Shown here: in pieces, positions 1 to 64,000 of the stretch
How the letters are laid out: every line of letters begins with the position of its first letter
How positions within the stretch are numbered: the first letter of the stretch is position 1
From: Octopus sinensis
Lineage: Eukaryota
Length of the DNA: 64,000 nucleotides
NCBI RefSeq assembly: GCF_006345805.1
Contig: NC_042997.1
Span: 79,546,001 to 79,610,000 of the forward strand
Direction: 5' to 3'
Notes under the pieces: model-generated
Seen by the model: only the letters and a program-made list of their open reading frames with translations
Told to the model about the DNA's origin: nothing
Databases searched by the model: none
Translations under genes and position numbers: made by a program

Positions 1-307
1 TATCCTCAGGAAGTACTTCTGCAAATACTTGTTATCAAATGTCTATCTGTAAATGGTTTATCTTCAAGAAGTAAACTATGCAGAGAATCTGAAATTCTGC
101 GTCAAGTATAATGGTTGCTGAGTATATCAAAAACTGGAATTCATGGTGTTATCTTTAATTCTGTAATTGCAATTATTTCAATAGAACGTGAGAAATCCAT
201 TTTATGAGCATAAATATCCCCGTTAATATCAATATAATAAATTCATAATCTTTATATATATATATAAAACTGAGAATGTGTGTCTGTCTGTCTGCCTGTC
301 TGTGTGT

Positions 308-592
308 TTCCCTAAAACTTGAGAACTACACAACTAATTTCATTCAAATTTTACAGATGCCTTACTTATGGTCCGGGGAGTGTCATCGGCAAAAAAATTA
401 ACTTTTTGCCTAGGGCGAGCCCACAGCAATATCATATCTTCTCCACTACGATTCCCTAAACTCGAGAACTACACAACCAATTTCATTCAAATTTTACACA
501 TGCCTTACTTAGGGTCCATGTAATTTCATGGGCAAAAAATGTTCAACTTCTTGCCTAGAGAGAGCCCATTGCAATATCATATCTTCTCCACT
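308..592 (+). repeat. Two tandem ~144-bp units
   Basis: TTCCCTAAA...ATCATATCTTCTCCACTA occurs at 308-449 and 452-592. Confidence 0.85.
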
Positions 593-882
593 ATTTCAGT
601 ATTACGTGTTAAAAGTGAAACAAAAACATTTCTCTATTTTATGTCAGATACTTTCACTTTAACAATAAAAATAATAACAATTGAATTATATGTAGTAAGT
701 AATAATTAAAATCAAACTAAAGTATAATAAACTCGTAACATAAAAAAAGTAAAAATAGCAATTGGCATAAAATTGCATCAATGACTTGAACTTGAATAAG
801 TGGTTTCACATGAATGGGAATAAATCAAAAATAAAATTAGCGTGCAGAAATGGAATAGTCCAGATGGATAATAAAAAATTAA

Positions 883-938
883 ATTAAAGAAAAGACTATT
901 GTCTATAAAGTATACAATGTCGAGAAAAAAGGTCGCGT
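883..938 (+). pseudogene. 5' half-fragment of a fourth Tx1-like ORF1 (element D-left)
   Basis: Translates IKEKTIVYKVYNVEKKGRV. This matches RTIKYKVF (A), KTITYRTQ...LVRV (B) and KGIIYKTY (C), and stops where D-right (NMEESTFEKCLG) begins. Confidence 0.55.
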
Positions 939-2604
939 TTTTTTGCGCTCTGTAAAATTCGGTTAAAAAAGAAAAACAACAAAAAGTGAATTGTGGTTGC
1001 GGAATTGGAACGTCGGTTGGTGCGGTTTTGCGTCGCACTGGTTCTGTGCGTCGCACGTTTTCTGTTCGGGAGGCCGTTTTTCGGTCTGAGGCGACTATGA
1101 GCCGCCTCTACCAAACGGATGAGATGGAAGGGAGAAATTTCTCTGAAAATTCGTCGACATCTGAGGAGGAGTTGGCGGTGAAAAAAATGGAAAGCACCTA
1201 TGCAGGTATAACGAAGAAGTCAACAGAAAAAGAGATAGACCTGGCTAAGTTGACGGACTTCCAGGAGTTCATGAAGGAGGAGGAGAACGGAGAGGTTGAG
1301 CTGTTGCCTCTAGCAGGGCGCGGAGACTGGTTCCATCGTAGAACCATTAAATATAAAGTATTTATGAATGGAGGTAGAAAAATGGAAGTGATTAACATGG
1401 AAGCAATTGAAGAGGCTTTCAAACGGACAGGAGAAGAAATTGTGTACATGACAAAAGGATTAGAATATGGAACCATAACGGTACAATTTAAAAGTGAGAA
1501 AGCAGCCAGGAATATAGCAGCCAAGGTGGTGAGTACAGAAAAGTTTTACTTGTTCCCCTCGTATTTGAATAGAAGGACCACCTGAATTAGGGTGGAAGGA
1601 ATACCTCCACACCTAGAGGGCGAATTAATAACGGCTGCGGTTATCAAAGGAAATGAAGATAAAGTGGACATCCTCCACGCCATTATGAAATATGAAGGCG
1701 TGAGAGGTGCCACACTAGTAATGAACATACAGACGGAGGCGGAAGTTATAGAAAAGCTTACGGACAGTATAAAAACTGGAAATATTATTATGAGAGTGTG
1801 GGTGGAGGGTAGGGCGCCCAGGTGCTACAAGTGTGGCATGAGGGGTCACATAAGAGCCTACTGCCCTCCACCACTAAAGGAAAAAGAAAAGGAAATCGTC
1901 GCGGAAGCCCCAAAAGAGGAAGAAACCAAAGAGAACCAAAGGGAAAAAGAAACGACAGAAGAAGAGGAGATGCAACAAGAGTGGGAAGAAAGAAGAAAAA
2001 AGAGAAAAAGAAAGAAAAAGAAAAACTGTGCGAAGCCCCAACCCACCCCAACACCACCCGCACCCTCTGAATCCCACCCTTCCCCTGCAGACAGTGAACC
2101 CACCCGCTCCCCTCCAACAAGAAAACAAAAAAGAAAAATAACAATACAGACAGACAAGAGTTTGAAAACGAACCCAGGCCGAACATTTATATTGTGACTG
2201 AACAGAAAGAGGTTGAAAGGGTAATGGAGGAGTATGAATGGTATGAAATGGATGGGACCAGATATGCAGTGCTGGAAAAGAAGAATATAGATGAGTTTGT
2301 GTTGAGGTGTGAAAGGGAGAATTGGGAGGTGAAAGATACAAGAATGAGCGATGAATTCGTGGAATATATGGAGGACAGTTTCGGAGTAAGAATGGATATG
2401 GATGGTCTTCGTATTGGGAATGAACATTCAGGTGACAGTGAAAACAAAAGGACAGGTAAGTGATGCTGGCGGAGGGGGCCGTTAGCATCGCTTTCATATT
2501 ATCATTTTTTCATTTTCATTTGCTCATAAATTTAATCATATTGTTCTATGTCCCCCATGTTTTGTTATGTCCGCCATTCTTCGTAGCCCCTGGTGGGTAA
2601 TAAA
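938..2604 (+). mobile_element. Element A: ORF1-only Tx1/L1-like non-autonomous retroelement
   Basis: 5' TTTTTTGCG resembles the 5' end of element C. It has a gag-like ORF1 and no ORF2. Its 3' tail GCCC-CTGGT-GGGT-AATAAA is shared with B and C. Confidence 0.75.
1097..2463 (+). pseudogene. ORF1 of element A (RRM-like region + CCHC knuckle + basic linker + C-terminal domain), one in-frame TGA and one frameshift
   Basis: ATG at 1097. TGA at 1583-1585 is followed by an in-frame continuation (1592-2197) containing VEGRAPRCYKCGMRGHIRAYC. The C-terminal domain is in the -1 frame, open from 2098 to 2463. Confidence 0.8.
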
Positions 2605-2622
2605 GAAATAACATGGCGGAAA

Positions 2623-4538
2623 TCTACCCACGTGTGTTGTGAGTTATTTTGTATGTGAAAATTGGAAAAAAAAAACTGTAAAAAATTGTCAAAAAATTGA
2701 ATCACGCGAGGCGTTTGCCGCTGCGTGTTTGAACCTTTTATAGAAGGTGTGTCGACCCTCAAGTCATGGAGACTTACGCGGGGTTCGCCACAACAAAAAG
2801 TGACGAGTCTCTTAGAATAAAAGAAGTGTTCTTTAGAAAAGAACAATTGAAGGAATACGAGAAGTTCGTCAAAAGGGAGGGTGACAGCGTGAAGCTGGTC
2901 CCGCCTGTGGAAACAATAGAAGAGAGAAATAACAAGACGATAACGTATAGAACGCAAGATAGAAACACGAGAAAACTGGTGAGAGTGACGATTGAAGAAA
3001 TAGAGAAATGTCTGGGGGACATCATGAAAAAAGCGACTTTTGTAGACAGAGGAAAGAAATATGGTACGGTGGAGGTGAGATGCGCAACAAAGGAAGTGGC
3101 GGCCTCATTGGCTTCCACTGTCCTGAAAGCGGAAAATTTCACCATGTGGCCGACGTATAAAGGAAGACGAGGGGTACGGGTAAGAGTCCCAAAGGTGCCC
3201 CCAGATATTAAAACAGAAATGCTGGTAACAGCCATTATTGGGGCAGCAAAAGAGGAAGTAGAAATAGGGTCAATTAAGGAGACGAACGTTGTAAATTGGA
3301 AGGGATTCGGAGTAGAGTTGTGGCTGATGGCCACAATGGAAGGCATCGAAAGATTTCCCTTCCAAATAGAAATAGAAAACGAGAAAACAATTAGTGTAAT
3401 AGTGGAAGGCAGAAAACCGAATTGCTACCTGTGCGGATCAAGAGGGCACATAAAAAAGGAATGTCCGCTGTATGAATTCACAGCGGAGCAAAAAGAGACA
3501 CAAAGTGGAGAGAAGGAAAACGAACACGAAGGAAAGAACAGCGAAAACAAGGAAAAGGAAATAACGGAGAAACAACAAGAGAAGGGAAGTAACAGCGCAC
3601 TGAAGGAAAATGAAAACAAAGGGAAGAAGATAGTAGAAAAGGAGCAAAATTCACAGGGTGCAGAAGTAGTGGAGAAGGAGCCAAGGCAGAAGCAAGAGAA
3701 AGAAAAGGAAAGTACATTAAGGAAAGAGAAAAAGCAGGAAAAGAACAAGAGAAGGAACAGAACCAAGAGAAAGGAAAAGATGGTATGCAAAAAGGAAAAG
3801 AAACAACAGGAAAGGAACTTAAGGCACAGGGTAGAGAGACGGCAGACAAAGAGCCAAAAAGACAAGAGAAGGAAAAAGAAAGAAGAGAAAGCAAAAAGAG
3901 AGAAAGAGAGAAACCGAGGGAGGAGAAAAAAGAGGAAGTAAGTCCTAAGAGAAAAACTAGAGAAAACGTAGGTACGAATAGAAAATTCAAATACTATGGA
4001 ACGTTGATCCATCACAGGCACTGTGAGGAGATGGAAGATTTAATAAACGTAACAAACGGATATACGTGGGTCAGGATGGGCACCGAATGGAAAGAAACAG
4101 GTGTACTCGTCCACGAGAACGACGCCGAGGCGTTCATCGAGGCAGCTGGCAAGAACGTGTCAAAACATATGAAATGCCGACTTACAAGGTGGCCTCGAAC
4201 GATGGAAGTTTACTCAGATTTGGTAGACATAATGGAGTATATATAAAAGAAAAGGTATTGTGAAAACTTTAATTTGGAAATGATAAAAAGAACTTAAATT
4301 CTGAAAAAAAAAACAGAAATGTTGAACTTTGTAAAACTTTTGAAATGTATGTTGAAAATGTATAAAATGTTTTATTTGGAAAATATTGTTGACGAATAAA
4401 AAACAAATGACGAAATGTAACCGCTCGATTTCGGGGATCGAGTGGGCATTACACCACATTGTACAAACTTCATAATTCATTATTAATTTTCCCGATTGTA
4501 TTGTCCCATCTATGTAGCCCCTAGTGGGTAATAATAAA
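2623..4538 (+). mobile_element. Element B: ORF1-only Tx1/L1-like non-autonomous retroelement
   Basis: It has ORF1 only. The 3' end GATTGTATTGTCCCATCTATG..GCCC-CTAGT-GGGT-AATAATAAA is nearly identical to that of element C. Confidence 0.8.
2766..4246 (+). CDS. ORF1 of element B (gag-like, CCHC), C-terminal domain in -1 frame
   Basis: The 391-aa ORF contains YGTVEVR, PTYKGRR and VEGRKPNCYLCGSRGHIKKEC. Overlapping ORF 3785-4246 supplies a globular-looking C-terminus. Confidence 0.8.
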
Positions 4539-4769
4539 ACAACATGGAGGAAATCAATTTTTTGCGTTTATTAGTAAGTTGATATATTTTTGCTCTCGTA
4601 CTATTATCACTGTTATTATATACTGTTGGTCTACCTGTTTTGTCTATTGTTGTCTAACTGACGAAGTCAGCCTTCGCGCGAAGACTTCGCGTTGGTGTTC
4701 CCCCCTCCGTGGGGGAAAACTACAATTAATTTGGATTTACCAAAGGCTTGTTAAAGCCATTTGTTCAAG

Positions 4770-6147
4770 ATGGAGTCCCCCATCTCTTATTCGCCCGTGA
4801 CGAGCGAGGATGAATACCCGGCGTTGTCGCCAAGAAAAAAAGAGGCGTTGTCGCCAAGAAAAAAAGAGGCGTTGTCGCCGAAGAAAAAAGAGGCGGCGTC
4901 GCCCAAGAAAATGGAAAAACCAGGACCAGCATCAACTCCAGCAAAAAAATTCGCTGAAGTGGCTGGGAAAAAGATTAAAAATATAAATATAGAAAATTTT
5001 GAAAAATTTGCAGACTGTGTAAAAAAAGAAGGCACAGAAGTGACTGTAGCCACAAACATACAAAAACATGACGATATAGAAAAAAAAGGAATAATATATA
5101 AAACTTACGACACAACGACAAAAATGATCCAAAAAATCGAAGAAAAAAAAATAGAGTTTTGTCTAAAACCTTTTATGGATAAAATAACGTATATAAACAG
5201 AGGAAAAAGATACGGCACAGTGGAGGTGCGTTTTACTACGGAGGAGATAGCGAAAAAACTATCGATGGAGCCAATCAAAGCAGAAAACATTGTCTTGCTA
5301 CCATTGTATAAAGGAAAAAGGACGTCGAAAATTTCAATGAACAACATACCGCCAGAGGCAGATGCAGAATGTCTGGTGGCAGCAGTGATGGTAGGCCTGG
5401 AGGAAAAAATAAACATCCTCCAGGCCACAGTGGAGGAAGAGGAGTTTTGGAAAGGGCAGAAAATAGTGATAGCCATTCAGGCGGAGGTGCAAACACTGGA
5501 AGAAATTCCAGAAACGGTAAAGATTAGTGAAGACGAGAAAATAACAGTGTTCGTGGAGGGCAGGAAGCCGAGGTGCTTCGGCTGCGGCAAGAAGGGTCAT
5601 GTAAGGGCGGAATGCCAACCCCAACCCAAACCGCAGGAAGCACCTAAGCCAAGAGAAAAAGAAGATAATGTGTCACCAGAAGCAGCGTCGGACGGCCCAG
5701 AAGGGAAGACTGAAGGTGTGGAGGTGACGGTGACAGCAGAACCAGCGGCGGAGGAAAAAAAACAGAGGAAAAGATAAATGAGGAGGGGTGGGCAAAAATT
5801 ACCGGAAAAAAAAAAGAAAAACGGAAACCACCCCTCCCAGAGTAATTTTAAAAAAGAAAAGAGAGTCAATGAACTCGTATATGGCCGTAAAGGCAGCAAA
5901 TAGCAGACTCGGAAATGTGTTGGCAGCCATGGCCAAAGTGGAGAAAGTAGTGAAAAAAAACGACTTTGTAATTTACAGAATAGGCCGGAAGGATTACGGG
6001 CGGATAAAGCCAGAATTCTTCCATGACGTAGGCCCACTTAGATTGGATGTGACATCTCCACATATATTCGAGGGCCTAAGTCAGACTCCCCCACGAGGCC
6101 CAGAAAAAGAGTTAGAAGAACAAGAGAAAACCGAACCACTGATATAA
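4770..6147 (+). CDS. ORF1 of element C (gag-like, CCHC), interrupted at two A-homopolymers
   Basis: ATG at 4770; motif VEGRKPRCFGCGKKGHVRAEC. Adding one A to each of the runs at 5755-5762 and 5806-5815 joins 4770-5777, the linker TEEKINEEGWAKITGKKK and 5788-6147 into one ORF. Confidence 0.8.
4821..4910 (+). repeat. 24-bp in-frame tandem repeat (ALSPRKKE x3-4)
   Basis: GCGTTGTCGCCAAGAAAAAAAGAG units start at 4821, 4845 and 4869, with a variant at 4893. Confidence 0.9.
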
Positions 6148-6156
6148 AGGTAAGTA

Positions 6157-9100
6157 ATGGATTACATTTATGTTGGTTGTTTGAATGTGCGCGGCCTGGG
6201 AGCAGGCTGGAAGCAAGGTCGCTTCCTGCATGATATCAGGTCGCGTAATTTAGATGTTATTGTTGCTACAGAAACCCGGTTAGAGGGGCCAAGAGGTCTA
6301 CTCCCGCTGTTTGACGGCTACGAGGGTTTTTTCTCTCCTGGCAGTCCTACAGGCGGGAGTGGGGTGTTGGTCCTATTAAAAAGAAACCGGGTTTCTGAGA
6401 AAAAGTTAATTTTTGCAGATCCAGAAGGTAGGCTGGTCGTCATGGATTTGACGTTCAGTAATGGTAAAGTTATCAGACTGGTTGCAATTTACGCACCCAA
6501 CCATACAGGGCAAAGTGATTATTTTCGTGAACTAGAAAACTTTCTTGGTACTTCGCATTCATTAGTGGTGCTAGGAGACTTTAACACAATTTGCAAAGCG
6601 GATGTAGATTGTGTTGGCTCGCGTCCAGATAGAAAAGGCAACAGTGGCTTCATGGAACTGCTAAGCCGCTTTGAGCTAGCAGATCCTTATAGGCTGGAAT
6701 TTCCGAACGCTCCATTGTGGACATGGTCAAACAGCGACGGATCTTCCAGGTCATATTTAGATAGAATACTAATTAGAAAAGTAGACAGTAAAATAGCTAA
6801 GTGTCCACAGTTTTACCCGATCAGCTACAGTGATCATAAAATGGTCACTTGTAAGCTTGACATAGATAAGGTTAAAAATAGAGGATCCGGTTACTGGAAA
6901 CTTAATACGTCCCTTTTGGCGATTAAGGAGTACAAAGACCGGATTAGGAATATAATTCAGAGGGCACTATCTGGTACCATCATCAATAACAAATGGTGGT
7001 ACGCCCTGAAACGAGCCATCAAGTTTGAATCTATTAGATATAGCATAGGAGTAGTGGCTAGAGAGGCTAGAAGGGAAACTACTCTAGTTAAGGAATTAGA
7101 GGAAGCCATAAAAACTGGCTCTGCGGCTCAGGTGGCGTCCAAGAGACTGGTGTTAAACCAGCACCTCGAGGCCAAACACATGGGCTGCATTGTCAGGGCT
7201 AGAATCCGCCATATGGGATGTGAAGGAATCAACGCCGTGAGATGGGCCCGAGTGGTGGAAGCTCAGCATGGTAACGATGCCACGATTCGATCTTTGACGA
7301 ACCAACAAGGTGAGTTGATAAACGAACCCGAGGAGATGTGTGAGGCCTTTCAGGAGCACTTCGCTCAGCTTTTCGGTGAGTGCGGCGGACTGGATAGGAG
7401 GAGGGCCTTTACGGACCTACTCGACGGGCTGCCGCGCTTATCGGGGCGAGATGCGGAGGGCTGTGAAGGGCCAATCACGCCTGAGTTGGTGGTTGAAGCA
7501 ATGGCGGACTGCGGCGCGGGCAAGGCGCCGGGTTTGGATGGTCTACCCTATGAGTTATATAAGAGTATGCCAGACTTGTTCGGGCACCTACTGGCGGAGG
7601 TCTATGCAAACTGGCAGCAGAACGGGCTTATACCCAGATCTGTGCGCCGGGGAGTAGTGACTCTCGTCAGAAAGGACCCGAGCAAGGGGGAGTGCATTGA
7701 TAATTTCAGGCCCATCACTCTGCTAAACACAGAGTTGAAGATTTTGGCCAAAGTGTTATCGAAAAGATTGGCGCGTGTCGCGGATGGTCTGATCGGAGAG
7801 GCACAGACATGTGCCGTTCCGGGCAGATCCATTCAGGATAATCTCCATCTAATGCGGTACACTATAGAGGGGTTTAATAGTGATTCTGGCAAGGGTGGGG
7901 CACTGGTCCATTTAGACCAATCTAAAGCTTTTGATAGGGTCGACCATCGTTACCTGGTATCTGCCCTGGCACAGTTCGGGCTGAGCCTTGGCTTCCTCAG
8001 GTGGATTATCCAAATTTACGATAACATCGACTCGGTAGTTCGGGTGAACGGCTTCTTGTCGAAGCCGTTCAAAATCAAACGCTCGGTTCGTCAAGGGTGT
8101 CCGCTCTCCCCGCTTTTGTACGTGATGGCTCTTGAGCCATTACTGCGAAAACTGAGCGGCATCCCGAGACAGCCAGGTAATGGAAAATCAGTGTCAGCGT
8201 ACGCGGATGACATCACCATCATCGTAACCGAAATGGACCACCTATGTAAAGTAGGCAAAGCCATAGAGGTTTACGAGACGGTGACAGGAGCAAAAGTTAA
8301 TCGCGAAAAGTCAGTCGGCTTGCAACTCGGCACCTGGAGAGGCAAGTCGATGCCTCCTGACAGCGTCGTGGGACGTTGGACGGAGGGTCCGATTAAACTG
8401 CTAGGGGTCTGGTTCGGTCCAGACCTCCAAATAGAGAAGAATTGGGGCGAGGTAACGAGCAAGGTGGCTGCAGTAGCCAAGACCTGGTCTTGGCGGTGGC
8501 TATCCCTGAAAGGGAGGGCGGAGGTGGCCAATGTGTTTATCGCATCGGTTATCACCTACCGCCTTTCCGTCGTTCCTTGCCCTGATTCGTGGTTGATCAA
8601 GTTGGAAAGACAGCTCTTCTACTTCTTGTGGAAGGGCGGGAAACCACTTGTGAAACGCTCTACTTGCTGTCAACAACCGTTAAAGGGTGGGCTAGGGATG
8701 CCTTGGCTGATGATGCGCAGACATGCGCTGAGGTTAAGACATCTGTGGCTCTACCTGGATGGTGAACGGGTGTGGTCTTCGCTAGCAAAACTGATGTTTC
8801 CCAAGTTCACTAGTTTCGGTGGATGGGAAACCTGGCTGAATCGTAGATCGAAACTTGGTACTTGGTACACGGAGTGTCGCAAGGCTCTCCTGCTATTCCG
8901 TCGCTCGGGCAACGCCTGCGGTGGGGGTTCCACCACATTCTTCTATAGAGGGTTGGTAGAGGCGGAATGTGAAGATACCTTGGGGGAAACCCTAGGTCTC
9001 GACGATAATCAGCTGGCCAGTCTGTTCCGACGTACGTTCAAGCCGAGGACACTGGACAACTTCCAGAAGTCTCTGGCATGGCAATGCTACAGAGGAGCTC

Positions 9101-9552
9101 TACCTGTTCGGGATAAACTCGCAAGGCACGGTGGCCAAGACAGTCCGATATGTCCAAGATGCGGGCGGGATAGGGAAACCGTCCCGCACGCTATTGTTCA
9201 TTGTCCGGACGTGTCTGAGGTGTGGGTTTATGCCGAACAGCTGTTGTCAGGTACACGAAGAGTACAGCTGTCGACTGAGTCGATTACAAAAATTGACCCA
9301 CCGGATTTCCTCGTGAATGAAGGTAAGTTTCGTTTTCTCGTTGTAGTAGCAATTGCGAAAGAGGTGATATGGAAGACGAGAATGAAAGGTTTACAGTCAG
9401 GCAAGTTCATCTCCGGCCCTGGTTTGATGAATTATTTCATCTTTCACCTGAAAAGGAAGATAGGGCTGGAGAGAATATGCCTGACTAGGAGAGTGTATGA
9501 AGAACGATGGAAGGATGTAGCACGAAAGTTGCGAGTGAAAGATACAACATAA
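6157..9552 (+). CDS. ORF2p: AP-endonuclease + reverse transcriptase + C-terminal zinc finger (Tx1-like), intact, 1131 aa
   Basis: APE motifs LNVRGL, ATETRL, GDFN, YLDRILI, SDHKMV; linker YWKLNTSLL. RT motifs APGLDG, FRPITLLN, LDQSKAFDRVDH, RQGCPLSPLLY, YADDI, KLLGV. Zinc finger CPRC...HAIVHC. Confidence 0.97.
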   Translation: MDYIYVGCLNVRGLGAGWKQGRFLHDIRSRNLDVIVATETRLEGPRGLLPLFDGYEGFFSPGSPTGGSGVLVLLKRNRVSEKKLIFADPEGRLVVMDLTFSNGKVIRLVAIYAPNHTGQSDYFRELENFLGTSHSLVVLGDFNTICKADVDCVGSRPDRKGNSGFMELLSRFELADPYRLEFPNAPLWTWSNSDGSSRSYLDRILIRKVDSKIAKCPQFYPISYSDHKMVTCKLDIDKVKNRGSGYWKLNTSLLAIKEYKDRIRNIIQRALSGTIINNKWWYALKRAIKFESIRYSIGVVAREARRETTLVKELEEAIKTGSAAQVASKRLVLNQHLEAKHMGCIVRARIRHMGCEGINAVRWARVVEAQHGNDATIRSLTNQQGELINEPEEMCEAFQEHFAQLFGECGGLDRRRAFTDLLDGLPRLSGRDAEGCEGPITPELVVEAMADCGAGKAPGLDGLPYELYKSMPDLFGHLLAEVYANWQQNGLIPRSVRRGVVTLVRKDPSKGECIDNFRPITLLNTELKILAKVLSKRLARVADGLIGEAQTCAVPGRSIQDNLHLMRYTIEGFNSDSGKGGALVHLDQSKAFDRVDHRYLVSALAQFGLSLGFLRWIIQIYDNIDSVVRVNGFLSKPFKIKRSVRQGCPLSPLLYVMALEPLLRKLSGIPRQPGNGKSVSAYADDITIIVTEMDHLCKVGKAIEVYETVTGAKVNREKSVGLQLGTWRGKSMPPDSVVGRWTEGPIKLLGVWFGPDLQIEKNWGEVTSKVAAVAKTWSWRWLSLKGRAEVANVFIASVITYRLSVVPCPDSWLIKLERQLFYFLWKGGKPLVKRSTCCQQPLKGGLGMPWLMMRRHALRLRHLWLYLDGERVWSSLAKLMFPKFTSFGGWETWLNRRSKLGTWYTECRKALLLFRRSGNACGGGSTTFFYRGLVEAECEDTLGETLGLDDNQLASLFRRTFKPRTLDNFQKSLAWQCYRGALPVRDKLARHGGQDSPICPRCGRDRETVPHAIVHCPDVSEVWVYAEQLLSGTRRVQLSTESITKIDPPDFLVNEGKFRFLVVVAIAKEVIWKTRMKGLQSGKFISGPGLMNYFIFHLKRKIGLERICLTRRVYEERWKDVARKLRVKDTT

Positions 9553-9796
9553 ATGTAATACCAAGCGCAACCAAAAGTATCAGTGGGGAGGCGGGGCTCG
9601 TGGGGTCCGAGCTAAACCCGCACCCACTCCACCCGTAATGTCTTCCGGTCTGTCCCATCATTCGATTTCTGTCCATTTATTGTAATTCATGAAAATTTTT
9701 AAATTCGATTTATTGTAAAAACCCATTCGTGTGTCTGACCCCATCATCAGATTGTATTGTCCCATCTATGTTCGCCCCTTATGGGTAATAATAAAA

Positions 9797-10110
9797 CAAC
9801 ATGGAGGAAAGCACCTTCGAAAAGTGTCTTGGTGCGACTATGAAAGTTATCTAATCAGAGGCGGTAAACTCGCCACAATAGAAGCAAGGTTCGAGTCAAC
9901 GGAGCGTGCAAAGGAGTACTCGACTCGAACTTGCAAAGTGGAAATATTCTATTTTTACCTTTATATCTGGGACGTAGGACGTCCCGGAAAAAATTTAAAA
10001 TGCCCCCCCCCCCCCGAAGTAGAGGTAGGTTGGATTGTAGCCACACTTCTATACAAGAGGGAGGACAAGATACAATTGATCGAAATTACAAGAGACGGGC
10101 TAACAATTCC
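9797..10110 (+). pseudogene. 3' part of the fourth Tx1-like ORF1 (element D-right), frameshifted and truncated before the CCHC
   Basis: Read across frames: NMEESTFEKCLGATMK / SYLIRGGKLATIEARFESTERAKEYS / QSGNILFLPLYLGRRTS / PPEVEVGWIVATLL. This is collinear with ORF1 of B and C. Confidence 0.8.
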
Positions 10111-10561
10111 AGTCTGTTATATATTTTGAGTATTGTTATCACTAGCGATATCAAGATATAACTTTGTATTTTGTATTTTATGTGTAGATGTATATACATA
10201 GATGTACATGTAATATGTACACATATATATACACATATATACATGCACTAGCACTATGACCCGGCAACGACGGGTCTTTAATGCTAGTATTATAATAACT
10301 ATACATACATGGGTACTTACAACATGGATACTTACAAAATGTGTGTGAGCGTATATATGTATGTATGTATAATATTTTAAGGCTCCATTACTCAAATTCC
10401 ATTCACAAAGCTTCAAAACTGTATTTATAGAAAATTAAATTGCATAAATATTACAAGCCGACCGTATTCTCATTCCCTATCAATAACCTACACTTGCATA
10501 TGCGGGAGTGGATCAGTTAGTGCATTTATGCATAATTTTTTCCGTTATTCCATTTTTAATA

Positions 10562-10781
10562 CGAGAAGGTGCTGAAAAGTTCCTGGCTTTAAGAGTATCA
10601 CGAAAGGCCTGGTTGGAGGCCCAAACTTCCGAGTCCTTTTACAACAGAGCTTAGAAAAACTGAAGAACCGATGCAATGAATGTGTGAATCTGAGAGAGGA
10701 ATGTATTGAATAATATCATAATTAACTGATCCTCTTGTATTTCCTTTTTCCTTAAGCCAAGAACTTTTCAGCACCCCTTCA
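10562..10781 (+). mobile_element. Mariner-derived MITE
   Basis: TIRs CGAGAAGGTGCTGAAAAGTTCCTGGCT / AGCCAAGAACTTTTCAGCACCCCTTCA with TA on both sides. The interior retains a transposase C-terminus relic (LEKLKNRCNECVNLRG). Confidence 0.8.
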
Positions 10782-11494
10782 TATATCTCACTTTGTGAAT
10801 TCATCTCCGAACAAATTGCTTTCATTCTCCATTTTAAATGGTTTTAAATACATCTGTGGTAATTCCATATTGGTGCGTATCGCTGATGACGTTTGAATTT
10901 TTTTTTTGTCATTTTGCTTTGGTTTTTATTTTGTTACTATTTTAACCGACTTCATTCACATTACAGATGCTTCAATCTCGATATTCTGAAAAGCCCGAGA
11001 AAAAAATTATGAATATCCCGTAAATATAAGTTTATACCTTCCTACTCCACATTCAAGAAAGACCGTTTCACACTTCACAGGTTGTGTATTGAGTAATTTC
11101 TATTCGTCAATAAGTCGTCTATTGAATAATTTCTATTCGTACATAGAGGGTTATTTACTTGCGCATTTATGGTACTCCTTGAAGTTTGTGGTACTTCTCT
11201 TAGCAAGTATGTAATATATTTATAGCAGTTTTATACTTTTATAAAATCAACCAGTTATGCCACGGGCAAAATATTTTGTATTTTACACTATTAAAAAATA
11301 AAAATTACTGAGATACTCTTTGAGCAGGTCACGACGAAGATCATACTCAATAAAGGAACTGATTTATAATCATCACCATTCAAAACTATCATTTTTTAGT
11401 TTCATGCGGTCGGTAAAAAATATATTTTCTCGATTTTTCGAGACATTTTAAAAAAATTGAATATTGCTACAAGTTAAATTTAAAATAAAATATA

Positions 11495-12269
11495 GGATCG
11501 TTACCTTTTGACCGACAAATTTAAAAAATAATTTTTTGTAACTAAACACTTTCAAACTGCGAACACTGGTAGAATGTGTCATACAAAACATGTTTTACTC
11601 GCAGAATTTTTGAGAAAAACTTATATTTACGAAGTTATTTCACGTTTATGTTCTCGTATTTCGGTAATTTCAACCAATGACGTGTATTCAGTTGAATAAA
11701 ATTACTGCCGTTGTTTGTCAACAACAACTATCGGTGGTGTATTTTTCGTTTGTCACTGTTATTTATGACATCGTTCGTGCGTTTGTACTGGTTTTAAGGT
11801 TTGGGGTTAGGGTTAGGGTTAGGGTTTTAGGGTTAGGGTTAGGGGTAGGGTTTTAGGTTTTAGGGTTAGGGTGTTAGGGTTAGGGTTTTAGGTTTTAGGG
11901 TTAGGGTGTTAGGGTTAGGGTTTTAGGGTTAGGGTTAGGGTTATAAGGTCAGGGTTAGGGTTTTAGGGTAAGGGTTAGGGTTAGGGTTTTAGGGTTAGGG
12001 TTGTCATAAATAACAGTGACAAACGAAAAATACACCGCCAGAAGTTCTTGTTGACAAACAACGGCAGTAATTTTATTCAGCTGAATACACGTTGAAATTA
12101 CCGAAATTTTACAACTTTAACGTGGAATAACTTCGTAAATATGTTTTTCTCAAAAATGCTAAGAGTAAAACATGTTTTATATGACACATTCTACCAGTGT
12201 CCGAAGTTTGAAAGTGTTTAGTTACAAGAAATTATTTTTTTAAATCTATAGGTCAAAAGGTAAAGATCC
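11495..12269. mobile_element. Foldback/MITE-like element with ~270-bp inverted arms around a telomeric-repeat core
   Basis: Arm 11495-11770 (GGATCGTTACCTTTTGACC...TTATGACA) is the imperfect reverse complement of 12002-12269 (TGTCATAA...GGTCAAAAGGTAAAGATCC). Confidence 0.85.
11795..12002 (+). repeat. Interstitial telomeric repeat (TTAGGG)n with TTTTAGGG variants
   Basis: About 200 bp of GGGTTA units read directly. Confidence 0.95.
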
Positions 12270-12454
12270 AAAATATATTCTAATTAGTTTGTATAAACAA
12301 TGACTTATGGTTTCAGTAGCTTACTAAACTTTCATGAATAAAAATCATGTTTATTACTTTTAGTTTTGTATTTACATATTATATGTATACATTCTTTACC
12401 TTCAATTACTATAGTTAAGATACGCTATCAATTCAATTAAATACAAAACAGGTT

Positions 12455-12715
12455 GTGCGGTAAGTTTGCTTCCCAACCATATAAAGAAGCCTGTCGTGTG
12501 TGTGTGTTTGTGTGTGTTTCTTTCCCACCACCACTTTACAACCGGTGTTCGCATGTTTTCGTTCCCGAAACTTAGCGGTTTGACAAAAGTATCTGACAGA
12601 ATAAATACGAGGTTTTAAAAAATTAGTCCTAGGGTCGATTCGTTCGACTAAAATTCCTCAAGGCGATGTCCCAGTATGGCCGCGGTCTAATGACAAAAAC
12701 GAGTAAAAGGTAAAA
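12455..12715 (+). mobile_element. tRNA-derived SINE family 1, deleted copy
   Basis: Matches head (GTTGTGCGGTAAG..TTCCCAACCAT) and tail (AACTTAGCGGTTTGACAAAAG, TAGGGTCGATT) of the copy at 25283-25670. Confidence 0.6.
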
Positions 12716-13074
12716 CATAATAGATAAATAATGTCATTAATTGTGAATTTCTGAATAATACATTCTAATCCAATGAATATTTTTGATATAATTTAAATTC
12801 AAGACAACCTTGTTTGTTCACTCACCAAAAATTTACGATGAGTATATAATGCTAACGAGTCGCCCTGTATTCTTTCATTAAATTTTGCGCAGTAAAGCTT
12901 CACGTCACGTCTGATATTTTGTCGAAAGAAGTCCCTCTAAGTTGCTTCATGTGTTATACTTTTCTAGTTTATCTGAGACCATGCAGCGAAACTTGAAATT
13001 AAATTGGAAATTAAAACAAGTTAGATAAAATCCAATAGTATGAGGCAAATATTGGTTTCAAGTTTTGGCACAAG

Positions 13075-13250
13075 GCAAGCAGTTTCGTGGTACGGGGTAA
13101 ATTGATTACATCGACCCCATTTATCAACTGGTACTTATTTTATGAAAGGCAAAGTCGACCTCGGCGGAATTTGAGCTCAGAACATAAGACGGATGAAATG
13201 CCGCTAAGCATTTTGCCCGGAGTGCTAACGATTCTGCCAGCTCGCCGCCT
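13075..13250 (-). mobile_element. tRNA-derived SINE family 2 (Nin/Deu-like core)
   Basis: Reverse complement of GGCGGCGAGCTGGCAGAATCGTTAGCAC...GAGGTCGACTTTGCCTTTCAT...AAGTACCAG; the same motif recurs at 30.3, 30.6, 36.7, 38.6, 45.4, 48.2 and 61.4 kb. Confidence 0.75.
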
Positions 13251-15029
13251 TTATGAAGGTAAATATTTTAGTAAAAAATAGGTTAATCTGAAATCATTCG
13301 GAGGGAAGGAGCCGATTTAGCTTTTCTACACAATTACGTGGTATTTAAATCAAATTATGAAACATTGTGTTACTATTTTAATATGGCGGAATTTTTCGAC
13401 ACAGTTATTATTAAATTTTGGATTTGTGGAAATGTACAATCCAAAGTCTATTCTTTTGCAGGAAAAAATTGTAATAACCAGCAAATAATAATCTTAATGC
13501 TCGAATATGAAATAAACAAAATTCACTTGCGCCCTCTCGTTTTGAACTTTTAACGACCCCCCCCCCATCCCACTGATTTGAAAAGCTTGTAAACAAATTC
13601 GGAATAATGTAAATTTCATGCAAAACGTTTTAGGTATAGAATTCGCTTCACTAACGTGCACGGCAATTTCAATTATAAAACTTGCGATAAAAATAAAGGA
13701 GATTTGAGCTACGGCCGTAAATATTTGTTAGATACAGTGAGAATCTGTTTTCGCGCATATTCTAATGAATTATATGACAGGAATCATAATCTGTATCAGT
13801 GGCGACTCCGACACTCGGAGTATAAATTTAGTAAAGTGAACATGCATTTGCAAGTTGATTTAATTTCTGCAAGCAGTGACTTCAAACATGTAATTGCAGC
13901 CAATAACTCAGGCTCCTTTTATTGAGCCTTGGTCGCAGTTCATTTATTTTCGTTCAGCGTCATTCATAGCAGACGTTCTCGCGACATCGTTCACACACAC
14001 CTCACTCGGACTCAGAAGTTACAGCCTGAGTTGTTATCTGTAATTGTAAAAATCAAAAGTAATCCAAATTCAATGTTTTATTAAAGCCATAAATTTCTCT
14101 AGAGATTAGGATTTAAATTCCAATCTATGAAAGGTTTCCATCCTACAATATTTTTAAGGGAACGAAAAATTATCCAGCAACTCGGGCTTATACGAACGAG
14201 CCTGGTAGGTGTAAAAGACTAACTGGCATCTCTTGTCAAGAGTACGGGCGACAGTCAGATCACCGGTGTTTGTTGTGCACTCCGCTGTAGTTATTTCATT
14301 GCTGTTGTTCTGTGCGTCTGTGTAAAGATCAGTTGTGTTTTGCAGGGTTGCTTTATTTTCCCCTTAGCTTAGAAATGGAGAAAGACATATTAAAACTATA
14401 TTTCTGTTTCATTGTTAAATTATCAGTGCACATATAAGTCTGCGGTGCGCATTATCACTCTTACCTTCTTTTATATATGTGTCTTATGCGAAATCTGTGG
14501 TGAGCTCGAGTGACGCTGATGACCTGGAGTCGCCTCTGATATATATGTGTACATATATGAATATATATCATGTATATACATACATATGTATGTATACACA
14601 CACACATACACATTAAAGGAAAACAAAACTATGGAAGGACGAGCATCTCAGGTCAGTGAATTCTTTTATATACTGTAAATTCCCTGTCTGGAACTTTCTT
14701 GCATATACACCTTGTCTCTGATGACGGAATACCCAGTGTATGGATATATTGATCCATCATCTGTGATATCCCAGAAACAGCTGTGAAGCATTAATTGTTT
14801 TTACTTCTCCATTTTTGATTCACCTTACTCTAATTAAATATTCTGAATGACCTGAGATACTCATCCTGCCTTGGTTTTGTTTTCCATTTCTTCTAAAATA
14901 TACCAGCTGACTTGGAAGCCTACAACGGATCCCTAGCTCCAGCCTCAGCTGTGAGCTTGGAACCTAAATGATGACCAGTTGTGGCATTTACGCAGTGTAC
15001 CTATTGGTTCAGATCATCAGTGATATATA

Positions 15030-16226
15030 TAGGGTGTCCCCCCAAAAATGTATATACACTTTAAATAATTGTAAAGTAGGTGTTTATTGAAATACATTTG
15101 ATTTTCAAATTTTAATAGACTCTACATATATTATTTTATTGTTTTGTAAACGCCTTTTTTCTAACTGACGTTCGTTCTGGTCCAGTGGTCAAGACACAGC
15201 TGACAATGTGAAGCAATGGAATCGCAAACATCACGAAGCAATTTGTTTGCTATTTGTGTGCATTCTTGTTCAATGGCGTCTCTCAAATCAGCGACTGTTG
15301 CAGGTTTCATAGCATAGACTTTCTTTTAGGTATCCCCATAAAAACAGTCTAGTGGTGTGAGGTCTGATGAACGCGGAGGGTATTCAACGAAATCCCTTCG
15401 TCCAATCCACTTGTTTGACAAGATCTCATCAAGGAAACGCGATGGTAGTGTGGGGGTGCCCCATCTTGCTGATAATAACTCCTCATCTTCAGGGTCTTCT
15501 CTAATGCTTGGCATGACAGACTGTTGCAGCAAGTTCAAGTAAACGGGACTAGTTACAATAGCATCAATAAAGAATGGCCCAATTAATCCTCTTGATGATA
15601 AGTCACACCACACTAAATTCTGGTAAATTAACATGGTGCTCCACCTAACACGCGGATTCTTAGGTCCCCAGTAGATGCAATTGTGATGGTTAATTGAACC
15701 AAGTTCCATCTGTAGTAAATCCTTCGCTCGATTTGATCATTTAATTAAAATACTGCACTCTTGGGTCTGAATCATCGTCATTAATAGTATTGACTAATCT
15801 TGGAACGTAACTTTTCCATTGAAAACGCTTCAAAATGCGCTGGACCGACGATTTTGAAATAACTACCTCACGACTCGCTTGCCGCACAGATTTTCTTGGA
15901 CTTTGGTGATACGTTTCCAGCACCCCTTCTTGCTTTGTTGGGGTTGTCGATATTCATGGTCTTGTGGACATTCTGAACAGTTCTATCGGGTTCAAACTTA
16001 TCTCTAATTCGAGTGATGGTGGATCTGTTTGAATCTACCTTCTAAACTGTCATTGCACTTCAACTGCGATTTCACACTTCCAGTAGCATTTTAGAATGAA
16101 TTTCATGTGTTCAAAGCTTAGTCTGACTGCCATCATTAATTCTAATGGATTTAATCTGGAAAGTAAAAACATCAATTGAGTTATCAGCTACTAAAATGTG
16201 TATATATTTTTGGGAGGGACACCTTG
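15030..16226 (-). mobile_element. Degenerate Tc1/mariner-superfamily transposon (rosa/maT-like)
   Basis: TIRs AGGGTGTCCC..CCAAAAA / TTTTTGGGAGGGACACCTTG. Minus-strand relics [18 protein letters not shown] and [18 protein letters not shown] (cf. WPPRSPDLTPLD). Confidence 0.85.
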
Positions 16227-16227
16227 T

Positions 16228-16283
<56 letters not shown>

Positions 16284-16334
16284 ACACACACACACATAAT
16301 ACATACATATATACATATATACATACATACAAGC

Positions 16335-18930
16335 TCTTTCATGAGAAGACATACTCCTTCTGGAGTAAAAATCTGGAGTGAAGAGAAGGAGTTTAACCAA
16401 GATGCTCTGTAGCTGGAAGAAATCCGAAGAAGTTATTCCTCCTTCGTTACATCCAAGTCATACAACATTGATGTGAAATTCTTGCAACTGTGATCCAGAA
16501 ACTCCAGAATGGAAAAGAACCTGGAAGAGACTTGATTATTGGATATTCTACCGACCATATCTTATCAATCTGTACCAGCAAGCTCTCATTGGGAACAGTA
16601 GCATACCACACTGGTTAGCTCTGGCAGAGACAAAATTGATCCCCAAATGCCAAACCACCGACATGGCAAAAAACTACCGGCCAGCTGTATGCCAGAACTT
16701 AATGTATAAGATATATACAGCATCTTTAAACCTCTTCCTCCAGGACCAGGAACAAGCAGCTGGGAAGAAGGGAGTCTGGGAATATGCCGAGCAATTGTTA
16801 ATCAACAAAATTGTGACGTCAGAGTTGCGAGAGCATAGGAGAAACCTAGTTTCAATGTGGCTAGACAACAAGAAAGCTTTTGACTCTGTTCCCCACTAAT
16901 GGATGCCAGAAGCCCTTCAACTTGATAAAGTTCCAGTGAGAATAGTCAAAGCCATAGCTGACCTGATTTCATCGTCGGCTACCATCTTGAAATTAAACAC
17001 AAAGAGTGACTGTATTATAACCGATAGAATACAGTATCGCAAAGGCATACTCCACGGAGACAGCCTCTTTGTGATGTTTATACGTTCTGTAAACCCCTTG
17101 TCATTCATGTTAAGGAAGTCTGAAAAATATCTCACTGGTTCACAAGGAAACAGAAATACCAAAATTACACAGTTTCTTTGTGGATGACTTGAAACTTATG
17201 CAAAGAATATGCATGAGATGAAAAAGAGTTTTGGCCTAGTTACAACATTCTCAAAAGATGTAGGGTTGGGGCTTGGTCAGGATAAATGTTATCATATGGT
17301 TGTGAAAAGGGGGGGGACTATAAACCAGACTGGTAACATCTCCATCAATGATTTGACTGTTTCCCCTGTGTCTGACGAGGACTGTTACAGGTATCTAGAG
17401 GTGGATGAAAATATCTTACAATGGCACCGGTAACAAAACACGTGTCACTAAAGAATATTACAGCCGAACACAGAAAATTTGTATCTCAGAACTGTTTGCA
17501 TTCAATAAAACAGTAGCCAACCATGTTTTTGCAGTGCCAGCATTTGGGCTGCTTGATTGGACTCTTGATGTGATCCGAGCCATTGATATGAAAACCCGAA
17601 AAATACTAATAAGCACACATAATTTCCACATGAACAGTGACGTAGACCGCCCTTACCTAAAACGAAAACAAGGCAGCAGAGGCTTAACATCGATCCAATA
17701 TGCCTTTGAATGTTATATCAAATCCCTTCGGCAAGATTTTTTAACCACCAAGTGTCGAAGTGCATCCCTTGACCAAGTTTGCATACATGAGGCTGATAAC
17801 ATCAAAAGACTTGGAAGGCTGCTCCTTGAGCAACATTCTTTGTCTAATAACCTAGAAAACGTGCCCAAAGAAGTCGTATGACTCTACCGCAACATCAGAT
17901 GATAGGATGAGCCTATATGCGCAGAAGACTATGCATAGTTATGTTAGTTGAAAGCTCCGAGATGATAGTAACATCGATCATGAAAGCAGTTTACCATGGA
18001 CCAATAACCGGATTACTACCTCCCACTTTGAAGGGTATGCGTTTGTAATCCAGGATCAGGAAATATCCACCAAGTACCTGATGCATAAAAGAAATAGTAA
18101 TGCAGGAAAGCAGTAAAATTTGACAACCGATGCAGACTTTGTGGAGTTAACACCGAAGATATCACCCATATTATAAGCAGCTGACAGAAAATATCATCAC
18201 GGTATTATCTACCGATGAGTCATGACGTTGTAGCTAGGACACTCTATAATGAAGGATAACCCGGAAGATAAAGAAATAAGAGCCCACAGTATGGTAGAAG
18301 CCATAGCCATTCATAATAAAAAGGAGTACATCCGACTTGATAAAATGATTTGGAACAGAAAAGAGAAACTGTGCACTGTTGTGGAAATTAGCTGTCCAGC
18401 GGATGTTAACATAAAGCTGTGAGAAATCCGCAGTTACTCCATCCAGATTACAAGTTCAAGTTTATATCTGTATTGTGGGGGCTCTGGGATATGCAACACA
18501 CTGCCTAAATACCAATCTTGAGAAATCAAGCTTCTCAAAACCAGAAAGGAGAAAGCTAATTCGAAGACTACAAATCCAGTTCATCACTGAAACTGTAATA
18601 ATCAGTAAAACTTTCCAGAAGTTTATAATTTAATTATGAGCATGTTTACATATGCAACTATATGCATGAGAATACATACATAAAGCAAAGTATACAAATC
18701 TGTTCATATACATACATACATACATACATACATACATACATACATACATACATACATACATACATACATACATACATACATACATACATACATACAAAAA
18801 TACCCCGTTGTTGATGCTGAAATTCCAATGAAGGAGCCTTGAATCTAGGTTAGAAACCGGCTCGTTCTCTATTCGCAAGAAATCTTGAATTAAAACTGAA
18901 CAATGACATACACATTGACACATATGTTAG
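16335..18930 (+). mobile_element. 5'-truncated degenerate R4/Dong-like LINE (RT + CCHC + restriction-like endonuclease)
   Basis: Motifs YRPAVC, WLDNKKAFDSVPH, RKGILHGDSL and SDVDRPYLKRKQGSRGL. At ~18130: CRLCGVNTEDITHIISS. At ~18360: WNRKEKLCTVVEISCP. (CATA)n on both sides. Confidence 0.85.
18708..18795. repeat. (CATA)n microsatellite (representative of many)
   Basis: Read directly. Other tracts: (CA)n ~16228-16297, (GATA)n ~19574-19646, (TATC)n ~33268-33362 and ~36560-36672, (TAA)n ~34105-34195, (CTTT)n ~39701-39765, (TTA)n ~42468-42552. Confidence 0.95.
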
Positions 18931-19333
18931 CATAAAGCTAAGGTTAGTGGTTTTCCAAACCTTAACTTTGAAGATATTTGACATCTTCTTTATACTCACT
19001 CAAATTTGACTATATTATTTTACGTGTATTTAGGGTAAGACAGAATTTTCTTTGATACCCATATATGTGATAAGGAACTGGCGTTTAGTTATTGATTGAT
19101 GTTGTTCGGATCTTTCTTTCATGTAGTTTTCTCCATTTCTGAACAGCTCTTAGCTTATTTTGTCATCTATTTCTCTAATTGTGCATGTGAAAAAACAAGT
19201 CCTTTTGAGTCCCTTAATTTGCTCTGTATCAGATTCAGAATTTTTATACTTGAAGAATTTTATGCTCGTTTTTATTCAATTACAAATCAGAGATTTGGCT
19301 AAAAGATACACATACATACATACACATGAACGC

Positions 19334-19399
<66 letters not shown>

Positions 19400-19571
19400 C
19401 ATGAATTGAAATGCTACTGATGAAGCTCAATGACGCAGAAATGCGCATTTAGCGTTCTGCTACAGATATTATGTGTTATTCACAGCCCCTTTATAAGAGA
19501 TATTATTTCCGGTTGAATACCATAGTTAACTTGACTTTACGTCATACACACACATACACACACACACACAC

Positions 19572-19647
<76 letters not shown>

Positions 19648-20820
19648 GAAAAATTGAAAATGGAGACAAACACTCAAGATGTTATTAAATCATTTATGTC
19701 TATATATCATCGACATATGTTTTCGATGGATGCATTCAAAAAACATCTGACAGGATAAATAATGTTGAGCAATGCATCAATCTTATTAGGGAAGATATAA
19801 ACAACAGTGTTCATCAATAGACATTTTAACATATAAAAAACTCCGACATATGTGATGCCTATATATATATATAGAGGGAGTGTTTGTCCAGGATAGGACT
19901 ACACAGCCACAGCAGGAAATGTATCAGGACATGAAATGTAAAAGCCGGACTGGACTATTTTATGCGCAACTCCATTGTCTCCCGAGACAAAAAGGATGCC
20001 AACCAATATATATATATATATATATATATACCTATATATATATATACACGTGTTCAGTCACACACTCCTACATACATAAGCATACATACACATACCAACG
20101 CACAAGTACATACACACATCCATAAACATGTATATACATACTCATGCATACATACATACACATACTCACACATACATAAGCACATTCATACATACATAAA
20201 TGTACATGCATATACATTCAGGAACACCTACAAACATACACGTATATACATATATGGAAAGCGAAGTTGTGAAGGGAACGCTAAAAATTGGAAAATGTCG
20301 TTGAGGAAACAGACACCATAGGGCGAGAGAAGAAGAAAAGGATCAGAGGAAGAAAGAGGGAGTGAAAGAACAAAATTAAAGAAGAAAGGGAGGAACGAGC
20401 AAGAAGAGAATAGAAGACAGATAGAAAATAAAAGATGAAGGGAAGAATATGGGTTATGGGAAGTAAGAATAAAGAATAACGATAAGTTGCAGAAATTGTT
20501 ATTAGGTGAGGGGTAGATATTATTTGAAAAAGAAAGCGGAAGAGTGTTTTCTCCAATATAAACACCTGTAAGCTCGTTCATTAAATGTGTTTACCAGTTT
20601 ATGTTTAGAAAAGAAGATAGATAGTTGCTCGTCTGTACAAAGAGGACAAAAGGATTTCCTTTTATCATAGGGGAATGATCTGGATAAAATTTTCCAATCT
20701 AAAGAAAAAGTTTGTTGGAGTCTTTAAGGTGCCAAATTATGTATGTATGTATGTATGTATGTATGTATGTATGTATGTATGTATGTATGTATGTATGTAT
20801 GTGTATACATATATATGTGT

Positions 20821-21095
20821 GGAGGCACATGGCCTAGTGGTTAGAGCAGCGGACTCGCGATCGAGGGATCGGGGGTTCGAATTCAGACCGGGCGATGTGT
20901 ATGTTTATGAACAAAACACCTAAGCTCCACGAGGCTCCAGCAGAAGGTAATGGCGAACTTCTGCTGACTCTTTCCTCCTGCATCTAGCTGCTCACCTGCG
21001 ATGGCCCGGTGTCCCATCCGGGTGGGGAACCTATACGCCAATGAAACCGGGAAACCGGCCCTTATGAGCCAGGCATGGCTTGAGAAGGAACAAAA
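20821..21095 (+). mobile_element. tRNA-headed SINE family 3 (L2/V-SINE-like tail)
   Basis: A-box TGGCCTAGTGG, B-box-like GGTTCGAATTC; tail CCTGCGATGGCCCGGTGTCCCATCC. Confidence 0.75.
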
Positions 21096-21116
21096 CAAAA
21101 ATACATATATATGTAG

Positions 21117-21283
21117 GCATAGGCGTGGTTGTGTGGTAAGAAGATACGTGGCTTACCTCCCTACCACATGGTTCCGGGTTCAGTCCCATTGTGTGGGCAC
21201 GTTAAGTGTCTTCTACTATAACATCGGGTCAACCAAAGCCTTGTGAGTTGATTTAGTAGAGGGAAACTGAAAGAAGCCCGTCG

Positions 21284-21340
<57 letters not shown>

Positions 21341-21490
21341 GTATATATTTACGTATGCGTGTCCTTGTGTTTGGGTTTGTCCCCCCCCATCACTTGATGA
21401 CCGATGTTGGTGCTTTTATGTCCCCATAACTTAAAAGTTCGGCTAAAGAAACCGATAGAGGCTTACATAGAATTAGTCCTGGGGTCGCTT
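21117..21490 (+). mobile_element. SINE family 1 copy with internal (TA)n
   Basis: GGTTGTGTGGTAAG...GGTTCAGTCCCA...GGAAACTGAAAGAAGCCCGTCG. Confidence 0.75.
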
Positions 21491-21650
21491 TCTTGAAATA
21501 TCCAGTAAAACTATAACTTTGTTTTGTTTACCTTATCTTTTTTGTACTTAACCGTATATCTTCACGTCGTTCCAGCCTTACCCAACAAGTCTCTTTAAAG
21601 TAATATCATACAATGCTTCACTAAAACTACTCTAGTTTAATATACATACA

Positions 21651-21718
<68 letters not shown>

Positions 21719-21926
21719 GTGTGTGTGAGTGTTTCGTTTTTGCATTTGGTTTACAAAATTCTTTATGTGAATTCGTGTGTTGAAGTATATTTTATTGTGT
21801 CTGAAGAGAGTAATTTCTTTTAGTAAGTTATTATTTAGCACACTCACTGGTTCGATTCATATACATACATACATACATAAATACATAAAACATATATACA
21901 TACATACATACATGCATACATACAAT

Positions 21927-21962
<36 letters not shown>

Positions 21963-21974
21963 ATAATATAATAT

Positions 21975-23503
21975 TAGGGTGATGTAAAATAACTTATTTC
22001 AAAAATTGAAGACGCCCCTAATTTATTTAATTTAGTGCAAAAAAATTAACATGCAAAATTTCAGCAGAATTGAAAACATTTTAGAGGTTACTACCATCCA
22101 CTGAACATTTTATATATTGTTATTTTTTCAGTTTGTAAATAAATACATTTATTTATTTTGCAGATTTCATCACTCTGAACCTCTTTCCGTAAACCTTCTC
22201 ATCCCTTTCATTACTATAGATACCGTGGCCGAACATTCTACAATCATTTCTTTGCTGCGTCAGTGTAAGTGCGGCGTCACTGATTCAGTATCGTTGTTGC
22301 CTTCGCTGAGAGTGGTTGTATAGAACTATAGCTGTGGCTGATTTGCACTCATGGAGCGGCATACACGTCACAAAACAGCTGTTTGGTTTATAGGACATCC
22401 TATAGAGTCCTTAAAAAAACTCAGCTTCCATCTAAGAGGGAAACATTAGCATTGTTTATGAACTACAAGAACAACAAAAAGCAACAGGTGATAACAGCGA
22501 CTTTGTCGACTGCGTGAAATGCTATGGAGGTGTGGGAAAAGGCACGCATCTCAACAATGTTGAAATGTCATGTCGTGGAGAGAGTAAAGAAACTTAACGA
22601 GTGGGAGAAACTAAAGAACAGAAATAATAATACGAAGCAATCATCTACAAAATTTCAAAAACTAGAGTGCTGGTAAAATGAATTGGAAGATCTGTTTGAC
22701 TTTGCACATGCAAGTGCACTTGACATGATAAAAATAGATGAAGATCGTGAGTTTTTGATGCTGCAACGACAAAAAGGAAGAAAACGCAAAATGGCTGGAG
22801 GGGATAAAGTTTTTTCACAAATGGAAGAGATTGCTAAAGAAAAGAAAACATTGCTTGAAAAGAAAAGAAAGAGGGAAACAGCCGTTTTCGAAACAGCAGT
22901 GCTCTTAGGTTCAAGTCCTTCAAATTTGAATCATGATAGTTCAACATCAGAAGAAGAATTTGTTGCTGACCCTCAGCAGATCAACTGCGAGACAAAGTAG
23001 ATCAAAGTCTAAGAGTGCAAAGCTTGTGGATTCTTCAGTGCTTGTACCTCATGATGCTGCAAAAGTAAGTGATAGAGCTGCTTCGCCAATCTTGATCCAA
23101 ACAATCAATGCTCTTGGACAAAACCCTGAAGAATGCAGTGTTAGTTATTCATCGATACGAAGAGCAAGACGATAGAACCGCAAGACAATGGTAGAAAGTT
23201 TGAAGCAGGATTTTGAAAAAAAATTGCCCTCTCGAAATACATTGGGACAGCAAACTAACAGAAAATGTTGAACGGCTGCCAGTTCTAATTTCCGGCCAAG
23301 GAGTTGATCAGCTTTTTGGTATTCCCAAACCTGCTAGAGGAACTGGTCAAATCATTACAGATACTGTCCACCTGTTAGTATTGGAGTGGAATATATCTGA
23401 CCAAGTGAAGGGCATGCCTTTTGACACCACTGCTTCCAACACAGTTTCTAAGAGTAGAGCTTGTGTGTTACTAGAGCAAAGATTGGATACAGATATGCTG
23501 TGA
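21975..23503 (+). mobile_element. hATm-like DNA transposon, left end + N-terminal half of transposase (degenerate)
   Basis: Terminus TAGGGTGATGTAAAA. ORFs 22683-23000 and 23213-23503 contain IHWDSKL...RLPVLISG...FDTTASNT...ACVLLEQ. The hATm subgroup label is from recall of TAGGGTG termini. Confidence 0.7.
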
Positions 23504-23930
23504 ATATTTTAAATCTCCCTCAAAATAAAATAGTTAGGAAACTTACATACCTACAGCTTTCGAACACAAAACCCTTTAATATCTACAACTACTGTGTGAA
23601 TACTTATCCTTCCCTTTCCCCCTGAGTGTTCGAAATCATTCCCCTTTTTATTCTAAGAACACTACCATTTCTCTCTGTGCGGTCATACAAAAGACCATGT
23701 TTAGTAAATCTACAACTTGTTTTCTTTTATTTTTAATCTCCCTGAGTATTCGAAAAGGTAAACATACTTTTCATTGCAAAAGTCCTACTTTATTCTCTAA
23801 CTGGACAGACAAACGTACATCTCAAGAAAACTTTAAAACTTTAATATATTACCCAAATACGTAAACACACCCTTTATTGCAACAACACAACTGAATTCAG
23901 AAATTCAAAAATTCAACGACGTGAATATCA
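23504..23930. repeat. Unclassified dispersed repeat (second partial copy at ~27735-27955)
   Basis: Shared CCTGAGTATTCGAAAA...CATTGCAAAAGTCCTACT...GAATTCAGAAATTCAAAAATTCAAC...GTGAATATCAG. Confidence 0.7.
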
Positions 23931-23953
23931 GTATATATGTGTGTGTGCATATA

Positions 23954-25227
23954 TCAGGTCATCCTATAAGTTCTGTCCGAATTTTGAATAAAGAAAACAA
24001 GTGATCAAATGTTATATTTAATTGAAATTTAATCATCAATATATTTTTGCTGATTATCTATGACTTGTTTCCATCTATTTACAAGCCTTTTAATCCCATC
24101 AATGTAAAACTCTTTTGGTTTTAAAGAGAACAACTCTGAAATGTCAGTTTCGACCTCCTCCTGGCTTGCGAAAGTTATGTCCCCCAAATGATTCTGTAAA
24201 CTACGAAACAAATGGTATTCTGAAGGAGCAAGTTCGGGAGAATAAGGTAGCTGAAGAATTTTTTCCCACCCAAGCTCTTCGATTTTCTGTGGTGTTATTT
24301 TTGCAGTGTGGAGTCGCGCATTGTCCTGATGAAACATCATTCCTTTTCGATTCATTAAAGTGGGTCTTTTTTCTTCAAAGCTTGATTCAAACGCTCTAAT
24401 TGCTGACAGTAGACTTGAGCATTAATTGTTGCTTTAGGTGGTAACAATTCAAAGTGAACTACTCCTTTACAATCCCCCCAGATTGAAAGAAGAACCTTTT
24501 TCCTATGAAGTTCCCTTCTCGGTTGTGGTTGAGCCTTTTCCCTTTTACCAAGCCACTGTTTACGACGTTTAACATTTCGATAGCAGATCCATTTTTCGCC
24601 ACCAGTCTATCAAAAATGGGTGAAATGAGTTCGTGAGAATGGAGGGAAGAGCAGATATCAACTCGGGATTTGCGGTTGCTTTCGAACAATTCATGAGGCA
24701 CCCATTTTCCAAGTGTAGGAACCTTTCCAGGTTGTTGAAGATGACGATGAACAGTCGTATGGCTTGAACTAAGCTTTATTTCCAATTCTTCAACTGAAAA
24801 CGCAGAATTTTCTACAAGTAATGCCTCATGGAGCTTATCATCAAACTCAACTGGACGTCCTGTTTGATCTTCAATTTCAAGGCTGAAATCTCCACTTCTG
24901 AATTTTGCAAACCATCTTCTGCAAGTTCTTTCATTCCAGCATTCTTTCCCATAAACTGAGTGTATGTTTCGAATCGTTTCGGCTGCAGAGTTTCCTTTTT
25001 CGTACTCATAAATCATTATGTGCCTCAAATGCTCTTTGGATACTTCCATGTTAGAAAGGGTTTTAATCAAAGAAACTTTAACTGTATTATTCTGTAAAAT
25101 AATATTTAATTAGTTTAAATGTACACAAATGCATTAAAATAATTTTAATTCCATTAGATATTCTAAAATACTATTAAATTTCCTTCAATTTAAAAAAAGG
25201 TAAAATCGAACAAAACTTATGGGATGA

Positions 25228-25232
<5 letters not shown>
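23954..25232 (-). mobile_element. Full-length defective mariner (DD34D) transposon
   Basis: TIRs TCAGGTCATCCTATAAGTT / AACTTATGGGATGATCTGA with TA flanks. ORFs 24459-25070 (HTH, WVPHEL) and 24029-24355 (FHQDNARLH, YSPELAPSEYHLF). Confidence 0.93.
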
Positions 25233-25272
<40 letters not shown>

Positions 25273-25282
25273 CTCTTTTTTT

Positions 25283-25670
25283 TTACTCTTTTACTTGTTT
25301 CAGTCATTTGACTGTGGCCATGCTGGAGCACCGCCTTTAGTCGAGCAAATCGATCCCGGGACTTATTCTTTGTAAGCCTAGTACTTATTCTATCGGTCTC
25401 TATTGCCGAACCGCTAAGTTACGGGGACGTAAACACACCAGCATCGGTTGTCAAGCGATGTTGAGGGGGACAAACACAGACACGCAAACATACGCACACA
25501 CACACATATATATATACGACGGGCTTCTTTCAGTTTCCGTCTACCAAATCCACTCACAAGGCATTGGCCGGCCCGGGGCTATAGCAGAAGACACTTACCC
25601 AAGATGCCACGCAGTGGGACTGAACCGGAACCATGTGGTGGTTAACAAGCTACTTACCACACAGCCACTC
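25283..25670 (-). mobile_element. SINE family 1, near full-length copy
   Basis: The minus strand reads GAGTGGCTGTGTGGTAAGTAGC...GGTTCAGTCCCACTGCGTGGCA...GGCCACAGTCAAATGACTGAAACAAGTAAAAGAG. Confidence 0.85.
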
Positions 25671-25679
25671 TGTTGACCA

Positions 25680-25718
25680 TATTATATATATAGATATATA
25701 TATATATAATATATATAT

Positions 25719-25773
<55 letters not shown>

Positions 25774-25810
25774 TATATATATGTATATATATATATATAT
25801 AATAATATAG

Positions 25811-25900
<90 letters not shown>

Positions 25901-25944
25901 TATGTATATATATATGTATATATGTATATATATATATTATATGT

Positions 25945-26026
<82 letters not shown>

Positions 26027-26035
26027 GTATATATG

Positions 26036-26084
<49 letters not shown>

Positions 26085-26155
26085 ATGTATATATGTATAT
26101 ATATATATATGTACATATATATATGTATATATATATATATGTATATATATATGTC

Positions 26156-26192
<37 letters not shown>

Positions 26193-26897
26193 GTATATAT
26201 TATATATATATGTATATTATATATATGTATAATATATATGTATATCTATATATATATATATGTATATATATATATGTATATATATATGTATATATATATA
26301 TATATATATATGTATATGTATATATATATGTATATATATATGTATATATTATATATATATATTGTATATGTTATATATATATATGTATATATATATGTAT
26401 ATATATATATATTATATATATGTATATATATATGTATATATATTATATATATGTATATATATATATGTATATATATTGTATATATATATATGTATATATA
26501 TATATGTATATATATATATGTATATATATATATTGATATATATATATGTATATATATATATGTATATATATAATGTATATATATATATATATATGTATAT
26601 AATATATAGATATAATATAATACATATATATATGTATATAATAGTATGTATATATATAATGTATGTATATATATATATATGGTATATAGATATATATGTA
26701 TATATATATGTATATATATATTATATATATATGTATATATATATATGTATATTATATATATATATGTATATATATGTATATATATTATAATATATATGTA
26801 TATATATATATATGTATATATATATGTATATATATATAATATATGTATATATATATATATGTATAGTATATATATATTGATATATATATATAGTATG

Positions 26898-26930
<33 letters not shown>

Positions 26931-26945
26931 GTATATATATATATG

Positions 26946-27006
<61 letters not shown>

Positions 27007-27028
27007 GTATATAGATATATATATGTTG

Positions 27029-27066
<38 letters not shown>

Positions 27067-27470
27067 TGTTATATATATATATGTATATATATATGTGTAT
27101 ATATATATATATATGTATTATATATATATGTATATATATATATGATATATATTGTCTATATATATATATATATACGTATATAATATATAGATGTTATATA
27201 TATATATATGTATATATATAATATATGTATATATATATATATATATGTATATATATGATATATAGTATAATATGTATTATATGTATATATATGTATATAT
27301 ATATATATATGTATATATATGTATATATATCTGTATATATATGTATATATATATGTTATATATGTATATATATGTATATATATTATATATATATTATGTA
27401 TAGATATATGTATATATATTGTATCTGTATATATATATGTAATATATATGTATATGTATATATATATGTG

Positions 27471-27502
<32 letters not shown>

Positions 27503-27657
27503 GTATGTATATATATATATATGTGTAGATATATATATATTATTATGTATCTATATATATATATATGTAATATATATATATTATATTATGTATATATATA
27601 TTATATATATGTATATATATATATATGTATATACTATATATCGATATGTATATATAT

Positions 27658-27690
<33 letters not shown>
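25680..27690. repeat. ~2-kb (TA)n/TATATG-variant microsatellite
   Basis: Almost exclusively alternating T/A with interspersed G or extra T. Confidence 0.97.
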
Positions 27691-27692
<2 letters not shown>

Positions 27693-28539
27693 GTATGTGG
27701 TTGTGTGTGTGTGTTATTAGTAAATCTTAAAAATTTACTATCTGCAACTTGTTTTCTTCTCTTTTTGACTATCCCTGAGTATTCGAAAATGTGAACATTC
27801 ATTGCAAAAGTCCTACTGTATTCTCCAATGGACAGACAAACGAACATCTCAAGAAAATTTTAAGACTTAATGTATTACCCAATATGTAAACACCTTTTAT
27901 TGCAATAACACAAATGAATTCAGAAATTCAAAAATTCAACTAAGTGAATATCAGTGTATATTTGTGTATACAGATTTTGTCTCTAATTTAATATAATATA
28001 TATATATATTATATGTGTGTGTGTGGTGGTGTGTGTGTGTGTGTGTGTGTGTGTTATTGTTTTTTCTACCTGTAATTACAAATAGTACAGATTGAATTGC
28101 TTCTTTTCAAGGCAGAGCACTCAGCAGCCACTGCTAGTAGTAAACACATTTGATCTCTGCTGACCCAAAGAGTGCAAAGATTCTTTTGGCTCTGTGGCTG
28201 ACCTCTCCACCATCTGCCGAATCTATTTATAAACCTGTTGAATATGATATATTTACCGAACTGCTGGCCAAGTATTTACTCCAACAATGGTAGTGGTGAT
28301 GATGGTGATAATGATAAAAATAAAAATAATAATTATATGCTGCAACTGCTGATACTAAATACTACTAATACTACAATAATACTACAACTACTACTATTAT
28401 GATAGCGCAGGAATCTGAAGCCCAACTACCACCCTTACCACTAACCCCACCCCTGTTGCTGTTGCTGCAATCATTGCTGCTACTACACATAAAAACAATA
28501 ATATCAGTGATATCAGTGATAATAATAATAATAATAATG

Positions 28540-28569
<30 letters not shown>

Positions 28570-28570
<1 letters not shown>

Positions 28571-30105
28571 AAGGAAATGTGTGGCGCCTCCTCATGGGCT
28601 GATTAATGATACATCTAGTGATGGTGTTACAATAAAATCATTGGTAATTGCGCAACCTGATAATCGCTACCTCATATTAGTGACAATGAAAAAACAAAAT
28701 ATTGTGAAACTGAAGCCATTGATGGTAATAGTGTTAAACCCTGTAGGCTCAGCGATTCTGGTCCGGCTCCAGCCTGTCGATATCCAGAAAGGGACCACTA
28801 CACACAGCGTAGATGGAGTGGTCATGGAGTGTTACTACCTGAGCAACCCGGTAGATGAAAATGGTGCTCAAATTAGGGTTTACCGACAACGTATGTATGA
28901 TGATCATTGGAGATAAAGGGATTGTTTCAACTCACGGAACAGAGACTATGTGATCAAGCTGGAGCAATAAGAAAAATTTGTTGGTTCACAGAAGTAGAGC
29001 TCGAAGCTATCAAAAGACGGGTTATGGAAAATAGCAGCAGAGATAACAATGAAAATGCAGTTCTTACTAATAAGAGTAATCTCATAGCACAGGAAAGGAG
29101 TAGTGATTGTTTACTTGATGAGAGACATATAGATGATCTAAAAGAAGACAATAAAACTAGTGGCGACATGACAGATGAACAAAAGGTAATCTACGACAGA
29201 ATAAAGGCAAGACTACAGGAGAACGATAGCGACATTATTTGCAACCATAAAAAGGTTGATCGACGGAAATAGAACCAAGAAACGAAAAATGTCAAGAAAA
29301 TTCTGAAATACATCAGAACAAACAACACAGAAACAAATAATTTGATCAAGGCAAGAAGTATTGTTGTAGCAGAAAACGTTGGTGTTGATATCAAGAAAAA
29401 GAAACATAATGGGAGTAACAAAAGAAAAGATCCATGGCGGAAAAGAAGAAACCAGCCGCTGTTAGACATGCTCTCGGAGGAAATATCTGTGTTACATCGA
29501 AAATAGAAAGGAGAGCTTAAAAGCAAACAAAAATACAGGGCGCTGAAAAGGAAGTATAATAATAAAAGGGCCTGAAAGTAGTAATGGAGGAACTGAAGCA
29601 GTACCTAGTTGCAAAGAAAGCAAACATGGTAAGATACGACCAAAGAATGAAGGGTTACCACCAAAACAGGTTATTCAGAGTAGATCAGAAGAGATTCTAT
29701 AAAGAAATAAACGGTGAGTGTACAGAGGAAAAGTTATACCAGATAGCATTGAAAGTCAAAGGTTTTGGAGTGACAACTGGAGCAAAGACAAGGAGCACAA
29801 AAAGGATGCTGAATCGTTGCAAGAACTGAAACAAACAGTAGTCTGTCCAAAACAGGCAGAACTAGTCATTTCAATTAGGGAAGTGAAAGAAATCAGCAAA
29901 AAATGAGCAACTGGAAGTTTCCGGGACCACATGGAGTTCAAGGATACTGGATCAAAAGATTCGGTGAATGTCATGCACAAATAGTTGCGCAACGTAACAC
30001 CTTGTTACACCAGAGTGGTTGACATTGGATAGGACATTAGTGTGCCTGAAAAACATCGAAAAAGGCAATACGATAGACAATTATAGGCCGATATCCTTTG
30101 ACTCT
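28570..30105 (+). mobile_element. Degenerate R4/Dong-like LINE, N-terminal part into start of RT
   Basis: Motifs LFQLTEQRLCDQA, YHQNRLFRVDQKRFYKEING, FWSDNWS, NWKFPGPHGVQGYWIK and NYRPI. (TAA)n tracts on both sides. Confidence 0.8.
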
Positions 30106-30156
30106 GTATCTTCTGGAGGAGTTACCTCAAGCCTTTATATATTAATAATAATGATA

Positions 30157-30215
<59 letters not shown>

Positions 30216-30234
30216 CTCAAATTTTGCCATAAGG

Positions 30235-30650
30235 GCAGTAATTTTGGAAAAGGAGATGAGTTGATTACATCGGTCCCAGTGTTCAGCTGTTACTTAATTT
30301 ATCGAACCCGAAAGAATGAAAGCTAAAGTTGATCTCGGCGAAATTTGAACTCAGAACTTAGCGAAATACTGCTAAGCATTTCGTCTAGCGTGCTAACTAT
30401 TCTGCCAGCTCACCGCCTAATAATAATAACGACGAGGGTCTCTGCTTGCTTGTGAAATTAACGTGCAAGTGGCTGAGCATTCCACAGACATGTAGTTCTC
30501 AAGGAGATTCAGCGTAACACAGATTGTAACACAGGTTGTTAGGACGCCGGGCAAAATGCTTAGTGCCATTTCGTTCTGAGCTCAAATTCCTCCAAGGTCG
30601 ACTTTGCCTTTCATCCGTTTGGGCTCGATAAAATAAGTACCAGTCAAAAT
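30235..30650. mobile_element. Two SINE family 2 copies in opposite orientation
   Basis: Minus copy at ~30235-30420 and plus copy at ~30535-30650, both with the GGTCGACTTTGCCTTTCATCC-type core. Confidence 0.7.
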
Positions 30651-30724
30651 TCCTGACCTTGTGCCTAAATTAAAAATCAGTATTGTATATATATAAAAGT
30701 TCTGAACAGCTTTCCAAATGTTGT

Positions 30725-30776
<52 letters not shown>

Positions 30777-30785
30777 ATATATATA

Positions 30786-32073
30786 TAGGGTGATGCAAAA
30801 AAGGGGTTAAAAATTCTTTTTTTCAATTTACAGGGAGACACCCTCTTTTTGTATTAATATTCCTAAAAAAGAATTTTATGCGAAATTTGGTGTTGAAAAA
30901 GTGAAAATTAGCGGTTGCTACCAAGTTTTAAAAATAAATGTATATCAGTTTGTGCATAAAAATATTGTTTTGTTTATATTTTCGCCGGAACTGCTTTGAT
31001 ATGTACCTAGTTAACCTAGTTTGAAACGATGACATTCTAGGCTATAGTACGCAGTGAGGTACAGCATATAGCGCGTTAACTTTCTTTTTATGTGGAAGTT
31101 TCCCAAATAGGCATATCATAACCACTTATGTAAGTTTATTTTTGTGTTTTGTGAAGTAAAAATGTTTTCTTGTTTTTGTTTGAGAGTGACGACCTGTAAC
31201 TTTTAACAATTTGAAGAAGGCATTGTTTCTGCTCTTGATACACCTCTTTCTGCAATGTTGTTTACCCCTTTGAGTCCATATGCGATATCTCTTGCATTCG
31301 CACAACTTTCATCATCATTCCATTCTTCAGCAACTTTTTCAAGAAAAGTGCAAGGCACCTCTAGGATTTCAAAGAATCTTTTTCTGTTGGCAGTAATGAA
31401 ATCCTGCAGTTGTTTCTCCCCAGCTGATTCAGGATTTATTGATGCTCGTTCGCTCGGTTTTGAGTCAACTGGTTTCTGCAGAGTATACTTCATTTTGTCT
31501 TTTGTCTCATGCGAAAGCAGCCGAATCAAAAAATGCAAGCGCTACAAGCTTCTCAGAGAGGTACTACAAATGTCTCAAAAACTTATTGACTGTAGCACTT
31601 GTAAATTTGTCATCTTTTTCCTTGTAGAGCTTAAGACTTTGCACAAAATGCAAATCAGAATGCGGGGCGCATGAGGGTATGAATGCCAGGTACCACGATC
31701 TGATTTATATCGCAGCTGAAAAGTAGCAAACATCTCTCAGTCCTTTTTCATCTCTTTCAGTTAGTTTAAACTGAGATTTAAACATCCAAATTTTAATGCA
31801 GTACATTAGCTTGGCCATCCATCGTGCTCTCTGGTAAGCTCCGGGTGCTTTAAAGCTGATTCTTGACTTATGGGTACTACTGAGGTACATGAGCGTTAGC
31901 TCGAGAAATTCCTTGTAGTCATCACGAGGCTGCTGTTCATCAAACTGCGCTTGAGCAAATTGAATGATTTCGTCAGCATCTGCGATTTTCTCACTGTTAG
32001 GATCATCTGTTGCTATCTGGTAATTGTTTTTGCCAATTTCCACCCACTTTGCTTTGAATCTCTTAAACAGTAG
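30786..32073 (-). mobile_element. hATm-like DNA transposon, C-terminal half of transposase + right end (degenerate)
   Basis: Terminus TAGGGTGATGCAAAA at 30786. Minus-strand ORFs contain LFKRFKAKW, QPRDDYKEFLEL, FKAPGAYQRARWMAK and VNNIAERGV. Confidence 0.75.
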
Positions 32074-32139
32074 AAGATGGCAAAGAGACAGAAACTGCAG
32101 CTTCTAACACTGTCCTGTCTTTTACTGTTTTTATCTTTA

Positions 32140-32530
32140 TTTGTACTGTTTTTTAAAAATTTATTTGTGCTGCTTTTACGTCCTGTTCTTGTGACCTTTT
32201 TTTACCCCTCCGCAAATTTTTTTTATTTAATTCGCTTTGCGGGAAGGACTGTTTCAACGTAGTCGTGTTCTGCCCTTACCTTCGAAACACGCAATGAGTC
32301 GAAACAGGGGCAGCTGAAGAAGGGGAATGTTCCTTGTGTTGTTCGTCTTGTACTCTGTTTTTTCGTTGTTAAAAAAGTCCGTTTCCTTGTTTTGTTTTTA
32401 TGTTTTCGTTTCTCGTTGTGTTCTACGTTTTTGTGGTGTCCTGTACTCATATATGCATGTATATATACATATAGATGTAGGTATGTACATATATGTATGT
32501 ATGTATGCATATGTTTTTATTTATTAAATT
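32140..32530. repeat. Unclassified dispersed repeat; inverted partner at ~35345-35765
   Basis: Shared GTACAGGACACCACAAA..CGTAGAAC..AACGAGAAACGAAAAC...TTTTTTAACAACGAAAAAACAGAGTACAA...CAGCTG..CC...ACAGGACGTAAAA in opposite orientations. Confidence 0.75.
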
Positions 32531-32614
32531 GTTATTATATGATCGAACGCCACGCGTCGTCTTCTTCCAAGTAAATTTTATTTATATATATATATATACA
32601 TATATTTATATTAA

Positions 32615-32992
32615 GGGCATTACTATCCATAAATGCCTCACGCTAGGAGGGACTCTTAAAGCCAAAATTACCATAATAAACGCATTGTACCGAACGCGAG
32701 AGAATGCAACTCTACGAAGCGAGCCTTTTAAAAACAGATTCAGCCGCAGATCATATGATTTCATAATTAGTACACATTTTTATATGTCTTGATTATGTCT
32801 GCACTGACGATTAAAAAGTGCATTTTTGTGCGCTAATTATTAAATCATATGATCTGCGACTGAATCTGTTTTCAAAAGGCTAGCTTCGTAAAGTTGCATT
32901 CCCTCACGTTCAGTACAATGTGTTTTTTTTTAATTGTAGTTTTGACTTTCAGAGTTCCTCCAAGCGTGAGGCGTTTATATATAGTAATGCCC
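32615..32992. mobile_element. Palindromic MITE with TTAA TSD (Kolobok-like termini)
   Basis: TTAA|GGGCATTACTAT...ATAGTAATGCCC|TTAA; the arms extend nearly to the centre. Confidence 0.85.
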
Positions 32993-33265
32993 TTAATATA
33001 AATAAATATGTTTAAAGGGAACAATTAATAATTTTTCCCTTTTGAGGTTTTTTCACGCTAACTACTTAATAAATTCTTATAAATATTTTATCCTATTGTA
33101 TATATACGTACATATATAATAATATATAATAATATAATAATAATGCAAACATTATCGATGACGCATACATCGTGTGTCTTCTTTCTATGCCCATTAGCCG
33201 CGAGATAGCGTCATGGTAAAAAGTATCTTCACAATAGCGAGTTTTATAAAACTCTGCAAGTCTCA

Positions 33266-33364
<99 letters not shown>

Positions 33365-33377
33365 GTGTATATTTCTT

Positions 33378-33417
<40 letters not shown>

Positions 33418-33637
33418 CACACACATACACACACACACACATATATATATTATTATAAGTGTGTGTGTATTGTTATATTTGAGGATGGTCATCATTTTTG
33501 CTACTATAGTGTGTGTGATTAATTGCCAAAAAATAAAGAAAAGAAAAAGAGAAGAAGAATGACCATCCCCAAATATAACAATATCTGTTTCAACGCACGA
33601 TACCACATCGAGAACCTTGCAAAACAGAATAAAATGG

Positions 33638-33712
<75 letters not shown>

Positions 33713-33765
33713 TGTATTATGTATGTATGTATGTATGTATGTAGTATGTATATATGTATTATATG

Positions 33766-33799
<34 letters not shown>

Positions 33800-34123
33800 G
33801 GTGTGTGTGTGTGTGTGGTGTATTCACATAAATAATCGTTTATGCGTGTGTGCAAGTATGTTTGTGTGTCTTTATCTCCCTCTCTTTCTGTCTCTCTATC
33901 TCTTTATCTCCGTCTCTCTCTCTCTCTTTCTCTCTTTCTTTGTGTGTGCGTACGTATGTGTATGTGTGTAATTTTTCAACTAATGGGTATATGTCAATTA
34001 GTGTGTTGATTAAAGCACGTTCACAATTTGGGATACCTGGTGTCATCTACGATAGGGGTATACTTCCTCTGGATCTACGCGAGGAATTCTGCGGTATTAG
34101 TTGAGATAATAATGATAATAATA

Positions 34124-34198
<75 letters not shown>

Positions 34199-34867
34199 TG
34201 ATGATGATGATGATATTAAACAAGTAAAATAATTAAAAGATATACATGTGTGTGTGTGTGTGTATGCTTGTGTTTCTGTGTCTGTTTGTCCGTGTGTGTG
34301 TTTATTTGTGTCTGTGTCTTTGTTTTTGTCCTTCACCACCACTTGATAACCGTTGCTGGTATGTTTACGTCTTCGTTAGGTAGCGGTTCGGCAGAAAAGG
34401 CAGATAGAATGAGTATCAGGATTTTTAAAAAATGAGTCCAAGGGACGATTCATTCCACTAAACATTCTTCAAGGTGGAAACCCGAATATCGCCACAGTCA
34501 AATTGGTGAAACAAGCAAAAGATAAAAGATACACACACACACAGACACACACAGACACACACAGACACACACACACACATACACACACACAACACACACA
34601 CACACACATACATACACTCACGCACGTATACATACAGATATGCACTCACACACACATATGCACACACGCACACATTTATATATAACAATATTTATTTCTT
34701 TCTCAACTAAAATATAAAAGCAATTAAACATAAAATCGAAGGATCATTCAATCCTGTAATGATAAGGATGACAATGACTCCGAAGTTTCAGTCTGGCCAT
34801 TGTCATCAAACGTCTCTGTTCTACCTTCTACTTATAAAAATTAATATATATATGTGTGTGTGTGTAT

Positions 34868-35225
34868 TCTTTTATTCTTTTGTTTCAGTCATATGATTGG
34901 ATAACCGCCTTTAGTTGAAGAAATCGACCCAATGACTTATTCTTTGAAAGCCTAGTACTTATCTATCAGTTTCTTTTGCTGAACCGCTAAGTTACAGGGA
35001 AGTGAACACACCAACATTAGTGGGGGGAACAAACACAGATACACAAATACATACAGATATATATACGTCAGGTTTCATTCAGTTTCCGTCTACCAAATCG
35101 GCTTTAGTCGGCCCGAGGCTATAGTAGAAGGCACTTACCCAAGATGCCATGCAGTGGGACTGAAACCCAGAATCATGTGGTTGGTAAGCAAGCTACCAAT
35201 CACACAGCCACTCCTGCGCTTGCGC
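34868..35225 (-). mobile_element. SINE family 1 copy
   Basis: Collinear with 25283-25670. Confidence 0.8.
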
Positions 35226-35270
<45 letters not shown>

Positions 35271-49179: not shown

Positions 49180-49803
49180 CCCAAACTGTTAAACCTGCGC
49201 CAGATATGTGTGCTGTGTACAGAGAAGGCCTGCACAGAAATCATTTTTACAATTCAAGGAAAAGAAATTCGACTTTATAGACTCTCCGCGTCCCATCTGA
49301 TCTGTTCAGCTCCATGAGAATCGATTGAACGAGCTCATCCATGAGAATTCGTACCAGTCTACTTGGGAATTGGCCTAGTAAAGGAGATACACTCATTATA
49401 CTGTCGACCGCCACTTCATTCGATGAGTAGGATGCAAACGACCCGACTGGTGTTACGGTGTGCATCTTCAACACTACAGTGCTCGCCCGTATGTCGCTAA
49501 TTTGACCAAAAATGCTATTTAAGAGTTCTGCACCCACTCTGTTCTTCCGATATAGCACCTTCAGTCACTCTCCAACAGGCTACGGGAGACCTTTCGTTCA
49601 ACAACAATGAGGAGTTGAGAACATGGCCCGATGAATTATTCGGTGATTTCTACCGTCAAAACAATGACAAGATCGTGGAATATTGGTAAGAAGTCGTGAA
49701 CAGTGAAGAAGAATATATTATTGACCGATTTGTTAAAATCGTGATGAAAAACAAGGATCTAAAATAAATGAAAAAAACAAACGAATTCACCAGACAACCT
49801 CAC
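49180..49803 (+). mobile_element. Internally deleted mariner relic
   Basis: HTH relic (FKEGNFDL-like) and C-terminal relic (HL..SLSNRL...EVVNSEEEYIID). The right TIR-like sequence ends CAGACAACCTCA. Confidence 0.6.
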
Positions 49804-51294
49804 AACCCAATGTGTGTGTGTGCGCGCGCGTACATAAGCATGTATGCACACACACACACACACACACACGCATAATATATATGTGTAATGCAATAAAAAG
49901 ATCATGTGTAATCGAAGATGATAATCCGAAAACATTCCAAAATGATAATCCAGGAGATCCTGAGTTGGTAATCGAGAACATAATTGGATATAGATAAAAG
50001 CGAGTCTGTCTGTGTGGCTGTGGTTAAGAATATATTCAAATACATAACAAGTGCGTAGACAATGACAAACACAGTAAGAAGTTTGGCACTGAATGAGTGA
50101 AGGAAATATATGTTGGACTTTTAGGACTTATTTGCTCTTGATCGGAAATTCTAAAAAAAAAAAGCACAGTGATATAGAGAGAGGAGGAATAAAGAGAGAA
50201 AATGAGAGAAAAAATGGAAAGGTAATTAGTCCATTTGTGTTTATGTAGATAGGTATGTCTATGGATTTGGTGAGTGTTTATTACTGGCATTTGTGAATGC
50301 GTCAGCGTCAGTAGTGTGTATATGTTTCCTTTTAATTGTGATAGTGCTTGTGTTTAAGTTGTGTCATAAAAAACAGGTGTGAGTATATGGTTGTATGTAT
50401 GTGTTTGGCGTGTTTGCATTTAGCATGTTTGTGTATGTATGTGGGGGGATACTTGTGTCAATATAGATTTTTGTATATGTGTGCATATGGTCGCTTTTGA
50501 GCATGTACGAGTATCTGTGTGATTTTATAGTATGTAAAGCAGGTCAATGTATACGTGAATGTGTTTGATGTGTATTTAGCGCGTGTGTATGTATACGTGT
50601 ATCAACAGCAGATAAGCAAGAACGTGTTATATTTGTTGAATAGTGATGGTATTAATGTACAATGTATGACAAAGGTAGATGTGCATTTATTTATAATTGT
50701 TTATATGCCAGTTGTAAATGTATTTGCGTGTATGAAAGAGAGAGGAGGCAGAGAAAAAAGAGGGAGAGAGAGGTTTTTGGATTGTGGTAGGTTAGCATGG
50801 CAAATTGCGTTTTCTTAAGTGTGAAGTGTGTATATTTGAAAAAGCGATTAGAAACGGAGCGATTGGTAACAAGGTGACAAGGAAGCTGACAGAAGTGCTG
50901 GAAATGGGGGAAGTAAATACAAACGCAGATGGAAGGCGTTGACAAAGGAAATAAAGGGACTTGAGCTATTCAATGATAATATATGTCACCCCGGAAAAGC
51001 CGCATATATGTCGACTTCATGGCTCTGTGGTGTGTCCAATACATTAGGAGAAGATCTGACCTGAACATAATGAACGGAAAGATTGGGGTAGTTTTACTTC
51101 ACAAAGTCACCTCAGTGATCTATCGATCTATCGTAAAGATTGAGAAAGAAATGGGAAACAGGAGAAGTCAACACAGAAAAATAAAGAAACACAGAGACTG
51201 AAACTGCGCTTGCGCGCTGAATTTTGAAATGTTATAACATATAATAATGAGATACGTGTTATTTGTCTCTGAATTATAAGTTAGTTGTTAAGGC

Positions 51295-51365
51295 CGGTTA
51301 CTGATGAGAATTCGCCTAGCAAATTATCTTATTTGCTAAAGAAATTTGAAACCTAGGTATAACCG
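51295..51365 (+). ncRNA. Penelope-type type I hammerhead ribozyme, near intact
   Basis: CGGUUA-CUGAUGA-[GAAUU..UAGCAAAU/AUUUGCUA..AAUUU]-GAAAC-CUAG-GUA|UAACCG; palindromic stem III ACCTAGGT. Confidence 0.8.
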
Positions 51366-51626
51366 CAAAAAATAACAAGGTAAAAGTTTTTATTTTTCAT
51401 TTCCTTCGAAAATTGCTATAAAATGTGGGTTTGGTCGTTTTGGCTGCTTCTTCTAGCGTGTAAAAATGACCTGTTAAAGGGTAGTTTTCTTTTGTGCTTA
51501 AATGTACACTATTTTATATACATACATACATACATACATACATACATACATACATACATACATACATACTCGGTTTCACGGGGAAAGAGCAAACTTAGAA
51601 ATACATATATATATATTATATATATA

Positions 51627-51669
<43 letters not shown>

Positions 51670-51794
51670 CAAATATAAGGATAAAATCTATATAAGAATT
51701 TATCAAGTAGTCAGCGTGAAAAACGAGTTAAGGGAAAAATTTATATAAAATATATAATTAATATATTCCCTTTTAAATACATGTATTATATTAA

Positions 51795-52408
51795 GAGCAT
51801 TACTACACGTAAATGCCTCACGCTATAAAGGACTTTTAAAGTCAAAGCTGCCGTAATAAATATACAGTTTACCGACAGCGAGGGAATGCTACTAGGAAGT
51901 CGTCTCTTAAGAACAGATTCAGCCGCAAATCAGATGATTTCATAGTTAATGTACATAATCCACTTTCTAATCGTCAGTGCAGGCATAATCAGAATAGACA
52001 TACACAAAAAAATGAACAAAATTCACATGCCAGACGAACACCAAATCTATCCAATAAAGCACATAGAAATGCTCACACTTATATAGCCATGTAAAAGACG
52101 GGATTTTCAAATTACTTCTCGGTACACGTGCATGTTCGGAATAATTCAACACTGAATATATGTGCTATGTTGGATACATTTGGTGTTCATCTGGTATGTG
52201 AATTTTGTTCATTTTTATGTGTTCTGGTTATGCCTGCACTGATGATTAGAAAGTGGATTATGTACATTAACTATGAAATCATATGATTTGCGGCTGAATC
52301 TGTTTTAAGAGACGACATCCAAGTTGCATTCCCTCGTTGTCAATACACTGTATATTTATTATGATAGTTTTGACTTATAGCGTGACGCATTTATGTGTAG
52401 TAATGCTC
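51795..52408. mobile_element. Palindromic MITE with TTAA TSD, same family as 32615-32992
   Basis: TTAA|GAGCATTACTAC...GTAGTAATGCTC|TTAA with ~270-bp arms. Confidence 0.85.
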
Positions 52409-52420
52409 TTAATTGCCATA

Positions 52421-52983
52421 TAAATGTGGCGGACCCATGGGGACGATGCTACTGTTGCTTATAGGCCCAAGAAGACATCTTCTCCAGCTGGCTAACGACA
52501 CACTGTCTGTGTCTGATTAGTATTTGCGAAGGGAAATCATTGTTCCCATCAAGCAATAATAAATCTCTGAGCGAGAAGTAAACAGTAGCAGCATGGGATA
52601 AACAACAGTAGCATCGTCCCCTATGGGCCCGCCACATTTAATTGGCAAATATACTTCACGATTCCGTGCTGCTACTGTTTACTTCTCGCTCAGAGATTTG
52701 TTATTGCTTGTTTTCCTTTTTCTTGATCAGCGACAGTTTGTCACTGGAAAAAGCATATAACATTTTGCGTTTGGAATGAGTTCTCACCGCTAGCTGGCGA
52801 TTATTACACACTGATGACGGGTAAATACCCAGAAATATGGTTCTGTGTGTATCACGTAAGGACGATGATTTCCCTTTGCAAATACTGATCAAACACAGAC
52901 AGTGTGTCGTTATCCAGCTGAAGGAGATGTCTTCCTGGGGCTATAAATAAAAGTAGCATTCCCCTACGGGTCCGCCATATTTA
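52421..52983. mobile_element. Rearranged MITE with three terminal-repeat copies and nested inverted blocks
   Basis: TAAATGTGGCGGACCCATGGGGACGATGCTACT at 52421, with reverse complements at 52603-52640 and ~52950-52983. Block 52551-52596 is inverted at 52664-52709. Confidence 0.75.
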
Positions 52984-53107
52984 GATTGCAAAGGGTGTAA
53001 TAACCTATTTATAAAGGTAGAAATTCTAGGTTTTAGTGAAATGTTTTTAAATAACATAGATAAATAAATAAATGGAGTTAAATGCAGGTGTTATTCAAAT
53101 CTTTTTA

Positions 53108-53196
53108 CTTCCGACATATGTTTCGAAGAAAACATTGGTATTATTCCAGAAAGAAAAAAATGATGTAAAACAATGCAATCTTCTCACCAGAGAAAG
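53108..53196 (-). ncRNA. Degenerate Penelope-type hammerhead
   Basis: Minus strand: CUUUCU-CUGGUGA-GAAGA...UCUUC-GAAAC-AUAU-GUC|GGAAG; one core substitution (A6>G). Confidence 0.55.
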
Positions 53197-53439
53197 AAAG
53201 AAATCAAACACATCAATAAGACATTTTAACAGAATGTAATGACTGCGTATATGATGAAAGGAACGCTAGCAATTTTTTTAAAAACACCGTTAATAGATAT
53301 AATGTCAAAGGCAGTGTATAAAAAGAGGAGGAGGAGAAAGAAAGAAATTAGCAGAAAACTAATAGTGGAGAGATATAGAGCGATAGGTGATTAGGAATAA
53401 AGCTTAAAGTCTTGGAAGTAGATATATTTAGAGGAAATA

Positions 53440-53860
53440 TAATTGTCTACCTTGGTAACGCAGTCTAGATTTAATACACATGACGAGGAGGCCAGTGAGA
53501 GACTCTCTAAGGTCTGTGAAACATTGGGGAGGTTGAGGTCTATCAGCGCTGGTGTATGAATGCGAGACCTGAACAACCTACTGCAGACATCTCCAATGTC
53601 CCGAGGGATTTCGCCTGCGATGCTTATATAATATCCTAAAGATCTTATGGCGATCTCATGTACCTGTTACGAGAGTACTGCAGTTGGTGAATATGATGAG
53701 TATCATGTCCATTATAATGAAACACTATGGTCTTGTCATCATGTCCGTTTAGAGGACACCCACATGCCACAACAAGAACTATATGGCAAACTGGAGCAAG
53801 GAAAACATCCCCGGTGCAAGCCATGCAATCATTTCAAAAACAATCTTGTGTGTGTCTGCT
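53440..53860 (+). mobile_element. RTE-clade LINE 3' fragment
   Basis: LWSCHHVRLEDTHMPQQELYGKLEQGKHPRCKP resembles the RTE LRWAGHV.RM...PKQLLYGEL..GKR..GRP motif. Confidence 0.7.
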
Positions 53861-54705
53861 TCTCAAAAGCAAGCCGAAGGCGTGGTCACAGCGGTGTGCC
53901 TGTCTACCTATGTAATATCTGACATGGTTTCTCGTGCACCTTATAAAGCAGAGTGTGTGGTTTGGTTAGACATTCAGATGGTCGGGCCTCTGCTGCTGGG
54001 GTTGACTTGTGGTCGGTGTAGAATGACTTGTAAGTCCCTTGCATGCTTTAGGAGCAATATGAGACGTCTTCAAAAACTTTGAGACGTCTTCAACAATGGA
54101 AAAATTAATTGTGATGTTTGTTAGTGTGAAATGGGTCTAGCAAGTGGTCTAATTATGTGTGTGCGTGCGCGCGCAGGCGTGTGTGTGTATGTGTGTATTA
54201 TATAATTCACTATATCACTGGTGCACGTTCGTTCAGGCAATTAAAAATAACTGCTACAGTCAAGATCTGTAGTCTTGATGGCTTGCATTGAAAATCTTGT
54301 ATCTAAATCAACTGGACGTAGTTAGCAAGCATATCTTCGGTTCCATAAACTCAAAGCTTATACGTGCCGCTGACTTACTACAATGAAATAGTAATACTGC
54401 TGTAATTAAGTCGTTCAGTAGTATAGAAAATGAAGCACTATCGATTCATCTGGTACGGCGAAATTCAAATTATCAATCACAAAAGCCCTTCTCCAGTAAA
54501 TTTTATAATTTGGTGAAATATTTTCTACAATTAGTGACAGATAATAATGACTATTATGCCTCTCTTATTTAATAATGACACCTTTCAGGTTAAAGGAAGT
54601 GAGTGAGAGATGAACACCTTCATTTGTAGTTTCGATGGGCCAAAGTTTACAAATTTTAACTACTTGTACATTTCAGTCATGCTTTAAATAATAAGTTTTT
54701 CAGTA

Positions 54706-54945
54706 TAGAATTGTATGGAGATGACAGGATGGCAGTCATCCGCATAAATTGACACGATGTAAATACATTTAGAAAAACGTTAACAGAAATATAGAAAAAA
54801 TTGAAGTTAAACTTAGTCCTAATTTAAGAATCGTCAACATTTTAGGCAACACACTAGACTCAACTACAGGGAAGCATTACCTTTACAGAAAGTCAAATGA
54901 AGACATATTATATACAAATAACTCTAATAGTCTACGCTAAATCAT
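54706..54945 (+). mobile_element. Penelope-like element RT relic
   Basis: LYGDDRM (cf. YRDDG) and NLRIVNILGNTLDSTTGKHYLYRKSNEDILY (cf. NLKIVNFLDVTLNL.TG..YPYRKPND..LY). Confidence 0.7.
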
Positions 54946-55727
54946 GTAAAAAAAAACACAAGAGCAATGTGAATAGGATATTGAACTGCGACAGCGAAAT
55001 CATTTAGCCCCGCTGCACTCCACTGCAAGTACATAATCAAAGCGAAGACATTTCAAGAAAAAATTGGAAGAAGTGTTAAATGGACCACAGAGTAGTGTAA
55101 TTAGGAAAAGGGAGAATAAGTACACAACGTTCGGATAATTGTCTGGTAGGAGTTGGGGATAATTATTTTACTGAGCACTGAAAGATGAAGTTTAATGAAC
55201 TGAATTCGTTTTTCATGAGAACGGGTCGAATAATTTTTTCCCGAAAGACCTTCAAATGGTTAATTATTTTAAAAACTTGTGCATGATTGTTTACAGCGAA
55301 CTATGCTTTTATAGGTATGTGTCATATTCAGATGGTGCCACATGACCAACCTATTTTATGACAAATTTTATAAGAGGGTTGTAACTCACTGTAGAACCAA
55401 GATCGAGCACAACAGAAAGTGACACGAGACCAGAACGTGAAGCCTAAATAAGTATGACGCGTGTATTGTAAGCTATAAGGCTGTGGCTGCGAAGGGGTTG
55501 TTTTGCGTCATCTAGAAATATGGTTCTTAATAGTTTACTGCATTTATGCGAGACGTGTGAGCATACTTGTGTGCTAAGAGAAAATTAAATTGTATGAATG
55601 TATGTATGTATGTATGTATGTATGTATGTATGTATGTATGTATGTATGTATTATGTATGTGTGTATGTATGTACGTATGTATGAATGAATGCATGGGTGT
55701 ATATAAGTAAATTTGTGTGTATATATG

Positions 55728-55772
<45 letters not shown>

Positions 55773-56554
55773 TCTCTCACACACACATACACACACACAT
55801 ATGTGTGTGTGTATGTATATGTGTGTAATTACATACCTACCAGCACATACACTTATATTTGTGAGTAGATAAATAGATAAATAGCTCGCTAGCTAAATAG
55901 GTAGCAATCTCGTTGGGAAGCTAGATAAAAAAATGGAGACAGACTAAGAAAGGCAGAGAGTGGGAGGGAGGTGGAGAGAGAGAGAAAGAACGGTGAGGCG
56001 ATGTAAGAGGAGAAAACAAGAAAGATCGTAGAAAAATAAGCTATCAATATAGATTATCTAGGGCAGTGTATATTATTATGTATAGTTTCTTCGGACATTC
56101 TGGAGTCTATCTCGAAACACAGATACACAAAAGACACATGAACGGCCGTAAACATAGATAAACACTTGCATACACACATACTCAAAGATAGCGTGTATGA
56201 AAAACAAAAGAAGAAAGCTAATTATCATGTGTATTTAATATATTTTCAATGAGTGTAGATTGATTACCTTAAAGTTAATGATATATTAACGCAATGTTGT
56301 TTTTAAATGTACATGGTGAAGAAAGGATCATTAAAAAATATACATTGCTAATTATAACCTTTAGACTGCAGCAAAACCTGACGAGAAGGTCTTTGTATAC
56401 AAGACGTCCAAAACCTACTACCATCAATAAAAGACACCACGTTTAGTATAAGGTAGTATTCTAAAAGAATAAGCTAGATTATGAAGCAGCGAGCAGCATA
56501 GAGGAAAGTTTAAAAGTAGCAGATTCGCAAAACCGAATACGAATAAGATCATGA

Positions 56555-57200
56555 CATCCATCCATCCATCCATCCATCCATCCATCCATCTTCTCTGGAA
56601 GGGTCTTGGGGATAGAGTCTTCAGATACATCCTCCATAGGGTCATATCAGAAGCAATCGTCATTTGACTTCCTGCTGCGTTCCCAAGCGTGATGAAATGA
56701 GTCTATGGATACCATCTAACCATCTTGATCTTGGTCAACCCCTAAGTTTCCTGCCCGTTGACTCATCTTCAAGAATCCGTCTTGCGATCTTTCTCTGCGA
56801 CATTTTTATCATATGTCCGTAGTACCGAAGCTGTGACCTCTCAATGAGACGTAGCGGCTCGTCTTGGAAAGACACCCTGATCTCTGAGCCACACATTCTA
56901 TCGAATAACCTTACTCCAGAGATTCTTTGCAATCATACTCATTCGATCAGTACCCTACATTTATGGCCGTAGGTGAGGATATGCACAGAAACCGAACTGA
57001 AAATAGTAAGTTTGGCTTTTTAAACCATTCTGTCCTCTTCTGACCCTCTAGCATAATCTCTATCACCCAATATATTTCGCGTATACATTTCTTTACACTC
57101 AGCAAGAAAAAGCATCTGGATCTGCGATCGTCACATTCTGACACCTGTTCCCTTCCGTACCAGTTCCTATTCTCCTTCAACTTTATCTCTACTAAATCTT
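56555..57200 (-). mobile_element. RTE/RTE-X-like LINE 3' fragment with (TGGA)n tail
   Basis: IERSQLRYYGHMIKM...GRKLRG.PRSRWLD; (CATC)n at 56555-56590 lies at the 3' end. Confidence 0.7.
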
Positions 57201-57394
57201 TACTTAAAGAATATCTCTTGATGTTCCGACAAGTGGTTAAAGAAAATTCAAGAAATCCATCTTCAGCAACTTCAAATAGATTCTGTCTTTATTGATGATA
57301 TCACAAACGACATGGTAAGCAACAAAAGTTTAAATAGAGTTGTGAAAATTCATCCCAGTAATTACTAAATACGGAAGACTGGGGAACCGCCATG

Positions 57395-57700
57395 GAGATT
57401 TAGTCCAACAAATCGACCCCTAATCTTTATTATTTTTTGAAGCTTGGTACTTATTCTAATGGGGTCTTTTGTCAGGTAAATCATAAGGACGTAAACAAGC
57501 CAACTCGGTTGTTAAGCGGTGGTAGACGACAAACACACGCGCGATGGGCTTCTTTCCGTTTACGACTACCAAATCTATTTATAAGGCCTTAGTCGGCCCA
57601 GGGCTATAATAGAAGACACTTGTCTAAGTTACCACGTAGTGGGACTGACTCCAAGATCACATGGTCTGGAAGCGAACTGCTTAACCACAGAGCTACGCTT
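57395..57700 (-). mobile_element. SINE family 1 copy
   Basis: Collinear with 25283-25670. Confidence 0.7.
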
Positions 57701-57789
57701 GTACCAAGTAGCTGTTATACAGAAAATTTACTCTAATTTTGCTTATTTTGTCAGAGCTAAAAACCGACAAAATATTGTTAAAAGGATTA

Positions 57790-58924
57790 CAAGGTTCGGC
57801 TGAAAAGTCCATAGGCTGATCAAGTTACTCTCATGGAATGTGACCAAATAAGTTTATTTTTCATCATGGTTCCCCTTGCGATCCACACACTTCTTCCATC
57901 GGTGTCGCAGTGCTTGGATTCCATTGACGAAAACGCTTTCATCTTGCTCGTAAAAAAAAGAGTCCAACAGCAGATATGACGTCATCATCACTGTGATACT
58001 GGTTTTCAGCTGAGTGTTTTTTCATATTGGGGAACAGACGATAGTCAGATGGGTCCAAACCAGGAAAAGAGGGAGAAAAACCACAATCATGCACAAGTGC
58101 CATTGAAAACTAGAGCTTGTGTGCTGAAGTATGGTCTTGGTGAAACAAGACTCCTTTAGTCAATTTCCCAGGGCGTGTGGTCTTGATCGTCTTTCGTAAC
58201 TGCCTTAACAAGTTGGTATTAAACTTTCTATTGATAGTGTGGCCATTTTGAAGTTAGTCAATAAACAAAATGCCTTTTGCATCCCAAAAAACAAGCTATC
58301 ATCTTCCCTGCAGATGAAATGACATTGGCTTTCTTTGGAGCAAGTGAGGAGGGGTGATTCCAGTGCATGAATTGTCTCTTTGTCTCTAGCTGAAAGTGAA
58401 GAAGCCAACGCTCATCCTGCGTCAGGAAATGTTCAAGGAAATCAGTTGGATCTGCGTCAAACAATGATTTTCCCGCGGTGTAGTCAATCTGATGCGCTTT
58501 TGATCAAAGTTTTATGTAAATACGATCAATGTTATCCTCGGTTGTGGCAGTTGCAGGACAACAAGACCTTGGGTCATCTTCAAGAGTCTCCCTTCCCCTC
58601 CTAAATTCAGCTGCCCACTTTTGCACTGCTGATAAAACTGGAGTGTCTTCTTCTAATGTAGCAATTATGTCAACATGAATATCGTTGGAGTTAAACTGTT
58701 TTTCAGTAGGTACTTGGTAACACCAGGATGCCAAATTTTGTCCATTTTCAAGAGAAGTCGCTACTAGTTACATTTGAAGTTTCTTTTGGACAGTCAGCTG
58801 TGAGTATCCCTGGAAAGAAACATTGCAGTTATTTACGAGAGGGGTGAAATTAATGCATGCAAGATCTCACAGCTTTAGCATCACTCCTTGATAGTCATCC
58901 TATTTATTTTTCAGCCTACCTTTG
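57790..58924 (-). mobile_element. Defective mariner (irritans/Himar-like) transposon
   Basis: TA|CAAGGTTCGGCTGAAAA and TTTTCAGCCTACCTTTG|TA. Relics VQKWAAEFRRGRETLEDDPRS and TQDERWLLHFQLETKRQ...SAGKMIA. Confidence 0.85.
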
Positions 58925-59569
58925 TATTTAGAGAGTTATAAAAAGAACTCCCTTACAATGAGCTTTATCTTAATCAATACACAGTGATAAATTGATAAAG
59001 TTACAAAAAGTCAGGTTAAATTACAAACAGTATACAGTATTGAAATACTGAGGATGTCGGTTTTAACTTCTCTTCCCCCACTCTACGGTTGATAAAATCC
59101 GTTCTGCAATCGATTTACTGTTCTAACTAGATGCATGTGACTAGATGTGTGGCCAGTTACTAATGTAAAAATCCTCTATTATGTTCAATACTTTCTAAAA
59201 TGCATGTACAATGAAATTTAAATTTAACAATACATTCCTAATTATTTTCTTAAAATTCTATTGTTTAAATTAACCAGCACGTTTCAACTTTGTAGCGATG
59301 ATTTTCAACTCTGTGTAATTATGCAAAACAGTATTCACGAAGTATTCAACTGGTCTGAAACTTACTTGGTAATTTATCCAGCCACGCAATGTCTTGCTGG
59401 TTATATATTTACTTGCTATTGTTTAAGAAATAATTCATTTTATATTGATTTAATGGACACAAGAGGATTGACAATTACAATATTAAAAAAAAAAAACCTG
59501 AAAGCCGAAGTAAAAAAAAATGCTGACTTTTCATATTGTTAAAAGCCATATTTTGTAGTGTATGAGTTT

Positions 59570-59749
59570 GTGTAAGAGTGGCAGTATGGTAAGAAGCTTG
59601 ATTTTTAACCACATCGTTGTGGGCTGTTCCACCTCGTGGCACTTCGGGCAAGTGACTTCTACTGTAGCCTGGATCCGACCAAAGCTTTAAGTGGATTTAC
59701 CAGACAGAAACTGAAAGAAGCCTGTCATACACATACACACATAAACACA

Positions 59750-59785
<36 letters not shown>

Positions 59786-59885
59786 TATATGTGTGTGTGT
59801 ATGTGTCTTTATGTCTATGTTTTCCCCCAACATTTTTTGACAACCGGTGCTGATGTGTTTACGTTCTCATAACTCAGTGGTTCAG
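59570..59885 (+). mobile_element. SINE family 1 copy
   Basis: GAGTGGCAGTATGGTAAG...CCGACCAAAGC...GAAACTGAAAGAAGCC. Confidence 0.7.
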
Positions 59886-60049
59886 TGGGGGGAACATTTT
59901 TTTTTTCACAACAAATTCTGATACAGTCGGAATCTACGCCATTTGAAGCGTATTTGTAGAGAACTTCATTAAAAATACCTATTTTTCTGAAAGTTACTTG
60001 TTGGGGTAGATACGTGAAGGTACGCTGCAGCTAACTCCACCGGCTGCTG

Positions 60050-60600
60050 TATATCATTGCGCATGCGTTTGAGATGCATATTGCAAATATTGATTCGTGT
60101 GTTAAGTGAATCTCTTTTAATTTATGTGGAACCAAAATATCGAGCTTCTTAACGTTTCCAAGACATTTTAAGTGATTTTCAATTGCTGTGTGTGATACAT
60201 TTAACCTCTCTGCAATCTCTTGCAGTTATATGACAATTATGGCTTTGATTCGGTCATCATAAACTTCAGTAGGTCGACCAGAACGTTGGTCATCTTTGAA
60301 AGAAAAATCTCCCGAACGGAGTTTTTAAAACCATTTCTCACATGTGCGTTCTGTTAAGCAATCAACACCATAAACTTCCAATATCTCTTTGTGAGCCTCA
60401 GCAGCTTTCTTGCCTTTACAGAAATAAAAAAAAAGCAAAATATGGCAAAATGTTCGTTTTTGCACTCTATGTTAAAATTGACACTAAACTAACTGCTGTA
60501 AACAAAATTACGTGCAATTTGCTTCTAAAGTAAGCTAAAGTAACAGCTATTAAACGTCAAAAGGAAAAAAATCATAACTTTGACAAAAGTCTTAAAAACA
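60050..60600 (-). mobile_element. Mariner transposase N-terminal relic
   Basis: Minus strand reads FKDDQRSGRPTEV, LQEIAERLNVSHTAIENHLKCLG and VPHKLKE. Confidence 0.7.
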
Positions 60601-61264
60601 TCGTAACTCTATTTGCGAAAAACGAAATTATTTTCTTGCCAACCTAAACCGCTGCAATATGAAACTTGAGAAACCAACACTTTCATTTATAATAAATATG
60701 CTATATTCTACTTTGTTCTAATTTGGTATTGAGTCCTTTATGTAAGTTTCAGTTTTAGTTCCAAAGACCAAATTTATCAGTACATTCATATAATACAATT
60801 ATTAACATACATAAACACACATAAATACATGGTTATCCATATGCGTGTGAAGATGTATTGTATTTTAAAGTAGATCATTCAGTATGTTGTAGTATCAAAT
60901 AGCACTAAAATATTATGCTTTCATTTAGAAATTATGTTATGTAAGCAATTATAATGTGACTTATAAATTATCCGATCCATGAGGGAAGACACACAAGGGC
61001 GTAGAACCATCCGATCATTCGCACTGAATACTTTAGATGATTTGATAAGGATTTTGAAATTCTTAAGTTACACCAGTAATAAAATGGTAAGTAGTATCAT
61101 TAATACCCTGTACTCTTTCTAGATGTCAACACTTTTACCAGTGAAATATTTTCAACTAAACAATATTAAGCATGAAAATCATAGTTTCATTTGTTTTGAT
61201 TTAATATACTTCAGCCTGTTTCTTTTTCAGGAAAGGGCATCGTCTTTAAACTCAGCTTAGAATA

Positions 61265-61505
61265 TTGGTTTCAAATTTTGGCACAACGCCAACAAAATAA
61301 GTACCCGTAGAGCACTGAGGAATCGATGGAATCGAATTACCACATTCGATTTCATTGATTCCTCAGTGCTCTACGGGTACTTATTTTATCGATCTTGAAA
61401 GGATGAAAGGTATAATTGACTTCGATGGAATTTGAGTGCAGAACGTAAAAACGCATGAAATGCAGCTAAACATTTCGCACGGTGCAGTAACGACTCTGCC
61501 TTGCC
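61265..61505 (-). mobile_element. SINE family 2 copy with foldback duplication of its 3' part
   Basis: Core as at 13075; the inverted repeat is at 61294-61387. Confidence 0.7.
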
Positions 61506-62485
61506 AACTCGGAATATTGCTAGCATTCATTTCATGGCTTTCTGAAACTGAAAAACAAGTCCGATCTGAAAGAGTTGGATTACATAGTAACGGGTTGCAT
61601 TCTATTATTTAAGTTAAATAATAGACAGAATTATTGAATAATAGTAATTCCCACTGTACACACAGGCACGTTTGCACGTATACACATATGCACATATGCA
61701 CAGGCGCTCTTACGCGCGCACACGTGCACACACAACAAACTTCCACCTAAATTTCCGTTCTCGAAATTTTTTCTATTCACCTCAATTCAACAAGGCGACA
61801 GGCTCTGACTGTATCTTACCATCACTCTACTGAGATAAATCCCAATTTATAGAAACATGCTATGATGTGCCCAATCCCATTTCCAAGTACCAGAAATATT
61901 CAGACCATGCCAACTACCAATCTAACCTTTTATATACAACTCATCCTTCCATTATCTTTGCTTCTTGATTCTTGCAAGAAAATATTGATATTTATTACCT
62001 CTATATTTTCTTTCTTCTCAAGTTTCCTTTCTGTGTTAAGCATACAATACATCTTTTCTATATTTATAACTATGTTTCGAACAATTCCGAATCACCAATC
62101 TGAAGTTGTTCTTGTTTGTCTTATTACACAATGACATACTAGAGATTATATCGATACCAGTTTAAAATACCTTTAAAAAAACAATGCTCACAATTTTTGA
62201 TGTCAATAATTAATAAAATTAAAAATTAAATAATTTACTAAAATTAATGATTGAGAAATACACTTATAACAGTTATAATTTATCATTATCGTAAATAATT
62301 AAATACTAGCAAGAAATCTGGAGTAGCGAGAGAGGTATTAAGTCTCAACTGGTGTTTAATTGCTTGAGAAATTAATCCTGATGATTCTGTACAAATTTGT
62401 TATCTGACACGACGTTTCTAGTTTTAGAACAAAAATACAAAAAAATATGAAGACATGTAACAGATTTTTCATTAAAGTTACGTAA

Positions 62486-62519
<34 letters not shown>

Positions 62520-62656
62520 CGTATTCCAAATGAACAGGGTAATGTAATCCGATAGTAGAACAAGTTCCGCGAATTAGGTACTCCAAAGCCAGTTGGAAGG
62601 CCGACCGTCCGTGTGAGCGTGCGGTAAATAGTACCCCCCCCCCCCGCCAAAAAAAA

Positions 62657-62929
62657 CCGAAGAGGACGTGATACATGCAAAGTGTTAGCAGACGCTCAGG
62701 GAAGGAAAGAAAGTTATCTCTTCGTCAGAAACAGGAGACGAACGAAAGTCCAAGATAAAAGGAAGACGGAGGAAAAAAATCGTCAACGATCCGACATGTG
62801 GTTACCGCCTTCCTTTTCTCTTGGTTTTTCATCCGTTTCCTGTTTCTGACGAAGAGCTTTGCACGAAACGTAAAACTACCTTTCTTTTCCTGAGCGTCTA
62901 CTAATACTTTGCTTGTACCACGTCTTCGG
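62657..62929. mobile_element. Inverted pseudo-LTR pair of Penelope-like origin
   Basis: CCGAAGAGGACGTG...GACGCTCAGG...CTCTTCGTCAGAAACAGGA versus TCCTGTTTCTGACGAAGAG...CCTGAGCGTC...CACGTCTTCGG. Confidence 0.7.
62842..62876 (+). ncRNA. Minimal Penelope-type hammerhead
   Basis: GUUU-CUGACGA-A-GAGC(UUU)GCAC-GAAAC-GUA|AAAC. Stem III has no loop; one mismatch in stem II. Confidence 0.65.
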
Positions 62930-62970
62930 ATTATGGTTTTTCCTTGTGTTTGGCCTTCGTTTTTTTGATT

Positions 62971-63006
<36 letters not shown>

Positions 63007-63609
63007 GCACACATTTCATGTGATTGAAGAGATTGACTCTTATGCTTTTCCAGTCACAAAAGGGTGACATGTAGCGCTCTACGTTGGCTCACTGTAAGTA
63101 AATTACAGAGGGCAGCGCTAAGCAGTGATAAGTGAAATTGTGATGTTATTGTTAGTCGGAATATGCTTGAGGCACTTTCGAACTGATAATTACCCTATAA
63201 ATAGAGACTGTTTTAAGCATCAATGGTCTGAGTGTTGTAGATGTCTATGCAGAATGTCATGTCTTCTCTCGCGAAGTTTCAATGTGTGCGAAGCTGCGAT
63301 CTGATATACACACTCCTTTTTACATAGTGGTTCTAATGACTGCATGCTTATCCAGATATGCGTTATAAGATGGCAAACATGAAACGATACGTATGTTCGT
63401 GTGTTAAATCCAGCTTCTGTGCTAGGCTTTTGTTTTCAACTAACATGCATGTTGTATTACGTTTTTCATATCCTGTTGACTCGTTGTGGAGATATGTGTA
63501 ACTCATAACCAACTTATGCGGTGTAAATTAAATCACATCTAAATGTTTGCAAGGTGTTGTTAAATCATTCACACGTAGCTTCCGCAAACACCACTTACGA
63601 CATTATATA

Positions 63610-63642
<33 letters not shown>

Positions 63643-64000
63643 CAATATAATGCTTTATCTCCAAGAATTTGAACTGCAGTTTTTACCTCTGTAGAAATGT
63701 AATGCTCTATGACTCACGTGGGTGGACAGGGAGAATAATAGATCTCATTCGTATTTTTGGATTCACTAGTACTGGGTGTCTGGCATGGTTTGTCCGATGT
63801 TACAGATATCGGACGGGTATGTTTGATTCTTAGTATTTTCAAATCTAAATCAGAAGAAATCTCTGAGCTGATGAAGGAAAAGTGGCGTTTTACCCACAAA
63901 TCCAGAAACAGACTGTCCTCGGGTATCGTATATGGATGTGATCTTTCATTGTTTTTCCCTTATACCTATGTGAGTTATTTTCTGAGTATGCATTGTCTGG

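What the first reader, a model, noticed from the sequence alone, without database searches (positions are those of the whole stretch)
883..9830. The target site looks like ORF1 coding sequence of a related element that the array has split in two
Left of A, 883-938 reads KTIVYKVYNVEKKGRV. Right of C, 9798 onward reads NMEESTFEKCLGATMK. Joined, they give YKVYNVEKKGRV-NMEESTFEKCL, which aligns without gaps to C (YKTYDTTTKMIQKIEEKKIEFCL) and closely to B (YRTQ...LVRVTIEEIEKCLG). The junction 15-mer is therefore in-frame N-M-E-E codons of a fourth ORF1 (D). A carries a near match at the homologous codons (TAACATGGAAGCAA, 1393-1406). Inference: the endonuclease targets a conserved stretch of sibling ORF1 genes, i.e. 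transposon-on-transposon parasitism. This would provide a self-renewing safe haven and knock out competitors. No TSD copy is visible at the A-left junction, which implies a small target deletion there.
Basis: partly seen in the sequence, partly recalled or inferred. Interest (0 to 1): 0.85.

Follow-up and report, generated by a model that had tools for sequence, protein, structure and literature searches.

The report
Octopus LINEs stacked at one site
Three different octopus LINE-type retrotransposons (two lacking the enzyme gene) inserted one after another at exactly the same nick inside the long-dead ORF1 of a fourth, re-copying a 13-15-base piece of it at two of the insertions; this is a neat "multiple insertion" array, and it does not show that the enzyme seeks out rival transposons' genes.

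Summary
Window 886-930 and 9798-10126 are two halves of a decayed ORF1 pseudogene (D, 66 bits against an ORF1 profile), split by three head-to-tail L1/Tx1-type elements: A 931-2609, B 2625-4540 (both ORF2-less) and C 4554-9797. One correction: codons "GRV" (931-939) belong to A's 5' end, so D lacks about 3 codons at the left junction.

The 13-mer AACATGGAGGAAA is D's own N-M-E-E codons, repeated as a target-site duplication (TSD): 13 bp for C, 15 bp for B. It is not part of the element terminus. A SINE in the same window with the same tail ends at ...GAAAT|TATATA. Relatives in O. sinensis and O. vulgaris end at ...AAAAC or ...GAAAT next to unrelated DNA.

The inferred ORF1-specific endonuclease is not supported. 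Relatives make 13-18-bp TSDs at unrelated, non-ORF1 sequences. One of them carries an endonuclease 95 % identical to C's. Sixteen sibling ORF1s are uninterrupted at the homologous codons.

Head-to-tail arrays are this family's general habit (three further loci in two species). The best reading is repeated insertion at one TSD-preserved site, the known "double insertion" class. Why this site was re-used remains open, because only one locus from the source genome was available.

The parts
886..930 (+). D-left: remnant of ORF1 of an old fourth lineage (KEKTIVYKVYNVEKK), profile positions 83-97.
   Evidence: The boundary at 930/931 comes from A's 5' homology to the O. sinensis A-like copy.
931..2609 (+). 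Element A, an ORF2-less internal-deletion derivative. 5'UTR 931-1096. ORF1 1097-2197, with an in-frame TGA at 1583-1585. C-terminal ORF1 part 2194-2463, in another frame. It retains the ORF2 start region AGGTAAGTGATG (2454-2465). The 3' tail ends GTGGGTAATAAAGAAAT at 2609.
   Evidence: An orthologous ORF2-less A-like copy lies at L004 2499-4185.
2610..2624 (+). T1: a copy of the D target (AACATGGCGGAAATC). It is the left TSD copy of B.
2625..4540 (+). Element B, ORF2-less. 5'UTR 2625-2765. ORF1 2766-3941, with a CCHC knuckle. C-terminal part 3785-4246. It keeps the first 4 ORF2 codons and then a stop (ATG GAG TAT ATA TAA, 4232-4246). The tail ends GTGGGTAATAATAAAAC at 4540.
4541..4553 (+). T2: an exact copy of the D target (AACATGGAGGAAA). 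It is the left TSD copy of C. Together with C's first two bases (TC, 4554-4555) it forms the right TSD copy of B.
   Evidence: The TC assignment comes from comparing 5' ends: C TCAATTTTTTGCG, A TCGCGTTTTTTTGCG, L004 'next' TTCATTTTTGACGCG.
4554..9797 (+). Element C, the ORF2-bearing member. 5'UTR to 4769. ORF1 4770-5777. C-terminal ORF1 part 5788-6147, frame-shifted relative to ORF1. ORF2 6157-9552, an open 1131-aa reading frame with APE, RT and zf-RVT domains. 3'UTR 9553-9797, ending ...GGGTAATAATAAAAC.
   Evidence: 92 % nt identical to L004 copy C#1.
9798..10126 (+). D-right. It begins with T3 (9798-9810, AACATGGAGGAAA = N-M-E-E codons). The ORF1 remnant then continues through profile position 197 across three frames.
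38533..38770 (-). tRNA-derived SINE copy carrying the same 3' tail as element A (GTGGGTAGTAAAGAAAT), followed by (TA)n and not by the 13-mer. It serves as a same-genome control for where the terminus ends.

Best explanation
Window 931-9797 holds three independent insertions of three different L1/Tx1-type non-LTR elements, made by target-primed reverse transcription. A and B are ORF1-only deletion derivatives, presumably mobilised in trans. C carries an open ORF2.

All three used the same bottom-strand nick, immediately 5' of AACATGG, inside an old decayed ORF1 fragment of a fourth lineage (D). The 13-mer is D's native N-M-E-E coding sequence. Because the staggered second nick falls 13-15 bp downstream, re-insertion re-duplicated that sequence: 13 bp for C, and 15 bp for B. 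B's TSD includes C's first two bases, so B arrived after C. This produced A-T-B-T-C-T-D. The leftmost junction was resolved with a small target deletion (about 9 bp) instead of a duplication.

The structure itself is shown. The cause of the site re-use is inferred. A TSD preserves the target, so a favoured site stays available, and this family habitually stacks head-to-tail at or within a few bases of resident copies' termini. An ORF1-directed endonuclease specificity is not needed, and the relatives argue against it.
For: - Element identity: ORF2 has Exo_endo_phos, RVT_1 and zf-RVT domains. The ORF1s of A, B and C are only 30-38 % identical, so these are independent elements and not duplicates.
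- D is real and collinear across the array: 66.4 bits, profile positions 83-197.
- The 13-mer is credible native ORF1 sequence. Window A has AAC ATG GAA GCA, the O. sinensis A-like copy has AAC ATG GAA TGG, and the O. sinensis '5th' copy has AAA ATG GAA GAG AAA at the homologous codons.
- The 13-mer is not part of the element terminus. A SINE in the window with the same tail ends ...AAAGAAAT|TATATA. Sister-species copies end ...AAAAC...AAATC or ...GAAAT and are followed by other sequences.
- The family makes TSDs of the right size. L006 has 18 bp, the L004 A-like copy 16 bp, a 243-bp copy in L007 about 15 bp, and L004 C#2 13 bp.
- Arrays are the family habit. L004 has 5 members of at least 3 types. 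L005 has at least 3 copies and L008 at least 4. L004 C#2 sits within 5 nt of C#1's 3' end, flanked by a 13-nt repeat.
- The mechanism class is documented. Tandem TEs that keep the target site in the junction arise by double insertion at preferred sites, as in the R1 array with 33-nt rDNA duplications between copies (PMC5932611).
Against: - Only one locus from the source genome could be examined. No empty site and no intact D copy was available.
- Re-use of one nick three times means the site was strongly favoured, and the downstream 13-mer is the only context certainly common to all three events. A real preference for this sequence therefore cannot be excluded.
- The first hit landing inside a sibling's ORF1 is left as coincidence.
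- In L004 the array members also abut or enter sibling 5'UTR sequence. That hints at some attraction to siblings that this explanation does not specify mechanistically.
- The O. vulgaris arrays show direct 3'-to-5' abutment with no TSD, and copies sharing a frameshift. They grew at least partly by unequal exchange, so they are weaker support for repeated insertion.
Confidence: 0.6

Rival explanations
1. The ORF2 endonuclease is sequence-specific for AACATGGAGGAAA, a conserved stretch of sibling ORF1 genes. The family homes into rivals' ORF1, regenerates its target as a TSD and so builds arrays.
For: Three independent insertions used the same nick 5' of the 13-mer. The 13-mer is in-frame ORF1 sequence, and similar codons exist in sibling ORF1s. 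The L1/Tx1 group is known to contain target-specific members, including Tx1L, which inserts into another transposon (background knowledge; compare the papers listed).
Against: Relatives' TSDs are unrelated in sequence and lie outside ORF1. A copy with a 95.4 % identical endonuclease domain has a different flank. A same-tail SINE in the same window sits in (TA)n. Sixteen sibling ORF1s, some matching the 16-mer at 12/16, are uninterrupted at that site. D was heavily decayed, so 'competitor knock-out' has no support.
Confidence: 0.12
2. The 13-15-mer travels with the RNA. AATAAA lies at the very end of the element, so transcripts must run about 15-20 nt into the flank. This co-transcribed tag anneals to the nicked target and guides re-insertion to sites carrying the same tag, in the manner of R1, R2, SART or TRAS.
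For: AATAAA is terminal, and a CA cleavage dinucleotide lies 16 nt downstream at T2 and T3. A's private variant ATGGCGGAAAT is complementary (10/11) to ATGTCCGCCAT in A's own 3'UTR. All DNA copies lack poly(A), so reverse transcription starts internally.
Against: A, B and C are different lineages and would each need a source copy already sitting at the same tag. Solitary relatives carry no foreign tag between terminus and TSD. The predicted folds are not better than shuffles, with z-scores of -1.7, 0.0 and -0.9.
Confidence: 0.1
3. The array was not built here. It was formed in one event by reverse-transcriptase template jumping between RNAs, or it was copied as a block from a master array by read-through transcription or segmental duplication.
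For: Head-to-tail junctions without a TSD exist in the O. vulgaris arrays. The same junction 13-mer, AACCCGACAGGAC, occurs in arrays on two chromosomes.
Against: D-derived sequence sits between every pair of members in the window. Template jumps or block copying from elsewhere would not supply it. The nested TSD logic (B's TSD includes C's first two bases) indicates sequential events.
Confidence: 0.05

Closest known systems
Tandem TEs formed by double or multiple insertion at one target site (the R1 array on the D. melanogaster X chromosome; McGurk & Barbash 2018, PMC5932611)
   Same: Head-to-tail non-LTR elements separated by copies of the target-site duplication. The target is preserved in each junction, which allows re-insertion. 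Arrays can later expand by unequal exchange, as in L008, where copies share a frameshift.
   Different: Here three different lineages share one site (ORF1 30-38 % identical), two of them ORF2-less. The host sequence is a dead sibling ORF1, not rDNA. No strict target specificity is evident in relatives.
Tx1L in Tx1D (Xenopus) and other target-specific L1/Tx1-group LINEs (Keno, Mutsu, Kibi, Koshi); recalled from the literature
   Same: An APE-type LINE with RT and a C-terminal zinc finger, and an ORF1 with a CCHC knuckle, lying inside another transposable element. A distant ORF2 hit is annotated 'Transposon TX1'.
   Different: In those families essentially all copies occupy one defined target sequence. 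Here relatives and the SINE partner occupy unrelated sequences, with TSDs of 13-18 bp.
ORF1-only non-autonomous LINE partners (mammalian HAL1; Drosophila HeT-A alongside TART/TAHRE); recalled from the literature
   Same: A and B keep ORF1 but lack ORF2, and lie in head-to-tail arrays with an ORF2-bearing relative. The A-type is ORF2-less in O. sinensis as well.
   Different: The arrays are not at chromosome ends: the sister-species loci are chromosome-internal by their coordinates. Insertions are endonuclease-type with TSDs. A and B retain the ORF2 start codon region, so they are simple internal deletions.
LINE-SINE partnership through a shared 3' tail (Ohshima/Okada model; the octopus tRNA-derived SINEs); recalled from the literature
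   Same: A tRNA-derived SINE in the window carries the same terminal GTGGGTAGTAAAGAAAT as element A and has no poly(A).
   Different: This is only a by-product here. It serves as a control showing where the terminus ends.

Membership tests
APE-type non-LTR retrotransposon of the L1/Tx1 kind | ORF2 with an N-terminal AP-endonuclease domain, a reverse transcriptase and a C-terminal zinc-binding motif | tested here: met
   Exo_endo_phos 1.9e-13, RVT_1 2.5e-31 and zf-RVT 1.5e-08 in window 6157-9552.
APE-type non-LTR retrotransposon of the L1/Tx1 kind | ORF1 with a CCHC zinc knuckle | tested here: met
   zf-CCHC 2e-05 in B. The C-x2-C-x4-H-x4-C pattern is invariant in the A/B/C alignment.
APE-type non-LTR retrotransposon of the L1/Tx1 kind | Phylogenetic placement of the RT within the Tx1 subgroup | not tested
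   The only evidence is a 26 % identical hit carrying the name 'Transposon TX1'. No tree was built.
APE-type non-LTR retrotransposon of the L1/Tx1 kind | Poly(A) or A-rich 3' tail | tested here: not met
   All copies end ...GGGTAATAATAAAAC or ...TAAAGAAAT and are directly followed by flank.
   Four relatives' TSDs are unrelated in sequence to the 13-mer and to each other. The same-window SINE lies in (TA)n. Caveat: only one LINE locus comes from the source species.
   Needs recombinant APE domain and oligonucleotide substrates.
Tandem TE array by multiple insertion at one site | A target-site copy is preserved in every tandem junction | tested here: met
   The 13-mer lies at 2610 (1 mismatch), 4541 and 9798.
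Tandem TE array by multiple insertion at one site | Members are independent insertions and not duplicates | tested here: met
   ORF1 identity is 30-38 %. Sizes and 5'UTRs differ. B's TSD includes C's first two bases.
Tandem TE array by multiple insertion at one site | An outer TSD copy on the far left of the array | tested here: not met
   There is no copy 5' of A. The best candidate at 916-930 matches only 9/15, and about 3 D codons are missing. This is interpreted as a target deletion at one 5' junction.

The most novel reading that the evidence does not exclude
The family, including its ORF1-only partners and the SINE, may actively home to resident family members. It would do so either by re-nicking at the terminus/TSD boundary of earlier insertions or by recognising sibling sequence (ORF1 here, 5'UTR in O. 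sinensis L004). The head-to-tail arrays seen in three octopus species would then be a self-made landing pad, a non-telomeric analogue of HeT-A/TART stacking.
Probability: 0.2. Interest if true: 0.7.

Novelty: new member of a known kind. Interest (0 to 1): 0.35.

Why it matters
The locus is a clean natural example of three different LINE lineages, two of them ORF1-only, re-using one staggered nick and reiterating its TSD. This is the first step of the 'double insertion to satellite' route described in Drosophila, here in a cephalopod.

It also shows that this octopus family commonly forms arrays, that it has ORF2-less partner lineages conserved between species, and that it has a SINE partner. 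These points are useful for annotating octopus genomes.

It does not provide evidence for a new targeting strategy against rival transposons. That idea would matter if a whole-genome survey of the source species revived it.

Tried and rejected
- Looking up the window's ORF2 and B ORF1 by exact sequence found nothing. The source genome is not in the collection.
- The ORF2 homologue search gave only distant relatives on short contigs, at most 58 % identical. Their 3' ends were uninformative.
- Scanning metagenome and viral contigs for the 3' terminus plus the 13-mer gave 0 hits.
- I first read the 13-mer as a fixed 3' terminus of the elements, because it lies within a block conserved in A, B and C. 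I rejected this after the sister-species copies and the same-window SINE showed the terminus ends before it.
- I first read the O. vulgaris junction ACCCGAYAGGAC as a TSD. I rejected this because the same sequence occurs in arrays on two chromosomes and is absent after the last copy, so it is the element's 5' end.
- An RNA stem pairing the 13-mer with upstream 3'UTR: the folds are not better than shuffles, and only A shows a good arm.
- 916-930 as a diverged left TSD copy matches only 9/15. That is too diverged compared with the other copies.
- Rfam gave no hits in the window.
- L007 is cluttered by a mariner and other TEs and gave only one short copy with a TSD.
Full report
**What is in the window.** Window 931-9797 holds three head-to-tail non-LTR retrotransposons on the + strand.
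- C (4554-9797) has an ORF1 and an open 1131-aa ORF2 with AP-endonuclease, reverse-transcriptase and zf-RVT domains.
- A (931-2609) and B (2625-4540) have an ORF1 but no ORF2. Both keep the ORF2 initiation region. A has AGGTAAGTGATG where C has AGGTAAGTAATG. B has ATG GAG TAT ATA TAA where C has ATG GAT TAC ATT TAT. They are therefore internal-deletion derivatives.
- The three ORF1s are only 30-38 % identical, so these are three lineages and not duplicates.
- Only the last ~70 nt are conserved between them, ending GGGTAATAA(TA/AG)AAA(C/T).

**Checking the observation.**
- A profile of the A, B and C ORF1s, searched against the six-frame translation of the whole window, finds outside the array only the array's two flanks at E below 1. 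They are collinear: the left flank covers positions 83-97, and the right flank covers 102-118, then 119-197 (E 4.6e-7) and 145-174 in other frames.
- A frame-corrected join scores 66.4 bits and is gapless across the junction when the 12 nt are included. It scores 57.7 bits with a 4-residue gap when they are not.
- D is therefore a real, much-decayed ORF1 fragment (at least 3 frameshifts and 2 stops, truncated on both sides), and the array splits it.
- The 13-mer is exact at 4541 and 9798 and has one mismatch at 2610.

**A boundary correction.** An ORF1 profile search identified the organism as an octopus and gave chromosome-scale loci from O. sinensis and O. vulgaris.
- The O. sinensis A-like element is also ORF2-less and is flanked by a clean 16-bp TSD, GGATGTGATATAATGA.
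- Its 5' end, GGTCGTGTTATTTTTACGCG, aligns with window 931 onward, GGTCGCGTTTTTTTGCGC.
- The 23-residue gapless join is in part an accident.

The evidence goes the other way.
- In O. sinensis and O. vulgaris the same tails end ...AATAAAAC...AAATC or ...AAAGAAAT and are followed by other sequences.
- In the window itself, a tRNA-derived SINE at 38533-38770 (-) carries A's tail, GTGGGTAGTAAAGAAAT, followed by (TA)n.
- The family makes TSDs of matching size: 18 bp around the solitary L006 copy in ordinary DNA, 16 bp around the L004 A-like copy, about 15 bp around a 243-bp copy in L007, and 13 bp around L004 C#2.
- Uninterrupted sibling ORF1s carry N-M-E (AAC ATG GAA, A-type in two species) or K-M-E-E (AAA ATG GAA GAG) at the homologous codons. 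AAC ATG GAG GAA is therefore credible native D sequence.
- Conclusion: the three copies are D's target sequence, reiterated as a TSD.

**Order of events.** The 'TC' after the first two copies matches the start of C's 5'UTR. Compare C TCAATTTTTTGCG, A TCGCGTTTTTTTGCG and L004 'next' TTCATTTTTGACGCG. C's TSD is therefore 13 bp. B's is 15 bp (the 13-mer plus C's TC), so B arrived after C. A's 3' end abuts the same nick. The leftmost junction has no TSD copy and shows a ~9-bp target loss.

**Testing the interpretation.** An ORF1-specific endonuclease predicts the same target in close relatives. That is not seen.
- The O. sinensis copy C#1 is 92 % identical to C in nucleotides, and its endonuclease domain is 95.4 % identical. 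It is followed by AACTGAATACTCGTCAT.
- The other TSDs are unrelated in sequence and lie outside ORF1.
- All 16 sibling ORF1s examined are uninterrupted at the homologous site.
- D is far more decayed than A, B or C, so 'knocking out a competitor' has no support.

**What recurs is stacking.**
- L004 is a five-member array of at least three element types. L005 has at least 3 copies and L008 at least 4 tandem copies.
- L004 C#2 lies within 5 nt of C#1's 3' end.
- Several L004 junctions fall in sibling 5'UTR sequence. One stretch matches C#2's 5'UTR at 21/23, with 0 of 500 shuffles reaching that score.
- The O. vulgaris arrays have no TSD between copies, and copies share a frameshift, so they expanded at least partly by unequal exchange.

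**Mechanism and comparison with known systems.** The structure is the 'double insertion' class. A TSD preserves the target, a favoured site can be hit again, and the target copy remains in each tandem junction. Examples are the R1 array with 33-nt rDNA duplications between copies, and the P-element and jockey dimers of McGurk & Barbash (PMC5932611).
- Here it happened three times, with three lineages that share a 3' tail and therefore, presumably, one ORF2 protein.
- Shown: the anatomy, the TSD nature of the 13-mer, and the absence of strict target specificity in relatives.
- Inferred: why this nick was re-used.
- The downstream 13-mer is the only context certainly common to all three events, so a real preference for it cannot be excluded.
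- Equally, the family's general stacking suggests that resident termini attract new insertions.
- With only one locus from the source genome, these two possibilities cannot be separated.

**Verdict.**
The split ORF1, the TSD reading and the left-junction deletion hold. ORF1-directed targeting does not.
- Novelty: a new member of a known kind.
- Interest is modest. A whole-genome flank survey in the source species is the decisive and easy next step.

Noticed in passing
window 11800-12002: A degenerate interstitial (TTAGGG)n tract of about 30 units on the + strand, about 1.7 kb to the right of the D fragment. Any connection with the array is unknown.
   Followed up: no
window 38533-38770 (-); also SINE heads at 13155, 30329, 30578, 36729, 45442 and 48241: Several tRNA-derived SINE copies share a head but have different tails. 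Only the 38.5-kb copy carries this LINE family's tail, which implies a LINE-SINE partnership through the shared 3' end.
   Followed up: partly
window 2194-2463, 3785-4246, 5788-6147: In A, B and C the conserved C-terminal part of ORF1 lies in a different frame from the main ORF1. The switch falls in A-rich runs. In the O. vulgaris proteins P0053 and P0054 the two parts are one ORF. The cause could be mutation, homopolymer assembly error or programmed frameshifting.
   Followed up: no
window 2454-2461 and 6148-6155: A perfect 5'-splice-site-like AGGTAAGT lies immediately before the ORF2 ATG. It is conserved between A and C.
   Followed up: no
window 2548-2577 vs 2610-2623: A's 3'UTR contains two arms complementary to A's own variant of the junction 15-mer: ATGTCCCCCATGTT and ATGTCCGCCAT against AACATGGCGGAAAT. 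The second arm matches the private C variant. The folds are not significant.
   Followed up: partly
L005 and L008 (O. vulgaris, two chromosomes): Arrays on different chromosomes share the same 13-nt junction AACCCGACAGGAC between the 3' end and GTTAC.... It may be an old TSD captured as the subfamily's 5' end. L008 copies 2 and 3 share an ORF1 frameshift, and the array period is about 5.27-5.29 kb, which indicates amplification by unequal exchange.
   Followed up: partly
window 4820-4911; L004 9590-9700: A 24-nt tandem repeat in the N-terminal ORF1 of C encodes KKKEALSP-type units. The copy number differs between species.
   Followed up: no
window 24459-25070 (-): A Mos1/mariner transposase N-terminal remnant (HTH_48, 7.6e-22). 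It lies next to a 2-kb (AT)n tract at 25679-27689.
   Followed up: partly
window 315-593: A 143-bp repeat unit, 1.9 copies at 86 % identity, lies about 300 bp to the left of D.
   Followed up: no
TSD right boundaries: window 9807-9813, L004 4196-4201, L006 14862-14868: Three of the four clear TSDs end in AAT(G/C)(G)A/C (AAATCA|C, TAATGA|C, AAATGGC|T). This may hint at a preference of the second-strand nick. The sample is far too small to judge.
   Followed up: no

What the first reader, a model, noticed from the sequence alone, without database searches (positions are those of the whole stretch)
883..10110. Self-nesting Tx1-like retrotransposon system: four divergent ORF1 lineages and one RT stacked head-to-tail at one site
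Seen: three CCHC gag-like ORF1s in the same orientation (A 1097-2463, B 2766-4246, C 4770-6147), but only C is followed by ORF2. Each unit ends in the same 3' tail, then the 15-mer ATAACATGGCGGAAA (2608-2622) or ACAACATGGAGGAAA (4539-4553, 9796-9810). The ORF1s align only at motifs (TIxY, YGTxxV, PxYxGRR, PP, VEGRxPxCxxCGxxGHxxxxC), so they are old paralogous lineages rather than recent duplicates. Known: Tx1-group elements are often sequence-specific and pile up at multicopy targets. Inference: a consortium of autonomous and ORF1-only partners repeatedly hits one target. Alternatively A+B+C moves as one polycistronic multi-ORF1 retrotransposon. I do not know either arrangement as described for this target.
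Basis: partly seen in the sequence, partly recalled or inferred. Interest (0 to 1): 0.9.

Follow-up and report, generated by a model that had tools for sequence, protein, structure and literature searches.

The report
Octopus LINE pile-up at one site
Three different members of an octopus L1/Tx1-like jumping-gene family, two carrying only the first gene and one complete, inserted one after another into the same 13-base spot; this is a new example of a known way that such elements form head-to-tail arrays, not a new kind of element.

Summary
Window 928-10110 carries, head to tail on the + strand, two ORF1-only elements (A, B), one ORF1+ORF2 element (C) and a short fragment of a fourth ORF1 lineage (D).

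All lineages, and a dispersed SINE, end at ...GGGTAATAA(AGAAAT/TAAAAC). The next 13 bases (AACATGGMGGAAA) occur only in this array. They have the length of this family's target-site duplications (11-16 bp). I read them as the target copied again at each of three or four insertions at one nick site.

Other Octopus loci show the same habit with other junction oligos:
- O. sinensis has a mixed array of five units. Three of them have their own duplications within about 25 nt of a resident element's 5' end.
- O. vulgaris has arrays of at least 3 and at least 5 units, 99-99.8% identical, on two chromosomes.

An A-type element occurs without B and has a perfect 16-bp duplication, so A+B+C is not one polycistronic unit.

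The ORF2 module is 94-100% identical between units whose 5'UTR-ORF1 modules are only 33-85% identical. The switch lies at a conserved TAA-GGTAAGT-N-ATG junction.

Verdict: a new variant of a known kind (sequential same-site insertion, known in Tx1 and R1, with gag-only partners). Interest is moderate.

The parts
914..927 (+). Possible decayed left copy (T0) of the 13-base target, just upstream of A's 5' end
   Evidence: ACAATGTCGAGAAA aligns with T1 with one mismatch and two one-base gaps. The score is reached by 2% of random 25-mers from the window, and by 5% with a T2-based query. This is weak evidence.
928..2609 (+). Element A, an ORF1-only (ORF2-deleted) non-autonomous LINE. 5'UTR about 928-1096. 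ORF1 1097-2463, dead copy with TGA at 1583-1585 and a frameshift near 2190. Inter-ORF remnant GGTAAGTGATG at 2455-2465. 3'UTR and tail to 2609.
   Evidence: The 5' end and 3'UTR are homologous to the A-type copy in L005, which is bounded by a duplication. No ORF2 remnant by tblastn. Junction remnant.
2610..2622 (+). T1, a copy of the target 13-mer (AACATGGCGGAAA)
2623..4540 (+). Element B, an ORF1-only LINE of a second lineage. 5'UTR 2623-2765. ORF1 2766-4246 with a frameshift in the K/E linker. 3'UTR and tail 4247-4540. It is flanked by the 13-mer plus TC on both sides.
   Evidence: (zf-CCHC 2e-5)
4541..4553 (+). T2, a copy of the target 13-mer (AACATGGAGGAAA)
4554..9797 (+). Element C, an ORF1+ORF2 LINE. 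5'UTR 4554-4769 with two palindromes. ORF1 4770-6147, broken by two frameshifts at about 5775-5815. Junction TAA-A-GGTAAGT-A-ATG (one extra A before GGTAAGT in this copy) at 6145-6159. Intact ORF2 6157-9552 (APE, RT with YADD, zf-RVT). 3'UTR and tail 9553-9797.
9798..9810 (+). T3, a copy of the target 13-mer (AACATGGAGGAAA)
9811..10110 (+). D, a fragment of a fourth ORF1 lineage truncated at both ends. It is the oldest resident or the original flank.
   Evidence: E = 5e-4 and 1e-3; 8e-9 to P0052. No further D sequence or tail anywhere in the window.
38533..38800 (-). Dispersed tRNA-type SINE copy whose last ~45 nt match the LINE tail. It is outside the array but belongs to the same mobilisation system.
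   Evidence: A sister copy in L006 has a 14-16 nt duplication.

Best explanation
The array records serial, independent target-primed reverse transcription events by different lineages of one Octopus L1-superfamily (Tx1-like) LINE family. All events used the same nick site.

How the 13-mer spreads: each insertion duplicates the 13-15 bp between the bottom-strand and top-strand nicks. A copy of the target AACATGGAGGAAA therefore ends up on both sides of the newcomer, and the site stays available for the next hit. The resulting layout is (T0?)-A-T-B-T-C-T-D.

Likely order (weak evidence): C landed at the 5' edge of the old fragment D. B then landed at the left copy of T, because its duplication seems to include C's first two bases, TC. 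A came last, because T0 and T1 share a C at the position where T2 and T3 have an A.

Nature of A and B: they are ORF2-deleted derivatives. They keep the 5'UTR, ORF1, the inter-ORF junction (a decayed version of it in B) and the family's 3' tail. I infer that they are copied in trans by a C-type ORF2 protein that recognises this tail, as the dispersed SINE with the same tail would be.

Why the same spot is reused is inferred, not shown. Insertions of this family land within about 25 nt of the 5' boundary of a resident copy, in the same orientation. One possible cause is that the original endonuclease site survives next to the element. Another is that the AT-rich tail end together with the GU-rich 5' end makes a preferred site. 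In O. vulgaris the homogeneous arrays may then have been expanded by unequal exchange.
For: 1. The conserved tail ends at ...GGGTAATAA(AGAAAT/TAAAAC) in every lineage and in four dispersed SINE copies whose flanks are unrelated. The 13-mer follows it only in this window.

2. The 13-mer has the length of proven duplications in the family:
- L005 A-type: 16/16, GGATGTGATATAATGA at 2479-2494 and 4186-4201.
- L005 C': 13/13, GAATACTCGTCAT at 14633-14645 and 19903-19915.
- L005 E: ATAGACAACTG at 2460-2470 versus ATAGACACTG at 9333-9342.
- L006 SINE: 14-16 nt.

3. B is flanked by AACATGGMGGAAATC and C by AACATGGAGGAAA.

4. The units are heterologous. Their ORF1s are 30-37% identical, so tandem duplication cannot have made the array.

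5. Other loci show the same head-to-tail habit with mixed or uniform units.

6. All three L005 duplications lie about 0-25 nt from a resident 5' end.

7. The A-type in L005 has an intact ORF1 of at least 455 aa. dN/dS between the two A-type copies is about 0.14.

8. The inter-ORF junction is retained in A.

9. C's ORF2 is intact, with APE, RT and zinc-binding domains.

10. Precedents exist for tandems that sandwich a duplication: R1 and P-element (PMC5932611) and SINEU-3, whose target preference is shared with crocodilian Tx1 families (PMC4494074).
Against: - No clean copy of the 13-mer lies left of A. There is only a decayed match at p of about 0.02-0.05.
- D lacks its own 3' part, so the founding event cannot be reconstructed.
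- The junction oligos of different arrays share no evident consensus, so the reason for reuse is unexplained.
- In the uniform O. vulgaris arrays no duplication is visible between units. In L007 only the leftmost unit is 5'-truncated. That pattern would also fit concatemeric cDNA or unequal exchange.
- Only four extra loci were available, and all were found through annotated ORF1 proteins.
- Trans-mobilisation of A and B by C-type ORF2 protein is untested.
Confidence: 0.7

Rival explanations
1. A single insertion of a concatemeric cDNA. The reverse transcriptase jumped from the 5' end of one RNA to the 3' end of the next (C, then B, then A), or it copied a read-through multi-unit transcript.
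For: - In L007 the array has identical junctions at three joints and only the leftmost unit is 5'-truncated.
- Uniform arrays show no visible duplication between units.
- The TARA relative L002 has 55-nt identical contig ends, as a tandem or circular unit would.
Against: - The same 13-mer, which no other copy of these elements carries, sits at all three heterologous joints in the window. Template jumps do not copy target DNA.
- Internal units of the L005 array have their own perfect duplications.
Confidence: 0.1
2. Strict sequence-specific targeting. The endonuclease recognises ACAACATGGAGGAAA or a host multicopy sequence that contains it, as Tx1, Keno and R1 recognise their targets.
For: - The site was hit three or four times.
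- The literature reports target preference for many Tx1-clade elements (PMC4494074).
Against: - The oligo is absent from every junction in L004, L005, L006 and L007.
- Other duplications in the family are unrelated in sequence.
- SINE copies with the same tail are dispersed.
- Rfam finds no RNA gene in 700-10400.
- The flanks of the arrays are unrelated, except L004 versus L006.
Confidence: 0.07
3. A+B+C is one composite, polycistronic retrotransposon that moves as a unit.
For: The three parts share orientation and abut tightly.
Against: - An A-type copy in L005 has its own 16-bp duplication and neighbours E, not B.
- C-type units occur alone in arrays.
- Each unit has its own 5'UTR and its own complete tail with AATAAA.
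- Target copies lie between the units.
Confidence: 0.03
4. Tandem duplication or unequal crossing-over of one founder, or an assembly chimera.
For: The uniform O. vulgaris arrays, with units 99.7% identical within an array, may well have grown this way.
Against: - The window units are different lineages, so they are not duplicates of each other.
- A collapse or chimera would not place the same 13-mer precisely after three complete tails.
Confidence: 0.05

Closest known systems
Sequential ('double') insertions that sandwich a target-site duplication: R1 tandems with a 33-nt rDNA duplication, P-element and hobo dimers (McGurk & Barbash 2018, PMC5932611), and tandem SINEU-3, a SINE that shares its Mariner-N4_AMi target preference with crocodilian Tx1 families (Kojima 2015, PMC4494074)
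   Same: The units are head to tail in one orientation. A copy of the target, of duplication length, lies between them. The arrays can later expand.
   Different: Here the units are three or four deeply diverged lineages, not two copies of one family. No fixed target sequence or host repeat was found. The common factor is closeness to a resident copy's 5' end.
Drosophila telomeric HeT-A / TART / TAHRE arrays
   Same: Mixed head-to-tail arrays hold gag-only elements (with an intact gag in at least one copy) alongside RT-encoding relatives.
   Different: - The octopus arrays are internal to chromosomes: 31.9 of 40.2 Mb, 71 of 109.7 Mb and 10.4 of 21.2 Mb.
- The autonomous element has an endonuclease, and the insertions have duplications.
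- The ORF2 is L1-like, not Jockey-like.
HAL1 ('half-L1') elements of mammals (recalled from memory: Bao & Jurka 2010)
   Same: Both are L1-derived elements that keep ORF1 and the 3' end but lack ORF2.
   Different: The octopus A-type keeps the ORF2 start codon and the inter-ORF junction. Amplification was seen in only two copies here.
LINE-SINE pairs with a shared, specifically recognised 3' tail (Ohshima & Okada; octopus tRNA-derived SINEs)
   Same: A ~45-nt tail with a small GCCC-N5-GGGU hairpin is shared between the LINE lineages and a dispersed SINE. The copies end at a fixed base without poly(A).
   Different: Which named octopus SINE this is was not established. Mobilisation is inferred only.
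Mosaic evolution of mammalian L1, with replacement of 5'UTR/ORF1 modules (recalled from memory)
   Same: A conserved ORF2 is combined with unrelated 5' modules.
   Different: - The break here is sharp and lies exactly at a conserved inter-ORF junction.
- Several ORF1 modules coexist.
- Some ORF1 modules also live as free ORF1-only elements.

Membership tests
L1 superfamily / Tx1 clade of non-LTR retrotransposons | N-terminal APE-type endonuclease in ORF2 | tested here: met
   Pfam Exo_endo_phos 1.9e-13 at residues 23-227. L1 endonuclease structures match residues 3-232. The ETR, GDFN and SDH motifs can be read in the translation.
L1 superfamily / Tx1 clade of non-LTR retrotransposons | Reverse transcriptase closest to L1-type RTs, plus a C-terminal Cys/His motif | tested here: met
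   RVT_1 2.5e-31 and zf-RVT 1.5e-8. Human L1 ORF2p scores 2.5e-64 over residues 3-867, against R2 at 1e-25. The YADD box is present.
L1 superfamily / Tx1 clade of non-LTR retrotransposons | ORF1 with RRM fold(s) and a CCHC knuckle | tested here: met
   AlphaFold model with pLDDT 80.6 shows two RRM-like folds. The top Foldseek matches are tandem-RRM proteins, 3.5e-5. zf-CCHC scores 2e-5 in B.
L1 superfamily / Tx1 clade of non-LTR retrotransposons | RT phylogeny places the element inside the Tx1 clade rather than L1 proper | not testable with these tools
   No Repbase or Dfam reference RT set was on hand. The only 'TX1' label among the hits is an automatic name on a fungal protein at 26% identity.
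L1 superfamily / Tx1 clade of non-LTR retrotransposons | Preference for a defined target sequence | tested here: inconclusive
   One site was reused three or four times and insertions cluster at resident 5' ends. No shared target sequence was found among the arrays.
Telomeric HeT-A/TART-type consortium | Mixed head-to-tail arrays that include a gag-only partner with coding capacity | tested here: met
Telomeric HeT-A/TART-type consortium | Arrays at chromosome ends, extended by end addition without endonuclease or duplication | tested here: not met
   The arrays are internal to chromosome-scale records. An APE domain is present. Duplications are present.
Sequential-insertion tandems that sandwich a target-site duplication | The junction holds one copy of the target, with the length of the family's normal duplication, and the units share orientation | tested here: met
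   13-15 nt at three junctions, against 11-16 nt at four independently bounded insertions.
Sequential-insertion tandems that sandwich a target-site duplication | The outermost flanks carry the same duplication | tested here: inconclusive
   The right flank has it (T3). The left flank has only a decayed match, p of about 0.02-0.05.
ORF1-only non-autonomous LINE derivatives (HAL1-like) | Keeps the 5'UTR, ORF1 and the partner's 3' end, lacks ORF2, and transposes on its own | tested here: met
   The A-type has two copies at unrelated loci. One has a perfect 16-bp duplication and an intact ORF1. B was seen once only.
LINE-SINE shared-tail partnership | Homologous 3' tail in a SINE and in the LINE | tested here: met
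   A ~45-nt alignment across 8 LINE tails and 4 SINE tails. The hairpin is conserved but shows no covariation.

The most novel reading that the evidence does not exclude
This LINE clade homes to the 5' boundary of resident copies and builds internal, HeT-A/TART-like mixed arrays. These arrays would then act as recombination nurseries in which free-living ORF1-only lineages and a single conserved ORF2 'engine' are re-joined at the conserved TAA-GGTAAGT-N-ATG junction. That would make it a modular two-gene retrotransposon system, not a set of ordinary families.
Probability: 0.25. Interest if true: 0.7.

Novelty: new variant of a known kind. Interest (0 to 1): 0.5.

Why it matters
Full-length L1-like LINEs have been hard to find in octopus assemblies. 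One study recovered only RTE and Dong elements (PMC9115989).

This family looks young. Its units are 99-99.8% identical across two O. vulgaris chromosomes, and it shares its tail with an octopus SINE found in dispersed copies. It is therefore a candidate driver of the retroelement expansion in octopus genomes.

The mixed arrays and the sharp ORF1/ORF2 mosaic offer a natural system for three questions:
- how LINEs choose sites next to their own kin;
- how gag-only parasites persist;
- how LINE modules recombine.

The array mechanism itself has precedents, so the value lies in a new and tractable example rather than in a new principle.

Tried and rejected
- Exact look-up of the window's ORF2 in public assemblies: not on record.
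- ORF2 homologue search: no Octopus ORF2 is annotated. The best hit is 58% identical on a 3-kb contig.
- TARA/JGI relatives L002 and L003 (39% identical): their 3' ends cannot be aligned to the octopus tail.
- L008 (30% identical): a single copy, uninformative.
- Rfam at gathering and at permissive thresholds: no ribozyme, snRNA, tRNA or other RNA gene at the junctions or 5' ends. The only hits are microsatellite look-alikes of miRNAs at 10.17-10.37 kb and a few scattered sub-threshold matches inside the elements.
- Decayed tail upstream of the window array and of the L005 array: none found.
- Shared left flanks among arrays: only L004 versus L006.
- Endonuclease site logo from SINE copies: only five SINE copies with this tail in the sequence held, and one with a clear duplication.
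- Tail hairpin: conserved, but no covariation.
- Homology of the ORF1 C-terminal domain across lineages: too weak to claim, 12-20% identity.
- Telomere reading: rejected from the record coordinates.
- Programmed frameshifting in ORF1: considered and rejected. The shifts go in different directions, sit in A-runs, and are absent from P0054, P0055 and the L005 A-type.
Full report
**What is there.**
The window looks like an Octopus-genus genome: about 35% GC, with TA/CA microsatellites, a mariner-like ORF and SINEs. Between about 928 and 10110 on the + strand lie four retroelement pieces, head to tail.
- A (928-2609), B (2623-4540) and C (4554-9797) each have a 5'UTR, a gag-like ORF1 and a 3'UTR that ends in a homologous tail.
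- Only C has an ORF2 (6157-9552, 1131 aa, uninterrupted).
- D (9811 to about 10110) is a short ORF1 fragment.
- The ORF1s are 30-37% identical to each other, and each has one CCHC knuckle.
- An AlphaFold model of the C core (pLDDT 80.6) shows two RRM-like folds ahead of the knuckle. Its best structural matches are tandem-RRM proteins.
- ORF2 has Exo_endo_phos, RVT_1 and zf-RVT domains. Its closest solved relative is human L1 ORF2p at 2.5e-64 over residues 3-867, far ahead of R2. It therefore belongs to the L1 superfamily. Whether it falls in the Tx1 clade could not be tested.
- None of the three ORF1s is intact. A has CGA to TGA at 1583 and a frameshift. B has one frameshift. C has two frameshifts in A-runs. 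This is judged against in-frame relatives.

**The 15-mer is flank, not tail.**
I aligned the 3' ends of all available lineages: window A, B and C; L005 A-type, E, C1 and C'; and O. vulgaris units from L004 and L007. Conservation stops at ...CCCCTNNTGGGTAATAA(AGAAAT/TAAAAC).
- The same ~45-nt tail ends a tRNA-type SINE at window 38533-38800 (-), at one place in L005 and at two in L006. Unrelated DNA follows at once.
- One SINE copy has a clean 14-16 nt target-site duplication.
- The 13 bases that follow the tail in the window (AACATGGCGGAAA, then AACATGGAGGAAA twice) occur at no junction in any other locus.

**Other loci.**
A profile of the three ORF1 cores found annotated Octopus proteins. Their genomic loci were fetched.
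- L005 (O. sinensis, CM016867.1, about 71 Mb of 109.7 Mb) holds five head-to-tail units: A-type (ORF1-only), E (divergent ORF1+ORF2), C1, C' and C3.
- L004 (O. vulgaris, OX597840.1) holds at least 3 units and L007 (OX597843.1) at least 5, with a period of about 5.28 kb. The units are 99.0-99.8% identical within and between the two chromosomes.
- L006 holds decayed copies.
- All of these arrays are internal to their chromosomes.
- In L005 three units have their own duplications. A-type: 16/16. C': 13/13. E: ATAGACAACTG versus ATAGACACTG. Each insertion lies about 0-25 nt from the 5' end of the unit downstream.
- The A-type copy has an uninterrupted ORF1 of at least 455 aa. dN/dS between the two A-type copies is about 0.14. 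The gag-only lineage is therefore a living family that transposes on its own.

**Interpretation of the window.**
The 13-mer has the length of the family's duplications. It flanks B (13 nt plus TC) and C (13 nt), and the units it separates are unrelated lineages.
- The simplest account is repeated insertion at one nick site, with the target re-duplicated each time.
- This pattern is documented for R1 and P-elements (PMC5932611) and for SINEU-3, whose target preference is shared with crocodilian Tx1 families (PMC4494074).
- The TC shared after T1 and T2 suggests that B came after C.
- A decayed match left of A (914-927) resembles T1 more than T2 and shares T1's private C (p about 0.02). This suggests that A came last. 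Both inferences are weak.
- The polycistronic reading is excluded by the solitary, duplication-bounded A-type copy and by arrays that hold only C-type units.
- Template jumping does not explain target copies at heterologous joints. It remains possible for the uniform O. vulgaris arrays: no duplication is visible between their units, and in L007 only the leftmost unit is 5'-truncated.

**Why the same place?**
This is not settled.
- The duplications of different arrays share no clear motif, and the SINE is dispersed. A strict sequence target is therefore unlikely.
- What recurs is position, at or just inside a resident 5' boundary and in the same orientation.
- Possible causes, all inferred:
  - the original nick site survives beside each newcomer;
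  - the AT-rich tail end next to a GU-rich 5' end makes a favoured endonuclease site;
  - the 5' ends of active copies are accessible.
- The tail carries AATAAA only 8-9 nt from the element's end. Cleavage and its downstream GU-rich element would therefore fall in whatever lies downstream, and a neighbour's 5' end would supply that element. This is an inference.

**Things found on the way.**
- *Mosaic structure.* Window C, L005 C1 and C', and the L004 units are 94-100% identical through ORF2 but only 33-85% identical through the 5'UTR and ORF1. The switch falls within about 20 nt of the inter-ORF junction. Synonymous difference between window C and the L004 unit is 0.09 in ORF2 and 0.74 in ORF1; ORF1 pS against L005 C1 is 0.67. 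One ORF2 backbone has therefore been joined to several old ORF1 modules.
- *Junction.* TAA-GGTAAGT-N-ATG is conserved in every C-type ORF1+ORF2 copy seen (divergent E has TAA-GGTAGGC-AAACT-ATG) and survives in the A-type, where ORF2 is deleted just after its ATG. GGTAAGT is the consensus 5' splice site. Its role is unknown.
- *More distant relative.* A TARA-ocean relative (39% ORF2 identity) sits on a contig whose ends overlap by 55 nt, as a tandem or circular unit would.
- *Shared upstream block.* The left flank of the L004 array and the left flank of the L006 copy share a ~130-nt block. This is unexplained.

**Verdict.**
This is a new and rather rich example of a known process, with gag-only partners and module shuffling as the most interesting parts. 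It is not a new kind of element and not a fixed-target system.

Noticed in passing
window 6141-6160; L004, L005, L007 units: The ORF2 module is 94-100% identical between units whose 5'UTR+ORF1 are only 33-85% identical. The break is sharp and lies at the inter-ORF junction. pS (window C vs L004 unit) is 0.09 in ORF2 against 0.74 in ORF1; ORF1 pS vs L005 C1 is 0.67. This indicates swapping of ORF1 modules.
   Followed up: partly
window 6145-6159 and 2455-2465; L004 6053, L005 4027/10980/16258, L007 5357: The inter-ORF junction TAA-GGTAAGT-N-ATG, a perfect 5' splice-site consensus, is conserved in every C-type ORF1+ORF2 copy seen (element E has a variant, GGTAGGC) and is kept in the ORF2-deleted A-type. 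Its function is unknown.
   Followed up: partly
window 38533-38800 (-); L005 ~380-650; L006 36105-36127 and 18498-18738: A tRNA-type octopus SINE shares the last ~45 nt of the LINE tail. It is dispersed and has a 14-16 nt duplication. This LINE family is a candidate partner for it.
   Followed up: partly
L004 4270-4400 and L006 8950-9100: A ~130-nt block just upstream of two different C-like copies on different chromosomes is homologous (score 82 against about 22 for shuffles). It is absent between array units. It could be a shared target or 5' transduction; this is unresolved.
   Followed up: partly
L002 1-55 and 6620-6674: A TARA metagenome contig carries a 39%-identical ORF1+ORF2 element, and its two ends are identical over 55 nt. 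This suggests a tandem or circular unit of 6619 bp in a distant relative.
   Followed up: no
window 4672-4720; L004 and L005 5'UTRs: Two near-perfect palindromes (GCCTTCGCGCGAAG-like and CCCCCC..GGGGG) are conserved in the C-type 5'UTRs of several lineages. They could be a promoter or an RNA structure.
   Followed up: no
window 259-832: An unrelated repeat lies left of the array. It contains an internal ~143-bp direct duplication (308-448 similar to 452-593) and is also present in L006 at 17336-16827 (reverse strand).
   Followed up: partly
window 24459-25070 (-): A mariner/HTH-type transposase remnant ORF of 203 aa.
   Followed up: no
window ~25600-28000: A very AT-rich stretch (11% GC in 26001-28000), apparently an imperfect TA/TATG-type microsatellite; the sequence itself was not inspected.
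   Followed up: no
window 17405-17881 (+): An ORF of 158 aa that looks like the C-terminal part of a reverse transcriptase from a different LINE family. This rests on reading the translation and was not tested.
   Followed up: no
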